A stretch of DNA of 64,000 bases from an uncultured Alphaproteobacteria bacterium. GTDB taxonomy: Bacteria; Pseudomonadota; Alphaproteobacteria; SP197. The notes under the pieces are model-generated. The model was not told the origin of the DNA. It saw nothing but the letters and a program-made list of their open reading frames with translations, and ran no database searches. The stretch lies in assembly GCA_938048755.1 (NCBI GenBank), contig CALIUG010000072.1, forward strand, positions 3,258-67,257. Reading direction: 5' to 3'. How positions within the stretch are numbered: the stretch's first letter is position 1; each line of letters starts with the position of its first letter. Position numbers and translations under genes: made by a program. Of this stretch, positions 1 through 64,000 are shown one piece after another.

Positions 1-267
1 GACCAGATCCTTCCAGGAGACCGGCACGCCATCCAGCGGTCCCCGGCGCAGACCGTCCTTCTGACGCTGGCGTGCGGCCTGTGCTTCGGCCCTTGTGCGG
101 TCCTCGGCCATGCGGATGAACACCCGATGTTCAGGGTCCTCTGTTGCGATACGTTCCAGGAAAAACTCGGCCAAATCGACCGGGTCGATCACGCCCTTTG
201 CGATTCCCGCACCCAGTTCCATCGCCGTCAATTCGTGCCAGGCCTTGTCCATGGTCTTCTCCCGCAT
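1..267 (-). CDS. amidase (amidase-signature family), N-terminal portion; gene runs off the window edge
   Basis: Minus-strand translation from ATG at 265-267 reads MREKTMDKAWHELTAMELGAGIAKGVIDPVDLAEFFLERIATEDPEHRVFIRMAEDRTRAEAQAARQRQKDGLRRGPLDGVPVSWKDL. GPLDGVPxxxKD is the classic amidase N-terminal motif. The ORF is absent from the supplied track because it has no stop inside the window. Confidence 0.6.
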   Translation of the reverse strand, partial: MREKTMDKAWHELTAMELGAGIAKGVIDPVDLAEFFLERIATEDPEHRVFIRMAEDRTRAEAQAARQRQKDGLRRGPLDGVPVSWKDLV

Positions 268-299
268 GTTGTCATCTTGCTAGCACCGTGCGCGTGCTG

Positions 300-880
300 C
301 GGCCAGTGGCGGCAACCCGAACGGGTGTTTCGGGCTGATGTCGCCTCTCTCCTTTGTCGTCCTCCGGCTTGACCGGAGGACCCATGCTGTTGCGTCCCGG
401 CATGTGCCCATGGCGGTGTGTGGCGTGGTGGAAAGGTGCGTGCATGGATCCCCGATCAAGTCGGGGATGACAAGGTAGGTTGAGAGAGAAGCGCAGCACG
501 ATGGGCAGGAGCGGGCGCGACCGGGTGGTTCTGGCTGACGTCGCCTCCCCCGTTTGTCGTCGCCCGGCTTGACCGGAGGACCCGCCGCAGCGTGGCGGCC
601 TTCGCCCATGACGATAATGGGGCGGTGGAGAGGTCCGTGCATGGATCCCCGATCAGGTCGGGGATGACAAGGGAGGTTGAGAGAGAAGCGCAGCACGATG
701 GGCAAGAGCGAGAGCGACCGGGTGGTTCTGGCTGACGTCTCCTCCCCCATTTGTCGTCCTCCGGCTTGACCGGAGGACCCATGCTGTTGCGATGCGGCAT
801 GCGCCCATGACGGTGTGTGGCGTGGTGGAATGGTCCGTGCATGGATTCTCCGATCAAGTCGGAGAATGACTCAATGGATA
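300..880. repeat. tandem array of about 3 copies of a roughly 198-bp unit; each unit is a MITE-like element (about 125 bp) bounded by palindromic inverted repeats plus a roughly 70-bp spacer
   Basis: The marker catggatc recurs at 443, 640 and 840. Each unit starts with ..tttgtcgtcctccggcttgaccggaggacccatgc and ends with gcatggatccccgatcaagtcggggatgacaagg. The two ends are about 80% reverse-complementary, and each is itself a stem-loop. The spacer cagcacgatgggcaggagcgggcgcgaccgggtggttctggctgacgtcgcc also repeats. Confidence 0.85.
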
Positions 881-957
881 GAAAGCCGGATGGGTGTGCC
901 GCTCCGGGTCGACAGGCTGGTCAACAGTGCTTGGCGCCGGGGCCGGACGGGTGTTGA

Positions 958-2178
958 ATGGCGACCATGACAGATCGTTGCGATATCGCCATCGTGGGTG
1001 GCGGCCTGAACGGACAGACGGCGGCGCTGGCGCTGGCCCGCGCCGGCTTTGACGTCGTGATCGTGGAACGGGGCGACCCCGCCGCGAAACTGACTGATGC
1101 CTTTGATGGCCGGGTTTCCTCCATCGCCTATTGCTCCAAGCTGGTGCTCGACGCCCTGGGTGCCTGGGACGGCATGGCCGAACACGGCGAACCGATTCTG
1201 GAGATCCGTGTCTCGGATCGCGATGTGCCGCTCTTCCTGCATTACGACCATGCCGATGTCGGTGACGAACCGCTGGGCTGGATTCTGGAAAACCGGTTCA
1301 TCCGACGCGCCCTGGATGCAACGCTGGCCGCCACGCCGGGCGTGCGTGTTCTTGCCCCTGCCGAGGTCACCGACATGACGCGCGATGGCAACGGCGCGAG
1401 CCTTGCCATGGCCGACGGCGCCAGCCTTGCCTGTTCCCTGGTCGTGGCCTGTGACGGCGCGATGTCACCCATGCGCACAAGTGCCGGCATCAGCCACTGG
1501 AACCACGCCTATCACCAGCAGGGCATCGTCTGCACGGTGCGTCACGAACGACCCCATCGCGGCATTGCCCATGAACGGTTCCTGCCGTCGGGCCCCTTTG
1601 CCATCCTGCCCATCCCCGGCAACCTGGCTTCTCTGGTCTGGACCGAGAAGGACGCCATCGCCAACCGGGTCATGACGCTGGAACGCGACGACATTCTTGA
1701 AGAGATTGCCTGGCGTTTCGGTGATTTTCTGGGTGAGCTCGAACTGGTCGGCCCGGTCTGGAACTATCCCCTGCGTCTGGTGCTGGCGGACCGTTACACC
1801 GACCATCGCTTCGCGCTGCTGGGGGATGCCGCCCATGCCATCCATCCCATCGCGGGCCAGGGCTTCAATCTGGGCATCCGCGATTGCGCCGTGCTGGCCG
1901 AAGTGCTGGCCGATGGCCGGCGCCTGGGGCTCGAGCCCGGCGATGCCAGCCTGCTCGCCAACTATGCCCGCTGGCGCCGTACCGACATGATGGCGCTGGT
2001 GGCCGTGACCGACAGCCTGAACCGGCTGTTCTCCAATGCCCTTCCGCCCGTCGCCCTGGCGCGTGATCTGGGCCTTGCCGCGGTTAACCGCGTGCCGCCG
2101 CTCAAGAAGCTCTTCATGCGCCACGCCATGGGTACTGTCGGCAAGCTGCCCCGCCTGATGCGCGGCGAGTCTCTTTAG
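958..2178 (+). CDS. FAD-dependent ubiquinone-biosynthesis hydroxylase, UbiH/UbiF/VisC/COQ6 family
   Basis: 406 aa. N-terminal DIAIVGGGLNGQTAALALA Rossmann dinucleotide motif. The whole length is typical of 2-octaprenyl-6-methoxyphenol hydroxylase-type flavin monooxygenases (GDAAHAIHPIAGQGFNLGIRD). Confidence 0.8.
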   Translation: MATMTDRCDIAIVGGGLNGQTAALALARAGFDVVIVERGDPAAKLTDAFDGRVSSIAYCSKLVLDALGAWDGMAEHGEPILEIRVSDRDVPLFLHYDHADVGDEPLGWILENRFIRRALDATLAATPGVRVLAPAEVTDMTRDGNGASLAMADGASLACSLVVACDGAMSPMRTSAGISHWNHAYHQQGIVCTVRHERPHRGIAHERFLPSGPFAILPIPGNLASLVWTEKDAIANRVMTLERDDILEEIAWRFGDFLGELELVGPVWNYPLRLVLADRYTDHRFALLGDAAHAIHPIAGQGFNLGIRDCAVLAEVLADGRRLGLEPGDASLLANYARWRRTDMMALVAVTDSLNRLFSNALPPVALARDLGLAAVNRVPPLKKLFMRHAMGTVGKLPRLMRGESL

Positions 2179-2180
2179 CC

Positions 2181-2522
2181 GTGCAGACGCTGGGCGTCGT
2201 GCCACGCCTGTTTCCCGACGTCCTGAGCGGAGCCAAGACCTCCACCATCCGCTGGCGCGAGACCCGGATTCGTCACGGCTACATGACCTATGTCTGTGAT
2301 GGTGCACCCGACCGGACCGTGGTGGTCTGGGTCACACGCTGCACGGATGTGCCGTTGCGTGATGCTGCCGCCTTTGTCGGGCGCGAGGATGACTGGCCCG
2401 ACACCGTGATGCTGGATGGCATGCGCGAACACTATCCTGCGATCACGCTAGAGGATGTCGTGCAGGTGGTGGAACACCTCACACCCGACGAAACCCGCGC
2501 GCGGCCGGACTTCCCCTGCTGA
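2181..2522 (+). CDS. ASCH (PUA-like) domain protein
   Basis: 113 aa with a GTG start. The motif SGAKTSTIRW...GY resembles ASCH domain proteins. It abuts the UbiH-family gene. Confidence 0.5.
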   Translation: MQTLGVVPRLFPDVLSGAKTSTIRWRETRIRHGYMTYVCDGAPDRTVVVWVTRCTDVPLRDAAAFVGREDDWPDTVMLDGMREHYPAITLEDVVQVVEHLTPDETRARPDFPC

Positions 2523-2528
2523 GCCAGG

Positions 2529-3809
2529 TCAATCCCGTCCCGGTTCCGGGACCGTGCGCAGGATCAGCAGGCCCAGCAGCATCAGGACAACGATGACGCC
2601 CATGCCCAGGCGCTGGCTGTCGGTGGCAAAGGCAACCAGGCCGACCAGCAGGGGTCCGGCAAAGCTGGTGAATTTGCCTGACAGGGCAAAGAACCCGAAC
2701 ATCTCGCCGGTCATATCAGGCGGCGTCATGCGCGCCATCAGCGAGCGGCTGGCCGATTGCACCGGGCCGATGAAAAGGCCCAGCACCAGACCCAGGATCC
2801 AGAACCACAGGACGTCCTCGACGATCAGGATTGCTGCGCTGACCACGATCAGACAGGACAGGGTCAGGAAGAGCGTCTTGCGTGCACCGACCCGGTCATC
2901 CATCCAGGCAAAACCGAAAGCGCCCAGCCCAGCGGAGATGTTGAGCGCGATGGCAAAGGTCAAAACGCCTTCTTCGTCCATGGCAAAGGTCGTGGCGGCG
3001 TAAACCCCGCCCAGCGCAAACAGTGTGTTGAGGCCGTCGATATAGAGCAGGCGCGCGATCAGGAAACGCACGATGTTCTTGTGGCGGCCCAGTTCGCGCG
3101 CGGTCTCGACCAGGCGGCGCATGCCGTTGCGGGTTGCAGCACCGATCGTGACACGCGACGACACGCGGTCGGGTGCCCACACGAAGAGCGGCCAGCCGAA
3201 GAAGAGGTACCAGCCTGCCACCAGCAGGGCGACCACGCGCACATGTTCGGAGTTTGCCTTGTTCAGACCGAAGGGGGCCTGGGCGGGCATGATGAAGATG
3301 AAGAGCGCGGCACACAGGCACGCGATGCCTCCAGCATACCCCAGGCCCCAGGCCCAGCCCGACAGCCGCCCGATGTTCTTGGGTTCGGCCAGGTCCGGCA
3401 GCATGGCGTTGTTGAAGACCGTGCCGGTCTCGAACCCGACATTGACCAGGGCAACCAGGATCAGCGTCGGGATGATCCAGAACGGATCGGGTGCGGCAAA
3501 CCACAGGCCCGCCGTCGCCAGGATCGTGATGGCGCTGAAGAACCCCAGCCAGGGCTTGCGCGGTCCAGAGGCATCGGCAATGGCACCGGTGATCGGCGAC
3601 AGCACGGCAATGATCAACGCCGAAGCGGCAATGCCCCAGCTCCACAGCGCCAGCCCCTCGGCCTCGTTCCCGACAATGCCGCGTGCGAAATAGGGTGCGA
3701 AGACAAAGGTGACGACCACGGTCGGCGTGGGCGAATTGGCCCAGTCGAACAGGCACCACGCGGCAATCCCCCGTTTCTTGACGGGTCGGTCGAGTTGGAC
3801 GGCGGCCAT
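2529..3809 (-). CDS. MFS transporter, UMF1 (Atg22-like) family
   Basis: The CLFDWANSPTPTVVVTFVFAPYF signature typifies the UMF1 family. About 12 predicted TM segments. Likely start MAAVQLDRPVKKRG at 3809. Confidence 0.75.
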   Translation of the reverse strand: MAAVQLDRPVKKRGIAAWCLFDWANSPTPTVVVTFVFAPYFARGIVGNEAEGLALWSWGIAASALIIAVLSPITGAIADASGPRKPWLGFFSAITILATAGLWFAAPDPFWIIPTLILVALVNVGFETGTVFNNAMLPDLAEPKNIGRLSGWAWGLGYAGGIACLCAALFIFIMPAQAPFGLNKANSEHVRVVALLVAGWYLFFGWPLFVWAPDRVSSRVTIGAATRNGMRRLVETARELGRHKNIVRFLIARLLYIDGLNTLFALGGVYAATTFAMDEEGVLTFAIALNISAGLGAFGFAWMDDRVGARKTLFLTLSCLIVVSAAILIVEDVLWFWILGLVLGLFIGPVQSASRSLMARMTPPDMTGEMFGFFALSGKFTSFAGPLLVGLVAFATDSQRLGMGVIVVLMLLGLLILRTVPEPGRD

Positions 3810-3931
3810 GGATGCTCCGGTGCTGGTGGGCACACTCTAATGCAGTTTGCGCGTGTTGCGAGCCTGCGCATGCGGGTTGGCCATGGCTGTCACATGCTCT
3901 AGGGAAACAGAGACAGTTTCAGGAGCATCCC

Positions 3932-5041
3932 ATGGCCGACCTCTTCGACCCCCTCACCCTGCGTGGTCTTACCCTGCGCAACCGCATCGGGATTTCACCG
4001 ATGTGCCAGTACGCCAGCGAGGATGGCTTTGCCGAGAACTGGCATCTCGTGCATCTGGGCAGCCGTGCGGTCGGCGGCGCCGGGCTGGTGATCGCGGAGG
4101 CCAGCGGGGTCGAGGCGCGCGGCCGTATCACGCCGGGTTGCCTGGGCATCTGGAAGGACGAACACATCCCCATGCTGGCCGCCATCACGGAGTTCTGTCG
4201 TGAACAGGGCGCGGCCACGGGCATGCAGATCGCCCATGCCGGACGCAAAGCCAACGTCAACGAACCCTGGCTGGGCGACCGCACGCTGCTGGCCGACGAA
4301 GGTCCCTGGGAAGCCATCGCGCCCATGGCTGAGGCTTTCGATGCGCCCGATGGCGCGATCACCCACACGCCGCGCGCCATGACGGAGGACGACATCACCG
4401 GGGTGATCGGAGCCTTCGGTCAGGCCGCGCGCCGCTCGGTCGAGGCGCGCTTTGATCTTGTGGAGATTCATGGTGCCCATGGCTACCTGATCAACGAATT
4501 CCTCTCGCCCTTCACCAACCGGCGCGATGACGCCTGGGGTGGCGACTTCAACAGCCGCATCCGGTTCTGCATCGAAATAGTACGTGCCTGCCGCAGGGTC
4601 ATGCCCGATGCCATGCCGCTGCTCATCCGCCTTTCCTGTGTCGAGTGGAAGGACGGCGGCTGGACCCTGGAAGACACCGTCGCCCTGGCGCGCCTGCTCA
4701 AGGCTGAGGGCGTGGACATGATCGATTGCAGCTCCGGCTTCAACGTGCCCGACGAGTCCTATCCCTCCGGCCCGCTCTGGCAGGTGCCGTTCGCCCAGCG
4801 TGTGCGCCACGAGGCCGGCATCGCCACCGCGGCGGTCGGCGCCATCATGCGCCCCGATGAAGCCAACGGGATCATCACCAATGGCGAGGCCGACCTGGCG
4901 CTGATTGCCACCGCCTCGCTGCATGATGCCTACTGGCCCTGGCACGCCGCCATGGCGCTGGGCCGCGAAGAAGCGCTCCAGATGCCGGTCTCCTATGACT
5001 ATGTCCTGCGCGGCGGCTACGACGACGAAAGCGATGCGTGA
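3932..5041 (+). CDS. NADH:flavin oxidoreductase, Old Yellow Enzyme family (NamA/YqjM-like)
   Basis: Start MADLFDPLTLRGLTLRNRIGISPMCQY with RBS aggag at 3921-3925. OYE TIM-barrel motifs are present (HGAHGYLINEFLSP, GGRxxENRxRF). Confidence 0.85.
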   Translation: MADLFDPLTLRGLTLRNRIGISPMCQYASEDGFAENWHLVHLGSRAVGGAGLVIAEASGVEARGRITPGCLGIWKDEHIPMLAAITEFCREQGAATGMQIAHAGRKANVNEPWLGDRTLLADEGPWEAIAPMAEAFDAPDGAITHTPRAMTEDDITGVIGAFGQAARRSVEARFDLVEIHGAHGYLINEFLSPFTNRRDDAWGGDFNSRIRFCIEIVRACRRVMPDAMPLLIRLSCVEWKDGGWTLEDTVALARLLKAEGVDMIDCSSGFNVPDESYPSGPLWQVPFAQRVRHEAGIATAAVGAIMRPDEANGIITNGEADLALIATASLHDAYWPWHAAMALGREEALQMPVSYDYVLRGGYDDESDA

Positions 5042-5874
5042 TGCCTTACCTCACCACCGATGACGGTGTGCGTCTCTGGTACGACGACAGCGGCCATGCC
5101 TCCGGCCCGGTCGTGGTCTTTGCCCACGAGTTCGGCGGTGACCCCAGAAGCTGGAACGATCAGGTCGCGGCCTTTGCGCCGACATCCCGCTGCATCCGTT
5201 ACGCCGCGCGCGGCTTTGCCCCCTCTGACGTACCCCCGGACAAGGCCTCCTATGGCCAGGACCGCTCCACCCGTGATCTCGAACAGCTCGCCGATCATCT
5301 GGGCCTTGACGGCTTTCATCTGGTCGGTTGTTCCATGGGCAGCTTCACCAGCCTGATGTTTGCCTGCCGTCATCCCCGCCGCTTGGCTTCGCTCACCCTC
5401 TGTGGTGTCAGTTCCGGACCCCATGATGATGCAGAACGGGCGGCCTATCACGCCGGTCTGAACCAGGAGATCGCCATGCTGGTCGATGGCGCGGGCGAAG
5501 GGTCGGCGCGCTGGTTCCGTGATGACATCGCCAATGCAACCCTGGCCGCCAAACACCCCCGGCGCTGGGACGACTACCTGGAACGCACGCTCCATCAGTC
5601 CCATCACGGCGCGCTGATGACGGTCAGAACACTCCACTGGGATCGCATTTCGCTCAGGACAATCACGGATGAACTCGCCGCCATTCAGGCCCGGGTCCTG
5701 CTGATTTACGGCGAAGCAGACCTGCCCCGCGTCGACGAAACCAGCCGCTGGCTTGCCGAAGTTCTGCCCCATAATCGCCTGTGCCCGATACCGGGAGCCA
5801 GCCATCTGGTGCAGGTCGAGGAGCCGGAGCGCTTTAACGAAGAGCTCCGACTCCTGCTCGAAGGGTCAGACTGA
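5038..5874 (+). CDS. alpha/beta-fold hydrolase
   Basis: ATGA overlap with the upstream gene. VVVFAHEFGG oxyanion region and GCSMGS nucleophile elbow (GxSxG). 278 aa. Confidence 0.75.
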   Translation: MMPYLTTDDGVRLWYDDSGHASGPVVVFAHEFGGDPRSWNDQVAAFAPTSRCIRYAARGFAPSDVPPDKASYGQDRSTRDLEQLADHLGLDGFHLVGCSMGSFTSLMFACRHPRRLASLTLCGVSSGPHDDAERAAYHAGLNQEIAMLVDGAGEGSARWFRDDIANATLAAKHPRRWDDYLERTLHQSHHGALMTVRTLHWDRISLRTITDELAAIQARVLLIYGEADLPRVDETSRWLAEVLPHNRLCPIPGASHLVQVEEPERFNEELRLLLEGSD

Positions 5875-5890
5875 GGAAGAGAAGGAGCGC

Positions 5891-7108
5891 CTAACCCTTC
5901 ACGCATACGACCTGCTTGAGCGTGTGCACCACGTCGATCAGATCCGACTGCGCCGCCATCACGGCATCGATCGACTTGTAGGCCGCGGGTGTCTCGTCGA
6001 TCACACCCTTGTCCTTGCGGCATTCCACGCCGGCGGTTGCAAGCGCGTGATCCTCCACCGTGAAGGCCTTGCGTGCCGCCGTTCGGCTCATCGCCCGCCC
6101 GGCCCCATGGGAGCAGGAGCAGAACGATGCGGCATTGCCCTTGCCACGCACGATGAACGACTTCGCGCCCATGGAGCCTGGAATGATGCCCATCTCACCC
6201 TCGCCGGCGCGCACTGCGCCCTTGCGGGTGACCCAGACATCGGCACCGTAGTGATGCTCACGAGCAACATAGTTGTGGTGGCAGTTGACGGCCGCCGCAT
6301 CGACCGTGAACGCGGGCAGGTGCTCGCGCAATGCCGCCAGGACGGCCTCCATCATGGTTTCCCGGTTGGCCCGAGCGAAATCCTGAGCCCATCCGACCGC
6401 CTCGACGTAGTCGGCGAACACAGGTTCATCATCCTCGAACCAGGCAAGGTCCTGGTCTGGTACCGCAGCTGCCCCTTCACGCTGGGCCAGCATGTTGCGC
6501 GCCTCTTCGATGAAGAGCGTGCCGATACCGTTGCCCACACCACGGCTGCCGGAATGGAGCATCACCCACACGCGGTCCTCCTCATCCAGGCAGAGCTCGA
6601 TGAAGTGGTTCCCGGTGCCCAGTGAACCCATGTGAATGACATGGTTGGCCTGGCCGATCGCGGGCCGTTTGTCGGCAATGCGTCCGAGGCGTTCGGAGAG
6701 ACCGCTTTTGACGAACTGCCTGGCGATGGGATCAGGCACACCGTTCTTCCAGCCGCCCTTGGGACCGATCCCGCCATGGGGTACGGCCTTTTCTATGCCC
6801 GACCGAATTGCGGCCAGACTGTCGGGAAGCTGGTCTGCCGTCACGCTGGTGCGCCAGGCCATCATGCCGCAACCGATATCGACACCCACGGCCGCCGGAA
6901 TGATGGCACCCCTTGTGGGAATGACCGAACCGATCGTGGCACCACGGCCCAGATGCACGTCGGGCATGACCGCGACATGGATGTGCACGAAGTGCATGGC
7001 GGCGATGTTCTTGACCTGCTAGCGCGCCCGCTCCTCGACCGGCACGCCGTCGATCCACGCCCGGATGGGTGCACCACGGGTTTCGATGATCTGCGACTTG
7101 TCTTCCAT
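5891..7108 (-). pseudogene. rtcB: RNA ligase RtcB interrupted by an in-frame TAG at 7019-7021. It could be a nonsense mutation, a sequencing error or a read-through site. The downstream 368-aa ORF (5891-6997) is intact.
   Basis: The upstream ORF (ATG at 7106-7108, RBS ggaggagg) reads MEDKSQIIETRGAPIRAWIDGVPVEERAR, then TAG, then QVKNIAA-MHFVHIHVAVMPDVHLG in the same frame. This matches the E. coli RtcB N-terminus MNYELLTTENAPVKMWTKGVPVEADARQQLINTAKMPFIFKHIAVMPDVHLG with the TAG at the position of a Gln. The rest carries RtcB motifs (GVDIGCGM, HNHAGRE-like metal ligands). Confidence 0.7.
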
Positions 7109-7144
7109 CTTCCTTTTCCTCCTCCTTCCCGGTGGCTGACACCG

Positions 7145-7187
7145 GGCAACAAAAAAACCCCTCCTGGCGGTTGCCTGAAGGGGTCTG
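7145..7187 (-). terminator. rho-independent terminator on the minus strand, 35 nt upstream of the rtcB RBS
   Basis: Minus-strand sequence gACCCCTtcaggcaaccgccaggAGGGGTTTTTTTGttg: a GC stem followed by a U7 tract. Confidence 0.55.
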
Positions 7188-7469
7188 ATTCGTCCGGATG
7201 TTCCGGTCGATGCGGTTGGGTTTACCGCATCGTTGTCAAACGCTTCTCCAGGAATACGCATGTCGGCGCGACGCCGCATGACAGTCCCGTCGGGCTGTCG
7301 GCGTCGTGCCAGCGATTATCCTGCAGGAAGCGAATCATCGGATTCATCCTTTCGACCGCACCGGCCAATCCGATGCGGGGCGCGCATATCCCACATGTCA
7401 AAGTTGTGGTCAAGTCACTTGTCCTCATGACGGATCAGGTGAACCATGAACCCGAGACAAGGAGACACC

Positions 7470-8888
7470 ATGACCACACCTGCCCAATCCCTTCAGGCCG
7501 TGCTGACGGCCAACGACCACTTGCGGGTCGATGTTGACGGTGTGCTGATGATCGAAGAGATGCGCGCGAGCGATGTCGTGGAGCGGTTCGGGTCGCCGCT
7601 GTTTGTCTTTTCCGAAGCGACGTTGCGCGGCAACTATCGCCGGGCGCGTGATGCCTTTCAGGCGGTCTGGCCGGGACCGGTCAACGTCATGTTCGCAATC
7701 AAGTGCTGTCCCAACATGGCGGTGCGCGCAGTGCTGTTCGACGAAGGCGCCGGCGGCGACTGCTTCGGCATTCCAGAGATCGAGGCAACCTTTGCCGGCG
7801 GTGCCGACCCGGCAAAGATTGCGCTCAACGGCGGCAACAAGACCGTTGAGGAACTCGACCGCGCCGCAGAACTGGGCATCACCGTCAACATGGATGCGGC
7901 AGAAGAGATCGATCTCGTGCTTGCCGCGGCCCGGCGCACGGGCAGGACCATCCCGGTCAACATCCGCCTGAAGGTGATGCCGCCGGAGTTCGAGGAGTTC
8001 ACCTCGGACGCCTTTCCGGTCTCGGGCGATTTCCGCGAGGGCCTGCGCCGCTGGAAATGGGGTGTGACTCAGGAAACCGCCATCGCCATGGTCGAACGCC
8101 TGAAGACCCTGCCGGAACTGGATTGGACCGGCTGGCATGCCCATTACGGGCGTATGTCGAATCTGCTGGAAAACTACGCCGCCTTCCATGGCGAGTACGG
8201 CCGCATGATCGGTGCGATCTACGGGGCGACCGGTGTTCCGCCCCGTGTCATCGACATGGGCGGGGGCTGGTCGCGCGAACGCGATCCCGAATCGCGCTCG
8301 ACCGAGTCTCGGGGTGCACCCATCGAGGAGCAGGCCGCCACGGCGATCGGGGCGCTGCGGGCCAGGCTTGAAGAGGTTGGTCTTGATCCCTCGGATATCG
8401 CGGTCTGGCCGGAGCCCGGCCGCTACATCGCCGGCAATGCCGCGTTGATGCTCACACGCGTCGGGCTGGTCAAACACGATGCCGGGTTCTGCTGGATCAA
8501 TGTCGAGGCGAGCGAAAACAACCTGCCTGCCATCTGCAAGGAAGGCAGCGTCAACCACGTCACAGTCGCCTCGGGCATGCACCGTGAGGCTGACAGCCAG
8601 GCCGATGTCGTGGGTCCCATCTGCATTCCCTCGGTCATCGCCGAAGGGCTGCAAGTGCCGGGCGATCTTGGCACCGGCGAGGTCATGGCCGTGCTTGATG
8701 CCGGGTTCTACGCCGAAGGCGAAGCCTCGATGATCAACTCCGTACCCCTGCCCGCCAGCGTTCTGGTCACGGGCGGGGACGCCGAATGCATCAAGCGCGC
8801 CCAGACCTGGCAGGACGTCTTTGCAACCCAGATCATCCCCGACCGACTGCGCCGCGAAGGGTTGGGCGACAACCTGTGGCGGGGCTGA
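7470..8888 (+). CDS. type III PLP-dependent decarboxylase (diaminopimelate/ornithine/arginine decarboxylase family)
   Basis: Start MTTPAQS with RBS aaggaga. The alanine-racemase-like barrel includes the conserved PLP-lysine context FAIKCCPN and a C-terminal beta-domain. 473 aa. Confidence 0.7.
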   Translation: MTTPAQSLQAVLTANDHLRVDVDGVLMIEEMRASDVVERFGSPLFVFSEATLRGNYRRARDAFQAVWPGPVNVMFAIKCCPNMAVRAVLFDEGAGGDCFGIPEIEATFAGGADPAKIALNGGNKTVEELDRAAELGITVNMDAAEEIDLVLAAARRTGRTIPVNIRLKVMPPEFEEFTSDAFPVSGDFREGLRRWKWGVTQETAIAMVERLKTLPELDWTGWHAHYGRMSNLLENYAAFHGEYGRMIGAIYGATGVPPRVIDMGGGWSRERDPESRSTESRGAPIEEQAATAIGALRARLEEVGLDPSDIAVWPEPGRYIAGNAALMLTRVGLVKHDAGFCWINVEASENNLPAICKEGSVNHVTVASGMHREADSQADVVGPICIPSVIAEGLQVPGDLGTGEVMAVLDAGFYAEGEASMINSVPLPASVLVTGGDAECIKRAQTWQDVFATQIIPDRLRREGLGDNLWRG

Positions 8889-9389
8889 TCAGCCGGCGAC
8901 AGTGACCGCACTGTCGGCCGCAAACCCGATCCACGGGCTTGCCTCGCGGCCGGGCTCGGGCGCGTGGGGCAGACCCGCGAACATGTAGAGAGTTTCCTCA
9001 TCCACCGGCATCGCGGCGCTGTGCCAGACACCGGGTGCGACCACGACGGCCTCCCCGGGCTGCAGGACAAAGGCGATGGCTTCCTCGGCGCGCGGCTGCT
9101 CGGTGGCATCGGCGAGATCGCGGCCCGGTGCGACAACCTGGATCATGGGGCCGGTGATCGGCACCAGCAGTTCGATATCGGGATGGCGTTCCATGGCGGC
9201 GACGGTGCCGTCGCCACGGCGCGCCACGACCTGACCCAGCTTCAGATCCTGTCCGGTCAGCTCGGCAACGTTGAACCAGCAGTCGAATCCGGTTCCTTGA
9301 GAGGTTGGCGAACCCGAGGGTCTGGGCACGGCACGACCGAAGGGCGCAAAAGCGTCGGCATCCAACGGTTGGCAGGCGAGCATCTGCAT
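8889..9389 (-). CDS. ureidoglycolate lyase (AllA)-like cupin protein
   Basis: 166 aa. FxxxG, ERHP and GVWHS motifs parallel AllA (ERHPLGTQAF, NVWHHP). Confidence 0.5.
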   Translation of the reverse strand: MQMLACQPLDADAFAPFGRAVPRPSGSPTSQGTGFDCWFNVAELTGQDLKLGQVVARRGDGTVAAMERHPDIELLVPITGPMIQVVAPGRDLADATEQPRAEEAIAFVLQPGEAVVVAPGVWHSAAMPVDEETLYMFAGLPHAPEPGREASPWIGFAADSAVTVAG

Positions 9390-9679
9390 GTGGTCTTCTC
9401 CTGATCCTGCCGCAGGTTAACGCCAGGCCGGCATGCGGCGCCAGCCTGGTGATGGTTTCGAATCGACCGCCGCTTCAGAGCACACAGACGTGCGGTGAAC
9501 GTCCAGAGGTTGTGCATTGTGCGTGCTTCATGAACCTATGTTACCGATTTTGTAACGGCCAGTTTACATGTCAGTGAAAATCTTTCTGAAATACGAATTT
9601 CTGTTTTTTTTCCTGATCTTGCTGGTTTCCAATTCTTCTGCGCGTATGACGTTGATGAAATGCTTGGAGAGATGCAGAC

Positions 9680-10906
9680 ATGGCTAAAGGTTCGAATCCG
9701 AACGCCGCGAACGGTCTCGTTCGTAACGGCGGCGAAAATCACGCGAACGGTATGGTCCGCAACGGCGGGGGCAATGAAAAGTCCTATGCCGCCCACGCCG
9801 ACGCGACACAACAGATGGGTGGCGGAACGGGTCTATCGCCCGCGCTTTCGCTGGCCCATGACGACAGTTTCCTGATGGATGAAGACACCGTGCTGTCGGG
9901 CGATGTGCTGGGCAACGACGACATCATGCGTGATGGCACGGTCACACTCGCCGGTGACTCTGAAAACGGCACGGTTGTGATCGATGAAGAGGGCAATTTC
10001 ACCTATACGCCCGATGCCGACTTCTTCGGTGCCGACGGCTTCAGTTATACGTTTACCGACGTCTTTGGCAACGAGACCACGGCCACGGTCGCCATCACGG
10101 TCGAGAACGTCAATGACGTGCCGGTGGTCTCGGGGCCCATTGATCTTGGCGACACCACCGATGATGCGTCGATCACCTTCTCGGCTGCCGACCTTCTGGC
10201 GAATGCCAGCGATATCGACGGCGACACGCTTGGCGTCACCAACGTCGCGCTCGCCGATCCCTCCCAGGGAACGCTGATCGACAACGGCGACGACACCTTC
10301 ACCTTCGATCCAGCCGACGGTTTTGACGGCACGGCATCGATCGGGTTCGACGTCACCGACGGTGCGGCTTCGGTCGCTTCCTCCGCGTCGATTGATGTCG
10401 AGGCCTCGGGCCCCACGGGCGCCGGCGGCGACGGCCATATCGACTTTGACAGCGGTGTCATCACGGGAGGGCAGAACTATTTGAACGGCATCATGAATCC
10501 TGAAGGATACGTCGAGGATGGCTTTGTGTTCACGCCCATTGCCGATCCCAACCCTGCGCCGCATTCCTACGACTGGGGCATTTATCATCAGGGTTTCATT
10601 TTTCCGCTTCCCGGCGAGGATGCCGACAGCGAATTGCGTTTGAACAATGGCGGGACCACCATTCGCATCGAGCTCGAAAGCGGTGATTCGTTCTCGCTTC
10701 TGAGCATGATCCGCGATCCCGGCAGCATCAGCGGCACGGCGGTTCTCACCGGCTCGAACGGCGCGTCGGTGTATGTCTCCGGCACCTGGGGCACAGGGCC
10801 GACCACGATTGACCTCTCGGTTTTTGAAGATATCGACTATCTCGACATCTCGAAGCCGACCAATGGTGGTCAGATCGTTCTCGACGACTTCATGTACATC
10901 GCCTGA
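9680..10906 (+). CDS. cadherin-like/Ig-like (VCBS or tandem-95 type) repeat protein, probable secreted adhesin
   Basis: Repeated FTYTPDADFFGADGFSYTFTD...ATVAITVENVNDVP modules and an Asp/Gly-rich composition. No N-terminal signal peptide, so possibly a T1SS-type substrate. It is preceded by an unusually AT-rich 140-bp leader. Confidence 0.6.
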   Translation: MAKGSNPNAANGLVRNGGENHANGMVRNGGGNEKSYAAHADATQQMGGGTGLSPALSLAHDDSFLMDEDTVLSGDVLGNDDIMRDGTVTLAGDSENGTVVIDEEGNFTYTPDADFFGADGFSYTFTDVFGNETTATVAITVENVNDVPVVSGPIDLGDTTDDASITFSAADLLANASDIDGDTLGVTNVALADPSQGTLIDNGDDTFTFDPADGFDGTASIGFDVTDGAASVASSASIDVEASGPTGAGGDGHIDFDSGVITGGQNYLNGIMNPEGYVEDGFVFTPIADPNPAPHSYDWGIYHQGFIFPLPGEDADSELRLNNGGTTIRIELESGDSFSLLSMIRDPGSISGTAVLTGSNGASVYVSGTWGTGPTTIDLSVFEDIDYLDISKPTNGGQIVLDDFMYIA

Positions 10907-10972
10907 CCGGCGATCACGCTGCGACCATCGCGCCCGGCAGGTTTCGGCTTGCCGGGCGTTGTCATTTCAGCA

Positions 10973-11356
10973 TCAGATCTCGACGAGACCAGCCAGATTG
11001 TGTTCCTTGCGAAAGGTCGCGGGTTCGATTTCGACGACATCCACCGCCAGCGCCAGACCCATACCAGGGTTCAGGCCGGACACGCCGTCTTTCAGGGCGG
11101 CAAACAGCGTGTCGGCGATCTGCTGTTTTACCGCATCGCTGCGACCCGCCAGGATGCGTGCTGTGACCATGGCAAAGCGATGCTCGGGATTGCCGTCGGC
11201 CACCAGAACGCGTTCACGCCGTTCGGCACGGCTGCGCAGGGCGAGCAGGTCGATGGTGGGGCAGGTGAGCGCGGCATCATGCAGGGCCCGGACCAGCACG
11301 TTGATGTCGAGATCGCTCTCCAGATTGGCGGAATGTTCCAGGATGATGTGCGGCAT
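10973..11356 (-). CDS. 5-carboxymethyl-2-hydroxymuconate isomerase (CHMI/HpcD family)
   Basis: MPHIILEHSANL start and overall similarity to E. coli HpcD (MPHFIVECSDNI...). 127 aa. Confidence 0.7.
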   Translation of the reverse strand: MPHIILEHSANLESDLDINVLVRALHDAALTCPTIDLLALRSRAERRERVLVADGNPEHRFAMVTARILAGRSDAVKQQIADTLFAALKDGVSGLNPGMGLALAVDVVEIEPATFRKEHNLAGLVEI

Positions 11357-11368
11357 GGTCGGGGCTCC

Positions 11369-12112
11369 TCAGGGCAGAGGCCACAGGATGCAGGCATCCG
11401 CGGCACAGGCATCCAGGGCAGAATTGGTTTGCGGGCCGGCAATCCCGTCGGGGGGGCCAGGATCGTATCCTGCGTCGATCAGGGCCTGCTGATACTTCGC
11501 AACGCCTTCCATGCCATGGAGTGAAAGTGCGCGTCTGAATTCGGCTGACGCCTCTTCTCTCCTGCCCAGGGCGGCCTGAATGTGCGCCAGCGTATCGACC
11601 GCGCGCACCTCATCGGGCGCCAGCCGCAACGCTTCGCGGACATCCTCCAGGGCATGCTGCGGGTCGCCGTTCAGCAGGGCAATCCAGGCGCGCGTGTTCC
11701 AGGCGGGGTGAAAGTCCGCGTCGGCCGCCAAGGCCGCATCCATCGCGCGTGTTGCTTCGTCCAGACGCCGCTGCTTCATCAGGGCGCGTCCCAGACGGTG
11801 ATGCGCCATGGCAAGCTCTCCGGCCTCAAGTCCGCCATTCTCGATGCACAGGTCATAGAGCTTTTCTGCCTGGCGCCACGCGCTCTCTTCCATCTTTGCA
11901 TGGCCCCGGTCGCACCAGGTCAGGTCGCCAGCCCGCGCAGGCATGTCGATCCAGACACCCACCGACAGGATGCCCACCATCGCCAGAAGCGTGCTGCGGG
12001 TAAGTCGTCTGATCGGGGCATGGTCCATGCCCGATCGTGCCATGAAATCAAACAGATTGCAGCGTCCAGGCTTCAGGGTGCAATCCAGGCACTGCCAAGC
12101 CGAAAATTTCAT
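11369..12112 (-). CDS. TPR-repeat protein with C-terminal peptidoglycan-binding (PG_binding_1) domain
   Basis: Internal TPR-like helices, and a C-terminal YQQALIDAGYDPGPPDGIAGPQTNSALDA motif typical of PG-binding domain 1. An N-terminal hydrophobic segment is present. The true start may be internal. Confidence 0.55.
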   Translation of the reverse strand: MKFSAWQCLDCTLKPGRCNLFDFMARSGMDHAPIRRLTRSTLLAMVGILSVGVWIDMPARAGDLTWCDRGHAKMEESAWRQAEKLYDLCIENGGLEAGELAMAHHRLGRALMKQRRLDEATRAMDAALAADADFHPAWNTRAWIALLNGDPQHALEDVREALRLAPDEVRAVDTLAHIQAALGRREEASAEFRRALSLHGMEGVAKYQQALIDAGYDPGPPDGIAGPQTNSALDACAADACILWPLP

Positions 12113-12192
12113 GGCATGGTCTGGGAACCGCGCATCCGCCGTACTGATTCACAAGGTGGATGCAGGGCTATCGACATGGGTTCGGAATCGAC

Positions 12193-15100
12193 ATGACAGA
12201 AGATGCAGCGCCGCCACAGAGGCGCCCCTGGTATGCCAGACGCCGCATTCTTTTCAGCGGTGTTCTGCTGGCCGCGTTCGTTGCTGCGGTGGTGTTTGCC
12301 GGTGCGGCCATGCTGCGCGGCCCTCTTGAAGGGGTCCTCTCATCAGAACTGGGTCGCGACGTCTCGATCAACGGCGTCATGACCCTGGGCTGGTCGGGTG
12401 GACCGACCCTGATTGCCAGCGATGTCAGCATCGCTGGCAATACCGTTGAGGAACCGGCGGTAGAGGCCGGACGTGTCGATGTGGGTCTGGCGGTCGATCC
12501 CCTGTTGCGGGGCGAGATTGTCGTTACCCACGCCCATTTTTCGGATGTCCTGATCCGCCTTGATCAAATGGATCGAGGTGCACCTCAAGAGGATGCTGCA
12601 GACATCCTGGCTGATCCGATCTCTCCGCCGACGGCCGCCGATCTTGCGATCGTGTCGGGTGATCTTGATATCACGCTCGAGAACGTCACGGTGGAATCGG
12701 GCACCGGTGATCAACTGGTGATTGACGCACTGGAACTGACGTCGAATGCCCGGGACGGCCTTGCAGCACAAGGCAGCCTGGAACTTGGTGGTCGCTCTTT
12801 CACCCTCACACTGACCGGTGGCCGACCCGGTGATCTGGCCGGTGATCAGGCGTTTCCGATTGATCTTGTGATCTCCGACGGTGAAACGCGGCTCGAAGCC
12901 CATGGTTCGGTCGTGGACGCGCTGAGCGACCTCAATGCCGTCTTCACCCTGGATGGTCAGGGGCGTGATCTCGATGGTTTGCTCAGCGCCTTTGATGTTG
13001 CGACCGGCTTCGAGGACAACTTCGACTTCCATGCCGGCCTGTCACTGGATGACGGACTTGTCCGGGTCAGCGACCTTTCCGTCGATGCCGGAGGGTTCAG
13101 CGCCCAGGGCGACCTTGCCGTGAACCTTGTGACGCAACCCATGGCCATCTCTGGTGACCTCAAGCTCAGTGTCCTCCCGGCCCGGACCACCAGCGACGAT
13201 GATGCCCCCGGGGAACCGGAATTTGATCTGGGCGCCCTGCTTGACCGGACCGTCCCCTATCATCTGCTTGAAACCCTGGACCTCGATCTCAAGCTCGCTC
13301 TGGGCCATCACGATCTCGGGCCCTTTGCGATGGACGACATCGTGCTTCCCATCGTCCTGCAGGAGGGTCATCTGGCCATCTCGCCGATTGACGTCACGCT
13401 GGATGGCCAGGCGTTTGAAGCCCATGTCGAGGTTGACCTGGAGGGGCAGGCGGTCGCGGTGCGTGTTCTGGGCGACAACATGCCGCTTTCGGAACTGCTG
13501 ATCCGCCTGCGTCCGGACCTGGGACTCAAGGGCGATGCCAACGGTCTTGTCTTCAAGGCCGACGCGCAGGGCCAGGATCTGCGCAGCCTGCTGTCCTCGC
13601 TCAAGCTTGATCTCAGCCTCGCCAGTTTCTTTGTCGAGAACACCTATGACGATGGCACCCTCGTCGTGTTCGAGGTTGATGCGTTGAAGGCCACTGCGGG
13701 CACGGGGGAAGGCTTGCGGCTTTCGGCCAACGGCAGACTGGACAACGAAACAGCTGCGATCTCCCTGGCTGGTGGTCGTTTGCGCGATCTCTTCGATAAC
13801 GAGAACCACTGGCCCATTGAACTTCACATCGGCAACAGCCAGCGCGGCATTGAACTGGCCGGGGTTCTCACGCGGCCCGATGATCTCAAGGGCCTCCATA
13901 TGGAAGGCCTCGTGAACGCCTCCGACGTGCAGCATGTCGCCGAACTGCTGGATATCAACCTGCCCTTTCAGGGTGATGTCCAGGCCTATCTCCATGTTTC
14001 GGATCTGGAAGACGGCGTGCGGTTTGACTGGATTGATCTGGAGGTCGGCAACAGTTCGCTCAACGGGACGCTGGATGTCACCTATGCCGATGATCTTGTC
14101 GGCATTACCGGTTCGCTCACGGCACCAAACCTGAAGATCGACACCGGGGAGGGCGAAGAGAATTTTGACGCGCCTCTGCTTGAACATGGCGACCTCGATG
14201 GCGTCTATGCCGACATTGCGCTGGATATCCAGAGGATTAAGGTCGCAACAGTGCGCCTGCGTTTCATCGATGCGCATCTCAACATCAAGGACGGTGTTCT
14301 CCGGATCGATGACGCGGATGCCACGGTGTTTGAAACCGTCGCCGAGGTTCACGTGCAGGTTGATGCGTTTTCCAACCCGCCCGTGCTCTCCTTCAAGGTT
14401 GCCACCGGAGAGGTCAATCCCTCCCACGTCGGCAACGATCTGGGCATGGAGGGGTTCATGACCGGTCATATCGGCAACATCGAGGTCTCGGCACGTGCAC
14501 AGGGGGTCACCCTGCGCGACCTTTCTGATGATGCCGATGTCACACTCCTGATCGAGGATGGCGCGCTTTCGATCGGTGAAGGCGCGACGTCCCTGGAGTT
14601 TGTCTCTCTCAATCTGACGGCAAAACCCGGCCAGCCGGCATCCGGGTCGGAATCCGTGGTTCTGGCCGGTATCCCGATTGATCTCGATCTCGAGTTCGTG
14701 ACGCTGACCGATCTCTTCATCGAACCCTCCCCCTGGACGCTGACCGCGAGCGGCGCCCTGCTCGGCCTCAACTTCTCCATTGCGCGTGAGATCACCCCGG
14801 CGCTGCAGGTCTATGCTCTGCCTGTCACCATGCACATGGAATCCGATGACCTGCGCACCGCTCTGGCCGAATTCGAGATCGATCTGCCCCAGGCCCTGCC
14901 GCTCAGGACACGCGGCACACTCCAGATGCTCGATGACCGCATCGCGTTTGACCTGGAGGAGACCCAGCTTGCGAATACCGACCTGCGTGGCAAGCTTGAG
15001 GTCTGGATCGAGGGCGAGCCGCCCAGGGTCCAGGCCGATTTCGATTCCACCCTGTTCACGGTGGACGATTTCGTCGAAGCCGAACCGGTCAGCGAGATCA

Positions 15101-15927
15101 CCGATTTCGATATCGTCACCTTCCTTGCCGATCCCCTGCCGGCCTGGGAGATGCCCGATGTCGATCTGAAGGTCACTCTGGATGCGCAGACGATCCACTG
15201 GGACGGGACCGACATGACCGAAGCCAGTTTGCAGATCACCACATCCAATGACGCCATCCATCTTGATGACCTCAGCGTGCGGGTGTTCAACGGCAAGGTG
15301 CTGGGAAGCCTTTCGCTCCAGCCCGTGGGTGATGCAACCCATGCCATTGCATCGCTGGATGTCGAGGAAATCGATGCCGACGATGTCTTCCGCCTGACCG
15401 GCATTGCCGAAGAAGCTGCCGGCGAACTGGAACTGCTTCTGAAAGTCGATACCTCGGGAACGTCGACGGGTGGGATGCTTGGCGCGCTGGACGGCAGCAT
15501 GCTGCTCAAGCGTGGCGAAGGCTGGATCAAGTCGGGCGCGATCGAGATCCTGAACGAGGATCTTTTCACTGCCCTGCTCAGCCCCGCCGGGCGCATTCCG
15601 GTGCGCTGTACCGTAGTCGATCTTGCCTTCCAAGCGGGCCAAGGCACGTTCGGTGAATCCTTCGTCGCACTTCAGAACGTCGTGCTGGGCATTGTCGGGT
15701 CCCTCAATCTCGACGCCATGACAATCAACGCCGAGGTGATCACCAAGTCCCTGGACGGCACCTTCATGCGTCTGCTCACCCCGGTACGCGTCAACGGCGA
15801 TCTGCTCGATCCCGACATCGGCCCGCGCACCGGCGACCTCATCTCCGGCCTGGGTGCGGCCCTGTTCGGCGCCGGCCCCACCTATGACGGCGACATCAAC
15901 GCCAAATGCGCCGCCGCGGCGGGGTGA
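12193..15927 (+). CDS. AsmA-family envelope protein (AsmA/TamB-like), about 1245 aa
   Basis: N-terminal single TM anchor (ILFSGVLLAAFVAAVVFAGAAML), then a very long Asp/Leu/Gly-rich beta-rich region typical of AsmA-like proteins. The long antisense ORF 13042-15642 is a GC artefact. Confidence 0.65.
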   Translation: MTEDAAPPQRRPWYARRRILFSGVLLAAFVAAVVFAGAAMLRGPLEGVLSSELGRDVSINGVMTLGWSGGPTLIASDVSIAGNTVEEPAVEAGRVDVGLAVDPLLRGEIVVTHAHFSDVLIRLDQMDRGAPQEDAADILADPISPPTAADLAIVSGDLDITLENVTVESGTGDQLVIDALELTSNARDGLAAQGSLELGGRSFTLTLTGGRPGDLAGDQAFPIDLVISDGETRLEAHGSVVDALSDLNAVFTLDGQGRDLDGLLSAFDVATGFEDNFDFHAGLSLDDGLVRVSDLSVDAGGFSAQGDLAVNLVTQPMAISGDLKLSVLPARTTSDDDAPGEPEFDLGALLDRTVPYHLLETLDLDLKLALGHHDLGPFAMDDIVLPIVLQEGHLAISPIDVTLDGQAFEAHVEVDLEGQAVAVRVLGDNMPLSELLIRLRPDLGLKGDANGLVFKADAQGQDLRSLLSSLKLDLSLASFFVENTYDDGTLVVFEVDALKATAGTGEGLRLSANGRLDNETAAISLAGGRLRDLFDNENHWPIELHIGNSQRGIELAGVLTRPDDLKGLHMEGLVNASDVQHVAELLDINLPFQGDVQAYLHVSDLEDGVRFDWIDLEVGNSSLNGTLDVTYADDLVGITGSLTAPNLKIDTGEGEENFDAPLLEHGDLDGVYADIALDIQRIKVATVRLRFIDAHLNIKDGVLRIDDADATVFETVAEVHVQVDAFSNPPVLSFKVATGEVNPSHVGNDLGMEGFMTGHIGNIEVSARAQGVTLRDLSDDADVTLLIEDGALSIGEGATSLEFVSLNLTAKPGQPASGSESVVLAGIPIDLDLEFVTLTDLFIEPSPWTLTASGALLGLNFSIAREITPALQVYALPVTMHMESDDLRTALAEFEIDLPQALPLRTRGTLQMLDDRIAFDLEETQLANTDLRGKLEVWIEGEPPRVQADFDSTLFTVDDFVEAEPVSEITDFDIVTFLADPLPAWEMPDVDLKVTLDAQTIHWDGTDMTEASLQITTSNDAIHLDDLSVRVFNGKVLGSLSLQPVGDATHAIASLDVEEIDADDVFRLTGIAEEAAGELELLLKVDTSGTSTGGMLGALDGSMLLKRGEGWIKSGAIEILNEDLFTALLSPAGRIPVRCTVVDLAFQAGQGTFGESFVALQNVVLGIVGSLNLDAMTINAEVITKSLDGTFMRLLTPVRVNGDLLDPDIGPRTGDLISGLGAALFGAGPTYDGDINAKCAAAAG

Positions 15928-18006
15928 TCAGGCACCGTCCACACGTTCGATCTCGGGCATTTCCCGACGGAACGGCACGGCGTCTTCGTCGATCCGGGCT
16001 TCCAGATTGCGGGCGTGTTTATGGCCGGAATAGACCGCTGCTGCGATGGTCCCCGGTGCATAGGCATCTCCCAACAGGCTCACCGTTTCCACGCCGGCAG
16101 TCTGCCAGTCGTCCTTCTTGTCCTTCAGCTCCAGATAGAGAGCGTCGTTGGGAAGCCGTGCCGTGACGGGAACAACGGTGTCGCAGGCCAGCGTCTGGCG
16201 CCGTCCCGTGAAGACACATTCAACGGTCACGGAACCACCGTTCACCGCCACGATGGTGTGGTTGACCAGAAGGGTCTCAAAGGCTTCTGCGACTGCGCGG
16301 TGAATCCGGTGCTGGTCAAGCGCCGCCGTTGACCAGGACGACACGATGCCGGCCGGTGTCACTAACGAGACCGTATTGCCTTCGCCGGCGAGCAGCTCCG
16401 CCATGACACTGGCCATGTAGTAGTGGTCATCGTCATAGATCAGGTAATGGCTGCCCCGGCGTTGACCGGCCAGAAGGTCGTCGGGCGTCAGGCCTTGATC
16501 CGACAGGCCCAGCACCGCGTGCTGATGATGGCGCGCCACCCCGTCCCGGCGCCAGGTCGAGCCCGTGGCGATCATGATGTGACGAAAGCCGAACTCTAGG
16601 GCGTCGGCGCAGCCGATCTCGCTTTCGAGATAGGTCTCGACATTGGGCATGATGCCGATCTGGTTGGTCCGGTAATCGGCGACCCGCCCCCATGTTGCCA
16701 GACCCGGCAGTCCGGCCTCATGGCGCACGCGTCCGCCCAATTCTGCATCACGTTCAGCCAGGGTGACCCCGTAACCCCGCTCACCCAGCAGGCGCGCACA
16801 TTCAAGACCGGCCGGTCCGCCACCCACGATCAGAACCGAAGAATCCGAAGTCTTTGGCGCAACGCGTTCAGGATGCCAGCCCTTGCGCCATTCCTCACCT
16901 TGGGTCGGGTTCTGCGTGCACCGGATCGGCACCGCGATCTCGTCATGGGCAACACAGATGTTGCACCCGATGCACTCGCGGATGTCGTCGATGCGCCCCT
17001 CTTCGATTTTCTTCGGCAGGAACGGATCGGCGATGGAGGGACGAGCCGCCCCGATAAAGTCGATCAGACCCCGCCTGACCTGGGACACCATGGTATCGGG
17101 TGAGGTAAACCGGCCTACCCCCACGACGGGTTTTGTCGTCAGCTTCTTGATGTTGAGGATGTAGGGCTCCTCGACTGCCTCGGGCGCGAACCGTGATGTC
17201 TGGGAGTCATTGGACCAGTCCGAAAGCGTGACGTCCCAGAGGTCGGGCAGTTCGGCCAGCATGCCGATGGCATCCTCTGCTTCGTGGAGTTCCAGCCCCT
17301 TGCCGCCGACCAGTTCATCCAGACTGATGCGCACCGCGACGGCGGCGCGGCCCGCAACTTCATCCAGCGTGTCTTCCAGGATCTCGCGCAACAGCCGCAC
17401 GCGGTTTTCCAGACTGCCGCCGTAGGCATCGTCGCGATGGTTCCAGCGCGGCGACAGGAAATGAAACAGGATGGAAAGATTGTGGGCGGCATAGACATAG
17501 ATGATGTCAAAATCCGCCTTCAGCGCCCGTCGCACCGCCTGGCGATGCCAGTGGCGCAGCCGTGCCAGGTCGTCTCCGTCCATGGCGCGGCACTGCACCG
17601 GATCGGGCCTGGATGTCTGAACCGGCAGGTGACTGGGGGCCAGTGGAATCTCGCGCGTATACATGCTCGACATGGCATAGGCGTTGTAGGCCAGCTCGAC
17701 GCCGGCCAGAGCGCCGTGTTCATGTACCTTTGCGGCCATCAGTTCGAGCGTGGGCAGGTCACGATCGTCCCACAGCCGCATCTCGACCAGGGGAGAGCTG
17801 TCGGCGGAGGGATGGAACTCACACTGTTCGGTGTTGACGACGGCCCACCCGCCTTCGGCCTTGATCCCCCGCATGGTTGCCATGGCAGAGGGATGCAGAT
17901 GCCCCAGGCCATTGCAGTGGGGCACCTGATAGAAGCGGTTGCGCACCGTCCTGGGTCCGATGGCGACGGGCTCGAACAGGATGTCGTAGCGTGGGTCTCT
18001 CGGCAT
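15928..18006 (-). CDS. FMN/FAD/[4Fe-4S] flavoprotein of the trimethylamine/dimethylamine/histamine dehydrogenase, 2,4-dienoyl-CoA reductase or N-methylproline demethylase family
   Basis: 692 aa. N-terminal OYE-like TIM barrel. CIGCNICV Cys cluster (Cx2Cx2C...C) for the 4Fe-4S. C-terminal Rossmann ADP-binding domain (VLIVGGGPAGLE). Confidence 0.7.
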   Translation of the reverse strand: MPRDPRYDILFEPVAIGPRTVRNRFYQVPHCNGLGHLHPSAMATMRGIKAEGGWAVVNTEQCEFHPSADSSPLVEMRLWDDRDLPTLELMAAKVHEHGALAGVELAYNAYAMSSMYTREIPLAPSHLPVQTSRPDPVQCRAMDGDDLARLRHWHRQAVRRALKADFDIIYVYAAHNLSILFHFLSPRWNHRDDAYGGSLENRVRLLREILEDTLDEVAGRAAVAVRISLDELVGGKGLELHEAEDAIGMLAELPDLWDVTLSDWSNDSQTSRFAPEAVEEPYILNIKKLTTKPVVGVGRFTSPDTMVSQVRRGLIDFIGAARPSIADPFLPKKIEEGRIDDIRECIGCNICVAHDEIAVPIRCTQNPTQGEEWRKGWHPERVAPKTSDSSVLIVGGGPAGLECARLLGERGYGVTLAERDAELGGRVRHEAGLPGLATWGRVADYRTNQIGIMPNVETYLESEIGCADALEFGFRHIMIATGSTWRRDGVARHHQHAVLGLSDQGLTPDDLLAGQRRGSHYLIYDDDHYYMASVMAELLAGEGNTVSLVTPAGIVSSWSTAALDQHRIHRAVAEAFETLLVNHTIVAVNGGSVTVECVFTGRRQTLACDTVVPVTARLPNDALYLELKDKKDDWQTAGVETVSLLGDAYAPGTIAAAVYSGHKHARNLEARIDEDAVPFRREMPEIERVDGA

Positions 18007-18183
18007 GGTGTCTGGGCCCGGAGCGGAAGACGTTGAAGTCAGCGTGAACGGTTATCGTGGCCGCAGCAAAGCATGGATTGCAATGCTGAAGCATAGGGCT
18101 TCACTTTGATCACGATCAAAGAAAGTGGGTCACGACGCGGCTTCTTCAGCGCCATCACAGATGTCATGAACAATCCCGACAAA

Positions 18184-19047
18184 TCACTCCATGGCGGTCG
18201 ATTCCCGGCTGGCGCGTTTGGTTATCAAGTGGTGTTGGGAATCATAACCCATGTCGGCTCTCGCGATCCGGGACAATTCACCGCTCTCGACCCATGGCCG
18301 GGCAAAGTGCGCCGGTAGATAGCCGATGTACCCGCCCGAGAGCAGCAGGGTCAGCATGGCTTCCATGGTCACGACTGATGCAGCCTCGCGCACGACCTTC
18401 AGCCGGGCGTTGTCGAAGTCGGCGTGATACATCCGGATGACGGCAGGATAGGTCGACAAGTCGGCGCGGGTCATGGCCCGGCGAGGTGCGTTGAACAGTG
18501 CGTGCCCCGCACCGCAGTAGAGTTCGTGGCGTTCCCGGAACAGCGGCGTGAAGGCAAGACCGGTGATCTCGCGCACGAACGGGCCGATGGCGGCGTGCAG
18601 CACGCCTTCGACCACGTCATGCTCCAGGCTCTGGCGCGATGCGACACGCAACTCGATCTGCACGTCGTTGTCGCTCTGGTTGAAGCGCCGCACGGCCTGG
18701 GCGAGTGGAAACCGGGGATGAGTCACCAGACCATCGACCATGCCGATGGCCAGCCGCCCGGCAATCAGACTCTTGGCGCCGGCCAGAACACCGGCATAGT
18801 CGTCCAGAGTTTTCAGGACCTGCCGTGTTTCCTGATAGACGACCTGGCCACGCTCGGTGAGGCGAAAGCCGCTGCGACCGCGCGAGCAGAGCCGTATGCC
18901 CAGGCGCTTTTCCAGGTTCGACATGTGAATACTGATGGTCGAAGTGGAAATGTTGAGCTGCGACTCGGCAGCCGCAAAACCGCCCGCTTCGGTCACGGCA
19001 ACAAAGATGCGCAGCATGCGCAGATCAAGATCGGAAACACGATTCAT
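18184..19047 (-). CDS. LysR-family transcriptional regulator
   Basis: N-terminal wHTH (LRIFVAVTEAGGFAAAESQLNISTSTISIHMSNLEKRLG) and a LysR substrate-binding domain. Divergent from the M24 hydrolase gene. Confidence 0.85.
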   Translation of the reverse strand: MNRVSDLDLRMLRIFVAVTEAGGFAAAESQLNISTSTISIHMSNLEKRLGIRLCSRGRSGFRLTERGQVVYQETRQVLKTLDDYAGVLAGAKSLIAGRLAIGMVDGLVTHPRFPLAQAVRRFNQSDNDVQIELRVASRQSLEHDVVEGVLHAAIGPFVREITGLAFTPLFRERHELYCGAGHALFNAPRRAMTRADLSTYPAVIRMYHADFDNARLKVVREAASVVTMEAMLTLLLSGGYIGYLPAHFARPWVESGELSRIARADMGYDSQHHLITKRASRESTAME

Positions 19048-19184
19048 GGCAATGGTTCTCCGGCGCAAAGGCACAATCGACAATTTGAGGAACCTAAAGG
19101 TCAGCTTGGAAAATTGCTAAACGTACTCAAAGCAAACAGACCTGACGATCAGGCGACAGTCACCGGTTTGCAGAGGATAGGACC

Positions 19185-20453
19185 ATGGCGCTGGATCAGG
19201 ATCGCGAAGTTTTTGACGTTGCAGCCCATACCGAACATGTCACCTTTCAGAAAACGACGCGTCGGACCGAGAACGGCTATGACCTCCCGATGATCGTGCA
19301 CGACCGGCTTGCCTATTCGCCCGAGGAATATGTGCGCCGCTACGACAACATCCAGCGTTCCATGGCCGAACGGGAGCTTGATGTCCTGCTGGTGCGCGGC
19401 CCTGAGAACATCAGCTACTTCAGCGGTTATGAATCGCCAGGCTACTACAAGTATCACTGCGTCATCGTGCCGAAAGACGGTGAGCCGGTCTTTCTGGTGC
19501 GTGATTTCGAATGGATCAATTCGCCGGAATTTGCCTGGAGCACGCGCATTGCCAAGGTCTACGACTGGGACCATCCCCCCAGCGTGACGGCCAATGTGCT
19601 GGCGCAGCTGGGCTTTGCTTCGGGCAGTCGTGTGGGCGTCGAAAAACAGGCGTTTTTTTATACGGTCGACGAGCATGAAACGCTTGTGGAGCAGCTTCCG
19701 GACAACACCTACCACGATGCGACGCAGATTCTCTGGGACAGCCGCATGATCAAGTCCGATGAGGAAATCGCCGTCATGCGCAAGTCCGCAGCCCTCGTGG
19801 ATCTGGCCATGCAGGCGGGCTGGGACGCGACACGGCCTGGCGCCAGCGCCGACGAGATCAACGCCGTGGTCAACGAGGTCCTGTTGAGGAACGGCGGTGA
19901 ATACATGGGCCTGCCGCCCTTCGTGCTCGCTGGCGAGCGCAGCTGCCTGCCGCACCAGACCGGCGGCGCCAACCGCCTGGCCGACAACGACCTCATGTAT
20001 TTCGAGATTTCCGCGTCGCAACACCGCTACACCGCGGCCCTCATGCGCACCATCTTTGTCGGCCAGCCCAAGGATGAATGGGTGCGTGCCGCCGAAGCCT
20101 GCATCGGTGCGGTCGAGGCCGCGCTTGAAACCATCAAACCCGGTGCGACCCCGCATGAGGCCGATACCGCCGCGCGTGCGGTCACCCAGAAGGCAGGGTT
20201 CGGTGACTATCACCGCAATCGCCTTGGTTACTCGATCGGCGTGAGTTATCCGCCTGACTGGGGCGAGGGTGAACTTATCTCCCTGCGCCAGGACGAACAC
20301 CGGCCCCTGCGCGCGGGCATGACGTTTCACATGCCGCCGCTCTGCCTCAAATACCGCGAGTTCGGCATCGGCTTTTCTGAATCCATCGTCGTCACCCCGA
20401 CCGGCTGCGAACGCTTCTCGACCCTCCCGCGCGAGGTCATCATCAAGGCTTGA
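19185..20453 (+). CDS. M24-family metallohydrolase (creatinase, Xaa-Pro peptidase or ectoine-hydrolase-like)
   Basis: 422 aa. Creatinase-type N-domain plus pita-bread C-domain, with metal-ligand contexts (HRNRLGYSIGVSY, GMTFHMPP). Confidence 0.65.
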   Translation: MALDQDREVFDVAAHTEHVTFQKTTRRTENGYDLPMIVHDRLAYSPEEYVRRYDNIQRSMAERELDVLLVRGPENISYFSGYESPGYYKYHCVIVPKDGEPVFLVRDFEWINSPEFAWSTRIAKVYDWDHPPSVTANVLAQLGFASGSRVGVEKQAFFYTVDEHETLVEQLPDNTYHDATQILWDSRMIKSDEEIAVMRKSAALVDLAMQAGWDATRPGASADEINAVVNEVLLRNGGEYMGLPPFVLAGERSCLPHQTGGANRLADNDLMYFEISASQHRYTAALMRTIFVGQPKDEWVRAAEACIGAVEAALETIKPGATPHEADTAARAVTQKAGFGDYHRNRLGYSIGVSYPPDWGEGELISLRQDEHRPLRAGMTFHMPPLCLKYREFGIGFSESIVVTPTGCERFSTLPREVIIKA

Positions 20454-20479
20454 TGGACGGCGCGCCTCGTTATGGGCGC

Positions 20480-21493
20480 TCAGTCCACCGCCGGTGCGGT
20501 GATCATCGACCAGAGGCGGTCGAGGCCCTCTGCGGTGTCGCCGCGATGGGTGTGATAGGTGGCATGTTCGTCGGGGTCCGCTGTGTCTGAAATGCCGATG
20601 GACCACAGGCCTTCGATTTCGTTGGGGATCATGGAATAGCGCATGTCGATGATGCGCTCGGGCATCACCGGGTCCTGGGCCAGGAAACCGTCACTGAAGA
20701 TATCGAAGCGATCAATGTCGCGGCGTTGTTGCGAGCCTGGGTCGAGGTCGGGGAAGTCCCGCGCCACGTTCAGCTTCTGCACGGATTCTCCGGTAAAGAT
20801 GCGCGGCGCAAGGGTGGGGCGCACGGCATCGACATGGAAACGGCCATCGGCCTCGTAGATCGTCTTCCAGATCAGGATGTTGGCAAAGCCGGGCTTGGCA
20901 TCCAGGCGCACCGGCGTGTGACCGCGCGCTTCTGCAAGGGCCGCACCCATCTCAAGTGCCGCTTCCCGCTGCAGCACACCCGCCCCGAGATAGAGGCTCG
21001 CCCATAGCAATGCCGTGATCGCGAACCACCGCTGTCTGCGCACCATGGCAAGGATGACCAGCACCAGCACGGGCAGCGTGAACAGCGGGTCGACCACCGA
21101 GACCGCGCTCAAGGCCACCCGTTCCGAACTGAAAGGCCACCACAGCAGGGTGCCGTAGGAGGTAAAGGCGTCGAGCAGGCCGTGGGTGCCGTAACCCAGG
21201 GTGCAGAACAGCCAGGTCGCCTTGAATGGTAGCCCGCTTCGGCGTCCGAACAGGAGATGGAAGGGGACTGCGCAGATCAGGCCGCCCAGGGGAATGAGGA
21301 GAAGGGCGTGGGTGAAGTGGCGATGGTATTCGAGATAGAGCAGCGGATCGTCCGACGAGCGGATCAACACGTCGAGATCGGGCACCAGCCCGGCCACAAA
21401 TCCGAAACATCCGGCCCAGAACAGGGCCCGGCGGTTCCTGGCAAGCGCCTGGGGCAGGCTCGCGCCGATCAGTCCTTGTGTCAGGGGGTCCAT
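20480..21493 (-). CDS. membrane-bound metal-dependent hydrolase (YdjM/DUF457-like) with C-terminal extension
   Basis: Start MDPLTQGLIGASL. Multiple TM helices with the HxH, YGTHGLLD and His-rich motifs of YdjM-type proteins. Confidence 0.5.
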   Translation of the reverse strand: MDPLTQGLIGASLPQALARNRRALFWAGCFGFVAGLVPDLDVLIRSSDDPLLYLEYHRHFTHALLLIPLGGLICAVPFHLLFGRRSGLPFKATWLFCTLGYGTHGLLDAFTSYGTLLWWPFSSERVALSAVSVVDPLFTLPVLVLVILAMVRRQRWFAITALLWASLYLGAGVLQREAALEMGAALAEARGHTPVRLDAKPGFANILIWKTIYEADGRFHVDAVRPTLAPRIFTGESVQKLNVARDFPDLDPGSQQRRDIDRFDIFSDGFLAQDPVMPERIIDMRYSMIPNEIEGLWSIGISDTADPDEHATYHTHRGDTAEGLDRLWSMITAPAVD

Positions 21494-21640
21494 CGTGGTG
21501 CGCCAGGATACGGAGGGGATTGCCCGTAAGAACGCCGGGCGGGTTTGATGGTATCGGCCCGTCGGGTCAAATGCGAGCGCAACACGAAATCGCGCCGCGA
21601 TCAGACCGACGCGCAAGAGCTGCCATGACTTCAGAAAAAA

Positions 21641-21715
21641 TGGAGCGGGCGATGAGATTCGAACTCACGACCCCAACCTTGGCAAGGTTGTGCTCTACCC
21701 CTGAGCTACGCCCGC
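21641..21715 (-). tRNA. tRNA-Gly (anticodon GCC), CCA encoded
   Basis: Reverse complement GCGGGCGTAGCTCAGGGGTAGAGCACAACCTTGCCAAGGTTGGGGTCGTGAGTTCGAATCTCATCGCCCGCTCCA. It forms a cloverleaf with anticodon loop CUUGCCAAG. Confidence 0.9.
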
Positions 21716-21871
21716 TCATGCGTCCGGACTTGAGGTACATCTGCCCGGAGCGAACGGCTCTATAGCAGATCAGGCGCGCGGTGCAAGAGGCTTGCGTGGC
21801 GCGCCGCGGCTTGTGGCGGCGGGGTGGCCTGCGCCATGATGCGGTTTCACTTGCGGGCAGGGAACCAGGTC

Positions 21872-22735
21872 ATGACGGCAGGCAGCGATTCGGCACGGGC
21901 GCGGCGCAGTTTCATCTTTCTTCCCGGCTTGAAGCCCGAGATGTTCCCCAAGGCCGTGGCCTCGGGCGCCGACATCGTGTGCGTCGACCTCGAGGATGCC
22001 ATTCACCCCAACGACAAGGCCGCCGCGCTGGAACGCACGCTGGCCCTGATGGCCGACCTGCCCGATGCGGGCGAGGCCGAGGTCGTGGTGCGCATCAATT
22101 CCCTGCGCACGCCCCCGGGGCTGACCGATCTTGCCGCGGTACTGGCTGCCGGCGCTGACGGTCCGCGCTCGCTCATGCTGCCCAAGGTCGGTTCAGCCGA
22201 CGAGGTCGCGCTGATCGCGGGCCAGCTTGACGATGCCGGTCTCGATACCACGCTCCATGTCATCATCGAATCCGCCGCGGGCCTGGAACATGCCTGGGAG
22301 ATCGCGCAGTCGAGCAACCGCCTGCAGGCGCTCTTCTTCGGCGCGGTTGATCTTTCGTCGGATATCGGCTGCGAGAACTCCTGGGAGACCATGCTTTATG
22401 CGCGCAGCCGTGTGGTCGCTGCCGCGGCTGGCGCGGGTCTTGATGCCATCGACGTGCCCTGGCTTGATCTTGAGGACATGGAGGGCATGGCAGAGGAGGC
22501 GCGGAATTCGCGACGCCTGGGTTTCGTCGGCAAGGGTTCGATCCACCCCAAGCAGATTGCCACGCTGCATGAGATCTTCTCTCCCTCCCAGGCCGAGCTG
22601 GACCATGCCCGGCGTATCGTTGCTGCCTTCGAGGAAGCCGCCACGGGTCTTGTCGTGATCGACGGCAAGCTCATCGAGAAACCGGTTCTGCGCGCCATGG
22701 AACGCACGCTCGAGCGTGCGCGCCGCATGGGTTAA
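21872..22735 (+). CDS. HpcH/HpaI aldolase or citrate lyase beta-subunit (CitE)-like lyase (citryl-CoA or malyl-CoA lyase family)
   Basis: SFIFLPGLKPEMFPKAVASGADIVCVDLEDA N-terminal signature of CitE-like proteins. Start choice between 21824 and 21872 is uncertain. Confidence 0.7.
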   Translation: MTAGSDSARARRSFIFLPGLKPEMFPKAVASGADIVCVDLEDAIHPNDKAAALERTLALMADLPDAGEAEVVVRINSLRTPPGLTDLAAVLAAGADGPRSLMLPKVGSADEVALIAGQLDDAGLDTTLHVIIESAAGLEHAWEIAQSSNRLQALFFGAVDLSSDIGCENSWETMLYARSRVVAAAAGAGLDAIDVPWLDLEDMEGMAEEARNSRRLGFVGKGSIHPKQIATLHEIFSPSQAELDHARRIVAAFEEAATGLVVIDGKLIEKPVLRAMERTLERARRMG

Positions 22736-22741
22736 CCCGCC

Positions 22742-22936
22742 GTGACGACACAGACCGATCCGGAACGCGAGACTTCGGTAGCCGGACCGCATCAGCGCAA
22801 GGCCGAGCTGGTGCTGGTCTGCGCGCTTGCCGGGCTCGCCCTGTTGCTGGTCGGTTCGGCGCTGGGTCTGATGCTGGCGCCGAAGGACGATTCGACCCTG
22901 GGCGTCATGCGTGCCCTGGTGTTCCGCTGCCACTGA
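22742..22936 (+). CDS. hypothetical small membrane protein (64 aa)
   Basis: ORF with one hydrophobic helix (LVLVCALAGLALLLVGSALGLML), located between the citE-like gene and csoR. Weak evidence. Confidence 0.25.
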   Translation: MTTQTDPERETSVAGPHQRKAELVLVCALAGLALLLVGSALGLMLAPKDDSTLGVMRALVFRCH

Positions 22937-22989
22937 AACGCTGACTCTGCCGGGAGCGCTTGACTCCTGAGGACGAATCACTATCTGAT

Positions 22990-23020
22990 GGATACCCCTC
23001 CCCCAGGGGGGTGGAATTCG
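22990..23020. promoter_or_regulatory. candidate CsoR operator (GC-rich pseudo-palindrome) 10-40 bp upstream of csoR
   Basis: ATACCCCTCCCCCAGGGGGTGGAAT resembles known CsoR operators such as the M. tuberculosis TAGCCCACCCCCAGTGGGGTGGGATA. Confidence 0.45.
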
Positions 23021-23030
23021 TTCAGATGGA

Positions 23031-23378
23031 GTGTTTGGCATGGCTGCGACAACAACAACCGCGCGGAAGAAGAAGGCAACGGCAAAGGCGGATGCAGGTC
23101 ATGCCTGCCTGCATCTTGATGCCGATGCGCGCAAGGACGCCAGGTTGCGCCTGCTTTCGGTACGCGGCCATGTCGAGGGCATTCTGCGCATGCTCGAAGA
23201 CGACAGCGTCTATTGCGTCGATGTCCTCAAGCAGATCAAGGCCGTCGATGGCGCGCTCGACAAGGTCGGCAACCTGATCCTGAAAGCCCATCTGCACGAC
23301 CATGTTGTCACGGCCGCCAAGCGCGGCGATGAGGAGGCGATCGTCGCCGAACTCATGGAAGTTCTGAAGTACCGATGA
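23031..23378 (+). CDS. csoR: copper-sensing transcriptional repressor, CsoR/RcnR/FrmR family
   Basis: 115 aa all-helical protein. The [38 protein letters not shown] core carries the Cys/His metal-site positions. ATGA-overlapped with copA. Confidence 0.8.
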
Positions 23379-25822
23379 CCCGGCATCTCGACTTCACGGT
23401 CGACGGCATGACCTGCGGCGGCTGTGTCGCCAAGGTCGAACGCACGCTGGCCAGGGTCGACGGCGTCGACAAGGCCGAGGTCAACCTTGCCACCCATCGC
23501 GCAACGGTGACGGCAGAGATCCTGCCCGACACCGCAGCCCTGCGTGCCACGATCGACAGTCTTGGATACAAAACGCCCACGGTCGAACGCGACTACACCA
23601 TCGATGGCATGACCTGCGGTGCCTGTGTCACGCGTGTTGAAACAGCGTTGCTGGCGGTGCCGGGCGTCACCCTGGCGGAAGTCAATCTTGCCACCCATCG
23701 CGCCCGGGTCACCGCACTTGCCGGTTCGCTCAGTGACGCCGCGATCATCGAAGCGGTCTCTGGAACCGGCTACGCCGCCCAGCCCGTCGGACAGACCGGG
23801 GATGAAGAAGACGATGGCGAAGCACGCCGTCAGGCCGCCCTGGCTGCTTTGCGCCGGCGTGTCGTGGTTGCAGCGGTTTTCACGGTTCCCCTCGTCATCC
23901 TCGCCATGGGGCGTCATATCGGTCCCATCGAGGCCTGGACCGCGGGGATCATGAGTCATCGCGGCTGGATGACCGTGGAACTTTTTCTGGCGCTTCCCGT
24001 GCAGATCTTTGCTGCGGGCCTGTTCTATCGTCTGGCCTGGCGCGAACTGCGTCATCTCGCGCCGGGCATGAACAGCCTGGTCGCGATCGGCACCACGGCC
24101 GCCTTCGGCTATTCACTGCTCGCCCTTTTGGCCCCTGATCTCTTTCCGGACGGCACGGCAAACTCCTATTTCGAGGCTGCCGCCGTCATCGTCACGCTCA
24201 TCCTGCTGGGCCGCCTGATGGAGGGTGCCGCCAAGGGCCGGACATCCGCAGCCATCCGCAAGCTGATGCAGCTCGCCCCACCCACGGCACGGGTGCGTCG
24301 TGACGGGGAAGACATCGAGGTTCCGGTCGCTGAAATCGTCGTGGGCGACGTGGTCGTTGTGCGTCCCGGTGAGCGGTTGCCGGTTGATGGCGACGTGCTG
24401 GAAGGCGCCAGCCATATCGACGAAGCTATGATCACCGGTGAGCCCATCCCCGTGGAGAAGGCCATGGGCGATGCCGTCACCGGCGGCACAGCCAACGGCA
24501 CCGGTGCATTGCTGGTCCGTGCGACGCGCGTGGGCGCAGATACCGTGCTTGCCCAGATCGTTGCCATGGTCGAGGAAGCCCAGGGCTCCAAACCGCCGAT
24601 CCAGCATATGGCCGACCGCATTGCCGGGGTCTTTGTGCCCATCGTCATGGTGCTGGCGGTCCTGACCTTTGCCGTTTGGATTGTCTTCGGGCCGCAACCG
24701 TCGCTTTCCTATGCCTTCGTCACGGCGGTTTCGGTCCTGCTTGTCGCCTGCCCCTGCGCCATGGGCCTTGCCACGCCCACAGCCGTCATGGTTGCCACGG
24801 GACGGGGTGCAGGCGCCGGAGTCCTGATCCGCCAGGGTGCGACGCTGGAACGCCTTGCAAAGGTCGACATGGCCGTGTTCGACAAAACAGGAACCCTGAC
24901 CCAGGGACGGCCCACGCTGACGGCCATAGAGACCGTCGCCGGTGGTGATGAACACCGGGCCCTGGCGCTCGCCGCTGCCCTGGAACGCCAGAGCGAACAC
25001 CCCATCGCGCTCGCCATTGTCGAAGCGGCGGGCGAACGCGGCCTGACGCTTGCCCAGGCACGCGACTTCGGCACCGAATCCGGCATGGGCGCGACCGCTG
25101 TGGTTGATGGCCACAGCGTCATGATCGGGGCCGGTCGTTACATGGCCGCCCACGGCATTGATACGTCGGAACTCGCCGCCGCCGCCGCCGACCATGCCGG
25201 ACGCGGCGCGACGCCGGTGTTCCTGGCTGTTGACGGCGAACTCTCGGCCTTCCTTGCGGTCTCAGATGCGGTCAAACCCGGCAGCGCCGCCGCGCTGGCC
25301 AGACTGGCAAAGATGGGTGTGAAAACCGCCATGCTGACCGGCGACAACACACGCACCGCACAGGCCGTTGCCACCGATCTCGGCATCGACCATGTGCTGG
25401 CCGAGGTTATGCCTGGGGACAAGGCTTCAGAAATCGCGCGCCTGCAGGCCGAGGGCGCCACGGTTGCCTTTGTCGGCGACGGGATCAACGATGCGCCCGC
25501 CCTTGCCGGTGCGGATGTCGGCATTGCCATCGGCACCGGCACCGATGTCGCGATCGAGGCCGGCGATGTCGTGCTTATGTCTGGCGATCCCGCCGGTGTG
25601 GCCAACGCGATTGCGCTTGGCCGTCGCACACTGACCACGATCAAGCAGAACTTTCTGTGGGCCTATCTCTATAACGTGTTGTTGATCCCCGTTGCCGCCG
25701 GTCTGCTCTACCCCTTCGCGGGCGTCCTGATGCACCCCATCTTTGCGGCGCTCGCCATGAGCATCTCCAGCGTCTTTGTCGTCACCAACTCCCTGCGCCT
25801 CAACCGCTTCCGCTTGGGCTGA
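23375..25822 (+). CDS. copA: copper-translocating P1B-type ATPase
   Basis: Two N-terminal HMA domains (GMTCGGC, GMTCGAC). CPC motif ([10 protein letters not shown]), [15 protein letters not shown]. 815 aa. Confidence 0.95.
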
Positions 25823-25869
25823 GGTGCCGGTGCCGAACGCGACGCCGCATGACGCCGATCTGCCCTGTT

Positions 25870-26090
25870 TGTCACGCAGAGACGCAGAGACGCAGAGAAA
25901 CAAACAAACTAACAAGAGTGGGCACACAGAGACACAGGGTCGGTTGATGCTTGATGGGATTGGTTCGATGAGCTTGTCTCAGTTGGGCCGCTGCGCGGCC
26001 CATTAATCTGTCCTAGTTCGAGGCCGCCATGACGCCCATTGGATATTGCTGGTCCTCTGTGGCTCTGTGGCTCTGTGTGACAAACCTTGT
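25870..26090. repeat. MITE-like element: about 30-bp terminal inverted repeats, each containing 3 tandem heptamers (cagagac/g), flanking about 150 bp with a strong internal hairpin
   Basis: Left end tgtcacgcagagacgcagagacgcagaga. Right end cctctgtggctctgtggctctgtgtgaca, which is its reverse complement with 3 mismatches. Internal gggccgctgcgcggccc hairpin followed by attaat, which may also terminate copA transcription. Confidence 0.7.
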
Positions 26091-26137
26091 TTCCTGGCAT
26101 GGGTGACACCCTGATTGCCGCGCGTTAAAACGCCGCC

Positions 26138-26638
26138 ATGCACGCGACAGAACACGACCTCATGGCCCGGCTCGATGCGCTGGGTATCGAGACCACCACC
26201 CATCGCCATCCCGCCGTCTTCACGGTGGAGGAGGCGCGCGCTCATTGCAGCCATCTGCCGGGCTGCCATTGCAAGAACCTGTTTCTCAAAGACAAGAAGG
26301 GTGCGTTGTGGCTGGTCGTGGCGCGGGACGATGCGCCGATTTCCATGAAACATCTCGACAAGCAGATCGGCTCGGCACGCCTTTCCTTCGGCAAGCCCGA
26401 TCTTCTGCTGGAGGTGCTGGGGGTCATTCCCGGCGCTGTCACGCCCTTTGCACTCATCAACGATGCCGAACAGCGCGTCAACGTGGTGCTGGATGCACAA
26501 ATGATGGCGGCGGATCTCGTCAACTACCATCCGCTCACCAACGAGGCGACGGTGGCGCTGACGCCCGATGCCCTGGTGACCTTCATCCGTGCCTGTGGCC
26601 ACGAGCCTGCAATTCTCGAGGTTGACGCTCCCGAATAG
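26138..26638 (+). CDS. YbaK/ProX-type aminoacyl-tRNA deacylase (prolyl-tRNA editing domain family)
   Basis: 166 aa with the YbaK/ProRS-associated domain pattern (HPAVFTVEE...CKNLFLKDKKG...GAVTPFALIN). Confidence 0.7.
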   Translation: MHATEHDLMARLDALGIETTTHRHPAVFTVEEARAHCSHLPGCHCKNLFLKDKKGALWLVVARDDAPISMKHLDKQIGSARLSFGKPDLLLEVLGVIPGAVTPFALINDAEQRVNVVLDAQMMAADLVNYHPLTNEATVALTPDALVTFIRACGHEPAILEVDAPE

Positions 26639-26752
26639 GTTCGCAGCCGTTGCGAACGGCCTGTGCCGACGCCATTTATCGGGTAGAAGCAAAACAAAGA
26701 ATGACTATGCTCGCCCGTCCGTCAGGGACGAGGACAAGGAAAGGTAACGACC

Positions 26753-27661
26753 ATGGCTATGATCATCGGTGAAGGCGGCGGCGATACGCCGGATGCAGCG
26801 TTTTCCGTCAAGGATGTCACGACAGAGGGATTCCAGGCCGACGTGCTTGAGGATTCAGTCAACCAGCCGATCGTTGTCGATCTCTGGGCGCCCTGGTGCG
26901 AGCCCTGCAAGCAGCTCGGCCCGCTCCTGGAAAAGGTCGTCAAGGCGACCAGAGGCGCGGTCAAGATGGTCAAGATCAACATCGATGACGAACCCCAGAT
27001 CGCGCAGGCCCTGCGCGTGCAGTCGATTCCTGCCGTGTTCGCCTTCGACAAGGGGCAGCCGGTTGACGGCTTTGTCGGGGTCCAGCCCGAAAGCCAGATC
27101 AAGGCCTTTGTCGAGCGACTTGCCGGCGAGATCGGCCCCAGCCCGGTCGAGCAGGCGCTCGAGCAGGCCGACGCTGCCCTGGAAGCCGAGGACTTCGCCC
27201 AGGCTGCGGGGATCTATCAGCAGGTCATGGGTCATGAGAACGACAACATCGACGCCATCGCCGGCCTCTGCCGCGCGCTGATCGGTCTTGGCCAGATCGA
27301 AGACGTCACGCAGTTGCTCGATGCGCTGAACGAAGACATCAGCAAGGATGACCGCATCCAGGGCGTGCGCGCCCAGCTCGAACTGTTGGAAGCAGGCGGC
27401 GGTGACACGGCCGAACTGGAAGCAAAGGTCGCTGCCAACGGCAACGACCTCGAGGCCCGGTTCGAACTGGCGCAGGCCTATGCCGCGGGGAACAAACGCG
27501 ACGAAGCGGTCGATCAGCTCATCGCCATCATCGCGGTCAAACGTGACTGGAACGAGGATGCCGCGCGCCAGGAACTGCTGAAATTCTTCGAAGCCTTCGG
27601 CCCGACCGATCCGGCAACCGTCGAGGGACGTAAGAAGCTGTCATCGGTCTGGTTCAGTTAG
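26753..27661 (+). CDS. thioredoxin-domain plus TPR co-chaperone (YbbN/CnoX-like)
   Basis: Thioredoxin fold with the WCEPC active-site variant, followed by a C-terminal TPR-like helical domain. 302 aa. Confidence 0.8.
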   Translation: MAMIIGEGGGDTPDAAFSVKDVTTEGFQADVLEDSVNQPIVVDLWAPWCEPCKQLGPLLEKVVKATRGAVKMVKINIDDEPQIAQALRVQSIPAVFAFDKGQPVDGFVGVQPESQIKAFVERLAGEIGPSPVEQALEQADAALEAEDFAQAAGIYQQVMGHENDNIDAIAGLCRALIGLGQIEDVTQLLDALNEDISKDDRIQGVRAQLELLEAGGGDTAELEAKVAANGNDLEARFELAQAYAAGNKRDEAVDQLIAIIAVKRDWNEDAARQELLKFFEAFGPTDPATVEGRKKLSSVWFS

Positions 27662-27746
27662 TGTCCCGATCGCAACGTTCGCACAGTCGAACCTTGCGTG
27701 AATTGGCACACCAGCAATAGGAGTGCGCTTTGCGCGAGCAGGTTTC

Positions 27747-28412
27747 ATGACGGGCATGCCCTATTATCACGCGGTCGGCGAACTGCCGTGCACCATGGCG
27801 ATCTTTCCCCTGCCAGGTGCGTTGCTGCTTCCGCGCGGCACGCTGCCGCTCAATATCTTCGAGCCGCGTTATCTCACCATGATCGAGGATGCGCTGAAGT
27901 CCGAACGCCTGATCGGCATGATCCAGCCCGATGAAGAAGCGGCCGATGTCGGCGCCGCCCATTGTTTCGAGGTCGGTTGTGCCGGTCGCATAACCCAGTT
28001 CACCGAAACCGATGATGGCCGTTTCCTGATCACCCTGACCGGGGTGGCCCGCTTCCGCATCGCTCGGGAGCTCCCCGTGATGGATGGCGGATACCGTCTG
28101 ATCGAACCGGACTTTTCCGGATTTGATGCGGATCTTCGCCCCCAGGGTGGCAGTGGCGCGATTGATCGCGATGCGCTTGCCGAGCACCTCAAGGCGTTTT
28201 TTGTGAAAAAGCAGATCGAGGCCAACTGGGAAGCCATCGAACAGGCCGATGACGAAAGCCTGGTTACCGCACTTGCCATGGTCTGCCCGTTCCAGCCGCC
28301 GGAGAAGCAGGCGCTTCTGGAAGCTGCCGATTTTGTCGCGCGCGCCGAAACGCTCATCGCCCTGCTGCAGATGGGCGGTGACGGTGATGAAGACGATGCC
28401 GTGCGGCAATAG
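27747..28412 (+). CDS. LON N-terminal (substrate-binding) domain protein
   Basis: MAIFPLPGALLLPRGTLPLNIFEPRY is the Lon N-domain signature. No ATPase or protease domains follow. Confidence 0.65.
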   Translation: MTGMPYYHAVGELPCTMAIFPLPGALLLPRGTLPLNIFEPRYLTMIEDALKSERLIGMIQPDEEAADVGAAHCFEVGCAGRITQFTETDDGRFLITLTGVARFRIARELPVMDGGYRLIEPDFSGFDADLRPQGGSGAIDRDALAEHLKAFFVKKQIEANWEAIEQADDESLVTALAMVCPFQPPEKQALLEAADFVARAETLIALLQMGGDGDEDDAVRQ

Positions 28413-28475
28413 GCCTTTTGGGTTATCCTTCGCTCCAGGGCCCAGACGGGCCGTCGCCCAACGCAGAGAGAACCC

Positions 28476-28661
28476 ATGACGCAAGCAGGCGTTGATCCCA
28501 AGTTGCTCGAAATTCTGGTGTGTCCCCTGACCAAGGGACCGCTTGCCTATGATCGCGAAGCCCAGGAACTGGTCAGCAAGGAAGCTGGCCTTGCCTATCC
28601 CGTGCGCGACGGCATTCCCATCATGCTGGTCGATGAAGCGCGCAAGCTGGACGAGGCATGA
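28476..28661 (+). CDS. Trm112 family protein (YcaR/DUF343)
   Basis: 61 aa. [14 protein letters not shown]...DGIPIML is the Trm112 zinc-ribbon-like signature. Confidence 0.8.
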
Positions 28662-29035
28662 AGTCCGACGCCGAACCCACCCGTCATATGCCCACGGAAA
28701 TCCGCCTGAAATCAGCCGAGAAGATTCTTGAGGTCGATTTTGATGACGGCTTCCAGGCCGCCCTGCCGGCCGAACTCCTGCGGGTTGAAAGTCCGTCCGC
28801 AGAGGTTCAGGGCCATGGCTCGGGCCAGAAGAAGACTCTGCCTGGACGCCGCCATGTCGGCATCATGAATGTCGAGCCGGTCGGCAACTACGCCATCAAG
28901 ATCAGCTTTGATGACATGCACGACACCGGGATCTTCTCCTGGAACTACCTCTATGAGCTGGCGCGGGATCAGGAAACGGTCTGGCAGGATTATCTGGACC
29001 GTCTTGAAGAGCAGGGACTCAGCCGCGATCCCTGA
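28658..29035 (+). CDS. DUF971 family protein
   Basis: ATGA overlap with trm112. The pattern ([10 protein letters not shown]...[12 protein letters not shown]...[26 protein letters not shown]) matches DUF971 / gamma-butyrobetaine-hydroxylase-like N-domain proteins. Confidence 0.7.
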
Positions 29036-29059
29036 ATGAAGGAGTGGGAAGGTTCGTTC

Positions 29060-29783
29060 ATGACATCCTCACCGCGCAAGGTACGGGCAGGCATCGCCTC
29101 GGGCTTTCTTTGTGGTGTAATCGGCCTGTTTTCACCGACGGCCGGCCTCTCCGACGATACGGGATTTTATGGCGGGATCACCGGCCAGGCCGTTTCGGTC
29201 GAAAAGATCGGCCATGGTGGCTCAGCTGGTCTGGGCGGTCTGCCCGGGCTGATCATCACGACAGAGTATGACCTTGGATACGGCGTGCTGGCCTCGCTGG
29301 GCTATGACTTTCCCGGCGGCTTTCGTGCAGAGCTCGAGGGCGGCTATCGAAGAAGCGAGGTCGACCATGTCGTGATCTCGTCGGATGGTGGTCTTGGCAA
29401 TGCCATCGGTGTCGGTTCGCTCGATGGCCTTTCGATAGAGGGCAATGGCAATGCCGAGGCTCTCTCGGGCATGGTGAACGTCTACTACGATCATGATATG
29501 GGCGGAGGCTTTGCGCCCTATCTCATGGGCGGGGCAGGTTTTGCCCGGATATCGAACAAGATGGCCATTTTTGGCACCATCCTGGTCGACGACCATGACG
29601 TTGTCCCGGCATGGCAGTTTGGTCTTGGGGGCCGGGTATGCCCTGACCGATCGGGTGACCGTTTCGGGCGGTTACCGTTACTTCGCGGCAACCGAAACCG
29701 AAATCCAGGATGCTGCCGGCAATGCTATCAACGGCGAATATGTCAGCCACAGCTTTGAATTCGGCATCCGCGTTTCGTTCTGA
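29060..29783 (+). pseudogene. outer-membrane beta-barrel protein (OmpA-like porin family) with a +1 frameshift at a G5 run near 29634
   Basis: Signal peptide, alternating beta-strand pattern and C-terminal ...YVSHSFEFGIRVSF ending in Phe. The frame switches between ..VVPAWQFGLGG (frame of 29036) and AGYALTDRVTVSGGYRYF (frame of 29493). Deleting one g from cttgggggccggg restores a continuous porin. Confidence 0.65.
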
Positions 29784-29923
29784 ACGTCATGGAAATCTTG
29801 CTGTTACGCCTGTTTGGCTTTAAGAGAACAAAACAGGAATATCAGGTGTTTCACTGCCCAGGAGAATGTTTGGGGTGCATGGGGTTGAATTCGCGCTTTT
29901 TGAAATGCCCCTTCCGGGAAACC

Positions 29924-30913
29924 TCAGTCGCGGTTGAACAGGCGTCCCAGAAGGCCCCTGCGGCGCGGTTCGTCCTCGTCTTCAGGCATGGACGGCGGCT
30001 GCAGTGCCGACTGGCGGATCTGTGCTGCAACCTCTTCGGCGCGCGGGTCGGTATGACGCGGCGTTGCCTGCATCTGGCGCGGTTTGATCGTGCCGCCGAT
30101 CTGCTGGGGCTGGGAAGCAGGCTGTGCCGCTGGCTCTTGCGGCGTGAACGTGTTGAAGGCCTCGGTCTTCACGATCGGTTCGGGCTGTTCCGAAGCAGGT
30201 TGTGCCGGCTGCGCTGCAACGGGTTCGGGCTCTGTGGGCGCAACGGGTGCGGGTTCCGGCTCCGGTTCCGACTGAGGCGTGTCGACCTTGGTCGCCAGCA
30301 TGGTCAGGGCTTCGGCGATCGCACCCATTTGTTCCTGGCGGCGGCCTTCAGCCGAGGCCATGGCCGCCATCTGCTCGGCCAGGCGCGCCTGTTCCTCGGC
30401 AATGGCCTGCGCGCGATGGTCGATCTCGACCGGCTTTGCGGCATTGCGTTCGACGGTCTGCATGACGCCATACATGGCCGCGGCGATCTGCTCCATGCGG
30501 CCGGTCAGCACGGCTTCCGTGCGGTCGATCCGTGTGGCAAGGGCGCCCTCGTTACCGCCTTTTTCCAGATGCTGCACCAACGCGCCCAGGGCGCCGGCCA
30601 GTTCGGGCGTGCGGTCGGTGGTGGCGGGAAGGTTGGCCTGGTTTGTATCGGTCTCGGCTTCGCCGAGATCCCGGTCGGCGGCGCGAATCACCGTTTCGGT
30701 CAGCCACTCGCCGATGGTCATGTGCCGACGGTGGGCCGCACGCGCAGCCTTGGCACGGGCTTCGCGCGCAACACCGCGCACGGACCAGGGTTGCCTGTCC
30801 TTCACCGTCCCAACTTTCGTGTCGATTTCACCATCGCCCCATGGTGCGTGAAGACGAGTCGCGATTCCAGCGGTTTCGAGCAGGGAGTTGCACCATTCCG
30901 GGCAGAAGGTCAC
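29924..30913 (-). CDS. PodJ-like N-terminal-motif protein with coiled-coil and Pro/Glu-rich linker (possible polar-localization factor)
   Basis: KDRQPWSVRGVAREARAKAARAAHRRHMTIGEWLTETV matches the conserved alphaproteobacterial PWSVKGIxxxAREIAKxxARRSGMTLGEWLN motif (Caulobacter PodJ N-terminus). A Gln/Ala coiled-coil and a PEPEPAP tract follow. The start may be the GTG just before KDRQPWSV. Confidence 0.5.
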   Translation of the reverse strand: MTFCPEWCNSLLETAGIATRLHAPWGDGEIDTKVGTVKDRQPWSVRGVAREARAKAARAAHRRHMTIGEWLTETVIRAADRDLGEAETDTNQANLPATTDRTPELAGALGALVQHLEKGGNEGALATRIDRTEAVLTGRMEQIAAAMYGVMQTVERNAAKPVEIDHRAQAIAEEQARLAEQMAAMASAEGRRQEQMGAIAEALTMLATKVDTPQSEPEPEPAPVAPTEPEPVAAQPAQPASEQPEPIVKTEAFNTFTPQEPAAQPASQPQQIGGTIKPRQMQATPRHTDPRAEEVAAQIRQSALQPPSMPEDEDEPRRRGLLGRLFNRD

Positions 30914-31072
30914 CGATCAAAGGATGGCAAGCCCGGCTTGGCGTCCTTTGAAGAGCCGCGACTGCGGCCCCGCGCCGCATGGCGCGTGAGCCAAGGGATA
31001 CGGATGTATCCCGCCCGGCGCCTGAGGGCTCCCAAAGACGAACCTTCAGGTTCGGCTTTGGGAATACGAACA

Positions 31073-32680
31073 TCAATAACCCAGGGCGATACCGTCTTTT
31101 CGGGGTTCGGTGCCGCCGGCCAAGGTGCCCTGATCCCAGTCGATCCAGATGGCCTGTCCGCCGCCGAAGGCTTCGGGCGTGATGGCGACCCGGTGACCCC
31201 TGCGGGCGAGGTCGTGCATGACGTGCGGCGGTACCGAGGGTTCGACATAAACCGCGCCGCGTTCATGACAGAAGCGCGGCAGGTCCAGAGCCTGCTGCGG
31301 GTCCATGCCATAGAGCAGCATGTTCTGTAGGACATGGGTGTGGCCCCAGGGCTGGTAGTCGCCGCCCATCACGCCGAACGGCATGATCGCGCGTTCGCCC
31401 CGGGTCAGCATCGCCGGGATGATGGTGTGCATGGGCCGCTTGCCGGGCTCGATGTTGTTGCGATGGCCTGGCTCGATGACAAAGCCGCAGCCGCGGTTCT
31501 GCAGCACGACGCCGGACTTCGGTGCAACCCGCGCCGAACCGAAGGAGAAGTAGGTCGAGTTGATGAAGCTGGCCGCATTGCGGTCCTTGTCGACCACGGT
31601 CAGGTAGACGGTGTTGGGTGTGCTGGGCAGGCTGGGGCCCGGCACGTTTTTCATGGCGCGATGCGGGTCGATATCGGCGCGCAGCATGTCGGCATAGTGA
31701 TCCGACAGCAGGGTATCGACGGGAATGTCGGCCATGGCCGGATCGGCGACATATTCGGCACGGTCGCGGAAGGCCAGGCGTCCGGCCTCGATCGTGAGGT
31801 GCAGGCGATCGGCCGAAAGCGGGTCCATCGATCCGATGTCGTAACCTTTCAGGATGTTCATCATGATCAGCGCCACGATGCCCTGGCCGTTGGGCGGGCA
31901 TTCATGGACGCGATAGCCGTTCATCTCGGTCGAGATGGGATCGACATATTCGCCGGCTGCTGCGGCAAAATCGTCAAGCGTATGCAGGCCACCCAACTCG
32001 TTGAGGTAGCCGACAATGTCTTCGGCAACCCAACCCGTGTAGAACCCGTCGCGTCCCTTGGCCGCGACCGCTTCCATGGTCTTGGCGAGCAGCGGTTGCG
32101 TGTGTTTGGAACCCAGGCTGGGTGCATGTCCGCCGACCAGCAGGATGTTCTTGGCGTTGGCGTCGCCGGAAAGGCGTTCCTCGGCATCGACCCAGGATTC
32201 ATGGACGACCGGGGCAATGGTGTAACCCTCAGCAGCGTGATGGATCGCCAGGCGCAGCACCTCGCCGATCTCCATATTGCCGTGGTCCTCGACCAGGCGG
32301 CACCAGGCATCAATGGTGCCCGGCACCGTGACCGCATGGGGGCTTTCGGTCTCGAACGACGTGATGCCGTTTTCCAGAAACCATTCGGCTTTGGCGGCAC
32401 CCGGTGCACGGCCCGAGCCGTTATAGGCAATGACGTTGGATGTCCCCTTGGGTGCGTAGAGACAGAAGACATCGCCTCCCACACCGGTCGACATCGGTTC
32501 GACCACGGCCAGCGTCGCGGCGGCGGCAACCGCGGCATCCATGGCATTGCCGCCTGCGCGCAGAATATCGATGGCGGTCATCGACGCAGCAGGATGCGAC
32601 GTGCAGGCCATGCCGTGTTCGGCATAGGCGGTGGAACGGGGCGGGGAATAGCTGTTGCGCATCGGTCTGGATCTCGCCAT
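31073..32680 (-). CDS. ggt: gamma-glutamyltransferase
   Basis: GGT family throughout (TSHPAAS...GGNAMDAAVAAAATLAVVEP, catalytic Thr context TTHxS). Start taken at MARSRPMRN (32680). The first 49 codons of the track ORF translate a repeat element. Confidence 0.85.
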   Translation of the reverse strand: MARSRPMRNSYSPPRSTAYAEHGMACTSHPAASMTAIDILRAGGNAMDAAVAAAATLAVVEPMSTGVGGDVFCLYAPKGTSNVIAYNGSGRAPGAAKAEWFLENGITSFETESPHAVTVPGTIDAWCRLVEDHGNMEIGEVLRLAIHHAAEGYTIAPVVHESWVDAEERLSGDANAKNILLVGGHAPSLGSKHTQPLLAKTMEAVAAKGRDGFYTGWVAEDIVGYLNELGGLHTLDDFAAAAGEYVDPISTEMNGYRVHECPPNGQGIVALIMMNILKGYDIGSMDPLSADRLHLTIEAGRLAFRDRAEYVADPAMADIPVDTLLSDHYADMLRADIDPHRAMKNVPGPSLPSTPNTVYLTVVDKDRNAASFINSTYFSFGSARVAPKSGVVLQNRGCGFVIEPGHRNNIEPGKRPMHTIIPAMLTRGERAIMPFGVMGGDYQPWGHTHVLQNMLLYGMDPQQALDLPRFCHERGAVYVEPSVPPHVMHDLARRGHRVAITPEAFGGGQAIWIDWDQGTLAGGTEPRKDGIALGY

Positions 32681-32794
32681 GGAAATGAAGCCTTCGAGGA
32701 TGAATGGGCAGCATACAACATGACAAGAGACCGAAGCGCCACCCTCGAAATCGATTGCCGCGTGTGCGCTGCACGGAGCCGCGCAAGAATGTTG

Positions 32795-32978
32795 TTCACG
32801 CGGAGACGCGGAGAACGCGGAGTTCATGGCATGATCACAGCAGGATCGTGTTGCCTGGCATTTCTGCCGCGTTCACGCGGCATCCAGAACACGGCCAGAT
32901 CGACTGCAACGATGCCGGGAAGTTCGGTAGCCTTTCGGAACGCTCACACCTCCGCGCCCTCCGCGTCTCCGCGTGAGA
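32795..32978. repeat. second copy of the MITE-like element family whose terminal inverted repeats contain triple heptamers
   Basis: gttcacgcggagacgcggagaacgcggag at 32797-32825. Its inverse ctccgcgccctccgcgtctccgcgtga at 32948-32975. Same architecture as 25870-26090 (TCACGCrGAGACGCrGAGAaCGCrGAG). Confidence 0.65.
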
Positions 32979-33077
32979 AATCCTGTTCCTTCGCGCGCTC
33001 CGCTGATGGAGGACTGCGTTACTTGACGCTGAACCACCCGCAGCCCCAAGCTGGCGGTTCTTCAAGGAGTAGAGCCT

Positions 33078-34214
33078 ATGTCCGAGGGATTGGCGCGTGT
33101 GCGCGCGGCGTTGACGTCTGCCGAACAAAGCAGTCATGACGCGGGCTGGACCATGCCGTCGGCGTTTTACACCGACCCCGACTTTCATGCGCTCGAGCTT
33201 GAGCACTTGTTTGCCCGGGAGTGGCATTGTGTCGGGCGTGTCGAGGAAATCGCCAAACCCGGCCAGTGGTTTCCCTATCGTTTGCTCAACGAGCCGCTTG
33301 TCATCACCCATGCTCCCGATGGGACGATCCGCGCGTTGTCCAATGTCTGCCGCCATCGCGGCACGCTGATCGCGACCGACAAGGGCAAGGGCCGGCGTCT
33401 GCTCTGCCCCTATCATCACTGGGCCTATGACCTGACCGGCCAGCTGAAGGCAGCACCCAAGATCGAGGAGCGTCCGGGCTTCACGGTCAAGGACTGCAAG
33501 CTGCCAAGCTTCCCCTGCGAGGTCTGGTTGGGGTTCATCTATGTGAGCCTTGATCAGCAGGCCAAACCCTTTGCGCCCCAGGTTGCCGATCTCGAAGCCA
33601 TGATCGGGCCCTATCACATGGAGGACATGTGGCTGGGTTACACCGGCGAGGCGGTCTGGGAGACCAACTGGAAATCCATGATCGAGAATTACATGGAGGG
33701 TTATCACTTGAGCCCGCTCCACAAGACCGGTCTTGCCAATCTCAACCCGACCGACATGTGTGAACATCTCGAGCCCCAGGAGAACTGGTTCGGTTACTCC
33801 GTCGGCTTCCCCGAAGATCTGCCGCGTGTGACGTCGGGCGATCCCAGTCTCACGAAACACCAGTCCAATACCTGCATCATGGCCATGATCCATCCCGGCA
33901 ATGGCATCGGGCTTGCGGCCGATTACAGCTCCTATCTCTGCATCCAGCCCGAAGGCACCGACAAGGTGCGTTACAAGGCAGGCATCCTGTTCTGGGGTGA
34001 TGACTGGCCGCAATCGGTGGTCGACCGCGCGGTTGAGCTGTTCCATCAAACCATGGAGGAGGACCGCTCGGTGCTGGAACCCATGATGATGGGTTACCAG
34101 TCGGCGCACCACGCGCCTGGTCCCATCGCGCCGCCACCTCTGGAAGGCACGATCCTCGATCTTGCCAAGTATGCTGCGCGCCGCCTGGGCCCCGTGATCG
34201 ACGCAACGGCCTGA
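33078..34214 (+). CDS. Rieske [2Fe-2S] non-heme-iron oxygenase, alpha-subunit-like (GbcA, CntA or Stc2-type oxygenase/demethylase)
   Basis: Rieske motif CRHRG...CPYHHW. C-terminal mononuclear-iron domain (EGYHLSPLH). 378 aa. Confidence 0.8.
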   Translation: MSEGLARVRAALTSAEQSSHDAGWTMPSAFYTDPDFHALELEHLFAREWHCVGRVEEIAKPGQWFPYRLLNEPLVITHAPDGTIRALSNVCRHRGTLIATDKGKGRRLLCPYHHWAYDLTGQLKAAPKIEERPGFTVKDCKLPSFPCEVWLGFIYVSLDQQAKPFAPQVADLEAMIGPYHMEDMWLGYTGEAVWETNWKSMIENYMEGYHLSPLHKTGLANLNPTDMCEHLEPQENWFGYSVGFPEDLPRVTSGDPSLTKHQSNTCIMAMIHPGNGIGLAADYSSYLCIQPEGTDKVRYKAGILFWGDDWPQSVVDRAVELFHQTMEEDRSVLEPMMMGYQSAHHAPGPIAPPPLEGTILDLAKYAARRLGPVIDATA

Positions 34215-34233
34215 ACGCCGAAGGGATGCTTGT

Positions 34234-34833
34234 GTGAGTGACAAACGTTACGAGGTGCTGCGAAAGGAAGAACTCTACGACGGCTACTTTCGCGCCGACC
34301 GCTGGCATGTCCGCTACAGGCGCCACGACGGAACCTGGTTGGACGAACACGGTCTCGAGGTGTTCGACCGCGGCCATGCCGTTTCCGTCCTGCCCTATGA
34401 CGCCAAGGCCGATGCCGTGGTGCTGGTCGAACAGTTCCGTGTTGCCGCCGCGCCGACCACCGATCCGCCCTGGCTGATGGAGGCGGTTGCCGGTGCGACC
34501 AAGCCGGGCGAAGTGCCCGAAGAGGTCGCACGCCGCGAAGCCCTGGAAGAGGCCGGTCTGGAACTGGGCGATCTGAAACGCCTGCCGCGCTTCCTGCCCA
34601 GTCCCGGGGCGGTCACCGAAGAACTCCACGTCTTTATCGGCCAGGCCGACAGCACAAAGGCAGGCGGCCTGCACGGCCTTGCTGACGAACATGAAGACAT
34701 CCAGGTCCATGTCGTTGCCTTCGACGAAGTACTCGCCATGGTCGAAGACGGCCGCATCGTCGCCGCCAACACCGTCATCCCCGTGCTCTGGCTTGCCCTC
34801 CATAAGGAGGAGATGCAGGAGGCCTGGGGTTAG
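34234..34833 (+). CDS. NUDIX hydrolase (ADP-ribose pyrophosphatase-like)
   Basis: GTG start. Nudix box GEVPEEVARREALEEAGLEL. 199 aa. Confidence 0.8.
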   Translation: MSDKRYEVLRKEELYDGYFRADRWHVRYRRHDGTWLDEHGLEVFDRGHAVSVLPYDAKADAVVLVEQFRVAAAPTTDPPWLMEAVAGATKPGEVPEEVARREALEEAGLELGDLKRLPRFLPSPGAVTEELHVFIGQADSTKAGGLHGLADEHEDIQVHVVAFDEVLAMVEDGRIVAANTVIPVLWLALHKEEMQEAWG

Positions 34834-34871
34834 CTCAGCCGGACGTGTTCGGGTTATCTCTGGGAGTTGTG

Positions 34872-35645
34872 ATGAACGAAGGTATCGACTGCGTCACGTT
34901 TGATGAAGGACAGGGCAGGCCGCTTGTCTTTGTCCACGGGAACGTTTCCACCCATGCGGTCTGGAACGGTGTGGTTGCACCGCTCAGGGATGATTTCCGC
35001 TGCATCTCCTATGATCTCAGGGGCCATGGGGCCACACCGCTGCCCGATGAGCGTTTCGAACTCGATGATCTCGTTGCCGATCTCGAACGGTTGAGAAGCA
35101 GGCTGGAGCTTGAACGGATCGATCTTGTTGCGCATTCGCTGGGCGGCATCATCACGACCGCCTATGCCCGGCAGTTTCCCGAACGCGTGCGCAGCCTTTC
35201 ACTTCTGGCGACACCGGCCTTCCGGACAACGCAAGCGATGGAAGGATCAGCAGCGCTGGTCGAAAAGGTGCGCCGGGAAGGTCTGGTGCCTGCATTACAG
35301 GATATGGCATCGACCTGGTATCGCGAGGAATTCTCCTCAAAACATCCAGATGCTCATGAGCGCAGGCTGGGCGAGATCATGATGCTTGATGAGAAAACCG
35401 TTCTCAAAAGCATGGAGCTCACGGCCGCGAGCGAAATTGGGCCGTGGCTCGAATCTCTCGAACTGCCCGTGCTCATTCTCACCGGCGAGTTTGCCGTGGG
35501 CTGCGATGCCGGCACCGCCCGCCTGATGCACGAGCGGGTCGCGGGATCGAAGCTGATTGTGCTCGAAGGATTCAAGAACGGCATCCTGACCGAAATCCCG
35601 CATGTGGTTGCCGAAAAAATACGAGGTTTTGTTACGGCGACCTGA
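34872..35645 (+). CDS. alpha/beta-fold hydrolase
   Basis: LVFVHGNVSTH...VAHSLGG (GxSxG). 257 aa from MNEGIDC. Confidence 0.75.
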   Translation: MNEGIDCVTFDEGQGRPLVFVHGNVSTHAVWNGVVAPLRDDFRCISYDLRGHGATPLPDERFELDDLVADLERLRSRLELERIDLVAHSLGGIITTAYARQFPERVRSLSLLATPAFRTTQAMEGSAALVEKVRREGLVPALQDMASTWYREEFSSKHPDAHERRLGEIMMLDEKTVLKSMELTAASEIGPWLESLELPVLILTGEFAVGCDAGTARLMHERVAGSKLIVLEGFKNGILTEIPHVVAEKIRGFVTAT

Positions 35646-35668
35646 CGTGGTTGATGCAGCCGCCAGGT

Positions 35669-36724
35669 TCAGGCCACACCGGCCTTGCGCAGCATGTCGT
35701 GGAGCAGGGCGACACCTTCCTCGTGGCGCGGGCTGAGCGGGCCGCCGGGGAAGACGCCGCTGGCGAGGTTGGCGTGCACGGCTTCGCTGATCGCCATGTC
35801 CTCGCTTACCAGGTCCTTCACGCCTTCTGATGTCGCGGCCTTCTGTTCCTCGCTGAGCCCGGCGTCCGGATCGACGAAGATGTCAAAATGGACGCGGGTC
35901 TTTTCAGGCGAGAGCGGACAGATGCGCGAGACGTCATACCCGCCGGGGAACGTGACCAGCGTGAAGGCAGGCCAGGTCCAGGTCCACAGGCCTTCGTAGA
36001 GTCCGCCGGCCTTGGCGGTCGCACGCATGGTGACGGTGTTGGTATGGGCGCGGGTCACGAAGGTGCCTGTTTCCAGTTCGGCATCGAAAGCGGGATGGAC
36101 CGAGGGCACGTGATAACCCTCGACATAGTTCTCCAGGTAGACCTTCCAGTTGGCGTCAAAATCGACATACCAGGAATCATAGAGATCGCAGCGCTCCAGC
36201 GGCCTCTCGCCGATCAGGCCGGGCAGATCGGTCAGTGCGTCTTCCAGCGGTTCGGGGTCTTCGCCCAGATGCACGAAGACATGGCCGCGCCAGTCCTGGA
36301 CATGGACCGGCAACAGGCCGTGATCTTCGCAGCGGAAGCCCGCAACTTCGCCGAATTCCGGTGTCGTGCGCAGTCCGCCGTCCAGCCCATAGGCCCAGCG
36401 ATGGTATGGGCAGGTCAGCACGGCGGAGCGTGCATACCCGTCGGCTTCGATGATCGGTGCAGCGCGATGGCGGCAGATGTTGTGGAAACCCTTCAGGCTG
36501 CCATCGCTCTGGCGCACCACCAGAACACGGTAGCCTGCGAAACTCGCCGCCAGATGATCGCCCGTGCGAACAAGGCTGCGGGCATCGCCGACATACTGCC
36601 AGCTGGCCGCAAAGACCTGCCTGCGGTCGGCCTGCCAGGTCTCCTGGCTGGTGTAGATCGCAGGGTCCGGGCTCATGGTCAGCGTGCGTGACAGGCGGGT
36701 GCCGTAACCTTCGGGCATATTCAT
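35669..36724 (-). CDS. Rieske [2Fe-2S] non-heme-iron oxygenase, alpha-subunit-like
   Basis: CRHRAAP...CPYHRWAY Rieske motif. RBS ggagag precedes ATG 36724. 351 aa. Confidence 0.8.
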   Translation of the reverse strand: MNMPEGYGTRLSRTLTMSPDPAIYTSQETWQADRRQVFAASWQYVGDARSLVRTGDHLAASFAGYRVLVVRQSDGSLKGFHNICRHRAAPIIEADGYARSAVLTCPYHRWAYGLDGGLRTTPEFGEVAGFRCEDHGLLPVHVQDWRGHVFVHLGEDPEPLEDALTDLPGLIGERPLERCDLYDSWYVDFDANWKVYLENYVEGYHVPSVHPAFDAELETGTFVTRAHTNTVTMRATAKAGGLYEGLWTWTWPAFTLVTFPGGYDVSRICPLSPEKTRVHFDIFVDPDAGLSEEQKAATSEGVKDLVSEDMAISEAVHANLASGVFPGGPLSPRHEEGVALLHDMLRKAGVA

Positions 36725-36783
36725 CGGTAGCTCTCCAAGGGATCACGTCGTGATTAAACGCCTGCAGGCGCTGCAGCGCAATC

Positions 36784-38001
36784 TCAACCCAACAGGCGCG
36801 CGCCTTCACCAGCGAGCACTGCGATGCTGAAGAGTGCGGCGACCCAGGGCCACCAGCCCGGCACCGTGAAGCGGGGAGCAGGAAGGTCAGCGCGACGTTT
36901 GATGGCGATGAGCGCGATGTTGACGGTGGCGAAGGTCGTCAGCGTGAGGACCGCACCCAGTTGGGCAAGGATACCGATCGGCATGGCAAGGGCGCAGGTC
37001 AGCACGAACCCAGCCGCAGCCAGGGTGGCCGGCACGGGCGTTCCCGTCACCGACCAGACATGGCCCAGGAATCGGGGAAGCGAACGCTGGGACGCCAGAC
37101 CGTACAGGACCCGCGAGCCCATGATGATCAGCACCAGTGCACCGTTGATGGTCGCGAAGGCTGCGACCACGGCAAAGGGTGCCGAGGACCAGCCCGTTGC
37201 CCTTTCGAAGACCAGAGCCAGGGGTGCCTCGCTTGCTGCAAGATCCTCGACCCCGGTGACGGCAGCGGAGACCCAGGCAAGGGCGACATAGAGCACGGTG
37301 GTCAAAAGGAGGGTCGCCACAATGGCGCGCGGCATGGTGCGTTCGGGTTCGCGCACCTCCTCGGCGACATTGACCATGTCTTCAAAGCCGATGAAGGCAA
37401 AAAAGGCGATGACCACGGCACCCATGAAGCCGCTGCCGGTCACCGCCATCTCGGTTACGGGCGCACTCTCGATCACGGCTACGGGGGTGGCGACGATCAG
37501 TATGACCAGCAGACCGGCAAGTTCGACCAGCGTCACGACAGCGATGATGGTCACCGATTCGGCGATACCCCAGATGGCGAGCGCAGTCAGCAGAACGATC
37601 AGGAACACTGCGATGAACCATGGCGGAAGTGCGATGAGCGAGGCGATGTAGCCCGAGGATCCGACCACCACGGCACCTGCGGATACAAGCCCGGCGACCG
37701 CGACCATGAACCCCACGACCAGGGCAAAGCTGGCGCTGCCGAATCCCTCGCGCACATAGATCGCTTCGCCGGCACTGCGCGGAAAACGCGCCGAGAGTTC
37801 GGCAAAGGACATGGCCGACATGCCGGCAACCAGTGCCGCGGTGAGAAAGGCCAGGGGAGCCAGAGGTCCGGCATGACCGGCGACCTTGCCAACCAGAACG
37901 TAGATGCCCGCACCCACGGTGACGCCGACGCCGTAAAGCGTCAGGCTGATGACACCCAGGCGGCGTCGCAAGACGTTGGAAGGCGAATCGCTCGTTTTCA
38001 T
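36784..38001 (-). CDS. APC-family amino acid/amine permease
   Basis: 12 TM segments. N-terminal LRRRLGVISLTLYGVGVTVGAGIYVLVG signature of the APC superfamily. Same strand as, and immediately upstream of, the Rieske oxygenase. Confidence 0.8.
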   Translation of the reverse strand: MKTSDSPSNVLRRRLGVISLTLYGVGVTVGAGIYVLVGKVAGHAGPLAPLAFLTAALVAGMSAMSFAELSARFPRSAGEAIYVREGFGSASFALVVGFMVAVAGLVSAGAVVVGSSGYIASLIALPPWFIAVFLIVLLTALAIWGIAESVTIIAVVTLVELAGLLVILIVATPVAVIESAPVTEMAVTGSGFMGAVVIAFFAFIGFEDMVNVAEEVREPERTMPRAIVATLLLTTVLYVALAWVSAAVTGVEDLAASEAPLALVFERATGWSSAPFAVVAAFATINGALVLIIMGSRVLYGLASQRSLPRFLGHVWSVTGTPVPATLAAAGFVLTCALAMPIGILAQLGAVLTLTTFATVNIALIAIKRRADLPAPRFTVPGWWPWVAALFSIAVLAGEGARLLG

Positions 38002-38053
38002 GCCCCATGATCGCCGCGTGACCGCGTTGCTGCTTTGACCCAGCGCAATCCCT

Positions 38054-38482
38054 TCAGACCGCAGGATCCGTCCACTCCCGCAGGCGCCGGGCAGCCAGCA
38101 GGGCAAAACGCAGGGTCTGGGCTTTCCGGCGAGCGGTGTTCATGGGCGCTTCCGCGGATGGGCGCAGGATCGTGGCATCGAACCGATCGGCCACGATCAG
38201 GCCATGGTCCTCGGGCAGGACCTCCTGGGGAAAATCTTCCGGCACGGCAAAGAAGTAGAAGTCACAGAATTCCAGGTATTCCGGCCACTTGGTGTCGGAC
38301 CGGAAGTCGGCCAGTGAGGTCTTGATCTCGACAATCGTGAAGCGGCCTTTCTGGTCCAGCGCGATGACATCGGCGCGCCTCCCGTTCTTGACCGTGAACT
38401 CTGCGAGGCTTGCCTGACCGGCATCCTCGAAGTGGCGGGCAATGCCGCGCGCCAGGCCGATGGCACGGCGTTCGTCCGCGCC
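38054..38482 (-). CDS. MmcB-family PD-(D/E)xK nuclease-like DNA repair protein
   Basis: RADVIALDQKGRFTIVEIKTSLADF core typical of MmcB. Probable GTG start overlapping the cobT stop. Confidence 0.55.
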   Translation of the reverse strand, partial: GADERRAIGLARGIARHFEDAGQASLAEFTVKNGRRADVIALDQKGRFTIVEIKTSLADFRSDTKWPEYLEFCDFYFFAVPEDFPQEVLPEDHGLIVADRFDATILRPSAEAPMNTARRKAQTLRFALLAARRLREWTDPAV

Positions 38483-38490
38483 CACTTCGC

Positions 38491-39516
38491 TCAGCCTTCC
38501 TTGTCTGCGACACCAGCTTCGGCAAAGGTCGCCATGCCGGTATGGGTTGCCACAGCGGCCTTGATCAGCAGGGCGGCGGTCGCCGCACCGGAAGCTTCGC
38601 CCAGACGCATGTCGAGATCGAACAGGGGTTCGAGACCACGGTCGAAGTCCATCTTGCCCAGCAATCTCCCCGCCGCAGGTTCGGCGCTGCGATGGCCGGC
38701 ATGGCAATGGTCGAGCGCGCCGGGGTCCATGCAGGAGAGCACAGCCGCGGCCGCGCAGTTCACGTAGCCGTCCAGCAACACGGGAACGCGCTTCATGCGG
38801 CAGGCCAGAATGGCACCGGCCATGGCGGCAATCTCGCGTCCGCCAAGGCGTGCCAGAACCTCCAGGGGGTCGCTCAGATGTTCGCGGTGGAGCGCCAGGG
38901 CGCGGTCAATGACTTCGGCCTTGCGGTTGATGCCTTCGATATCGAGACCTGTGCCCGGTCCCGCCCAGTCCTCCCCCGTGCCACCATAGAGCGCTGCGGC
39001 AAGGGCCGCGGCGACGGTCGTGTTGCCGATCCCCATCTCGCCGATGCAGGCGAGGTCGGACTTGTTGATGGCCTGATATCCGACCGCAAAGGCCTCGCAG
39101 GTTTCGGCCTCGCTCATGGCGGGCTCGGTGGTGAAATCGGCTGTCGGCTGGTCCAGCGCGAGCGGGATCACATGGAGATCGGCATCGGCCAGCCGGGCAA
39201 GCTGATTGATCGCCGCGCCGCCTGACTCGAAGTTGGCAACCATCTGATGGGTGACTTCGGCCGGGAAGGCCGAGATGCCCTGTGCCGTGACGCCGTGATT
39301 CCCGGCAAAGACATAGAACGCGAGCTTGTCGGCACGTGGGGGATGCCCGCCCTGCCAGGCCGACAGCCAGATCGCCAGTTGCTCGAGCTTGCCAAGGGAT
39401 CCCGGTGGCTTGGTGAGCTGTGCATCCCTGGCTTGTGCGGCGTGGATTGCATCAACGTCGGCCTGGGGCATGTCGGCAACCAGGTCGCGGATGTCGGCAA
39501 AGTGGGTGATCTGCAT
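38491..39516 (-). CDS. cobT: nicotinate-nucleotide--dimethylbenzimidazole phosphoribosyltransferase
   Basis: MQITHFADIRDL start. CobT signatures (FAGNHGV, GEMGIGNTT). Confidence 0.9.
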   Translation of the reverse strand: MQITHFADIRDLVADMPQADVDAIHAAQARDAQLTKPPGSLGKLEQLAIWLSAWQGGHPPRADKLAFYVFAGNHGVTAQGISAFPAEVTHQMVANFESGGAAINQLARLADADLHVIPLALDQPTADFTTEPAMSEAETCEAFAVGYQAINKSDLACIGEMGIGNTTVAAALAAALYGGTGEDWAGPGTGLDIEGINRKAEVIDRALALHREHLSDPLEVLARLGGREIAAMAGAILACRMKRVPVLLDGYVNCAAAAVLSCMDPGALDHCHAGHRSAEPAAGRLLGKMDFDRGLEPLFDLDMRLGEASGAATAALLIKAAVATHTGMATFAEAGVADKEG

Positions 39517-39619
39517 GGCGTCGGACCTTGTCTGTCGGGCAGGTGACGCTATGCCATGAACGCTTGGGTTGCCATGTCCATCGGCGTCAGGAAGCCGGTG
39601 GAAGGAGACAAATTCGAGT

Positions 39620-40444
39620 GTGGATGCAGATGGATCAGGCCAGCTTGACCCCATGGCGAAGCCGGTCGATAACCCGGTCATGGCTCAGGATAACCTCACG
39701 AAACCAGACTGGATCGAGAGTCTGCGCATTGCAGCGTCGTTCCTGACGCGCATCCCCGTGGGGCAGACCGACGACGTGCCTCTGGCGCGCGCCACGCCGG
39801 TCTTTCCCCTGATTGGCGCGGTGGTCGGGCTGATTGGTGGCCTGGCTTATCTGGTTGCCCATTGGATTGGACTTGGCCCCTGGCTTTCGGCTGTGCTTGC
39901 CCTGCTGGTAGTGATGGTTGTGACAGGCGCGCTGCATGATGACGGTCTGGCCGACGTTGCCGACGGACTGGGCGTTCACGCTGAACGCGACCGCAGGCTG
40001 GAGGCCATGCGGGACAGCAGGATAGGTGCGTTTGGTGTCATTGCGCTGGTGCTCGCGTTGAGTGCGCGGATTGGTGCCCTGGCCGCCATCGGCGAGCCCG
40101 GTCTGGCGCTTCTGGCACTGGTCGCCGCGGGCGCGTTGTCGCGCGGCCTGATCGTGATTGCCATGCGCATGATGCCGCCCGCCCGACAGGATGGCCTGGG
40201 CGCACGTGCCGGCACGCCGGACTTTGCCGAAGCCTTGGTCGCGCTGGTGATCGGCGTTGCCATCACGATCGCCATGCTGTTTCCCTGGGTATGGATCCCG
40301 GCCCTTGTATTTGCAGGCGTTGCCGCAGCACTGATGGCCCTGGTCGCCCGGCGGGCGTTTGGCGGTCAGACCGGAGATGTGTTGGGTGCGATCCAGATTG
40401 TCGCAGAAATCGGCGTTCTTGCTGCGGTGGTGGCCGCATATTGA
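39620..40444 (+). CDS. cobS: adenosylcobinamide-GDP ribazoletransferase (cobalamin synthase)
   Basis: SFLTRIPV...GALHDDGLADVADG CobS signatures. Polytopic membrane protein. Start is ambiguous: GTG 39620 with RBS aaggaga, ATG 39653 or ATG 39680. Confidence 0.85.
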   Translation: MDADGSGQLDPMAKPVDNPVMAQDNLTKPDWIESLRIAASFLTRIPVGQTDDVPLARATPVFPLIGAVVGLIGGLAYLVAHWIGLGPWLSAVLALLVVMVVTGALHDDGLADVADGLGVHAERDRRLEAMRDSRIGAFGVIALVLALSARIGALAAIGEPGLALLALVAAGALSRGLIVIAMRMMPPARQDGLGARAGTPDFAEALVALVIGVAITIAMLFPWVWIPALVFAGVAAALMALVARRAFGGQTGDVLGAIQIVAEIGVLAAVVAAY

Positions 40445-40487
40445 GTCGCTGTATCACGCAGCTTACAGAGGAAACAAGGAACCAATC

Positions 40488-41117
40488 ATGACCCAGACAC
40501 GATGGTGGTGGGTGCGCCATGCACCGGTGACCGAAACCAACGGTCGGGTCTATGGCTCGACCGACCCCAATTGCGACACCGACAACCTTCCGGCCTATCA
40601 GGCACTCCACGCCATTCTGCCCGAGGATGCGCACTGGGTGACAAGTCACCTCAGGCGCACCAAGCAGACGGCTGCCGCCATTGCTGCGGCCGGCGGACGC
40701 AACATCGATCCGGCCGAGGAGCCGGGTCTGGGCGAACAGGATTTCGGCGACTGGCACGGCATGACCTATGACGAGATCTATGCCCTGCCGACGGCACGCC
40801 GCTTCTGGCTGGCACCCGCGACCATGCCGGCGCCCAATGGGGAGAGCTTTGCCGATCTGTGTGTGCGTGTCACCCGCGTGATTCACCGGCTGACGGCCGA
40901 ATGGGCAGGACGCGACATCGTTGCGGTTGCCCATGGCGGCACGATTCGCGCGGCACTGGCCCTGGCGCTCGATCTTGATCCCGAGACCGGCCTGCGATTC
41001 CAGACCGACAACATCTCGGTCACCCGGATCGACCATTTCGACGGTGATGACGGCCATGCCGAGAGCTGGCGCGTCACCTATATGAACCGCCAGCCGCATA
41101 TGCCGCCGAAGGAGTAG
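40488..41117 (+). CDS. cobC: alpha-ribazole-phosphate phosphatase (histidine phosphatase family)
   Basis: WWVRHAPV (RHG motif variant), and later AHGGTIRAAL. Positioned between cobS and cobU. RBS aaggaacc. Confidence 0.8.
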   Translation: MTQTRWWWVRHAPVTETNGRVYGSTDPNCDTDNLPAYQALHAILPEDAHWVTSHLRRTKQTAAAIAAAGGRNIDPAEEPGLGEQDFGDWHGMTYDEIYALPTARRFWLAPATMPAPNGESFADLCVRVTRVIHRLTAEWAGRDIVAVAHGGTIRAALALALDLDPETGLRFQTDNISVTRIDHFDGDDGHAESWRVTYMNRQPHMPPKE

Positions 41118-41124
41118 TTTCGCG

Positions 41125-41286
41125 CGTAGCGGCGCTCGCGACTCTCTGCTAAGAACGCTGGAAGTAGGAACGAGACGAGGGAAGCCGGTGTGATGCCGGT
41201 GCTGCCCCCGCAACTGTAACGGTGAGATCCGAAGCGTTGACCCACTGGCAAAGCCCCAAAAGAGGGCAAAGCCGGGAAGGGGCTTC
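41125..41286 (+). promoter_or_regulatory. cobalamin (AdoCbl) riboswitch in the leader of cobU-cobW-cobN-cobO-...
   Basis: AGGGAAGCCGGTGTGATGCCGGTGCTGCCCCCGCAACTGTAACGG is the B12-box/core region. ACCCACTGG is a variant of the GCCACTG element, and GCCGGGAAGGGGC is a variant of the GGGAAGGC element. Spacing and order are correct. cobU RBS GGAGGGAGG follows. Confidence 0.75.
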
Positions 41287-41361
41287 ATGGGATCGTCGAG
41301 CCGAAGCCAGGAAACCTCCCCCGTTCCGCCCTGGACCACGCGCGCCTCGGAGGGAGGTCGG

Positions 41362-41940
41362 ATGTCCGTGAGAGATGCCCAAGATGCGCCCGGAGCGCAG
41401 CCCGACAGGACCACAGGCGGAAATCCGTTCGTGAGTCTGGTGCTGGGTGGCGCCCGTTCGGGCAAGAGCAGCTTTGCCGAGGCCGAGGTTCTGGCGCACG
41501 GCCTGGACTGTCTCTACCTCGCGACCAGCGAAGCCTTCGACAACGAAATGGAAGTGCGTATCGCGCGCCATCGCGAACGCCGTGGTCCCGAATGGACGAC
41601 CATCGAGGAGCCCCTGGCGCTTGCCGACGTGCTGGCGGCGGAATCGGACCCCAAACGGGCGATTCTGGTCGACTGCCTGACCCTCTGGCTCGCCAATCTG
41701 CTGGGCGCAGAACGTGATCTCCCTGCCGAATTCGAACGTCTGGTGCGTGTTCTCGCTGGTGTTGCAGGGCCGGTGGTTCTGGTCTCTAACGAGGTTGGCC
41801 AGGGCATCGTTCCAGACAACGCGCTGGCCCGTCGTTTCCGCGACGAGGCCGGACGTCTTCATCAACAGATCGCTGCGGTGGCCGGCCGCGTGGTTTTTGT
41901 TACCGCCGGCCTGCCTCAAACCCTGAAGGATAAACGATGA
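41362..41940 (+). CDS. cobU: bifunctional adenosylcobinamide kinase / adenosylcobinamide-phosphate guanylyltransferase
   Basis: P-loop LVLGGARSGKSSFAE and the CobU/CobP family signatures. Start MSVRDAQ with RBS ggagggagg. Confidence 0.85.
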   Translation: MSVRDAQDAPGAQPDRTTGGNPFVSLVLGGARSGKSSFAEAEVLAHGLDCLYLATSEAFDNEMEVRIARHRERRGPEWTTIEEPLALADVLAAESDPKRAILVDCLTLWLANLLGAERDLPAEFERLVRVLAGVAGPVVLVSNEVGQGIVPDNALARRFRDEAGRLHQQIAAVAGRVVFVTAGLPQTLKDKR

Positions 41941-42983
41941 GCATGGCTTCCAAGATTCCCGCAACGGTGGTGACCGGCTTTCTGGGCGCGGGCAAGACAA
42001 CCCTGATCCGCAGTCTGATTGAAAACGCCGGTGGCCGCCGGTTTGCCTTCATCATCAACGAATTCGGTGATCTGGGCGTGGACCGTGAGCTGATCCAGGG
42101 CTGTGGTTACGAGGATTGCAAGGACGAGGACATCGTGGAGCTGGCCAATGGCTGCATCTGCTGCACCGTGGCGGATGATTTCCTGCCCACGATCCAGGCC
42201 CTGATCGACCGCGAGGATCCGCCCGAGAACATCATCATCGAGACCTCCGGCCTGGCCCTGCCCAAGCCGCTGATCAAGGCCTTCAACTGGCCGGAAGTGA
42301 AAACCCGCGTCACGGTTGATGGCGTGGTCGCAGTGATCGACGGCCGTGCGGTTGCCGACGGACGGTTCGCCGATGATCCCGACGCGGTCGCGGCACAGCG
42401 CGAGGAAGACCCCAATCTCGACCATGAGAACCCGCTTGAAGAGGTCTTCGAAGAGCAGGTTCTGGCCGCCGACATGATCGTGCTCAACAAGTCCGATCTG
42501 ATGGATGATGCGACCATGGCCAAGGCGCGCGGCATCGTGGATGCCAACAAGCGGGACGCGACCAAGGTCGTACTCGCCTCCGGCGGCAAGGTTGATCCTC
42601 TGGCCCTGCTGGGCATTGGTGCCGCGGCAGAGGATGATCTCGATGCCCGACCTTCGCACCATGACGGGGTCGACGGTGACCATGACCACGATGACTTCGA
42701 TACGTTCACCCTGGCCTTTGACGCCGTGGACGACCCCGATGCGCTGGAGGCCAAACTCAAGGCCATGGTGACCGAGCATGATGTGCTGCGCGTGAAGGGT
42801 TTCCTGGAAGTGCCAGGCAAACCCATGCGCCATGTCGTTCAGGGTGTGGGCGGGCGGTTCGACCGATACTTCGACCGTCCCTGGCGCGAGGGAGAAACCC
42901 GGCGCAGCGAGCTGGTGGTGATCGGCCTGAAGGGCCTTGATGCCGCTGCGATTGCCAGTGCCATGGATGCACGGATCCTCTGA
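41937..42983 (+). CDS. cobW: cobalamin biosynthesis GTPase CobW (COG0523)
   Basis: GFLGAGKTTL Walker A, CICCTV metal motif, His-rich stretch (HHDGVDGDHDHDDFD) and a C-terminal CobW_C domain. Confidence 0.9.
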   Translation: MSMASKIPATVVTGFLGAGKTTLIRSLIENAGGRRFAFIINEFGDLGVDRELIQGCGYEDCKDEDIVELANGCICCTVADDFLPTIQALIDREDPPENIIIETSGLALPKPLIKAFNWPEVKTRVTVDGVVAVIDGRAVADGRFADDPDAVAAQREEDPNLDHENPLEEVFEEQVLAADMIVLNKSDLMDDATMAKARGIVDANKRDATKVVLASGGKVDPLALLGIGAAAEDDLDARPSHHDGVDGDHDHDDFDTFTLAFDAVDDPDALEAKLKAMVTEHDVLRVKGFLEVPGKPMRHVVQGVGGRFDRYFDRPWREGETRRSELVVIGLKGLDAAAIASAMDARIL

Positions 42984-45900
42984 TGCATCTTCTGGCAGCA
43001 CAGCCCGGCACCGTCAGTGACGGGACCGAAGCGATCGATCTGGGCCAGACGCCCGGTGAGATCGTTGTGCTATCTGCTGCCGATACGGAACTTGCCCTGT
43101 TGTCGGATGCTGCTGCGCTTCAGGGCGAGGATGCGCCGAGCCTGCGCCTGGCCAGCACCATGGCGCTGTCACATAACCTTTCGGTCGATACCTATGTCGA
43201 GGCGATGGTCGCGACGGCACGGGTCGTGGTGGTGCGTCTGCTGGGTGGCGCGGCCTATTGGCGTTACGGGACCGATGAAGTCGCTGCCGCGGCCCGTGCG
43301 AACGGCGTTCACCTGGCGCTTCTGCCCGGTGATGACAAGGAAGACGGCGAACTGCGGCGTCTCTCGACGGTCGGGGATGACGACTATGATCGTCTCTGGG
43401 CCTATCTGATCCACGGTGGGGCGAGAAACGCCGGAAACTTCCTGCGGCACGCCGCCTGTCTTGCCGGTCGGCCGGACGAAGCCGATCTGCCTGAAACCCT
43501 GCCCAGGGCCGGGTGTTACTGGCCGGGCCGCGGCGATGTGGCGCTGGACGAGATTGCGACACTGTGGAAGCCGGATCGTCCCGTTGCAGCCATTGTGTTC
43601 TATCGTGCGCTGGTCCAGGCCAGTGATGTCGCGCCGATTGATGCCCTGGTCGCAGCCCTTGATGAACAGGGCCTCAATGCGCTGCCGCTCTACAGCCAGA
43701 GTCTGAAGGAACAGGCCGGCGCCGCCTTTGTCGAGGAGGCGCTGGGTCTCCATGGACCCGCGGTCATCGTCAACTGCACCGGTTTTGCCCTGGCGAGCCC
43801 CGGTGCCGAGCGTGGACCCACGCCGTTCGATGGTGCGGATTGCCCGATCCTGCAGGCCGTTCTGTCGGGCGGTACGCACGATGCCTGGAACGAGGGGATG
43901 CGTGGCATGGCGCCGCGCGACATCGCCATGAACGTCGCTCTGCCCGAAGTCGACGGGCGCATTCTGACCCGCGCGATTTCCTTCAAGTCGGCACGTAAGT
44001 GGGACGAACGCACCCAGACCAACGTGGTGCGGCATGAGCCGGTGGCGGATCGGGTCATGTGGACTGCCAGGCTGGCGGCAGCCTGGGCGCGGCTCCGCAA
44101 CACGGCGGTATCGGAGCGGCGTGTTGCGCTGGTGATGGCCAACTATCCCAACAAGGATGCGCGGATCGGGAACGGTGTGGGGCTTGATACCCCGGCTTCG
44201 GCGGCCCGGATCCTCCATACTCTGGATTCTGCGGGATACGATGTCTCCGGCGTACCGAAGAATGGTACGGACCTGATTGCCACGCTGCTGGCAGGCCCGA
44301 CCAACGATCTGACACAGCGTGCCTGGAAGCGCTCTGACGTGACGTTGTCCCTGGATCTCTATCACGAACGTTTTGCCGCGCTGCCTGAGGCCGTGCGCGA
44401 GGCCATGACCGAGCGCTGGGGCGCGCCCGAGACGGACCCGCATGTGGCCGAGGGTGCGTTTCAGCTTGCTGTCCACCGCTGGGGAAACGTCGCGATCGGT
44501 GTCCAGCCCGCCCGCGGCTACAACATCGATCCCAAGGCGACCTATCACGACCCCGATCTGGTGCCGCCGCACGGCTACCTTGCCTTCTACATGTGGCTCC
44601 AAAGGGATTTCGGCAGCCATGCGCTTGTCCATCTGGGCAAGCACGGCAATCTCGAATGGCTGCCGGGCAAGGCTCTGGCCCTTTCGGAGGCCTGTTTCCC
44701 TGAAGTCGCCTTTGCCCCGCTGCCCCATCTCTATCCCTTCATCGTGAACGATCCCGGCGAAGGCACACAGGCCAAGCGGCGCACGGCTGCGGTGATCGTG
44801 GATCATCTGACCCCGCCCCTGGCGCGTGCCGAAACCTATGGTGACCTGCGGGATCTCGAAGCCCTGGTCGATGAGTACTTTGAAGCCAGCCACACCGATC
44901 CGCGCCGTCTGCCGATCCTTTCGCGCGACATTCTGGAACTCTGTGCCAGCACCGGTCTTGATCAGGATTGCGGCATCGGCGCCGGTGATGACGAGAACGA
45001 GAAACTCTCAAAGCTCGACGGCTACCTGTGCGAGCTCAAGGAGATGCAGATCCGCGACGGTCTGCATGTCTTCGGTGAGGCGCCGGTGCGTGGGCTGGAA
45101 ACCTCCCTGCTGGTTGCCCTGACGCGGGTGCCGCGCGGTGACGGTTCCGGTGGCGATGCCTCGATCACGCGTGCCCTTGCTGCCGATCTGGGCCTCGATG
45201 TCGATCCGCTTGATGCCGAGATGGCCAAGCCCTGGACAGGTGCGCGCCCAGACGTTCTGGCCGGTCTGTCGGACGATCCCTGGCGCACGGCGGGCGATAC
45301 GGTCGAGCGGATCGAGCTGCTGGCCAGCGCGTTGATGGACGGTTCGCTCGACTGTGACCCCGGCTGGACGGCGACGCAGGCTGTTCTGGATGCGGTCTCA
45401 GGCCATCTGCGTCCCGCCGTGTCGGCCTGTGGTGCACATGAACTTGCCGGGCTGCTCACCGGCCTCGATGGACGCTTTCTCGAACCCGGCCCCTCCGGTG
45501 CGCCGTCGCGTGGCAGGCCCGATGTGTTGCCCACCGGCCGCAACTTCTATTCCGTCGATACCCGTTCGGTCCCGACACCAGCGGCCTGGCGCCTTGGATG
45601 GACCTCGGCCAGCCGTCTGGTGGAGCGTCATGCCCAGGACCATGGCGACTGGCCCAAGGCCGTGGCTCTGTCGGCCTGGGGCACGGCGAACATGCGCACC
45701 GGCGGTGACGACATAGCCCAGGCGCTCGCCCTGATGGGTGTGCAGCCGACCTGGGAGCCACGCAGCGGACGGGTCACCGGTTTTGAAGTCATGCCTTCGG
45801 GTGTGCTGGGGCGTCCCCGGGTTGATGTGACGCTTCGGGTTTCCGGCTTCTTCCGTGACGCCTTCCCCGGCCTGATCGATCTCGTCGACAGCGCGACACG

Positions 45901-46741
45901 CGCCGTGGCGGCGCTGGATGAAGATGACGCCATAAATCCGCTGGCCGCGCGGGTGCGTGGTGAGGCTGCGCGCGCCGCCGATGCGGGTGAGGACAGTGCA
46001 GAGGCCGCCCGACGTGCCGCCACCCGTGTCTTCGGCTCCAAACCCGGCGCCTATGGCGCGGGCCTGCAGGCCCTGATCGATGAAGGCGGCTGGGATCATG
46101 CCGATGATCTGGGCCGGGCCTATGTCGCCTGGAGCGGGTATGCCTATGGCGCAGGCACCGAAGGCAGGGCTGCCCATGACCTGTTCGAGACCCGTCTCTC
46201 CAAGATCGACGCGGTGGTCCACAACCAGGACAACCGCGAACACGACCTGCTCGACTCAGATGACTATTACCAGTTCGAGGGCGGCATCACGGCAGCGGTC
46301 AGGAAGGCGTCAGGCAAGCAGCCGGCGGTCTATCACAACGATCATTCCCGCCCCGACAACCCGACCGTGCGCACGCTGACCGAAGAGATTGCCCGGGTCG
46401 TGCGTGCGCGTGTGGTGAACCCCAAGTGGATCGCCGGTGTCATGCGCCACGGCTACAAAGGCGCGTTCGAGATGGCGGCCACGGTCGATTACCTGTTCGG
46501 CTTTGCCGCCTCGGCACGGTGTGTGGCCAACCATCATTTCGATGCGGTGTTCGATGCCTATCTGGGCGACCCGGAAGTCCGGGCGTTCCTGGAAGAGAGC
46601 AACCCGCATGCCTTACAGGACATTGCTGCCCGCCTGGCAGAGGCGCAGGCGCGGGGTTTGTGGAATCCCAGGCGCAACAGCACAGCGCCCTTGCTGGAAC
46701 AGCTGATTCGAAGAGAACCAAACGAGGAGAAGGTGGCATGA
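42983..46741 (+). CDS. cobN: cobaltochelatase subunit CobN
   Basis: 1252 aa with CobN/Mg-chelatase H-type architecture. Lies between cobW and cobO. Confidence 0.9.
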   Translation: MHLLAAQPGTVSDGTEAIDLGQTPGEIVVLSAADTELALLSDAAALQGEDAPSLRLASTMALSHNLSVDTYVEAMVATARVVVVRLLGGAAYWRYGTDEVAAAARANGVHLALLPGDDKEDGELRRLSTVGDDDYDRLWAYLIHGGARNAGNFLRHAACLAGRPDEADLPETLPRAGCYWPGRGDVALDEIATLWKPDRPVAAIVFYRALVQASDVAPIDALVAALDEQGLNALPLYSQSLKEQAGAAFVEEALGLHGPAVIVNCTGFALASPGAERGPTPFDGADCPILQAVLSGGTHDAWNEGMRGMAPRDIAMNVALPEVDGRILTRAISFKSARKWDERTQTNVVRHEPVADRVMWTARLAAAWARLRNTAVSERRVALVMANYPNKDARIGNGVGLDTPASAARILHTLDSAGYDVSGVPKNGTDLIATLLAGPTNDLTQRAWKRSDVTLSLDLYHERFAALPEAVREAMTERWGAPETDPHVAEGAFQLAVHRWGNVAIGVQPARGYNIDPKATYHDPDLVPPHGYLAFYMWLQRDFGSHALVHLGKHGNLEWLPGKALALSEACFPEVAFAPLPHLYPFIVNDPGEGTQAKRRTAAVIVDHLTPPLARAETYGDLRDLEALVDEYFEASHTDPRRLPILSRDILELCASTGLDQDCGIGAGDDENEKLSKLDGYLCELKEMQIRDGLHVFGEAPVRGLETSLLVALTRVPRGDGSGGDASITRALAADLGLDVDPLDAEMAKPWTGARPDVLAGLSDDPWRTAGDTVERIELLASALMDGSLDCDPGWTATQAVLDAVSGHLRPAVSACGAHELAGLLTGLDGRFLEPGPSGAPSRGRPDVLPTGRNFYSVDTRSVPTPAAWRLGWTSASRLVERHAQDHGDWPKAVALSAWGTANMRTGGDDIAQALALMGVQPTWEPRSGRVTGFEVMPSGVLGRPRVDVTLRVSGFFRDAFPGLIDLVDSATRAVAALDEDDAINPLAARVRGEAARAADAGEDSAEAARRAATRVFGSKPGAYGAGLQALIDEGGWDHADDLGRAYVAWSGYAYGAGTEGRAAHDLFETRLSKIDAVVHNQDNREHDLLDSDDYYQFEGGITAAVRKASGKQPAVYHNDHSRPDNPTVRTLTEEIARVVRARVVNPKWIAGVMRHGYKGAFEMAATVDYLFGFAASARCVANHHFDAVFDAYLGDPEVRAFLEESNPHALQDIAARLAEAQARGLWNPRRNSTAPLLEQLIRREPNEEKVA

Positions 46742-47364
46742 GCGAGAACGAAAATGACGCACCGGTCGAGGTGAACGAGCGCCACCGCGAGAAGATGAAA
46801 AAGCGCAAGGCCGCGCGCGACAAGATGATGGCGGCCAAGACCGAAGAGCGCGGTCTCATCATCGTGCATACGGGCAAGGGCAAGGGTAAATCCTCGGCCG
46901 CCTGGGGCATGGCGCTGCGCTGCATCGGCCACGGTTTCAAGATCGGTGTCGTCCAGTTCATCAAGGGCCGCAGTGAGACCGGTGAGACCAAGCTGTTTGC
47001 CAAGTTCCCCGATCAGGTCACCCACAAGATCATGGGCGAAGGGTTCACCTGGGAAACCCAGGACCGTGAGCGCGACATCGCTGCGGCGACGGCTGCCTGG
47101 GAAGAGTCCAAGGCGCTGATGGCCGATCCCGAGATCCACATGGTGATCCTGGACGAACTCAACATCGCGCTGCGCTACGATTATGTCGATCTCGACGATG
47201 TACTCGACACCTTGTCGACCAAACGGGCGGATCTGCATGTCGTGATCACGGGACGCAATGCCAAGCCCGAGCTCATCGAGTTCGCCGATCTCGTGACCGA
47301 AATGACGCTGATCAAGCACCCGTTCCGTGAGGGCGTGCGCGGCCAGATCGGCGTGGAGTTCTGA
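46738..47364 (+). CDS. cobO: cob(I)yrinic acid a,c-diamide adenosyltransferase
   Basis: GLIIVHTGKGKGKSSAAWGMALR P-loop and family signature. ATGA overlap with cobN. Confidence 0.9.
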   Translation: MSENENDAPVEVNERHREKMKKRKAARDKMMAAKTEERGLIIVHTGKGKGKSSAAWGMALRCIGHGFKIGVVQFIKGRSETGETKLFAKFPDQVTHKIMGEGFTWETQDRERDIAAATAAWEESKALMADPEIHMVILDELNIALRYDYVDLDDVLDTLSTKRADLHVVITGRNAKPELIEFADLVTEMTLIKHPFREGVRGQIGVEF

Positions 47365-47366
47365 TC

Positions 47367-48050
47367 ATGAAAGCCGCGCATGGGGTGATCGCACTTCTGG
47401 TTGTTGTCCTCTGGCAGGCTCCCTCGGGTCCCGCCTTTGCTGATGGTGAGCAGGCTGTGGTCGAGGATGCGCATGTCACGGTTGCCGAACTTCTGGCTGA
47501 TCCCGATTTCTCCAACCTGCATGGCCTTCTGGCGCGCGCGCACGGTGTGGTGATCGTCCCGCAGCTCTTCAAGGCAGGCTTCATCATCGGTGGAGAAGCA
47601 GGACGCGCCGTCATTCTGGCGCGTGACCCCAGCAGCGGCGCTTGGAGCCATCCTGCCTTCATGGATATGGCGTCGGCCAGCATCGGTCTGCAGATCGGTG
47701 CTGCCGAAACCCAGCTGGTGCTGGTGATCATGACCCAGGCCGGTATGGAAGCCATGCTCTCGGACAAGATCGAAGTCGGTGCGGATGCTTCGGTTGCCGC
47801 GGGCCCGGTGGGTGCCGCAGCCAAGGCGGCGACGACCTCGACCGAGTTCAACGAGGACATCTATGCCTATGGTACCAGCGAAGGACTGTTCGCCGGGATC
47901 TCCGTAGAGGGTGCGATCCTGATTCCCGATGAGGATGCCAACCACAGCTATTACGGCGAGCCCGTCACGACCCGTGAAATCCTGCAGGGCGATGCCGTCT
48001 GGAACGCCCGGGCAGACGGCTTGCGGGAACTGCTGGAAAGCGTGATCTGA
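47367..48050 (+). CDS. SYLF (DUF500/Ysc84-like) lipid-binding domain protein with signal peptide
   Basis: Signal peptide and the [26 protein letters not shown] core. Embedded between cobO and cobQ on the same strand. Confidence 0.7.
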
Positions 48051-48054
48051 GCCG

Positions 48055-49530
48055 ATGGCAGCACCCGCGATCATGCTTCAGGGTACGGGTTCGGACGTCG
48101 GCAAGTCTTTGCTGGTGGCCGGTCTGGCGCGCGCGTGTACGCGGCGGGGGCTGAAGGTGCGCCCGTTCAAGCCCCAGAACATGTCGAACAATGCCGGTGT
48201 CACCTCCGACGGCGGCGAGATCGGGCGTGCACAGATGCTGCAGGCCCGTGCCTGTCATGTGGTGCCCAGCGTTCATATGAACCCGGTGCTGCTGAAGCCC
48301 CAATCGGAGAAGGGCGCCCAGGTTGTCGTCCAGGGCAAGGTGTTCGGCCAGTCCCAGGCGCGCGATTATCACAAGCTCAAGCCCCAGCTTCTGGCAAAGG
48401 TTCTGGAGAGTTTCGAGCTGCTTTCAAAGGAGGCCGATCTCGTCATCGTGGAGGGTGCGGGGTCCCCGGCAGAGGTCAATCTGCGGTCGGGCGACATCGC
48501 CAATATGGGGTTTGCTGAAGCGGCCGATCTGCCGGTTGTTCTGGTCGGTGACATCGATCGTGGCGGCGTCATCGCCAGCATCGTCGGGACCATGGCGCTG
48601 CTGGAGGAAGCAGAGCGCGCGCGTGTCTGCGCCTATGCCATCAACAAGTTTCGTGGCGATGTTTCGCTGTTCGACAGTGCCATCGACATTCTCAAAGATC
48701 GCACCGGCCTCGACTGCCTCGGCGTTGTGCCGCACATGGCTGCAGCGCGGCGTCTGCCTGCCGAAGACGCTGTCGCGCTGGACAGCCATGCTGCCATGGG
48801 GGGAGGCGGTGACGGCGCGATCCGTATCGCGGTGCCGCGGTTTGACCGCATTTCCAACTTCGATGACCTCGATCCCCTGGTGGCTGAGCCCGATGTTTCC
48901 GTCACCCTGGTTTCTCCGGGCGACCCGTTGCCCGGCAATGCTGATCTGATCGTGCTTCCCGGCAGCAAGAGCACCATGGGAGACCTGCGTGCCGTGAAAG
49001 CCAATGGCTGGGATATCGATCTTGCCGCCCATGTGCGTCGTGGCGGTTGGGTCCTTGGTCTGTGTGGCGGATACCAGATGCTGGGCAGGGAAGTCGCCGA
49101 CCCTGATGGCATCGAAGGACCTGCCGGCACCGAACCGGGGTTGGGTCTTTTGGACGTGGCGACCACGTTGGCGGGCGACAAGTCGCTGGTTTCGGTCAGC
49201 GGAACGGATCGGGCGACGGGTGCTGATGTTGCCGGCTATGAAATGCATATCGGTGTGACCCAGGGGCCGGATCGTGAACGTGCGATGATTGACCTGCCCG
49301 GTGGCCCCGATGGCGCGGTCAGTGCCGATGGCCGAGTCATGGGGAGTTACCTCCACGGCATCTTTGCCGCCGATGATTTCCGCCACCGCTTTCTCTCGCG
49401 CCTGCGGCAGCGTCAGTCCAGCGGCCTTGCCTTCGAGGCCGAGATCGAACGCGCCCTCGACGAAATTGCCGAGGGCCTGGAAATCTGTTTCGCGGTCGAT
49501 CGTTTCCTGGAGATTGCCCGTGAACGTTGA
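48055..49530 (+). CDS. cobQ: cobyric acid synthase
   Basis: N-terminal DTB-synthetase-like domain ([13 protein letters not shown]) plus a glutamine amidotransferase domain ([10 protein letters not shown]). 491 aa. Confidence 0.9.
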
Positions 49531-49663
49531 TGCACTTGAATTCTACTGCGTGTCATCCCGGCCGACCGCAGGGAGAGCCGGGGCCTCGACAGGGTGGTGC
49601 CGAACTCTCGAGGCCTCGGGTCAGCGCAGCCGTTGGCTGCTTGTCCGGGGTGACACCGAGATA

Positions 49664-50632
49664 TCAGCCAGCCCAGTTCAGGGCCAGGACCGAAAACACG
49701 CCCCAGATCACACAGGCGATGACATAAAGCTTCAGCGTGTTTTCGATATCACGCGGCGTGCAGCGGGCGCGTCCGTTGCCCATCCAGGCGTCGGTGATCA
49801 TCTCGCCGTGGTAGCTGCGCGGGCCGGCAATGGCGATGCCAAGCGCGCCGGCAAAGGCAGCTTCAGGCCAGCCGGCATTGGGCGATTTGTGGTTGCGCGC
49901 ATCGCGCAGCATCGCCTGCAAGGCACCCTTGGCATCCGCACCATTCATGGCGAGCGCAGCGGCGGTGACGACCAGCCCGCTCAGACGCGCCGGAATCAGA
50001 TTGAGCAGATCGTCGAAACGCGCCGAAGCCCAGCCGAAGGCAAGGTAACGTTCCGTCTTGTGGCCAATCATGCTGTCGAGGGTATTGACGGTCTTGTAGA
50101 TCAGCAGGCCCGGGAAACCAGCGACCAGATACCAGAAGATCGGCGCGACGACGCCGTCAGCGAAGTTCTCGGCGCAGCTTTCGATTGCCGCGCGGCAGAT
50201 GCCGTGTTCGTCCAGCGCATCGGGGTCGCGCCCCACGATCATGGAAACCGCGCGTCGCCCGCCTTCGATGCCATCCTGACGCAGGGCGACGGCAACCCGC
50301 TTGACGTGATCGAAGAGGTCGCGCTGGGCAACCAGCGAAAACACCAGGGCAGCTTCCAGAAGCCAGCCCCAGGTCGTCGCCTGGGTCAGCCAGGTCACCA
50401 GCGAACCAAAGGCGCCAGCCCCGGCGACCATCACGATCAGCAGCACGACGCCACGCCAGCGCCGGTTGGCCTGGTCGCGCTGGTTCGCGCGCCGATCCGC
50501 CCAGCCGATACACGCTCCCAAGATGGCAACTGGATGGGGAATCCGCGCCCAGAGCCAGCGTGGATCACCGATCAGCCCGTCCAGAATCAGGGCGGCGGCC
50601 AGGACGACCGCAGGAGCAATATCGAAAAGCAT
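49664..50632 (-). CDS. cbiB: adenosylcobinamide-phosphate synthase
   Basis: LIGDPRWLW...HP N-terminal signature of CbiB/CobD. Polytopic membrane protein. Start MLFDIAP. Confidence 0.85.
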   Translation of the reverse strand: MLFDIAPAVVLAAALILDGLIGDPRWLWARIPHPVAILGACIGWADRRANQRDQANRRWRGVVLLIVMVAGAGAFGSLVTWLTQATTWGWLLEAALVFSLVAQRDLFDHVKRVAVALRQDGIEGGRRAVSMIVGRDPDALDEHGICRAAIESCAENFADGVVAPIFWYLVAGFPGLLIYKTVNTLDSMIGHKTERYLAFGWASARFDDLLNLIPARLSGLVVTAAALAMNGADAKGALQAMLRDARNHKSPNAGWPEAAFAGALGIAIAGPRSYHGEMITDAWMGNGRARCTPRDIENTLKLYVIACVIWGVFSVLALNWAG

Positions 50633-50703
50633 GCGCAGAAGGTGGGGCCGCGCCACCCGAGCGTCAATCACGAACCCATGACCCATCAAGAAGGACAAGA
50701 ACA

Positions 50704-51738
50704 ATGAGCAAACTCGCCGTCATGTTGTGTGGCCACGGAAGCCGCGACGAAGGTGCGATCACCGAGTTCGGTGCCATCGCCGAAACCCTCAAGGGCCGGT
50801 TCGACTGGCCCATGGAGTACGGCTTCCTGGAATTTGCCACGCCGATCATCCGTGACGGCCTCGACAAGCTGCGTGACGGTGGTGCGACACAGATCCTGGC
50901 CGTGCCAGGCATGCTGTTTGCGGCAGGCCACGTGAAGAACGACGTGCCGAGCGTTCTCAACACCTATGCCGCGCAAAACGGAGTCGAGATCAAGTTCGGC
51001 AGGGATCTGGGCATCGATACCCGCATGGTGCGCGCGGCCGGTGAACGGGTGAAGGAAGCCATGGCGGCGGCCGATGCCGAACATGGTGTGGTGCCTCCCC
51101 ACGAGACCCTGCTGGTGACCGTGGGGCGCGGTGCATCGGATCCCGACGCAAACTCCAACGTCGCCAAGGTCTCGCGCATGTTGTGGGAAGGCCTGGGCTT
51201 CGGCTGGGGCGAAACGGCCTATTCCGGTGTGACGTTCCCGCTGGTCAAGCCTGCCCTGGAGCATGTCGTCAAGCTTGGCTTCAAGCGTGTGCTGGTGTTT
51301 CCGTACTTCCTGTTCACCGGGATTCTGGTGCGCCGGATCTATGATGCTACCGACGAAGTGGCCGCACAGCATCCCGACATCCAGTTCGTCAAGGCGGGTT
51401 ACCTCAACGATCATCCTCTGGTGGTCGATACCTTTGTCGACCGGGTGCACGAGATTCTCGAAGGCACGGGAAACATGAACTGCCAGGCCTGCAAGTACCG
51501 CGACCAGGTGCTGGGTTTCGAGGCGGAAGTCGGCCTGAAGCAGGAAAGCCATCATCACCATGTCGAGGGTATTGGCACCGGTGAGGGACACAGCCACGAT
51601 CATGATCACGAGCACGCCCATGACCATGCCCACGGGCACAGCCATGATCACGGGCACGGCCGCGACCATGCCGATGGCCACGGTCATCATCCCTACCCCC
51701 ATGCCGACCATCCGCTTGGTCCCAAGACGTTGAAGTAG
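50704..51738 (+). CDS. cbiX: sirohydrochlorin cobaltochelatase, long form (CbiXL) with [4Fe-4S] MxCxxC and a His-rich C-terminal tail
   Basis: Duplicated CbiX domains (LCGHGSRDEGA, TVGRGASDPDANS), NCQACKYR cluster and a C-terminal HDHDHEHAHDHAHGHSHDHGHGRDHADGHGHH tract. Confidence 0.8.
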   Translation: MSKLAVMLCGHGSRDEGAITEFGAIAETLKGRFDWPMEYGFLEFATPIIRDGLDKLRDGGATQILAVPGMLFAAGHVKNDVPSVLNTYAAQNGVEIKFGRDLGIDTRMVRAAGERVKEAMAAADAEHGVVPPHETLLVTVGRGASDPDANSNVAKVSRMLWEGLGFGWGETAYSGVTFPLVKPALEHVVKLGFKRVLVFPYFLFTGILVRRIYDATDEVAAQHPDIQFVKAGYLNDHPLVVDTFVDRVHEILEGTGNMNCQACKYRDQVLGFEAEVGLKQESHHHHVEGIGTGEGHSHDHDHEHAHDHAHGHSHDHGHGRDHADGHGHHPYPHADHPLGPKTLK

Positions 51739-51751
51739 GAGACCCCGGCGC

Positions 51752-53320
51752 GTGCCTCTCTTTGACGCTTACCTGATGGTCGACTGGAGTTCGGAGACGA
51801 AACCCAAGACCGGCAAGGATTCGATCTGGCTGGCGCTTGCTGAGCGCACGCCGGCCGGTCTGCGTCTGCATGCGCTGGAGAATCCCGCGACCCGTGCTGA
51901 GGCACGGGAACGTCTGGCAGACATGCTGGATGGCCTGATCCGGCGCAGGCGGCGGGTCCTGGTCGGTTTTGACTTTCCGTTTGGTTACTCCAGCGGCACG
52001 GCTTCTGCGCTGGGCCTCAAAGGTGCGCCGTGGCGCGCGACGTGGTCCGCGCTGTCGCAGGCCGTGGAAGATCGCCCGGACAATGCCAACAACCGATTCG
52101 AGGCAGCAGACGTTCTGAACCGCCGCATGGGGTTCCGCGAGGGGCCATTCTGGGGCCATCCGGTCGGGCGCAGCTATGCAAATCTGGAGATGACGCGGCC
52201 CGTCTATGACGGCGGCCTGGATGAAAAACGGGTCTGTGAAACCGTGATCTCCGGGCCCCAGTCGATCTGGAAACTGGCCGGTGTCGGTTCGGTAGGCGGC
52301 CAGGTGCTCACGGGTCTGCCGGTCGTCCATGCCCTGCGCCGTGACGCCAGACTGAAAAGCCATGCGCGGGTATGGCCGTTCGAAACCGGTCTGAAGCCCA
52401 TGACATCCGGTGCTCTCAAACAGCATCCGGTTGTGCTGGCCGAGATCTATCCCTCGCTGGTGTCACCGCGTTCGGCGAGCGGGCAGGTCAAGGATACACT
52501 GCAGGTCCAGGCCATCGCCGCATTCATGGCCAAGGCTGATGAGAACAGAACGCTGGGCCGGATGTTCGCGGGCATGAAGGGGTTGTCGGGCGACCAGAAG
52601 CGACGAATCGAGCGTGAAGAGGCCTGGATTCTGGGCGTCACTGAACCTGATACCCGGGCGGGCAAGATCGACATTGATGTCGACGCGGCGTTTCCCGGGC
52701 ATGGCCTTGCCTATCTCAACGACGGTCCAGCAATCTATGCTGAATCACGCCGCCTGATTGAGGCAAAGACCGACCTGTCGCGTCTGACGGACGATGAACG
52801 GGCTCTTGCCGTGCGTCTGATCCATACCTGCGGCATGACCGATATCGCCGATGATCTTGAGGTTTCCGGGGGTGCCGTCGCCAGGGGCCGCGAGGCTCTG
52901 ATCGCAGGCGCGCCGATTCTTTGTGATGTCGAGATGGTGGCTAAGGGCATCATCAAGCGCCGTCTGCCGGCATCCAATGCCATCGTCGCCAAGGTGGCCT
53001 CAAAGGCAGCGGTGGCACGGGCTGCGCGGCATCACACGACCCGGTCCTCGGCAGCGGTTGATCTGTGGGGTGACGCCATGGAGGGTGCCGTTGTCGCGGT
53101 CGGCAATGCGCCCACGGCCTTGTTCCGGGTTCTGGAAATCGTTGCAGCCGGTGGCCCGCGCCCGGCGCTTGTCATCGGCATGCCGGTGGGGTTTGTCGGA
53201 GCAGCGGAATCGAAACGCGCGCTCGCGAAGAGCGGACTCGACTTCGTGACCGTGCACGGGCGACGGGGCGGCAGCGCCATGGCTGCTGCTGGCGTCAACG
53301 CGCTGATGGGAGGAATCTGA
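51752..53320 (+). CDS. cobH: fusion protein: N-terminal roughly 300-aa uncharacterized domain (possibly DUF429/RNase-H-like) plus C-terminal precorrin-8X methylmutase
   Basis: The C-terminal approx 210 aa (from about 52680) match CobH/CbiC (LIHTCGMTD, ILCDVEMVA, GNAPTAL). The N-terminal MPLFDAYLMVDWSSETKPKTGKDSIWLA...VLVGFDFPFGY matches no cob enzyme known to me. Confidence 0.7.
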   Translation: MPLFDAYLMVDWSSETKPKTGKDSIWLALAERTPAGLRLHALENPATRAEARERLADMLDGLIRRRRRVLVGFDFPFGYSSGTASALGLKGAPWRATWSALSQAVEDRPDNANNRFEAADVLNRRMGFREGPFWGHPVGRSYANLEMTRPVYDGGLDEKRVCETVISGPQSIWKLAGVGSVGGQVLTGLPVVHALRRDARLKSHARVWPFETGLKPMTSGALKQHPVVLAEIYPSLVSPRSASGQVKDTLQVQAIAAFMAKADENRTLGRMFAGMKGLSGDQKRRIEREEAWILGVTEPDTRAGKIDIDVDAAFPGHGLAYLNDGPAIYAESRRLIEAKTDLSRLTDDERALAVRLIHTCGMTDIADDLEVSGGAVARGREALIAGAPILCDVEMVAKGIIKRRLPASNAIVAKVASKAAVARAARHHTTRSSAAVDLWGDAMEGAVVAVGNAPTALFRVLEIVAAGGPRPALVIGMPVGFVGAAESKRALAKSGLDFVTVHGRRGGSAMAAAGVNALMGGI

Positions 53321-54525
53321 TGACACCCTGGCTGTCTCTTGTGGGCCTTGGCGAGGATGGACTGGAAGGACTCTCCCCGGCTGCGCGCGAACTGGTTGAT
53401 CAGGCCGAGGTCGTGGTCGGTGGCACGCGCCATCTGGAACTGCTGGGCGAGACCCGGGCGCAGACACTGACCTGGGAAAGCCCGCTCAAGAAAACGGTCG
53501 AGCGCCTGGCTGAACTTCAGGGGCAGAAGGTCTGCGTGCTCGCCACCGGCGACCCCATGGCCTATGGCATCGGTGTCACCCTGATGCGCCGGTTCGGGCG
53601 CGAGGCCGTTTTTGTCCTTCCGGGAATCTCGGCCTTCACCCTGGCCTGTGCCCGGCTGGGCTGGCCGCTTGCCGAGACCGTGCAGCTCACGCTTCATGGT
53701 CGGCCGCTGGACCTGCTGAACGCCCATCTGATGCCGGGTCTGCGCCTGCTGATCCTGTCCGAAGATGCAACAACACCAGCCAAGGTCGCGATGCGGCTCA
53801 AGGAGGCCGGTTTCGGGCCAAGCGTGATGCATGTCCTGTGTCACATGGGTGGTCCCCGCGAACGCTGCCTCAGTGGAACGGCAGCGGAGGGAGTCGAGGG
53901 CGACGTGGACGATCTCAATACCCTGGCGATTGAACTGGTTACCGAGCCCGGCGCTGCCGTGCACGCGCGCACGCCAGGCCTGCCCGATGATGCCTTTGAG
54001 CACGATGGGCAGATGACCAAACGCGAGGTGCGCGCCGCAACCCTGGCAGCCCTTGCGCCGATGCCCGGTCAGTTGCTCTGGGATGTCGGCTCGGGCTGTG
54101 GTTCCGTCGCGATCGAATGGATGCGCGCGGCAGACCGGGCCTGCGCCATGGCCATCGAACGTCATGAAGGCCGGCGGGCCATGACCGCGCGCAATGCGGC
54201 AAACCTGGGTGTACCAACCCTGAAGCTTGTTGCCGGCAGCGCACCGGAAGCCCTGGAAGGCCTGGCCACGCCGGATGCGGTTTTTGTCGGCGGCGGCGTC
54301 GCCGGCGACGGTGTCGCACAGACCTGCTGGGATACCCTTGCGCCGGGCGGACGTCTGGTTGCCAATGCGGTCACGCTGGAAAGCGAGCATGCTCTTTTCC
54401 ATCTCCATGAACGTCTGGGCGGTGAACTTGTGCGTCTCTCGGTTGTACGGGCCGCACCGGTCGGCGGCCTGACGGGATGGCGCCCTCTCATGCCGGTAAC
54501 ACAATGGCGGATCATCAAATCATGA
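53320..54525 (+). CDS. cobL: precorrin-6Y C5,15-methyltransferase (decarboxylating), CbiE+CbiT fusion type
   Basis: N-terminal tetrapyrrole methylase domain and C-terminal class I SAM-methyltransferase domain (VGSGCGSVAIE). Confidence 0.85.
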   Translation: MTPWLSLVGLGEDGLEGLSPAARELVDQAEVVVGGTRHLELLGETRAQTLTWESPLKKTVERLAELQGQKVCVLATGDPMAYGIGVTLMRRFGREAVFVLPGISAFTLACARLGWPLAETVQLTLHGRPLDLLNAHLMPGLRLLILSEDATTPAKVAMRLKEAGFGPSVMHVLCHMGGPRERCLSGTAAEGVEGDVDDLNTLAIELVTEPGAAVHARTPGLPDDAFEHDGQMTKREVRAATLAALAPMPGQLLWDVGSGCGSVAIEWMRAADRACAMAIERHEGRRAMTARNAANLGVPTLKLVAGSAPEALEGLATPDAVFVGGGVAGDGVAQTCWDTLAPGGRLVANAVTLESEHALFHLHERLGGELVRLSVVRAAPVGGLTGWRPLMPVTQWRIIKS

Positions 54526-55229
54526 CCAAAGGAACCCTTTATGGTCTGGGTGTCGGTCCCGGCGATCCCGAGCTCATCACGCTGAAGGCCCATCGACTGC
54601 TGACCCATGCTCCCGTGCTTGCCTATCCGGCACCGGAACATGGTGACAGTCTGGCGCGGAGCATCGTGGCGTCGCATCTGAGCGGCGAGCAGACCGAGAT
54701 TGCGATCCGCATGCCGCTGGACCTGAACCGGTTTCCGGTCGAGGCCGTTTATGATCAGGCAGCGATCGACATTGCCGAACATCTGGATGCCGGACGGGAT
54801 GTTGCTGCGATCTGTGAAGGTGACCCGTTTTTCTATGGCAGCTTCATGTATCTCTTCGGCCGGCTGGCCGACCGGCATGAGGTCGTCGTGGTCCCCGGCG
54901 TCTCGTCACTCATGGCCTGCCCGGCCGCTGCCGGCGCGCCCCTTGCCGCGCGCGACGATGCCCTGCTGATTTGTCCGGGCATCATGGACGAAGCGGTCAT
55001 GCGCGAGCGTCTGGCGAATGTGGAAGCCGCTGTCGTCATCAAGGTCGGCCGTCACCTCGACAAGGTGCGCCGCGTGCTCACGGCGTTGGATCTTGTGGAG
55101 CATGCCCATTATGTCGAGCACGCCACCATGGCCGATCAGGTCGTATTGCCCTTTTCCGAAATCGATGCGGCAAAGGCGCCCTATTTTTCGATGGTGCTGA
55201 TCCATCGGCGTGGAGAGGCATGGCGATGA
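54525..55229 (+). CDS. cobI: precorrin-2 C20-methyltransferase
   Basis: LYGLGVGPGDPELITLKA signature. ATGA overlap with cobL. An alternative start at 54504 is possible. Confidence 0.85.
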   Translation, partial: TKGTLYGLGVGPGDPELITLKAHRLLTHAPVLAYPAPEHGDSLARSIVASHLSGEQTEIAIRMPLDLNRFPVEAVYDQAAIDIAEHLDAGRDVAAICEGDPFFYGSFMYLFGRLADRHEVVVVPGVSSLMACPAAAGAPLAARDDALLICPGIMDEAVMRERLANVEAAVVIKVGRHLDKVRRVLTALDLVEHAHYVEHATMADQVVLPFSEIDAAKAPYFSMVLIHRRGEAWR

Positions 55230-57037
55230 ATGTTCCAACAGGTGCTGCGGTTCTGTGTCTTGGTCCTTCGGGACTAGCTGCTGCGAACCGTCTGGTTGCT
55301 GCCCTGCCTGATGCCAGTCTTCATGGCTATGGGTCACGGGTGGAGGGCACCGATGTGGTGTTCGAGAACACCATGGACCATGTCGCAACGCTGTTTGCGG
55401 CAGGCATTCCGGTCGTGGGCGTTTGTGCCGCCGGCATTCTGATTCGTGCCGTGGCGCCCCTTCTTTCCGACAAGACGCGCGAAAGTGCCGTGGTCGCGGT
55501 GGCCGAGGATGGTGCCAGCGCCGTTCCGCTGCTGGGCGGTCATCATGGCGCCAACGCACTGGCCCGCGCCTGTGCCGGCGTGTTCGAGGGGCATGTCGCG
55601 GTCACGACCGCGGGTGACGTGCGCTTTGATGGCGCGCTGGATGACCCGCCGCCGGGCTGGCGCATCGCCAATCCTGAGATGGCAAAACCGGTGATGGCCG
55701 ATCTGCTGGCAGAAAAGCCGGTTGCGCTTTGCATAGAGGCTGGTGAAGCGGACTGGCTGCGCAACTCCGGCATGGCGTTTGGAGAAACGGGCGATCATGC
55801 CGTTGCGGTGACCGACCGTGCCCTGCGGCCCGATGGCCGGACGCTGGTCATGCATCCGCCGGTCCTGGCCCTGGGCGTGGGATGTGAACGTGACTGTGAG
55901 CCCGGTGAGCTGATCGCCCTGGTGCGCGAAACGCTCAAATCAGAGCGCCTTGCCGAAGGCGCGATTGCCTGTGTCGCCAGCATTGACCTGAAGGGTGATG
56001 AACCAGCCGTGCTGGCCGTTGCCAACATGCTGGGTGTTTCCCTGGTCCTATTCGATGCGCCAAGGCTGGAGGCCGAAGCGCCGCGCCTTGCCAATCCTTC
56101 CGATGTGGTGTTTGCCGAAGTCGGGTGCCATGGCGTCAGTGAGGGGTCCGCGTTGGCCGCGGCGGGCCAGGAGGGTTCGCTGGTCGTGCCCAAGAAGAAG
56201 TCACGGCGTGCCACATGTGCCGTTGCGCGCGCTGCCAAGGATATCGACGTCTCAACGACTGGCCGACGGCGTGGCCATCTTTCGCTGGTCGGTCTGGGTC
56301 CGGGCGATGCAGCCCTGCGCACGCCTGAAGCAAGCCGTGCCATTGCCGCGGCCAGCGATGTCGTGGGTTATGGTTATTATCTCGACCTTGCCGGTCCGTT
56401 GATGCGCGGCAAGGAACGTCATGATTTCGGCCTGGGCCAGGAGACGGAGCGATGCCGTTTCGCACTCGATCTGGCGGGTCAGGGCAGACAGGTGGCGTTG
56501 CTCTGTTCCGGCGATCCCGGCATCTATGCCATGGCCAGCCTGGTCTATGAGCTTCTTGATCTCGAGGACGCACAGCCCTGGCGCAGCGTCGGGATCGACG
56601 TCGTGCCGGGCGTTTCGGCCCTGCAGGTTGCTTCGGCGCGGGCCGGTGCGCCGTTCGGCCATGACTTCTGCGCCATCTCGCTTTCGGACCTGCTGACCCC
56701 ACGCGAGGTCATCATGCGCCGCGTGCGTGCAGCCGGTGAAGGCGACTTTGCCATTGCCTTCTACAATCCTGTCTCCATGCGCAGGCGCGATCAGCTGGCT
56801 GAGGCACGGACCATCCTGCTGGAACACCGGCCCGGCGATACGCCTGTCATGATCGGCCGCCTGTTGGGTCGTGAAGGCGAAGCCATGGCGCATACCACGC
56901 TTGCCGAGCTGGAAGTCGACGATGTCGACATGATGAGCGTGGTGCTGATCGGCTCCAGCACATCCCGGCGGATCAACCATCTCGGCCAGCCCAATGTTTA
57001 CACCCCGCGTGGTTACGCGAAGAAAAGAGAGACCTGA
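55226..57037 (+). CDS. cobJ: fusion: CbiG (N- and C-terminal/CobE-like domains) plus precorrin-3B C17-methyltransferase CobJ
   Basis: aa 1-340 carry CbiG_N (VVGVCAAGILIRAVAPLLSDK...LLGGHHGANALA) and a CobE-like module (LALGVGCER...ASIDLKGDEPAVLAVANMLGVSLVLF). From about 56265 the tetrapyrrole methylase GHLSLVGLGPGD...CSGDPGIY follows. ATGA overlap with cobI. Confidence 0.85.
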   Translation: MNVPTGAAVLCLGPSGLAAANRLVAALPDASLHGYGSRVEGTDVVFENTMDHVATLFAAGIPVVGVCAAGILIRAVAPLLSDKTRESAVVAVAEDGASAVPLLGGHHGANALARACAGVFEGHVAVTTAGDVRFDGALDDPPPGWRIANPEMAKPVMADLLAEKPVALCIEAGEADWLRNSGMAFGETGDHAVAVTDRALRPDGRTLVMHPPVLALGVGCERDCEPGELIALVRETLKSERLAEGAIACVASIDLKGDEPAVLAVANMLGVSLVLFDAPRLEAEAPRLANPSDVVFAEVGCHGVSEGSALAAAGQEGSLVVPKKKSRRATCAVARAAKDIDVSTTGRRRGHLSLVGLGPGDAALRTPEASRAIAAASDVVGYGYYLDLAGPLMRGKERHDFGLGQETERCRFALDLAGQGRQVALLCSGDPGIYAMASLVYELLDLEDAQPWRSVGIDVVPGVSALQVASARAGAPFGHDFCAISLSDLLTPREVIMRRVRAAGEGDFAIAFYNPVSMRRRDQLAEARTILLEHRPGDTPVMIGRLLGREGEAMAHTTLAELEVDDVDMMSVVLIGSSTSRRINHLGQPNVYTPRGYAKKRET

Positions 57038-57038
57038 C

Positions 57039-57809
57039 ATGACGGTTCATTTCATCGGAGCAGGGCCCGGCGCGCCCGACCTCATTACCGTGCGTGCGCT
57101 CAACCTGATCAAGGCCTGCCCGATCGTGCTGTATGCCGGCTCCCTGGTGCCCGAAGGCGTCATTGAACAGGCCGACCCCGCAGCGACGGTGATCGATACG
57201 GCACCGCTCCATCTCGACGAGATCATCGAGCTGATGCGTGAGGCCCACGAACGCGGACAGAATGTGGCGCGCGTCCATTCCGGCGACCCTTCGCTTTATG
57301 GCGCCATTGCCGAACAGATCCGCCGTCTGGACGACCTTGAAATCGACTATGACGTGACGCCGGGCGTGCCGGCCTTTGCCGCTGCGGCTGCTGCCCTGCA
57401 GACCGAGCTGACGCTGCCCGATGTCAGCCAGACCGTGATCCTGACGCGCACGGCCGTGCGTGCGACGGCGATGCCCGAAGGCGAAGACCTCACGACCCTG
57501 GGCAAGTCGGGCGCGACCCTGGCGATCCATCTCTCGGTCAACAACCTGGCCCGCGTCGTGCGCGAACTGGTCCCGCTTTATGGCGAGGATTGCCCCGTGG
57601 TCGTGGCCTATCGCGTGAGCTGGCCCGACCAGGCCTTCATCTCCGGCACGCTGGGCGATATCCGGTCCAAGGTGAAGGCTGCCGGGTTCACACGCACGGC
57701 ACTGATCCTGGTCGGTGAGGTCCTGGGCAATGCGAGTTTCCGTGACAGCCGCCTTTATGACGAGGCCCATCACCACGTCCTGCGGCCACGCAAGGTTGCC
57801 AGTGCCTGA
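57039..57809 (+). CDS. cobM: precorrin-4 C11-methyltransferase
   Basis: MTVHFIGAGPGAPDLITVRA and VHSGDPSLYGA signatures. Confidence 0.9.
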   Translation: MTVHFIGAGPGAPDLITVRALNLIKACPIVLYAGSLVPEGVIEQADPAATVIDTAPLHLDEIIELMREAHERGQNVARVHSGDPSLYGAIAEQIRRLDDLEIDYDVTPGVPAFAAAAAALQTELTLPDVSQTVILTRTAVRATAMPEGEDLTTLGKSGATLAIHLSVNNLARVVRELVPLYGEDCPVVVAYRVSWPDQAFISGTLGDIRSKVKAAGFTRTALILVGEVLGNASFRDSRLYDEAHHHVLRPRKVASA

Positions 57810-58124
57810 TCAGCCCTTGATCTGAACCATGCCGTCCAGGGTCCGGCATTCAAAAACCCTGATCGGGCGCGTCGCCGGTTTGCCGCAGGCCCGCCCGTCA
57901 CGGATGTCGAAACAGCCCTGGTGCAGCGGGCATTCGATGATGAAACCGTCGAAGTAGCCATCGACAAGGCTGGCGCCACCATGGCTGCAGCGTGCCGAGG
58001 TGACGCGGATACCGTCGGGGCCGTCATAGACGGCGAGCGGCTGACCCTTGTGCTGCGCTGGCGTGACGTCGCCGGGTTCAAGGTCGCCGACGGAGACCAG
58101 ATCAATCCACGCGCTCTCAGGCAT
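57810..58124 (-). CDS. Rieske-type [2Fe-2S] ferredoxin
   Basis: 104 aa. CSHGGASL...CPLHQGCF (CxH...CxxH). Overlaps the upstream desaturase gene by 8 nt on the same strand. Confidence 0.8.
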   Translation of the reverse strand: MPESAWIDLVSVGDLEPGDVTPAQHKGQPLAVYDGPDGIRVTSARCSHGGASLVDGYFDGFIIECPLHQGCFDIRDGRACGKPATRPIRVFECRTLDGMVQIKG

Positions 58125-59088
58125 CGGCGTTCACATGGGCGCCCAGGCGTTCGCGTGAACCCCGGATCTGTCCCAGCATGTCGCGATGGGCGGCAAGGTA
58201 GCCCCCGGGTTCGGCGTAGAGCTGGCCCTTCAGGCGTTCATGCAGCTTGGGCAGGGCATGGAAGGGAACAGAAGCGGCAAAGTGATGCTCGGCATGAAAG
58301 GACATGTTCCAGCAGAGATTGCGCCAGGGCCATGAGACCAGGCTGGTTCTGGTGTTGACGGTCATGTCCTTGGTATTGGGACGTCCGACATGTTCGGTCA
58401 TGCGGATGAACCGCATCACCGGCTCGCCCATGAACACAGGAAGGATCCAGAACCAGAGCGGCGCCCACCAGTTGAAGACGGGCATGGCAAGGGCCACGGC
58501 GATGTAAAGGGCCAGAAAGATGCGTGCTTCCAGGATCACCGCACCACGTTCTTCCTTCGGGATGAACCGTTTCTCGGTCGCGTTCAGACGTCCCAAGGCG
58601 TGAGCCACCAGTCCGGAGATCATCCCGCGCCAATAGGGTAGCGAGGTGATGTAGAGCAGGTGCCCGCCCACGGTGTCGGCGAGGGGAATGAGCTCGGGGT
58701 CGCGCCCCATGATCTGGGTGTGGGTATGGTGGTCGCAATGTTCCCAGCGGAAGTAGCGCGGCGGCACGGCAATCCAGAACCCGCACCATGTGGCAACAAC
58801 ATCATTCAGCCAGCGCGTACGAAAGGCGGTGAAGTGGATGCACTCATGCTGCAGGGAAAAATGGTGCACCATGATGATGCCGTGCAGGAACATGGCCGGG
58901 ATCAGCCACCAGGTGCCCAGGGCCAGCCAGACCAGCACGCCGGTTGTCGCTAGGGTGCCATACCACAGGGGCAGACGCATCAGGGCCGGCACATTGGAGC
59001 GGCGCATCAGCGCCTTGAGCTCGCGCCGGGTGATCGGCGCGTCAGCCCCCATGGCCTGACTTTGTGGTGTGAGAACCGTCTCGTTCAT
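58117..59088 (-). CDS. membrane fatty-acid-desaturase-family di-iron oxygenase
   Basis: Three His boxes (HECIH, HCDHHTH, HAEHH) and 4 predicted TM helices. 323 aa. Confidence 0.8.
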   Translation of the reverse strand: MNETVLTPQSQAMGADAPITRRELKALMRRSNVPALMRLPLWYGTLATTGVLVWLALGTWWLIPAMFLHGIIMVHHFSLQHECIHFTAFRTRWLNDVVATWCGFWIAVPPRYFRWEHCDHHTHTQIMGRDPELIPLADTVGGHLLYITSLPYWRGMISGLVAHALGRLNATEKRFIPKEERGAVILEARIFLALYIAVALAMPVFNWWAPLWFWILPVFMGEPVMRFIRMTEHVGRPNTKDMTVNTRTSLVSWPWRNLCWNMSFHAEHHFAASVPFHALPKLHERLKGQLYAEPGGYLAAHRDMLGQIRGSRERLGAHVNADA

Positions 59089-59179
59089 GGGGCAACCCTA
59101 GTCTCAAAATCAGAGGAGCGGAATATGCTCCGGCCCGATCTCGGGCTAGGGTGCCGACCTCACATCACACGAGAGCATC

Positions 59180-59638
59180 ATGACCGCAGAAGCGATCTAT
59201 TCCGTCGAAGTTCCAGAGAGCTGGACCGATCACTACGGCCACATGAACGAGGGCTACTACGTGGTTGCCGCCAGCGACGCTTCCTGGGCGTTTCAGGCAC
59301 TGCTGGGGATCGGCACCGACTATTACGATGCGACCGGGTTCGCCATGGTGACGGTGGAATCCCATGTCCGGTACCTCGATGAGGTGAACCGGGGTGAGGC
59401 CCTGACCTTTGACAGCCTGGTCCTGGGGCACGATGCCCGGAAGGTGCATATCGGCCACGTCATGCGTGTCGGCGACAAGGTCTGTGGCACCGTCGAATGC
59501 CTGTGGCTCCATCTCAATCACAAGGAAGGCGGGTTGGGCACCATGTCCGAAGCCGTGCAGGCCAAGCTGGCCGAGCACCTGGCCGATCCCGTTCCGGACT
59601 GGGCCAGCCGCCAGGTCGCCCTGAAGAAAAAGGCCTGA
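59180..59638 (+). CDS. acyl-CoA thioesterase (4HBT/YbgC hot-dog fold)
   Basis: WTDHYGHMNEGYYV N-terminal signature of the 4HBT family. Confidence 0.7.
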   Translation: MTAEAIYSVEVPESWTDHYGHMNEGYYVVAASDASWAFQALLGIGTDYYDATGFAMVTVESHVRYLDEVNRGEALTFDSLVLGHDARKVHIGHVMRVGDKVCGTVECLWLHLNHKEGGLGTMSEAVQAKLAEHLADPVPDWASRQVALKKKA

Positions 59639-59642
59639 TGTC

Positions 59643-60884
59643 ATGGCAAGAGCGAGCGACTTCATCGATCAGCAACGCCTGTGGGATCGTCACATGGCGA
59701 TTGCCAGGTTCGGCGAAACCGGCAACGGCGGCGTCAACCGTCAGGCACTGACGCCAGAAGACGGCATGGCGCGGGCAGCCCTGGCCGGATGGGCCGGGGA
59801 ACGCGGGTTTCGCCTGATCGCCGATGAAGCCGGGAATCTGTTCGTGCGCCGTGACGGCACCGATCACGATGCACCTGCCATACTTTCGGGCTCCCATCTC
59901 GATACCCAGCCGGCCGGCGGCAACTTTGATGGCATCTATGGCGTGCTGTCGGCGTTTGAAGTGCTCGAAGCGCTCGAGGATGGGGGGCTGGAGCACCGCC
60001 ACCCCATCGAGGCGGTTGTCTGGACCAACGAGGAAGGGTGCCGTTTCGCACCGGGTTGCACCGGCAGCCTGGTTTTTTCGGGCCAACACGAGATCGAGGA
60101 GTTTCTCGATGGTACCGCGCCAGACGGTGCGGTGCTGCGCGACGAGCTGGAACGCACGCTTGCCGCCACACCCGATGCCGAGCAGCGCAGGGGCGGCATT
60201 CCCATGGCCGGCTACATCGAAACCCATATCGAGCAGGGGCCCAGGCTGGAAAGCGAGGGGCTCACGATCGGCGCCGTCACGGGCATCCAGGGTGGCAGTT
60301 CGTTCGAGGTCACCGTCACCGGGATCGACGGTCATGCCGGAACCGTGCCGCTGTTGCAGCGGCGCGACGCCTTCCGCTCGGCCCATCAGATCATCGATGC
60401 GCTTCACCGGGATCTGGCAGACCCCACCGACACGGTGCGGTTTACGGTGGGCCGGTTTGAGACCTATCCGGGGTCGCCCAACACGATTCCGGGCAAGGTC
60501 ATTTTCACGATCGATTTCCGCCACCCAGATCAGGCGTTCTTCCGCGAAAAGGTCGACGGCATGGCTGCGTTCATTGCCGCCCATGCCGGCCCCTGTGATG
60601 TTGTGGTGCAGAAACGCCATGCCGGCGACCCGGCTGACTTCGACGAAAACGTGATTGCCCGCATCGAGCGCATCGCGGGCGAACTCGCGATTCCCGCCAT
60701 GCGTATGCCCTCGGGCGCCGATCACGACGCCAAGTACATGGTGCCGCTGGCCCCGACCGGCATGATCTTCGTGCCGTGCCTGAGCGGCATCAGCCACAAC
60801 GAAGACGAACGCGCGACCCCTGAGGACCTCGCCGCCGGCGCCCGCGTGCTGGCAGACGCCCTGCTGGAAATGGCGCGGGGCTGA
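59643..60884 (+). CDS. M20-family Zn amidohydrolase (N-carbamoyl-amino-acid hydrolase, allantoate amidohydrolase or beta-ureidopropionase type)
   Basis: SGSHLDTQPAGGNFDGIYGVLSAFEV and C-terminal HNEDE motifs of the AllC/carbamoylase clade. 413 aa. Confidence 0.8.
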   Translation: MARASDFIDQQRLWDRHMAIARFGETGNGGVNRQALTPEDGMARAALAGWAGERGFRLIADEAGNLFVRRDGTDHDAPAILSGSHLDTQPAGGNFDGIYGVLSAFEVLEALEDGGLEHRHPIEAVVWTNEEGCRFAPGCTGSLVFSGQHEIEEFLDGTAPDGAVLRDELERTLAATPDAEQRRGGIPMAGYIETHIEQGPRLESEGLTIGAVTGIQGGSSFEVTVTGIDGHAGTVPLLQRRDAFRSAHQIIDALHRDLADPTDTVRFTVGRFETYPGSPNTIPGKVIFTIDFRHPDQAFFREKVDGMAAFIAAHAGPCDVVVQKRHAGDPADFDENVIARIERIAGELAIPAMRMPSGADHDAKYMVPLAPTGMIFVPCLSGISHNEDERATPEDLAAGARVLADALLEMARG

Positions 60885-60907
60885 CACCCGGGAGCAAAAC
60901 AAAAGAA

Positions 60908-61116
60908 CTGTCGTCCTCCGGCTTGACCGGAGGACCCATGCACCGAACGAAGCCACACCCACGGTTCTGCGATTTGCCGCTATACAAGCCGGTCATAGAG
61001 ATCGTCCCAATCAGGATTGTTCTCTTCGACCGGCTGGTGCAGCGCCACCAAACATGACGTGGCGCTGTTGCCTGCAACACAGCATGGATCCTCCGGTCAA
61101 GCCGGAGGATGACAAG
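60908..61116. mobile_element. internally deleted, inverted copy of the GIY-YIG cassette: two 34-bp palindromic TIRs flanking only the last about 50 nt of a GIY-YIG ORF (minus strand)
   Basis: TIR ctgtcgtcctccggcttgaccggaggacccatgc at 60908-60941 and its inverse gcatggatcctccggtcaagccggaggatgacaag at 61082-61116. The internal minus-strand ...VEENNPDWDDLYDRLV* equals the C-terminus of the intact gene at 61422-61706. Confidence 0.75.
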
Positions 61117-61137
61117 TTGGGGGTGGGTCGCGGTGGC

Positions 61138-61305
61138 TCAACGCATACCTTCCTGCATCGCGGAGCCACTGTTGGTGGTCCAGGTCTGGTGGGTGGTGAA
61201 GGAACCTTCCTTGCCAGCTAGGGCTAAGACGATGGTGGCGATTTCGTCGGGCTGGGCGATACCCTGACGGAAATGATGCGGGGCCGATGCCTTAGGACAC
61301 CCTAT
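61138..61305 (-). pseudogene. 3' fragment of a second SDR gene (last about 50 codons with its own TGA stop)
   Basis: Minus-strand ...PDEIATIVLALAGKEGSFTTHQTWTTNSGSAMQEGMR* is about 70% nt-identical to the 3' end of the SDR at 61789-62532 (PDEIAAVALALAGKAGAFTTGQVWSVNGGSAMP*). Truncated at the TIR at 61311. Confidence 0.7.
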
Positions 61306-61310
61306 CAAAA

Positions 61311-61779
61311 CTGTCGTCCTCCGGCTTGACCGGAGGACCCATGCTGTATCCTCGAAGCCGTTTCACGCCACTCTGACAAGCTGGACCGGCACACCGGCAA
61401 GCGGCAGATTGTGCGTTAGCCATGGCCTACTTCGTCTACATTCTGGCCAGCCAGAAACGCGGAACACTCTATGTCGGCGTGACGAACGATATAGCCCGTC
61501 GCGCATGGGAACATCGCGAGGGAACTGTGTCGGGCTTCACCAGGCAGTATGGCGTGAAACGGCTTGTGATGGTGGAGACCTATGACGATGTGCGCGATGC
61601 GATCCAGCGCGAGAAACGCCTGAAACACTGGAACAGAGAATGGAAAATCGCACTGATCGAAGAGAACAATCCTGACTGGGATGACCTCTACGACCGTTTG
61701 GTTTAGCGCCATTGAACAAGGTGGGGTGCTGTTGCCAGCGATACAGCATGGGTCCTCCGGTCAAGCCGGAGGACGACAA
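61311..61779 (+). mobile_element. 469-bp cassette: small GIY-YIG nuclease gene bounded by 34-bp self-palindromic terminal inverted repeats (intact copy)
   Basis: TIR-L 61311-61344 (ctgtcgtcctccggcttgaccggaggacccatgc), TIR-R 61746-61779 (gcatgggtcctccggtcaagccggaggacgacaa). The same TIR recurs 7 times in the window. Confidence 0.7.
61422..61706 (+). CDS. GIY-YIG nuclease family protein (UPF0213/YhbQ-like), 94 aa
   Basis: MAYFVYILASQKRGTLYVGVTNDIARRAWEHREG: GIY...YVG motifs, and the conserved R and E of the GIY-YIG fold. Confidence 0.85.
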   Translation: MAYFVYILASQKRGTLYVGVTNDIARRAWEHREGTVSGFTRQYGVKRLVMVETYDDVRDAIQREKRLKHWNREWKIALIEENNPDWDDLYDRLV

Positions 61780-61788
61780 AGTGTGAGC

Positions 61789-62532
61789 TCACGGCATTGC
61801 CGAGCCGCCGTTGACGCTCCAGACCTGGCCGGTGGTGAAGGCACCGGCCTTGCCGGCGAGCGCCAGGGCGACGGCTGCGATTTCGTCGGGCTGGCCGACG
61901 CGGCCCAGAGGGATGTCGGTTTCGCGCGCCATGATCTCGGGCGTGATGCCGTCCAGAAGTAGGGGCGTTTCGACCGGGCCGGGGCAGACGGCGTTGACCA
62001 GAATGTCGGGGCCGAACTCCCTGGCCCAGACGCGGGTGAGGCCAAGGATGCCGGCTTTCGAGGCGCAATAGGCTGAACGTTCCTTCCAGCCGAAGAAGGC
62101 ATGGTCGGATGCAATGTTGATGACCCGTCCGCCTCGTCCGTGGGCTGTCATGGCACGGATGGCTTCGCGCCCGGTCAGAAAGACGCCGGTGAGGTTGACG
62201 CCGATCACCCGGTTCCAGTCGGCAAGCGAGGTTTCGGTGAGCAGGCCGTCATCGGCGATACCTGCGCTGGCAACGCTGAGGTCAAGGCCGCCCATCCGCG
62301 CGACAGCTTCCGCCACGCCTTCGGTCATGGCGGCTTCGGCGGTGACATCCAGCTGCAATCCGAAGGATTCGCCACCCGCCGCAGTGATGTGGTCCTGTGT
62401 GGCCGAGGTGTCGGCCTGATCGATCAGGGCGATCTGCGCACCCTCTTCAGCAAAGGCCCGGGCGATGGCCGCACCGATGCCGCTGGCCGCACCGGTGACC
62501 AGAGCCGCCTTGCCGTCGAGAAATCCGCCCAT
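61789..62532 (-). CDS. SDR-family oxidoreductase (3-oxoacyl-ACP-reductase-like)
   Basis: TGAASGIG cofactor motif, NNAG-like, and the catalytic S...YxxxK (YCASKAG). 247 aa. Confidence 0.85.
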   Translation of the reverse strand: MGGFLDGKAALVTGAASGIGAAIARAFAEEGAQIALIDQADTSATQDHITAAGGESFGLQLDVTAEAAMTEGVAEAVARMGGLDLSVASAGIADDGLLTETSLADWNRVIGVNLTGVFLTGREAIRAMTAHGRGGRVINIASDHAFFGWKERSAYCASKAGILGLTRVWAREFGPDILVNAVCPGPVETPLLLDGITPEIMARETDIPLGRVGQPDEIAAVALALAGKAGAFTTGQVWSVNGGSAMP

Positions 62533-62619
62533 GGGTTCTTGCCTTCAAGGTTGTGCTGGACGCGCGAAGCGTATCGGGATCATTCTAGACGAGATTGAAA
62601 CGGCTTGAAGGCTGCTGCC

Positions 62620-63549
62620 ATGACCCCAGAAGCAATCCTTGCGTTTCCTGCCCGCGTGCTGACCCAGAAACAGCGCGAGGCCTATTTCGAAACCGGTTAT
62701 GCCCTGGTGGAGAGTCTGATCCCTGAAGACGTGATCGACCACCTGAATGACGTGACCCAGTCCTTCATCGAGAAGAGCCGGTCCATGACCAAGAGCGACC
62801 GCGAACTCGATATCGGGCCCGGCCACACGCCGGAAAAACCTGTGGTGCGTCGCCTGACCGCGCCCGACCGGATGCACGATGCCTATTGGGAGTTCGCCAA
62901 CGGTATCATCGCCGATGCCACGGCCGATCTACTGGGCCCGGATGTGACGTTCAACCACTCCAAGCTCAACTTCAAATGGTCGGACGGACGCGACCAGGTG
63001 AAGTGGCACCAGGACATCCCGTTCTATCCCCACACCAACTACAACGTGCTGGCTGTGGGCTGTTACCTCAGCGATGTCAGCGAAGACGACGGACCCATCG
63101 GCGTTCTTCCCGGCAGCCACAAGGGACCGATCTTCGAGCATTTCGACGACAACGGTGTTTGGACGGGCGCCATCCGGGATGATGACATGGCGCGCTTTGA
63201 CACCGATGATGCGGTTTACCTGCCGGGACCCAAGGGCTCGATCACGATCCATCACAGCCGTGCGGTCCATGGCTCCAGGCCCACGACCCGGGCCAACGGA
63301 CGTCCCCTGCTGATCAATGCCTATGCTGCAGCCGACGCCTTCCCCTACACCAGCCCCAAGGCCTCGACCTCGTATCACTACCGCGACCTGGTGCGTGGCA
63401 ACCGTGCGACCTGGGCCCATCTCGACCCCGAACCCTGCCCGGTTCCGCCCGACTGGGGCGACGGCTACACCTCGCTCTACGCCTTCCAGGGCGGCGAAAA
63501 CGCGGAAGCCACCCCACGCGATCCCGGGTTCCGGGTCGCGGCGGAGTAG
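62620..63549 (+). CDS. phytanoyl-CoA dioxygenase (PhyH) family Fe(II)/2-oxoglutarate oxygenase
   Basis: HQD...H iron triad (WHQDIPFYP, HSRAVHGS) and length typical of PhyH or ectoine-hydroxylase-like enzymes. Confidence 0.75.
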   Translation: MTPEAILAFPARVLTQKQREAYFETGYALVESLIPEDVIDHLNDVTQSFIEKSRSMTKSDRELDIGPGHTPEKPVVRRLTAPDRMHDAYWEFANGIIADATADLLGPDVTFNHSKLNFKWSDGRDQVKWHQDIPFYPHTNYNVLAVGCYLSDVSEDDGPIGVLPGSHKGPIFEHFDDNGVWTGAIRDDDMARFDTDDAVYLPGPKGSITIHHSRAVHGSRPTTRANGRPLLINAYAAADAFPYTSPKASTSYHYRDLVRGNRATWAHLDPEPCPVPPDWGDGYTSLYAFQGGENAEATPRDPGFRVAAE

Positions 63550-63650
63550 AGAGCGCTTATGTTTGATCGCTGAGACGCCAGCTAGATCGAATAATTGACA
63601 ACTGATGATTTTTTGACATCTTCAGTGATCTACCTGACCGATAGGTCGAT

Positions 63651-64000
63651 ATGGAATCACTTCTCGAAATACTCGTGCCTATTTTTGCTGCGATTGCCGG
63701 TGCTATGGCTGGCCGAGCCACTTTCCCTTCTTTAAGTTTTCCGAGGCGACGTCTTCCAAACAATTTTGTAATTGTAATTAATGGCGCAAATTCAGTTGGA
63801 AAATCCACATACGCTCTGATGTTACAGAGGAGGTTTTCAAACATAGAAAAGGTTTCTCTCGACTGGATACGCCAGGGAATGAGAGATAATGACAGCGAGT
63901 CTGTAATAAATACTGCATCGTTCAATCCATTGCCTAAAATGGGAGTTCAGGAACATTTCATAAAGCAGTGTCAGATTCTTATGTCAGCAGTCTCCAATGT
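63651..64000 (+). CDS. P-loop NTPase (Walker A GANSVGKST), 5' part; continues beyond window; in a low-GC segment
   Basis: Open frame from ATG 63651 to the window end with no stop: MESLLEILVPIFAAIAGAMAGRATFPSLSFPRRRLPNNFVIVINGANSVGKSTYALMLQRRFSNIEKVSLDWIRQG... It is absent from the track because there is no stop. Local GC is about 40% versus about 65% upstream. Confidence 0.5.
   Translation, partial: MESLLEILVPIFAAIAGAMAGRATFPSLSFPRRRLPNNFVIVINGANSVGKSTYALMLQRRFSNIEKVSLDWIRQGMRDNDSESVINTASFNPLPKMGVQEHFIKQCQILMSAVSN

Follow-up and report, generated by a model that had tools for sequence, protein, structure and literature searches.

A membrane desaturase-family protein and a Rieske ferredoxin encoded by a conserved, tightly coupled gene pair related to mocDE in an uncultured alphaproteobacterium

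The window analyzed here (a 64,000-nucleotide stretch of DNA from an uncultured Alphaproteobacteria bacterium; assembly GCA_938048755.1, contig CALIUG010000072.1) encodes a membrane protein of the fatty acid desaturase superfamily followed by a small Rieske ferredoxin, with a thioesterase gene and an amidase gene transcribed divergently from them. The features at this locus are:

57810..58124, minus strand: small soluble Rieske-type [2Fe-2S] ferredoxin, 104 aa (PF00355; CxH...CxxH ligands)
58117..58124, minus strand: 8-nt overlap (ATGCCTGA) in which the Rieske start codon falls within the end of the desaturase gene, a translational-coupling junction (read from sequence)
58117..59088, minus strand: integral-membrane His-box di-iron oxygenase of the FA_desaturase superfamily, 323 aa (PF00487, His boxes, hairpins)
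59089..59179, no strand: divergent intergenic region, 91 bp, with short inverted repeats; presumed promoter/5' UTR (inverted-repeat listing)
59180..60884, plus strand: thioesterase (4HBT_2) and M20 amidase operon (Pfam and NCBIfam)
59180-59638, plus strand: 4HBT_2 thioesterase (Pfam)
59643-60884, plus strand: M20 hydantoinase/carbamoylase-type amidase (Pfam, NCBIfam)

The coordinates, strand, and lengths of the desaturase and Rieske reading frames, and their 8-nt overlap, are exactly as given in the original prediction. On the minus strand, the Rieske ATG occupies positions 58124-58122 and the desaturase stop codon positions 58119-58117; no strong Shine-Dalgarno sequence could be read upstream of this ATG.

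The 323-aa protein matches the FA_desaturase family (PF00487) over residues 59-293, with E = 6.8e-39 and 134.6 bits relative to a gathering threshold of 29.7 bits (Pfam). Its three histidine boxes (H81ECIH85, H117CDHH121, and H265AEHH269) are invariant in a 20-sequence alignment, and conform to the pattern HX3-4H, HX2-3HH, HX2-3HH with eight His ligands. Two hydrophobic hairpins are evident from hydropathy (residues ∼39-77 and ∼185-220), and the AF2 model (pLDDT 77.5, pTM 0.77) contains long helices at residues 32-55, 62-77, 178-205, and 209-233, in keeping with the two helical hairpins (four transmembrane helices) of the His-box superfamily. A Foldseek search with this model returned just two significant PDB matches, neither recognizable as desaturase-like, and a family-profile sequence search of the PDB returned zero matches. 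The protein has more than 1000 homologues. Its top curated NCBIfam match is GntB (NF041365), at 42.8 bits against a cut-off of 380, and it scores 37.7 bits for DesB and 27.5 bits for DesA, where the cut-offs are 500 (NF052548/NF052549), so that all three scores fall short; NCBIfam gave no AlkB-family match. Identity to MocD-like proteins is 35-37%, and by sequence comparison the protein is a distant paralogue of MocD.

The 104-aa protein matches the Rieske family (PF00355) with E = 3.3e-16 and 59.4 bits (Pfam; cut-off 20.3), and has the ligands C46-S-H48 and C65-P-L-H68 of a small, single-domain ferredoxin. Its best PDB matches are the dioxygenase ferredoxins NDO/CarAc/BphF (43-72 bits), and all of these relatives are ferredoxin components of dioxygenases. 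Against the model for MocE (TIGR02377) it scores 62.1 bits, under the cut-off of 136.15. This protein probably acts as the electron donor to the oxygenase encoded with it.

The association of the two genes extends well beyond this genome. Among 80 related loci of Alpha- and Gammaproteobacteria, 77 have a Rieske homologue directly 3' of the desaturase-family gene and in the same orientation, with a range that takes in Paracoccaceae, Rhizobiaceae, Rhodospirillales-like MAGs, Granulosicoccus, Halioglobus, and Marinobacter; in the remaining three, the Rieske gene is found in the same cluster, ∼6.5 kb away. The junctions of the 62 scorable adjacent pairs are mostly overlaps of 4, 8, or 11 nt, or gaps of at most 14 nt, and stop-start overlaps are retained from one bacterial class to another. 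Additionally, the sequence identities of the two proteins co-vary across loci (r = 0.77), and in the reverse comparison each of four Rieske homologues, picked blind to context, follows a PF00487 desaturase-family gene. In one locus (L092) the two genes have decayed jointly, leaving an in-frame deletion fusion from which the Rieske Cys ligands are gone. Of the top 120 homologues of each of the two proteins, none is a desaturase-Rieske fusion. With 77 of 80 loci and all four reverse cases, the pairing is far beyond chance. The original prediction had proposed that the translationally coupled genes form a dedicated module, and had named a lack of conserved pairing among the findings that would count against it; the 77 of 80 loci and the four reverse cases bear out the prediction on this point, since relatives keep the two genes together. 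The family occurs in ∼306 species-representative genomes and in more than 1000 protein clusters from metagenomes, and its carriers are mostly marine bacteria of the Roseobacter group, Rhodospirillales-like lineages, and Granulosicoccus. Culturable carriers include Ruegeria conchae M340 (K3740_RS22660/65), R. halocynthiae DSM 27839, and Paracoccus spongiarum.

The pairing had also been regarded as unusual, a view that did not survive comparison with the mocDEF operons, in which MocD is encoded with the Rieske protein MocE and the reductase MocF. In relatives from S. meliloti, R. leguminosarum, and B. cenocepacia, a LacI gene is followed by a desaturase-family gene, a gene annotated as "MocE family 2Fe-2S ferredoxin" (for which NCBI curates a model), and an FAD oxidoreductase gene. 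In the literature (Bahar et al. 1998, as cited in PMC10107442, PMC5132102, and PMC3538637), a cluster with exactly this LacI linkage is mocDEF, which encodes the "ferredoxin oxygenase complex" for breakdown of rhizopine; mocDEF-like operons occur in Rhizobiaceae, Burkholderia, and P. syringae. MocDEF carries out the O-demethylation of the rhizopine 3-O-methyl-scyllo-inosamine, a soluble cyclitol. By sequence, no other system of known function is closer than mocDEF, and the architecture of the pairing is already known. As in the mocDEF-like operons L082-L084, the gene for the membrane His-box protein in the window is immediately followed by that for a ∼100-aa Rieske ferredoxin, and homology to MocDE is detectable in both proteins (35-37% identity for the oxygenase, as above, and 34% for the ferredoxin). 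We also count a catabolic role and a soluble substrate as probable shared traits. The window pair nevertheless belongs to a separate, uncharacterized clade, and orthology to MocD with its inositol/LacI context is not borne out: no LacI regulator and no iol or TIM-barrel genes are adjacent, and the clade is instead surrounded by genes for amino-acid-type transporters and for Sox-like, Rieske oxygenase, MttB, and PhyH proteins. Unlike in mocDEF, a reductase gene of the MocF type does not adjoin the window pair; tblastn searches with MocF-like queries for this FAD-dependent reductase gave no match in the window and matches in just two of the 80 loci. The electron chain is therefore incomplete on paper, with no ferredoxin reductase gene next to the pair either here or at 78 of the 80 loci.

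Several other systems share individual properties with this pair. GntB, a transmembrane L-arginine gamma-hydroxylase of guanitoxin biosynthesis (bioRxiv 10.1101/2023.03.21.533663), is likewise an FA_desaturase-superfamily member, and its substrate is a free, charged amino acid. It differs in being biosynthetic and cyanobacterial, and the window protein is only remotely similar to it by score. GntB is not known to have a dedicated Rieske partner. The AlkB/XylM hydroxylases share the His-box di-iron superfamily and a multicomponent electron supply through a small iron-sulfur protein; they use rubredoxin and rubredoxin reductase, whereas the carrier in the window is a Rieske [2Fe-2S] ferredoxin, and the window pair is without alkane or alcohol-dehydrogenase context, so that, along with the lack of an AlkB family match, it does not correspond to an AlkB-rubredoxin system. 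The sole rubredoxin seen was in a Cupriavidus relative (34% identity), which has rubredoxin and FAD-reductase genes nearby. The Rieske-type ferredoxin T4moC of toluene-4-monooxygenase and its relatives feed soluble di-iron monooxygenases (PMC4200526) and so provide a case in which such a ferredoxin serves a di-iron hydroxylase, not a Rieske dioxygenase, although that hydroxylase is a soluble, carboxylate-bridged four-helix-bundle protein with a fold unrelated to the membrane His-box family. Our literature search found no paper on the desaturase-Rieske clade or on a fatty acid desaturase together with a Rieske ferredoxin, and nothing tying the family to betaine, sarcosine oxidase, or Ruegeria.

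Across the 80 loci, the usual neighbors in the clade are genes for amino-acid-type ABC importers, sarcosine-oxidase-like proteins, Rieske/VanA-like oxygenases, MttB-like proteins, and PhyH. At least one gene for an amino-acid-type ABC importer, a Rieske/VanA-like oxygenase, or a SoxBDAG-like, MttB-like, or creatininase-family protein occurs within 10 kb in 65 loci, and in several loci the transporter genes lead directly, in the same orientation, into the desaturase-Rieske pair. The binding protein of the linked transporter (an SBP_bac_3 protein, e.g., K3740_RS22675) is closest to binders of cationic amino acids, and its closest structure is PDB entry 9E2B, for which no literature was found. 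The surrounding islands, rich in demethylases, sarcosine-oxidase-like enzymes, and importers of solutes, also hold a TIGR01926 peroxidase-related protein and a 360-aa protein that belongs to no Pfam family. The amino acid ABC transporter is absent from the window and from its closest subclade (L001-L016), and the proposal of a soluble substrate therefore draws on homologues of 55-62% identity.

Palindromes in the region upstream of the desaturase gene had been suggested as the site of a dedicated regulator. Three inverted repeats are indeed present within 59089-59179, but as an operator they are statistically weak (P ∼0.03 for the number of repeats with 6-nt arms and P ∼0.15 for the longest arm, 7 nt, against 2000 dinucleotide shuffles) and are not conserved in L001-L003, with disruption evident even in L001, the closest relative; a promoter scan of the region found no match to a sigma-70 consensus. 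The identities of the divergent thioesterase and M20 amidohydrolase were likewise correctly called. These two genes adjoin the desaturase gene only in close relatives (L001-L003 and L092), and the group occurs without it elsewhere, as thioesterase-M20-MFS-SDR-SDR in L088 and as thioesterase-M20(-MFS-SDR-SDR) in the genome of L004, so we treat it as a separate, neighboring module and not as a functional partner. The thioesterase resembles the thioesterase domain of carnitine dehydrogenase.

With the gene structure, metal-ligand motifs, conserved tight coupling, and homology to mocDE described above, we consider the pair to be a hydroxylase or demethylase of the MocD/E type, the catalytic core of a multicomponent oxygenase with a probable soluble, N-containing substrate (probability roughly 0.6). 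The eight conserved histidines of the membrane protein are predicted to bind a di-iron centre. The Rieske ferredoxin, translated by coupling from the shared mRNA, would pass single electrons to this centre, and would itself receive electrons from an NAD(P)H-dependent flavoprotein whose gene lies elsewhere in the genome. Once reduced, the di-iron site would activate O2 and hydroxylate a C-H bond. A water-soluble, imported N-containing metabolite, and not a membrane lipid, appears the most likely substrate because of the analogy to MocDEF and GntB and the gene neighborhoods of the family; candidates include an N-methylated or cationic amino acid or a betaine-type compound. The outcome may be hydroxylation or oxidative demethylation, feeding downstream amine catabolism.

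The original prediction favored a lipid, carotenoid, or alkyl chain as the substrate, modified by a desaturase or hydroxylase in which a Rieske ferredoxin takes the place of cytochrome b5, rubredoxin, or plant-type ferredoxin. Membership in PF00487, which is dominated by lipid enzymes, speaks for this, as does the weak similarity to DesB and DesA, although those scores are far under the cut-offs. The divergent neighbor is an acyl-CoA-type thioesterase, but it resembles the thioesterase domain of carnitine dehydrogenase and travels with the M20, MFS, and SDR genes whether or not a desaturase gene is present. Within the closest subclade, the two genes often stand alone amid housekeeping genes; across the 80 neighborhoods, however, no lipid, ACP, acyltransferase, or crt/carotenoid genes were seen, and solute importers and methylated-amine/amino-acid catabolic genes dominate, leaving such a substrate without contextual support. 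Furthermore, MocD, the nearest relative of known function, acts on a soluble compound, and a Ralstonia relative (26% identity) that does lie beside an ACP gene has no Rieske gene annotated alongside. We therefore regard a lipid-type substrate as unlikely.

It is improbable that the ferredoxin mainly serves other enzymes, namely the soluble Rieske oxygenases or P450 of the catabolic islands or the orphan Rieske oxygenases of the window (33-36.7 kb), with its position reflecting co-regulation and not partnership. A Rieske oxygenase does occur within 10 kb in 31 of 60 full-length loci; about half of the loci have none nearby, yet the pair is kept in all. The window holds two alpha-only Rieske oxygenases without a ferredoxin, but VanA-like and alpha-only Rieske oxygenases (class IA) normally draw electrons directly from a reductase. 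While the Rieske gene of L052 is nearer to a P450 gene than to the desaturase gene, and the ferredoxin sequence is equally close to dioxygenase ferredoxins and to MocE, the stop/start overlaps maintained across classes, the joint decay of the two genes in L092, and the absence of any other oxygenase from mocDEF operons argue for a partnership. Finally, a role in cobalamin biosynthesis (e.g., as an O2-dependent substitute for CobG/CobZ) would fit the cob stretch of the window, which has CobN and a CbiG-CobJ fusion and no CobG, and the proximity of cobM (the immediate neighbor in the window, L001-L003, and L092, and two genes from the mocDEF-like operon of R. leguminosarum), but is effectively refuted by the distribution across loci, 76 of 80 of which lack nearby cob genes. 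In addition, the pair is convergent with cobM and not co-transcribed, L092 retains an intact cob cluster beside the pseudogene of the pair, and the R. leguminosarum plasmid already carries cobG, the proximity there being coincidental.

For the window itself, the result serves mainly as a correction: the two genes are genuinely paired, the type of pairing was already known, and by its context it is not lipid-related. The annotations "fatty acid desaturase family protein" and "non-heme iron oxygenase ferredoxin subunit" conceal one conserved oxygenase. More tentatively, and at somewhat less than even odds, the MocD/E-type module may be the entry oxygenase of an undescribed catabolic pathway for an abundant marine solute of the N-methylated or cationic amino acid type (a betaine, a methylated basic amino acid, or a guanidino compound), hydroxylating or demethylating its water-soluble substrate at the membrane, with its ferredoxin charged by a housekeeping reductase. 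If so, membrane "fatty-acid desaturase" enzymes would enter the mainstream of marine organic-nitrogen cycling. The identity of the substrate would give function to a whole island of unknowns, and would also add a second or third membrane His-box enzyme that acts on a soluble metabolite.

The pair consists of two overlapping genes:

57810-58124, minus strand: Rieske ferredoxin, 104 aa (PF00355 Rieske, E = 3.3e-16)
58117-59088, minus strand: desaturase-family oxygenase, 323 aa (PF00487 FA_desaturase, E = 6.8e-39)

Both ORFs lie exactly where the original prediction placed them, and the 8-nt overlap is confirmed: it reads ATGCCTGA on the minus strand, the oxygenase gene ends in ...GAT GCC TGA, and the ferredoxin ATG spans the GAT and GCC codons within that end. 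The oxygenase has the three canonical His boxes (H81ECIH85, H117CDHH121, and H265AEHH269), whose histidines are all invariant in a family alignment of 20 sequences, as well as two hydrophobic hairpins, at which the long helices of the AlphaFold model fall (pLDDT 77.5, pTM 0.77). No relative of the oxygenase was found when its family profile was compared with PDB sequences. The ferredoxin has the cluster ligands C46-S-H48 and C65-P-L-H68, and its likeness to PDB entries is limited to small dioxygenase ferredoxins (e.g., NDO, CarAc, TodB, and BphF).

More than 1000 oxygenase homologs are present among proteins collected from metagenomes and genomes. Scanning one genome for each GTDB species with a pattern gave 306 relatives, and the best 80 of these were taken with 10-kb flanks. 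In 77 of these 80 loci, a Rieske homolog (tblastn with the window ferredoxin) lies directly downstream on the same strand; in the other three, it is ∼6.5 kb away within the same cluster. Paired loci occur in Alphaproteobacteria, including Paracoccaceae and the Roseobacter group (Ruegeria, Paracoccus, Albidovulum, Salipiger), Rhizobiaceae, Hoeflea, Inquilinaceae, and Rhodospirillales-like MAGs, and in Gammaproteobacteria (Granulosicoccus, Halioglobus, Marinobacter). Among 62 scorable adjacent pairs, the two genes typically overlap by 4 nt (ATGA), 8 nt, or 11 nt, or stand at most 14 nt apart, and oxygenase and ferredoxin identities vary together (r = 0.77). In the reverse direction, four of four Rieske homologs (52-57% identity), picked solely for their position on long contigs, directly follow a PF00487 gene. 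The pair is a genuine, conserved oxygenase-ferredoxin module, which bears out in relatives the pairing noticed in the window.

None of the curated equivalog models reaches its cut-off for either protein: the oxygenase scores 42.8 bits against GntB (cut-off 380), 37.7 against DesB, and 27.5 against DesA (cut-off 500), and the ferredoxin 74.9 against AndAb, 69 against HcaC, and 62.1 against the MocE family (cut-off 136). A tblastn search of plasmids returned 407 records, with Ruegeria conchae the best at 57%, followed by genes of Rhizobium, Sinorhizobium, Ensifer, and Burkholderia at 33-37% identity. The latter are annotated as a LacI regulator, a fatty acid desaturase family protein, a MocE family 2Fe-2S type ferredoxin, and an FAD-dependent oxidoreductase; the Burkholderia version adjoins iolG and TIM-barrel/xylose-isomerase-like genes. 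PMC3538637 (citing Bahar et al.) identifies precisely this LacI-linked cluster of rhizobial plasmids as mocDEF. In the rhizopine catabolism system, MocD shares its His motifs with desaturases and with alkane and xylene hydroxylases, MocE resembles Rieske proteins, and a ferredoxin reductase, MocF, completes the set; together they are proposed to demethylate 3-O-methyl-scyllo-inosamine. Electron supply from a Rieske ferredoxin to a membrane enzyme of the desaturase family is an established and curated, if little-known, architecture, and the pair, which had been put forward as a departure from the usual desaturase electron donors, is of the MocD/MocE kind and not a new kind. Rieske ferredoxins also serve soluble di-iron monooxygenases, as in T4moC (PMC4200526). 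Within the superfamily, other partners occur: a Cupriavidus relative (34% identity) lies near rubredoxin and reductase genes, and a Ralstonia relative (26% identity) beside an acyl carrier protein gene.

The mocDEF-like operons are 35-37% identical to the window pair in the oxygenase and 34% in the ferredoxin, and the linked reductase, present in mocDEF and absent next to the window pair, is a genuine difference. No MocF-like reductase occurs anywhere in the 64-kb window, and one was found in only 2 of the 80 loci, which suggests that a flavoprotein encoded elsewhere in the genome would reduce the ferredoxin. The Rhizobium leguminosarum mocDEF-like operon (plasmid pRlX1; L083, 4984-10561) lies two genes from cobM, at the end of a cobG-cobM cluster. 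The window pair also adjoins cobM; the two desaturase clades are ∼36% identical, and the shared proximity is probably coincidence.

The divergent genes are a thioesterase and an M20 enzyme, as originally named; the former is of the 4HBT_2 type and the latter an amidase of the hydantoinase/carbamoylase family. The three inverted repeats between them and the pair exist, but a dedicated operator there is poorly supported: against dinucleotide shuffles, the longest perfect arm (7 nt) has P of about 0.15 and 6-nt arms are only slightly more numerous than expected (P about 0.03), two of the three repeats are disrupted in L001, the locus whose oxygenase is 93% identical, and one was also caught by a terminator-like scan of the minus strand. 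The thioesterase-M20 genes adjoin the pair only in L001-L003 and in a decayed locus, L092; in three other loci 4-5 kb separate the thioesterase from the pair, with BHMT-like and MttB-like genes close to the thioesterase, and in the L004 genome a thioesterase-M20-MFS-SDR-SDR group sits elsewhere, without the oxygenase. The thioesterase is similar to the C-terminal domain of carnitine 3-dehydrogenase, which fits a betaine or acyl-CoA theme and does not tie it to the oxygenase. Two further observations concern these genes. In the window, ∼890 bp (60885-61788) with a 94-aa GIY-YIG nuclease ORF (61422-61706) separate the M20 and SDR genes, which are only 13 bp apart in L001, so a small GIY-YIG element seems to have been inserted recently. 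L088, from the assembly of an uncultured alphaproteobacterium, has a called gene (15640-16459; 1272 residues) with Pfam hits to Cas13a, ∼7 kb from its thioesterase-M20 genes.

ORF calling and clustering across the 80 loci was followed by annotation of representatives.

Gene families within 10 kb of the pair, counted in the 75 loci with a called desaturase gene
Polar-amino-acid-type ABC importer (two permeases, SBP_bac_3 binding protein, ATPase): 39-47
VanA-like Rieske oxygenase: 29
TIGR01926 'peroxidase-related' AhpD-like protein: 26
XRE-cupin regulator: 25
360-aa protein without Pfam, NCBIfam, or PDB match: 25
MATE exporter: 21
SoxB/D/A/G-like heterotetrameric oxidase: 10-18
LysR regulator: 16
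PhyH hydroxylase: 9
MttB-like methyltransferase: 7
Creatininase-family protein: 6

Of the 80 loci, 65 have one or more transporter or methylamine-type markers, and the annotated island of Ruegeria conchae carries the full neighbor set. In Granulosicoccus, Paracoccus, and several metagenomic contigs, the transporter genes lead straight on to the oxygenase-ferredoxin pair, all on one strand; in other loci the 360-aa gene or the XRE-cupin regulator precedes the oxygenase. The closest structure to the linked SBP_bac_3 protein is the unpublished 9e2b, followed by the AncCDT-1/3k4u group of cationic-amino-acid binders. Lipid-biosynthetic, acyl carrier protein, and carotenoid genes are absent from all 80 neighborhoods. 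This argues against the lipid, carotenoid, or alkyl-chain substrate first proposed, which only the name of the Pfam family and the neighboring thioesterase support; given the solute importers and methylamine-type genes found instead, action on a lipid or carotenoid is unlikely. GntB, a transmembrane hydroxylase, acts on free arginine (bioRxiv 10.1101/2023.03.21.533663). From this precedent, the importers, the amine-type neighbors, and the lack of lipid genes, the substrate is probably a soluble, imported, nitrogen-containing compound.

In many loci of the Roseobacter group, the conserved ∼360-aa protein (L081 of Ruegeria conchae, 10762-11847, K3740_RS22655, and 24 other loci) is encoded just ahead of the desaturase gene and on its strand, and it is likely part of the same pathway. 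In another locus (L096, 1-2903), N-methylglutamate-synthase-like genes (GATase, GXGXG, Glu_synthase) adjoin an XRE-cupin regulator divergent from a desaturase-Rieske pair, a hint that the pathway may release methylamine.

That the ferredoxin really belongs to soluble Rieske oxygenases is very improbable: 29 of 60 full-length loci keep the pair with no Rieske oxygenase nearby, the overlapping junctions are conserved, mocDEF operons lack any other oxygenase, and L092 appears to have lost both genes together. The window does encode two alpha-subunit-only Rieske oxygenases (33078-34214, plus strand; 35669-36724, minus strand) that have neither a ferredoxin nor a reductase gene close by; their neighbors are a NUDIX gene, an amino-acid permease (36784-38106), and a gamma-glutamyltranspeptidase (31073-32827). 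In principle, both oxygenases could draw on the pair's Rieske ferredoxin, 21 kb away.

The decayed locus belongs to a Rhodospirillales MAG (GCA_014323865.1; L092, also L093) that keeps the window synteny of cob cluster, cobM, pair, and thioesterase-M20:

L092 7216-8103 and 8479-9580: apparent decayed copy of the module, desaturase-Rieske fusion and split M20

An in-frame deletion fuses the first ∼140 oxygenase residues to the C-terminal part of the ferredoxin, with both cluster cysteines replaced, and the M20 gene is broken into two frames; the cob genes are intact. As the deletion hits both genes, the pair seems to have decayed as a unit, and the locus looks like a decayed copy of the module, a MAG assembly artifact being also possible.

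The convergent gene downstream of the pair is cobM, the end of a cobalamin cluster, and a cobalamin role for the pair was rejected on its distribution among the loci and on L092, where the cob genes outlast it. The cluster (41937-57809) has the aerobic-route markers CobW and CobN alongside a CbiG-CobJ fusion (54971-57037), with no CobG seen in this stretch, and a 522-aa protein (51752-53320) that is CbiC in its C-terminal half and has no Pfam match across its N-terminal 327 aa.

The window and its nearest subclade (L001-L016) lack the amino-acid ABC importer; the pair there is a two-gene operon amid housekeeping genes, in the window between cob genes and thioesterase-M20, and in some members with a family-5 binding protein, an enolase-superfamily gene, and a Rieske oxygenase as neighbors. 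The soluble, nitrogen-containing substrate class therefore extends to the window gene by homology, at 55-62% identity. The pair belongs to a distinct, uncharacterized, mainly marine clade without a linked reductase, and its reaction would be the hydroxylation or oxidative demethylation of such a compound.

Follow-up and report, generated by a model that had tools for sequence, protein, structure and literature searches.

The closest described relatives of the locus analysed here are the Ssn nucleases and their NTS/SRM repeats (Chenal et al., Nat Commun 2025, PMC11893778). Ssn proteins bind SRM-type hairpins in single-stranded DNA and cut just upstream of them, and the characterised family members leave double-stranded DNA uncut. 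Most ssn genes are flanked by hairpins (42-71% of homologues), and the resemblance of this organisation to insertion sequences (IS) was noted by the authors themselves (PMC11893778). A literature search found no later work on Ssn mobility. A related body of work concerns the CGTC-tagged REPs, which include the Neisseria dRS3 and Rickettsia RPE-4/6 repeats, predominate in alphaproteobacteria and occur mostly as head-to-head dimers, often heterodimers (Di Nocera et al., BMC Genomics 2013, PMC3733652); REPs in general lie mostly downstream of genes (PMC3733652).

The present locus belongs to a 64-kb window (the whole stretch of DNA that was analysed) from an uncultured marine alphaproteobacterium. 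With a probability of roughly 0.8, its 94-aa ORF encodes an Ssn-family nuclease, the 34-nt repeats around it are the cognate SRMs (CGTC-tagged REPs), and the whole forms a block that was inserted and then duplicated in tandem. The block comprises a decayed unit A and an intact unit B, and lies between two convergent genes:

59643-60884, plus strand: M20-family peptidase gene, left neighbour of the block (Pfam Peptidase_M20, E=5e-23)
60908-60941, plus strand: SRM1, outer left end of unit A; G-type (GTCGTCC...GGACCC), exact 34-mer, match to the relaxed SRM regex, DNA fold -10.9 kcal/mol
60980-61030, minus strand: inverted relic of an ssn 3' end (VEENNPDWDDLYDRLV*)
61022-61042, plus strand: second ssn relic, direct (LFDRLVQ, stop TAG changed to CAG)
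61082-61115, minus strand: SRM2; A-type (GTCATCC...GGATCC), strict regex match at 61084-61114, DNA fold -10.1 kcal/mol
61138-61308, minus strand: pseudogene fragment of a short-chain dehydrogenase (SDR) 3' end, direct repeat D2
61311-61344, plus strand: SRM3, left hairpin repeat of unit B
61355-61375, no strand assigned: 21 nt of ssn leader sequence, reverse-complementary to codons 42-48 of the gene
61422-61706, plus strand: ssn gene, 94-aa single-domain GIY-YIG nuclease of the Ssn family
61707-61745, no strand assigned: 3' spacer from the ssn stop codon to SRM4
61746-61779, minus strand: SRM4, right hairpin repeat of unit B
61789-62532, minus strand: intact SDR gene, right neighbour (Pfam adh_short_C2, E=6.5e-60)

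The protein consists of one GIY-YIG domain (Pfam, residues 3-75 of 94, E=1.4e-15), and a second domain is absent. It was matched in N. gonorrhoeae by tblastn (E=7e-24), and in BLASTP against the gonococcal ssnA ORF, likewise of 94 aa, 48 of 90 residues were identical (53%) in a gapless alignment (100 bits, E=2e-34). The gonococcal sequence was taken from an N. gonorrhoeae chromosome that is recorded as a plasmid, and the ORF is embedded there among 13 copies of the published NTS motif. These values lie well within the E<1e-10 to Neisseria SsnA by which homologues have been defined, and the catalytic residues mutated in the same study, Y6, Y17 and E64 (PMC11893778), are invariant in an alignment of seven homologues. 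In this alignment, the C-terminal motif W.R.WK..LIE..N..W.DL is common to Ssn homologues only. The first-pass annotation had classed the gene as UPF0213-type, which does not agree with 100 bits to gonococcal SsnA compared with only 35 bits (E=9e-8) for the UPF0213 structure 1zg2 and 24 for 1ywl; these two distant structures were all that a PDB sequence search returned, and no Ssn structure was found among the entries. A search of NCBIfam likewise found no model specific for the 94-aa protein, a look-up of the protein itself gave no record, and the group I intron endonuclease model scored 17.5 bits against a cut-off of 56. The window carries a single intact ssn copy. Its orthologue in a sister lineage of about 94% DNA identity (L001) is 93.7% identical, with 11 synonymous and 5 non-synonymous codon differences, and the 3' spacer is the same at all 39 positions; the nearest non-orthologous homologue among 5.8 billion proteins searched is 77% identical. 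The leader stretch, which the first-pass annotation had passed over, is complementary to 61545-61565 within the gene at 19 of 21 positions. A regulatory RNA pairing between the two was considered and rejected, since only 12 of 21 positions are complementary in L001, with no compensation, and the inverted copy is therefore a relic rather than a conserved pairing.

The repeats are well defined. The 34-mer occurs at 60908(+), 61082(-, 3 mismatches), 61311(+), 61746(-, 1 mismatch), 354(+) and 751(+), with 0 matches expected in shuffled sequence, and the arms bracketing the ssn ORF (61312-61350 and 61740-61778) are 100% complementary over 39 nt. In DNA, each intact repeat forms a 9-bp hairpin stem closed by a loop of 5 nt (-10.1 to -10.9 kcal/mol, z -3.7 to -4.8), the hairpins flanking the ORF reaching -10.9 kcal/mol. 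Their build is TGTCAT-CCTCCGG-CTTGA-CCGGAGG-AT-CCA, the G-type copies having G:C in place of the A:T pair, and at least 10 different stem sequences occur with the pairing kept perfect. The SRM regex HGTCWYN(0-2)YYVSBRHN(0-5)WNVSBRGN(0-2)RNCYNB, hand-drawn from 29 genomes (PMC11893778), was applied literally within 500 bp on both sides of ssn; a strict match was found on the 5' side (61084-61114) and the 3' copy (61748-61778) fails, so that the two sides do not both match. Both SRMs directly flanking the gene miss the literal pattern by one base (W is G), at a stem pair that is compensated. In the window, literal matches are confined to the two repeat clusters, and relaxing that one position captures all nine good copies plus one chance match; every one of the nine copies in the 64 kb is paired. 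A Rfam scan of the whole window returned only a cobalamin riboswitch and a tRNA, the hairpins being covered by no family.

Between this genome and L001, the four SRMs of the ssn locus differ at 1 of 136 positions and the surrounding non-coding DNA at 58 of 440 (Fisher p=1.3e-6). On this evidence and that of the ssn codon differences, purifying selection or concerted evolution acts on the surviving ssn gene and all four hairpins.

The mode of action can be proposed by homology to the characterised enzymes of Neisseria, N. elongata, N. wadsworthii and Wolbachia. The protein would bind an SRM only as single-stranded DNA folded into its hairpin, and would cut the bound strand hydrolytically, a few nucleotides to the 5' side of the GTC tag. 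Since the tags face outward, the cuts are predicted just outside the unit, one per strand. Of the five other homologue loci outside Neisseria, four likewise have outward tags; at the gonococcal locus, the nearest NTS copies face inward, and tag orientation is thus not a fixed feature of the family. These five more distant homologues (L007, L011, L102, L166 and L167) stand in unrelated gene contexts, each with its own hairpin pair; neighbours of ssn homologues include cyclase/HTH, radical-SAM/MarR and TPR/GMC-oxidoreductase genes. Further, 58 metagenome stretches bearing the exact SRM contain 124 SRMs, about 40 of them in tight inverted doublets; the ssn gene is present in only 4 of the 58, and gene-less inverted doublets in most. 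In intergenic DNA, most of the repeats stand in inverted doublets or tandem mosaics that carry no gene.

The history of the block can be followed in sister genomes. L001 has the same layout in a further decayed state, SRM1 being identical, and in a related species (L017), located through the M20 peptidase orthologues, the M20 and SDR stop codons are 7 nt apart and SRMs are absent. Relative to this empty site, the ssn block is, on the sequence comparison, an insertion. To its left, 9 nt of the SDR end persist as a relic (CTAAAGCAT in L001, CTAACGCAT in L017), while the SDR gene keeps its own end. Within the block, the left flanks of the two copies (ATCAAAGAAC and ATCAAAAC) are homologous, as are the junctions from SRM to SDR (AGT...GTGGC and AGTGTGAGC), which points to one tandem duplication; the direct repeats D1 and D2 agree with this. 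The SDR fragment aligns with the intact gene at 77% identity (61155-61259 with 61794-61898), only about 40 codons being clearly homologous, and its stop codon lies 22 nt from an SRM, compared with 9 nt for that of the intact gene. In L001, the fragment carries a further 30-nt deletion and a stretch gene-converted by the intact SDR. It is more in keeping with a local tandem duplication than with SDR targeting. By eye, L018 also seemed to hold an SDR relic, which BLAST did not support.

The inverted ssn relic of unit A, matched by tblastn as residues 79-94 at 61030-60983, has 84% DNA identity to 61657-61711, and all 8 nucleotide differences outside the junction codon are synonymous (chance about 7e-7), which suggests a second, diverged and once-functional ssn copy formerly at the same site. 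The direct-orientation relic, also absent from the first-pass annotation, overlaps it by 9 nt (CTCTTCGAC), and in a gapless alignment the right arm of unit A and the right end of unit B (61022-61115 and 61686-61779) share 81% identity. A simple tandem duplication leaves the inverted relic unexplained. The order of events is rebuilt from two filled lineages and one empty one. By comparison with L017, the block entered the 7-nt spacer between the convergent M20 and SDR genes once that lineage had branched off; a segment of flank, ssn unit, junction and about 120-170 nt of SDR 3' end was then probably duplicated in tandem; and the upstream copy would have lost its gene and rearranged with part of the other, diverged ssn copy.

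The second repeat cluster of the window contains no gene:

318-870, no strand assigned: 197-nt unit repeated in tandem 2.8 times (TRF), each unit being a gene-less inverted SRM doublet
354-387(+), 444-472(-), 554-587(+, degenerate), 641-669(-), 751-784(+) and 841-871(-): array SRMs, from motif searches and folds

The partner hairpins of the array, a further feature that had escaped the first pass, have different stems that are fully compensated. The genes on either side of the array are transcribed divergently, so that it is upstream of each, and at its site the target motif CGACGGGTGTT is repeated, with a tandem duplication overlying the site. Three units are present here and two in L160, and the site is empty in L161. 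An apparent homology between the inter-unit linker and the right flank of the array did not prove robust.

Every element that the first-pass annotation listed was recovered where it had placed it, namely the ORF, the 34-mers with their hairpins, the inverted relic, the SDR fragment and the repeats at 318-870. Its interpretation is borne out in part. Its proposal that nuclease gene and hairpin repeats belong together, with gene-less derivatives elsewhere, agrees with the homologue loci, the metagenome stretches and the published family (PMC11893778). The empty sites it called for in relatives exist for block (L017) and array (L161), giving presence/absence polymorphism at both clusters, and the copy number it described as variable does change in the array. 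It had further suggested that the element either targets the 3' flank of SDR-type genes or was duplicated with that flank; the homologues adjoin unrelated genes, which speaks against targeting, while the homologous flanks and junctions uphold the duplication. The description of an element caught in the act has to be given up, since a lineage about 94% identical has the same arrangement, likewise in decay.

Set beside the known systems, the locus is most like that of SsnA of Neisseria meningitidis, with a 94-aa single-domain GIY-YIG protein carrying Y6, Y17 and E64, oriented hairpins bracketing the gene (GTC tag, 8-9-bp stem, 4-5-nt loop, stem, CC(A) tail) and numerous gene-less repeat copies elsewhere. 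It differs from the Neisseria NTS in its stem (CCTCCGG here, TCCCGCG there), from the published SRM motif in the compensated G:C pair of the gene-adjacent copies (A:T in the motif), and from the gonococcal locus in its outward tags. The host is also an uncultured marine alphaproteobacterium, for which a role in transformation cannot be assumed. With the CGTC-tagged REPs the repeats share the 9-bp stem starting AT, the 5-nt loop, the CCA tail and the head-to-head dimers, although the tag in most window copies is TGTC instead of CGTC; a dedicated enzyme was not found for those REPs (PMC3733652), whereas the repeats flank a GIY-YIG gene both here and in PMC11893778. The RAYT/REPIN systems (REPtrons) are similar in that the nuclease gene, usually present once, stands between inverted copies of a hairpin repeat, and that this repeat is dispersed as inverted doublets, vertically inherited and long-persisting, but they employ an HUH/Y1 transposase and a GTAG tag in place of a hydrolytic GIY-YIG nuclease and GTC. 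Hairpin ends recognised as single-stranded DNA are likewise known from IS200/IS605, in which, by contrast, a Y1 transposase cuts both ends on the same strand and the element leaves as a single-stranded circle, with no target duplication. GIY-YIG homing endonucleases (I-TevI, Seg proteins) share the catalytic fold and a selfish-looking gene placement, but exceed 200 aa, have separate DNA-binding domains and double-stranded targets, and reside in introns or phage genomes.

To our knowledge, GIY-YIG enzymes are hydrolytic nucleases for which, unlike RAYTs, neither a covalent intermediate nor strand transfer is known, and this chemistry weighs against the SRM-ssn-SRM unit being an autonomous IS-like or homing cassette mobilised, together with the gene-less doublets, by its own nuclease. 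As Ssn cuts one strand orientation only, it would make a single cut per strand, and the unit could not be excised in this way. Further, the sole ORF in the unit encodes the GIY-YIG nuclease, with no DDE, HUH, serine or tyrosine recombinase; the duplicated borders, of tens to more than 100 nt, are unlike the target duplications of transposases; the arrangement has been stable across about 6% DNA divergence; and besides the orthologue no homologue among the 5.8 billion proteins searched exceeds 77% identity, which leaves no sign of a recent multi-copy spread of ssn. Nevertheless, several observations are of the kind such a cassette would leave: inverted hairpin ends with a nuclease gene inside, filled and empty sites at both clusters, a diverged, once-functional second copy formerly at the same site in the opposite orientation, homologues in unrelated contexts across different lineages, and a 9-nt SDR-end relic compatible with target duplication. 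The same hypothesis was raised by the authors of PMC11893778. On balance, we consider autonomous mobility unlikely.

Far less probable still is a reading of the hairpins as ordinary REP-like elements with a structural or RNA function (terminators, mRNA stabilisers), only incidentally adjacent to a GIY-YIG gene. At the ssn locus the copies do occupy the space separating convergent genes and follow SDR stop codons by 9-22 nt, much as REPs are known mostly downstream of genes (PMC3733652), and most SRM copies have no ssn nearby. Yet a search of 60500-62700 for intrinsic terminators (GC-rich stem followed by a T-run) found 0 sites, and the array at 318-870 is upstream of both its neighbours, on which grounds the terminator reading was rejected. 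Moreover, six independent ssn loci, the window included, and 42-71% of published homologues are hairpin-flanked, and Ssn proteins bind these motifs specifically in vitro (PMC11893778). Hardly more credible is a free-standing GIY-YIG homing endonuclease that has a double-stranded target in or near SDR-type genes and was copied in by break repair. The threefold occurrence of the SDR 3' end at the locus (9-nt relic, fragment, intact gene) and the gene conversion in L001 would suit it, but a 94-aa protein with no DNA-binding domain is unlike the homing GIY-YIG enzymes, the homologues adjoin unrelated genes, and characterised family members do not cut double-stranded DNA (PMC11893778).

The reading of an Ssn nuclease with its cognate SRMs, in an inserted and tandemly duplicated block, is therefore preferred. 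The first-pass annotation knew of no description of such an organisation; a gene bracketed by the hairpins that its product recognises was published in 2025 (PMC11893778), so the locus opens no new category and is a further example of a known system, of modest interest. It is doubtful, but conceivable, that the ssn-SRM cassette is or recently was mobile and that the mobilising enzyme long missing for CGTC-type REPs is Ssn itself. Nicks made once on each strand, immediately beyond the outward-facing hairpins, would then lead to break-induced copying, which would insert the unit and duplicate tens to hundreds of nucleotides of flanking target; in this way the SDR fragment, the 9-nt SDR relic and the 197-nt array would all be accounted for. 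If true, this locus, compared with the empty sites of L017 and L161, would provide the first comparative support for a mechanism of this kind. Its value is that of a worked example in an uncultured marine alphaproteobacterium, supplying filled and empty sites for an ssn cassette as well as an array of gene-less doublets, near-identical strains that differ in copy number, the relic of a second functional ssn copy formerly at the same place, and near-invariant hairpins amid decaying surrounding DNA. Such data are needed to decide whether Ssn spreads the repeats, as RAYTs are thought to do for REPINs, or acts only on SRM-tagged single-stranded DNA, as in Neisseria transformation (PMC11893778).

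On sequence grounds, the locus around the 94-aa ORF at 61422-61706, for which the GIY-YIG domain is the sole domain match, belongs to both the Ssn/SRM system and the CGTC-REP superfamily. The Neisseria meningitidis nuclease SsnA, a single-domain GIY-YIG protein of 94 aa (CDD family cd10448), binds the NTS hairpin repeat, CGTCATTCCCGCGMAVGCGGGAATCYRG, exclusively in single-stranded DNA and cuts a few nucleotides upstream of it; the reverse strand, duplex DNA and RNA stay uncut, and cleavage is lost with Y6A, Y17A and E64A (Chenal et al., 2025, PMC11893778). Among bacterial homologue loci, Ssn-related motifs (SRMs) are found at 71%, and on both sides at 42% (PMC11893778). The same repeats had been surveyed earlier as CGTC-tagged REPs, a class frequent in alphaproteobacteria, with 8-9-bp stems beginning AT, 4-5-nt loops, a CCA tail and mostly a head-to-head dimer arrangement; the 2013 survey found no dedicated enzyme for them (Di Nocera et al., 2013, PMC3733652).

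The window protein matches an N. gonorrhoeae chromosome with E=7e-24, and since the matched ORF encodes 94 aa and is placed among 13 copies of the published NTS motif, it is gonococcal ssnA; pairwise alignment with its product gives 48/90 identities without gaps (E=2e-34). The plasmid collection holds 2.17-Mb N. gonorrhoeae chromosomes mislabelled as plasmids, one of which supplied the gonococcal ssnA locus L168 (NZ_CP119140.1 1881575-1883244), with 13 NTS in 1.7 kb. Across seven aligned homologues, Y6, Y17 and E64 show no variation and the C-terminal motif W.R.WK..LIE..N..W.DL is likewise invariant. The "UPF0213-type" label of the first-pass annotation is imprecise, because the best solved structures for the protein, although UPF0213 proteins, reach only 35 and 24 bits; its view of the organisation as not described is superseded by the Ssn-hairpin pairing published in 2025 (PMC11893778).

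The 34-nt repeat CTGTCGTCCTCCGGCTTGACCGGAGGACCCATGC has six sites in the window at up to 3 mismatches (0 expected by chance), with a seventh, degenerate copy:

354 (+), copy with up to 3 mismatches, in the array at 318-870
near 554-587, degenerate seventh copy, in the same array
751 (+), copy with up to 3 mismatches, in the same array
60908 (+), copy with up to 3 mismatches, left border of the decayed unit A
61082 (-), copy with up to 3 mismatches, right border of unit A
61311 (+), copy with up to 3 mismatches, left of the intact ssn gene (unit B)
61746 (-), copy with up to 3 mismatches, right of the intact ssn gene

The ORF-flanking copies form 39-nt arms with 100% complementarity, and in single-stranded DNA the intact copies form a hairpin whose 9-bp stem closes a 5-nt loop (-10.1 to -10.9 kcal/mol, z about -4). 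The published SRM regular expression gives four matches in the 64-kb window, all within the two repeat clusters, and freeing one position to any base adds the other five good copies and one chance match. That position belongs to a stem base pair that is changed from A:T to G:C here, with compensation; for this reason the literal expression misses by one base 3' of the ssn gene; the architecture is as described. Between the window and L001, a locus of a sister lineage (L001-L006), the four SRMs of the ssn block differ at 1/136 positions and the ssn 3' spacer at 0/39, against 58/440 in the remaining non-coding parts of the block (Fisher p=1.3e-6); the codon differences in ssn are 11 synonymous and five non-synonymous. 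By these comparisons, the gene and its hairpins are maintained, and either purifying selection or concerted evolution among repeat copies would fit.

With the adjacent M20 peptidase as query, a search of species-representative genomes returned orthologues of the locus in MAGs of uncultured marine Alphaproteobacteria/Rhodospirillaceae. In L017 (M20 95% identical), the stops of the M20 and SDR genes are separated by 7 nt, with neither ssn nor SRM. In L018 (409 nt, 2170-2578), L020 (290 nt, 5237-5526) and L023 (126 nt, 5237-5362), this spacer is filled with other sequence, which includes other SRM-type hairpin repeats in L018 and L020, and no ssn gene was found in it. Therefore, the block of about 900 nt is an insertion into a convergent-gene spacer, which thus appears to have been colonised repeatedly and to receive hairpin repeats recurrently. 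Right after the M20 spacer, L001 retains CTAAAGCAT, matching CTAACGCAT of L017 (the SDR stop and two codons), which places the insertion point 9 nt inside the SDR end; this end is now present in triplicate, as the 9-nt relic, a fragment and the intact gene.

The structure observed at first pass (repeats, ORF, inverted relic, SDR copy and the array at 318-870) is confirmed. Within unit A (60908-61116), ssn residues 79-94 survive as an inverted relic, and a diverged copy of the SDR 3' end lies between the two units. Both units and the SDR fragment are common to the sister lineage, in which the aligned locus averages 94% DNA identity and has further lost 13 nt of the ssn relic and 30 nt of the SDR fragment; this makes the structure an old one in decay, rather than an element "caught in the act" as first proposed. 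The left flanks of the units are homologous (ATCAAAGAAC and ATCAAAAC), as are their SRM-to-SDR junctions (AGT...GTGGC and AGTGTGAGC), and the right arms are 81% identical without gaps. The simplest reading would be one tandem duplication of flank, unit, junction and SDR 3' end. Under such a duplication, the suggested targeting of SDR 3' flanks is not needed, and homologues elsewhere adjoin unrelated genes. In the left arm of unit A, 15 ssn codons carry eight nucleotide differences from the intact gene, all synonymous (junction codon excluded; chance about 7e-7); this arm therefore derives from another ssn copy that diverged while functional. It is joined to a direct-orientation relic at the 9-nt quasi-palindrome CTCTTCGAC (61022-61030). 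The ssn leader (61355-61375) contains an inverted 21-nt copy of codons 42-48 (61545-61565) with 19/21 positions complementary; only 12/21 are so in L001, which rules out conserved pairing, and the copy is probably what is left of an inverted gene fragment. In L001, 39 nt of the SDR fragment (5764-5802) are 100% identical to the intact SDR (6373-6411), the same stretch being diverged in the window, and this indicates gene conversion between them.

The second cluster is a tandem array of 2.8 copies of a 197-nt unit, each a gene-less inverted doublet, between divergently transcribed amidase and UbiH-type genes. An identical array is present in two other assemblies, L160 (UbiH 98% identical) has two units against three in the window, in line with the copy-number variability first proposed, and in L161 (UbiH 87%) the site is empty. 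L161 has a single occurrence of the target motif CGACGGGTGTT; related copies occupy the left flank, every inter-unit linker and the right flank of the window array. This would fit an insert bracketed by a target-sequence repeat and amplified by unequal crossing-over, the exact duplication extent being ambiguous. Metagenome contig L156 (1-350, against window 600-965) puts a different upstream gene against the last SRM of the array, which reflects either a chimera produced in assembly at this repeat or a genuine rearrangement between SRM copies; of five contigs with an identical UbiH-type protein, three break just upstream of its gene, as expected at a repeat. Nearby, a BrnT/BrnA toxin-antitoxin pair is located between ASCH-domain and MFS transporter genes in L160 (4140-4653) and between UbiH-type and MFS genes, with no ASCH gene call, in L163 (85%; 3777-4273). 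The window (2181-3833) lacks it and has 6 nt between the ASCH and MFS ORFs; this insertion is polymorphic at the strain level.

Five further homologues (59-77% identical in the seven-sequence alignment) are found in unrelated neighbourhoods (cyclase/HTH-Smr in L007, radical-SAM/MarR in L011, TPR/GMC oxidoreductase in L166; also L167 and L102), all flanked by hairpin repeats with a common frame and their own stem sequence. In the window and at four of these five loci, the GTC tags on the nearest copies face outward; at the gonococcal locus they face inward. Across all fetched DNA, at least 10 different stems keep perfect pairing. The exact 31-nt version of the window SRM occurs in 58 metagenome stretches, about 40 with tight inverted doublets and only four with an ssn homologue within the fetched DNA. 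In AT-rich contigs (L102 1291-1710, L103, L110 380-760), ssn homologues with only 46-60% identity are bordered by the identical 31-nt SRM; across distant hosts, conservation is therefore far stronger in the repeat than in the protein. The ssn copy of L110 has an in-frame stop.

One nuclease gene with many repeats is the pattern of RAYT/REPIN systems, and the layout is similar; nevertheless, the window system has neither an HUH enzyme nor a GTAG tag, and that identity is rejected. An IS would require transposase chemistry and near-identical copies, both lacking here, and a homing endonuclease is rejected as the protein has no DNA-binding domain. Ordinary terminators fail as an explanation, since a search of the ssn locus gave no terminator-like sites and the 318-870 array lies between divergently transcribed genes. 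The only two Rfam matches in the window are a cobalamin riboswitch (41115-41337, 78 bits) and a tRNA gene (21644-21715).

By homology, Ssn would bind the SRM hairpin in single-stranded DNA and hydrolyse the hairpin-bearing strand a few nucleotides 5' of the tag, so that outward tags would give one cut per strand, just outside the unit. GIY-YIG enzymes are hydrolytic and are not known to perform strand transfer; therefore, any spread would have to proceed via host replication or repair and not by cut-and-paste. The long duplicated borders and tandem arrays might, tentatively, fit break-induced or slippage-type copying. The IS-like look of NTS-ssnA-NTS has already been remarked, with domestication proposed by the same authors (PMC11893778), and our literature search on Ssn mobility gave no later work. 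In the host, the system could propagate its repeats, restrict incoming single-stranded DNA that carries SRM tags, as it does in Neisseria, or do both. For the question of repeat mobilisation by Ssn, the locus contributes comparative evidence of modest weight: empty sites, a change in copy number, the decayed second copy of the gene and hairpins under constraint.

Follow-up and report, generated by a model that had tools for sequence, protein, structure and literature searches.

The described systems to which the locus reported here comes closest are the 2-phosphoglycerate-kinase (2PGK) family, the Zeta and PezT toxins, the CBASS and Pycsar effectors, and the single-gene islets or orphan horizontally acquired genes of bacterial genomes. 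In P-loop kinases, the aspartate that follows strand 2 serves as catalytic base and two arginines bind the anionic substrate; the two characterised members of the 2PGK family act on phosphorylated acids, which fits an assignment of one Asp and two Arg to these roles. In conflict systems, swapping of N-terminal effector domains is typical. According to a recent report, the DUF4062 domain, which will reappear below, is a TIR-like NADase that takes part in antiphage defence (bioRxiv 10.64898/2026.05.01.722283).

The locus to be compared with these systems lies at the right-hand end of the window, i.e. the whole 64,000-nucleotide stretch of alphaproteobacterial DNA that was analysed. A first-pass annotation, made from the letters of the window, had taken a fall in GC content at this place for the edge of a horizontally acquired island, starting with a P-loop NTPase gene and possibly devoted to defence (abortive infection, Abi) or to a zeta-like toxin, and had supposed that the system of interest may lie just beyond. 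As seen in sister strains, the low-GC stretch is an 844-bp foreign islet with a single gene. The best family match of the gene product is the 2PGK family, of which it appears, from its sequence, to be a divergent, membrane-anchored member, and the gene would be an orphan, recently acquired and now decaying.

Composition, extent and site of the insert

The last 450 nucleotides of the window (63551-64000) have a GC content of 42.2%, which corresponds to z = -7.4 when compared with all other 450-nucleotide windows of the 64 kb (mean 63.1%, sd 2.8, minimum 52.2%). The switch is sharp and takes place from 63550 on, immediately past the gene for a PhyH-family dioxygenase, whose TAG stop codon occupies 63547-63549. 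The annotation was right about the existence of a drop (from about 63% to 42%) and about its position right after the PhyH-family gene, but its start, given as 63560, has to be moved 10 nucleotides to the left. The features of the region, in window coordinates, are the following.

62620-63549, plus strand: core gene for a PhyH-family dioxygenase of 309 aa, bordering the insert on the left (Pfam PhyH, E 1.1e-21)
63550-64000, no strand: first 451 bp of the 844-bp low-GC insert; the remaining ~393 bp lie beyond the window and were read from L027 (10931-11774) and L028
63550-63650, plus strand: 101-bp leader, non-coding, in which two TTGACA hexamers lie (sequence; promoter scan)
63651-64000, plus strand: codons 1-116 of the 240 codons of the kinase gene, which runs off the window (translation; L027 reconstruction; allele P0137)
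63654-63722, plus strand: N-terminal hydrophobic helix (residues 2-24), followed by a basic PRRR; predicted membrane anchor (AlphaFold2; subfamily)
63783-63809, plus strand: Walker A motif or P-loop, GANSVGKST (residues 45-53); the family alignment shows no variation at G45, G50 and K51
63855-63884, plus strand: motif SLDWIRQGMR (family consensus TDxxRExLR); no variation at D71, R74 and R78 in alignment A4

The kinase ORF begins MESLLEILVPIFAAIAGAMAGRATFPSLSFPRRRLPNNFVIVINGANSVGKST at ATG 63651 and is still open, after 116 codons, at 64000; both its run past the window end and its Walker A motif, i.e. its being a P-loop NTPase gene, had been seen correctly. Over its full length, GC at third codon positions is 36%, against 78% for the PhyH gene. 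Of the promoter hexamers resembling ttgaca that had been noticed in front of it, two are literal TTGACA sequences (63595-63600 and 63613-63618), but neither possesses an acceptable -10 partner and a consensus promoter scan upstream of the ORF was negative. A scan of the islet against Rfam gave no match. On the minus strand, an ORF of 122 aa with a TTG start (63557-63925) lies antisense to the kinase ORF; it was treated as spurious because its translation is of low complexity and because homologues exist for the plus-strand ORF.

What follows the window could be read from a 64-kb metagenome scaffold (L027, ENA ERZ23498511), found by exact look-up of the PhyH protein of the window. Over the 11.4 kb that correspond to window positions 52620-64000, it shows 99.8% identity, the differences being 22 substitutions and a 1-bp indel. 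On this scaffold, low-GC DNA ends 393 bp beyond the position of the window end, GC is back to ~62% at about 390 bp, and a convergent MFS-transporter gene follows immediately with its stop codon. From stop to stop, the insert measures 844 bp (10931-11774) and has 40.6% GC (843 of the 844 bp counted); the kinase ORF is flanked within it by 101 bp upstream and ~22 bp downstream, and a second gene is absent. The next ~9 kb, past the MFS gene, hold ordinary genes with a GC content of 58-73% (AraC regulator, SDRs, Rieske oxygenase, peptidase M48, DctP). The same junction and ORF are present in four independent assemblies, L027, L028 (Logan SRR25654120), L031 (ENA ERZ23496362) and L032 (Logan SRR7479785), the last three sharing the right-hand junction of the first. 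With junction and ORF thus recurring in four assemblies other than that of the window, an assembly artefact is excluded.

A scan with the PhyH protein, restricted to one genome per species, returned 26 related loci in which the PhyH gene is kept; it is convergent with an MFS gene in four of them (L001, L002, L007 and L008). In the closest relative, L008, the PhyH and MFS proteins are each 96% identical to those of the window lineage, with 85-91% identity at the nucleotide level, and colinearity with L027 extends over 20 kb, the insert being absent: the two stop codons are there 5 bp apart (TAG-ggccc-CTA). The insert is also absent from L001, L002 and L007, where the spacing between PhyH and MFS goes from 10 to ~135 bp. 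These four insert-less relatives span 75-96% PhyH identity. Where the insert is present, both of the convergent genes that border it are intact. The foreign low-GC islet therefore lies exactly in what was a spacer of 3-5 bp between the convergent PhyH and MFS stop codons, its host being an uncultured marine alphaproteobacterium from the Rhodospirillales group.

Signatures of mobility were not found. No integrase or transposase gene was found within 10 kb on each side of the islet and no tRNA gene near it, and only chance-level short matches turned up when terminal direct or inverted repeats and a target-site duplication were looked for; the check for direct repeats, tRNA or integrase proposed along with the island thus came out negative. 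Nothing was found when the final 3 kb of the window were compared with plasmids by megablast, or the kinase protein with plasmids and phages by tblastn, and a scan of viral contigs with the family alignment detected no relatives; consequently, a plasmid or phage vehicle is without evidence. Judged as a genomic island, the insert has an unusual composition and is missing from close relatives; it does not comprise several genes, and it is accompanied neither by an integrase or transposase nor by a tRNA target or flanking direct repeats.

Several observations were made on the surroundings. In a MAG (OZ242015.1; L014 10737-12412), ~1.7 kb of DNA are found at the same PhyH/MFS site, next to a degraded PhyH gene (split match, N-terminus missing). 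We considered whether this was a second islet at the site and rejected it, as its GC is normal and its content unrelated; with this DNA and the degraded PhyH gene, the site nevertheless seems prone to rearrangement. About 2 kb upstream of the islet there is another small variable insert, of ~900 bp and 54-57% GC (window ~60890-61793, L027 8271-9174), carrying an ORF of 94 aa with a GIY-YIG domain (61422-61706, plus strand) and absent from the colinear L008; 7 of the 19 flank differences between window and L027 cluster in it. Farther upstream (window 52620-57040, L027 1-5190) come cobalamin-biosynthesis genes in a cluster (CbiC, a CbiG fusion, several genes of TP_methylase type) and then a Rieske/fatty-acid-desaturase pair. 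Such genes belong to ordinary core metabolism, and with them the position of the islet in a core region of the chromosome is confirmed.

Two readings of the insert other than a short horizontal gain may be weighed at this point. One is the multi-gene defence or toxin island of the first-pass annotation, acquired horizontally and with its main content downstream of the window. The sharp GC drop and the P-loop ORF at the window edge do look like the beginning of such an island, but three independent near-identical assemblies end the low-GC DNA 393 bp beyond the window, and the syntenic MFS gene and core genes come directly after. GC is thus normal again within a few hundred bp, a return that the annotation itself had named as speaking against its proposal; it had also named the case of a housekeeping kinase conserved in synteny, which is not what we observed, the gene being absent from four syntenic relatives. 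We can give hardly any credence to a larger island: in the sister strains, what remains of the insert past the window is ~393 bp, nothing is hidden there, and there is no reason for extending the search for a defence island at this place. It is also very improbable that the lineage inherited the kinase gene from its ancestors instead of gaining it, and that the relatives lost it by deletion. An insert devoid of a mobility signature is compatible with that history, but third-position GC differs from that of the host gene PhyH (36% versus 78%), the gene is missing from four relatives spread over a wide range of PhyH identity, and its closest homologue, only 38% identical, is on a contig of 34% GC. 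Horizontal gain in this lineage, as had been proposed, appears from composition (41% GC against 63%, with the corresponding gap at third positions) and from the four syntenic relatives that do not have the gene to be much the most economical reading.

The kinase protein and its relatives

Joining the window to the tail of L027, in the frame of the window, gives an ORF of 240 codons, and an intact 240-aa allele of the same structure exists in databases (P0137). All the invariant positions that can be read in the window are kept (G45, G50, K51, D71, R74 and R78), and the reconstruction retains G132, H164, R167, R171 and N217, among which G132 and R167 are invariant in alignment A4 and N217 is likewise invariant. 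By analogy with other P-loop kinases, D71 is presumably the catalytic base, with R74 and R78 presumably binding an anionic substrate. The highest-ranking family model is NCBIfam PRK04220 (2-phosphoglycerate kinase), with E 2.9e-14 and 53.2 bits for residues 36-199, aligned to positions 90-266 of the 306 of the model; there are also matches, all of them far under the equivalog cut-offs, to PRK12337, PRK12338 and PRK12339 (mevalonate-3-phosphate 5-kinase). Since the equivalog cut-off of PRK04220 is 343 bits and the protein reaches 53, it is a distant member of the 2PGK family and not an equivalog. The ATP-cone domain of canonical 2PGK gave no match, the N-terminus being occupied by the membrane helix. 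Pfam contributed only sub-threshold generic P-loop matches (AAA_18, AAA_33), and nothing significant was found in PHROGs.

In the AlphaFold2 model of allele P0001 (pLDDT 82, pTM 0.71), residues 2-24 form a helix and the P-loop kinase core has five strands. The closest PDB matches of the model, at TM ~0.5, are UMP/CMP, gluconate, adenylate and APS kinases and T4 polynucleotide kinase; a sequence search of the PDB found no structure of the 2PGK family itself. The kinase domain most likely faces the cytoplasmic side of the membrane. Because a Walker A motif, an Asp base, two substrate Arg, a Walker B-like DG motif and an HxxRxxxR lid are all present, the intact protein most likely transfers phosphate from ATP to a small anionic metabolite, on the inner side of the membrane.

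Relatives are few. When homologues were looked for in a word-indexed search, the 116-aa fragment gave nothing and the full-length protein only the gene's own allele. An exhaustive HMMER search among 1.84 billion representative proteins brought 136 relatives at E < 1e-3, 11 of which were at E < 1e-10, and the nearest one (P0002) is 38% identical. All of the 57 nearest homologues match the 2PGK model (best E 8e-107), while scanning metagenomes with the family alignment revealed only two true relatives. Members of the subfamily, at ~255-285 aa, have one hydrophobic helix at the N-terminus, followed by a basic stretch and then by the kinase domain, and share the motifs NGxSGVGKT, TDxxRExLR, IIEGVN, FxNLY, HxxRxxxR, RY..ID.IR and, at the C-terminus, I.N. 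Conservation of the helix was seen in P0002, P0003, P0004, P0006, P0009, P0014, P0017 and P0023. Other N-termini are found among the 57: an ATP-cone in four, P0022 and P0033 included, and fusions to a CAP12/Pycsar TIR domain (P0005), TIR_2 (P0039), a CHAT protease (P0016), DUF4062 (P0035 and one more) and a nucleotide cyclase (P0028). These fusions of 2PGK-like kinases did not turn up in a literature search. The membrane-anchored branch is a rare and uncharacterised one of a poorly studied family.

Gene neighbourhoods of the relatives vary. P0002 and its counterpart P0138 belong to a conserved three-gene operon with overlapping reading frames, made of a HIT-family gene, the kinase gene and an NTP_transferase gene in translational coupling (L029 132-2165; L040 1451-3484), on contigs of 34% GC; this operon looks like a small-molecule activation pathway. 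Next to P0009 (L033), there is a HIT gene immediately upstream, whose product is 38% identical to the HIT protein of L029, and IS elements and an NTP_transferase fragment are nearby. Other members are located in mobile or variable regions: P0139 (L034-36) has DUF6119, a RES-Xre pair and an integrase as neighbours; P0140 (L037) adjoins putAbiC; and P0006 (L038) has around it an integrase, an IS91 transposase and a ResIII helicase. One of the two metagenome relatives, helix-less, stands in a housekeeping neighbourhood between citrate synthase and peptidase genes. A search of the 101-bp leader and of the tail of our islet for HIT or nucleotidyltransferase remnants detected nothing above noise. 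The islet brought the kinase gene alone, and this gene is consequently an orphan, separated from its pathway.

Alleles in sister strains

Three alleles are found among the sister strains: an intact one (P0137, in L031 and L032), a frameshift allele (L027) and a nonsense allele (L028/P0001). A 1-bp deletion shifts the frame at codon 114 in L027, which could be an assembly error. In L028/P0001, GAG is changed to TAG at codon 207, with a loss of 34 residues, among them a conserved segment of the C-terminus with the invariant N217; this allele was seen both on a Logan contig and on an 89-kb contig. The 116 codons of the window are identical to those of P0001 and differ from those of the L027 and P0137 alleles. 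Given this identity of the first 116 residues, and given that P0001 is on record on the 89-kb contig, the gene of the window is probably the 206-aa nonsense allele, its sequence past codon 116 being extrapolated.

Taking L031/L032, with the intact allele, as outgroup, changes could be assigned to each lineage. That of L027 has one synonymous change, two missense changes and the 1-bp deletion; that of L028/P0001 has three missense changes, among them L162P beside the lid His, in addition to the TAG at codon 207. For the islet, where the recent changes number eight, this makes one synonymous against seven missense or disruptive changes, compared to 10 synonymous and 5 non-synonymous in the flanks (Fisher p = 0.027). 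The density of differences is also ~5 times higher in the islet than in the flanks (Poisson p = 0.008), in strains whose flanks diverge by 0.17%. L031 is separated from the other alleles by four synonymous changes and by four amino-acid replacements, mostly conservative, and this suggests some earlier constraint.

Small as they are, these counts point to a relaxation of selection on the kinase gene in this lineage, with loss of function as the probable outcome: a recently acquired orphan gene would now be decaying. One population has kept the intact allele, so that certain strains may still draw a benefit from the gene. We hold with good confidence, if short of certainty, to the account as a whole, in which an islet whose extent, site, absence from relatives, family and lesions are shown by the sequences would have coded for a membrane-bound kinase of a small anionic substrate and would have lost that activity. 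The locus offers a clean natural example of the gain of a gene and of its early decay, with empty, intact, frameshift and nonsense states in close strains.

Metabolism, defence and comparison with known systems

The possibility of a toxin or of a defence function was addressed directly. Zeta_toxin (PF06414) gave no match at E <= 1 with either the 116-aa or the 240-aa sequence, and no antitoxin gene of epsilon/PezA type lies beside the kinase gene, the islet holding no second gene. With 2PGK as best family match in addition, the idea of a zeta-like toxin has to be abandoned. Weak Zeta_toxin matches do occur in 15 of the 57 relatives, and in P0022, where this was checked, the match is confined to the P-loop. 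The check with a defence-system finder that the annotation had recommended was run with PADLOC and returned nothing significant: the best match in PADLOC-DB 2.0, PDC-S01 (E 0.011, 12.5 bits), covers the P-loop only, and the matches obtained among homologues are due only to the fused TIR or CHAT domains. Of the supposed defence or Abi islet, only hints at the level of the family remain.

Two accounts of the gene other than that of a decaying orphan deserve discussion. It might be a functional metabolic accessory gene of the lineage, with lesions that are assembly errors or tolerated variants. The intact 240-aa allele does have all the catalytic motifs, and the balance of synonymous and conservative changes that separates L031 from the other alleles is compatible with past constraint. 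We nevertheless find this account unlikely, for it has to accommodate two different disruptive lesions in two assemblies, one of them (the nonsense allele) present on the Logan contig as well as on the 89-kb contig, a recent tally of 1 synonymous against 7 non-synonymous or disruptive changes, and the missing HIT and nucleotidyltransferase partners. The other account supposes a stand-alone conflict gene (anti-phage, Abi or toxin), in which the P-loop domain would be a sensor or switch and the N-terminal helix the effector; the islet would in that case be a minimal defence islet of one gene, with a rapid turnover. It can draw on the interchangeable N-terminal modules, typical of immune effectors, that the kinase domain carries in the 57 nearest homologues, and on the fusion of two of these homologues, P0035 included, to DUF4062, a domain reported as antiphage. 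Homologues adjoin an integrase with RES-Xre (L034-36), putAbiC (L037), an integrase with IS91 and a ResIII helicase (L038), and IS elements (L033), and the family is rare and patchy, with presence, absence and inactivation varying between close strains. On the other side, the kinase module is without significant PADLOC match, no relatives were found in viral contigs, phage genomes or plasmids, the nearest homologue is in the metabolic-looking HIT-kinase-nucleotidyltransferase operon and another relative is between citrate synthase and peptidase genes, no paper linking the 2PGK family to defence was found, and the association amounts to ~7 contexts, without statistics. As the operon of the closest homologue points to metabolism and the contexts are few, we rate the conflict account low, i.e. 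as rather improbable for this gene. The broader proposal, that 2PGK-like kinases with a membrane helix form, together with their TIR-, CHAT- and DUF4062-fused cousins, an unrecognised single-gene conflict or Abi family, with the kinase domain as nucleotide-dependent sensor or switch and the N-terminal module as effector, is quite doubtful. If it was true, the 844-bp islet would be a minimal one-gene defence islet caught while being lost; in any case, the TIR, CHAT and DUF4062 fusions of related kinase domains are a lead that comparative genomics can test cheaply.

How, then, does the decaying orphan kinase gene compare with the systems mentioned at the outset? With Zeta and PezT it shares a small P-loop kinase fold, presumably acting on a small molecule, but it differs by its predicted membrane anchor and by the 101 bp of non-coding DNA that stand upstream, where an antitoxin gene would be. 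The likeness to CBASS and Pycsar effectors is one of architecture only, i.e. an N-terminal effector followed by a C-terminal nucleotide-binding domain. In contrast with these effectors, the C-terminal domain is an apparently active P-loop kinase instead of a SAVED, STING or cNMP-binding domain; there is no cyclase or other signal-producing gene near the islet, and the kinase domain has no PADLOC match. With the 2PGK family (COG2074; PRK04220/PRK12337; PRK12339) it has in common the Walker A motif, a motif of TDxxRExLR type (Asp and two Arg), an hhhhEG/DG strand and the HxxRxxxR lid. Compared to canonical 2PGK, the protein encoded at the window end has a membrane helix in place of the ATP-cone, and its identity to any other protein does not exceed 38%.

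As a genomic phenomenon, the locus is ordinary. Like other single-gene islets and orphan horizontally acquired genes, it is a short AT-rich insert, variable between strains, in an intergenic spacer of a GC-rich genome, and it shares with them a fast evolution accompanied by pseudogenisation. It differs in that repeats, an IS element, an integrase and a tRNA are all absent, and in being unusually clean, inserted as it is between two stop codons that stand 5 bp apart in the empty site.
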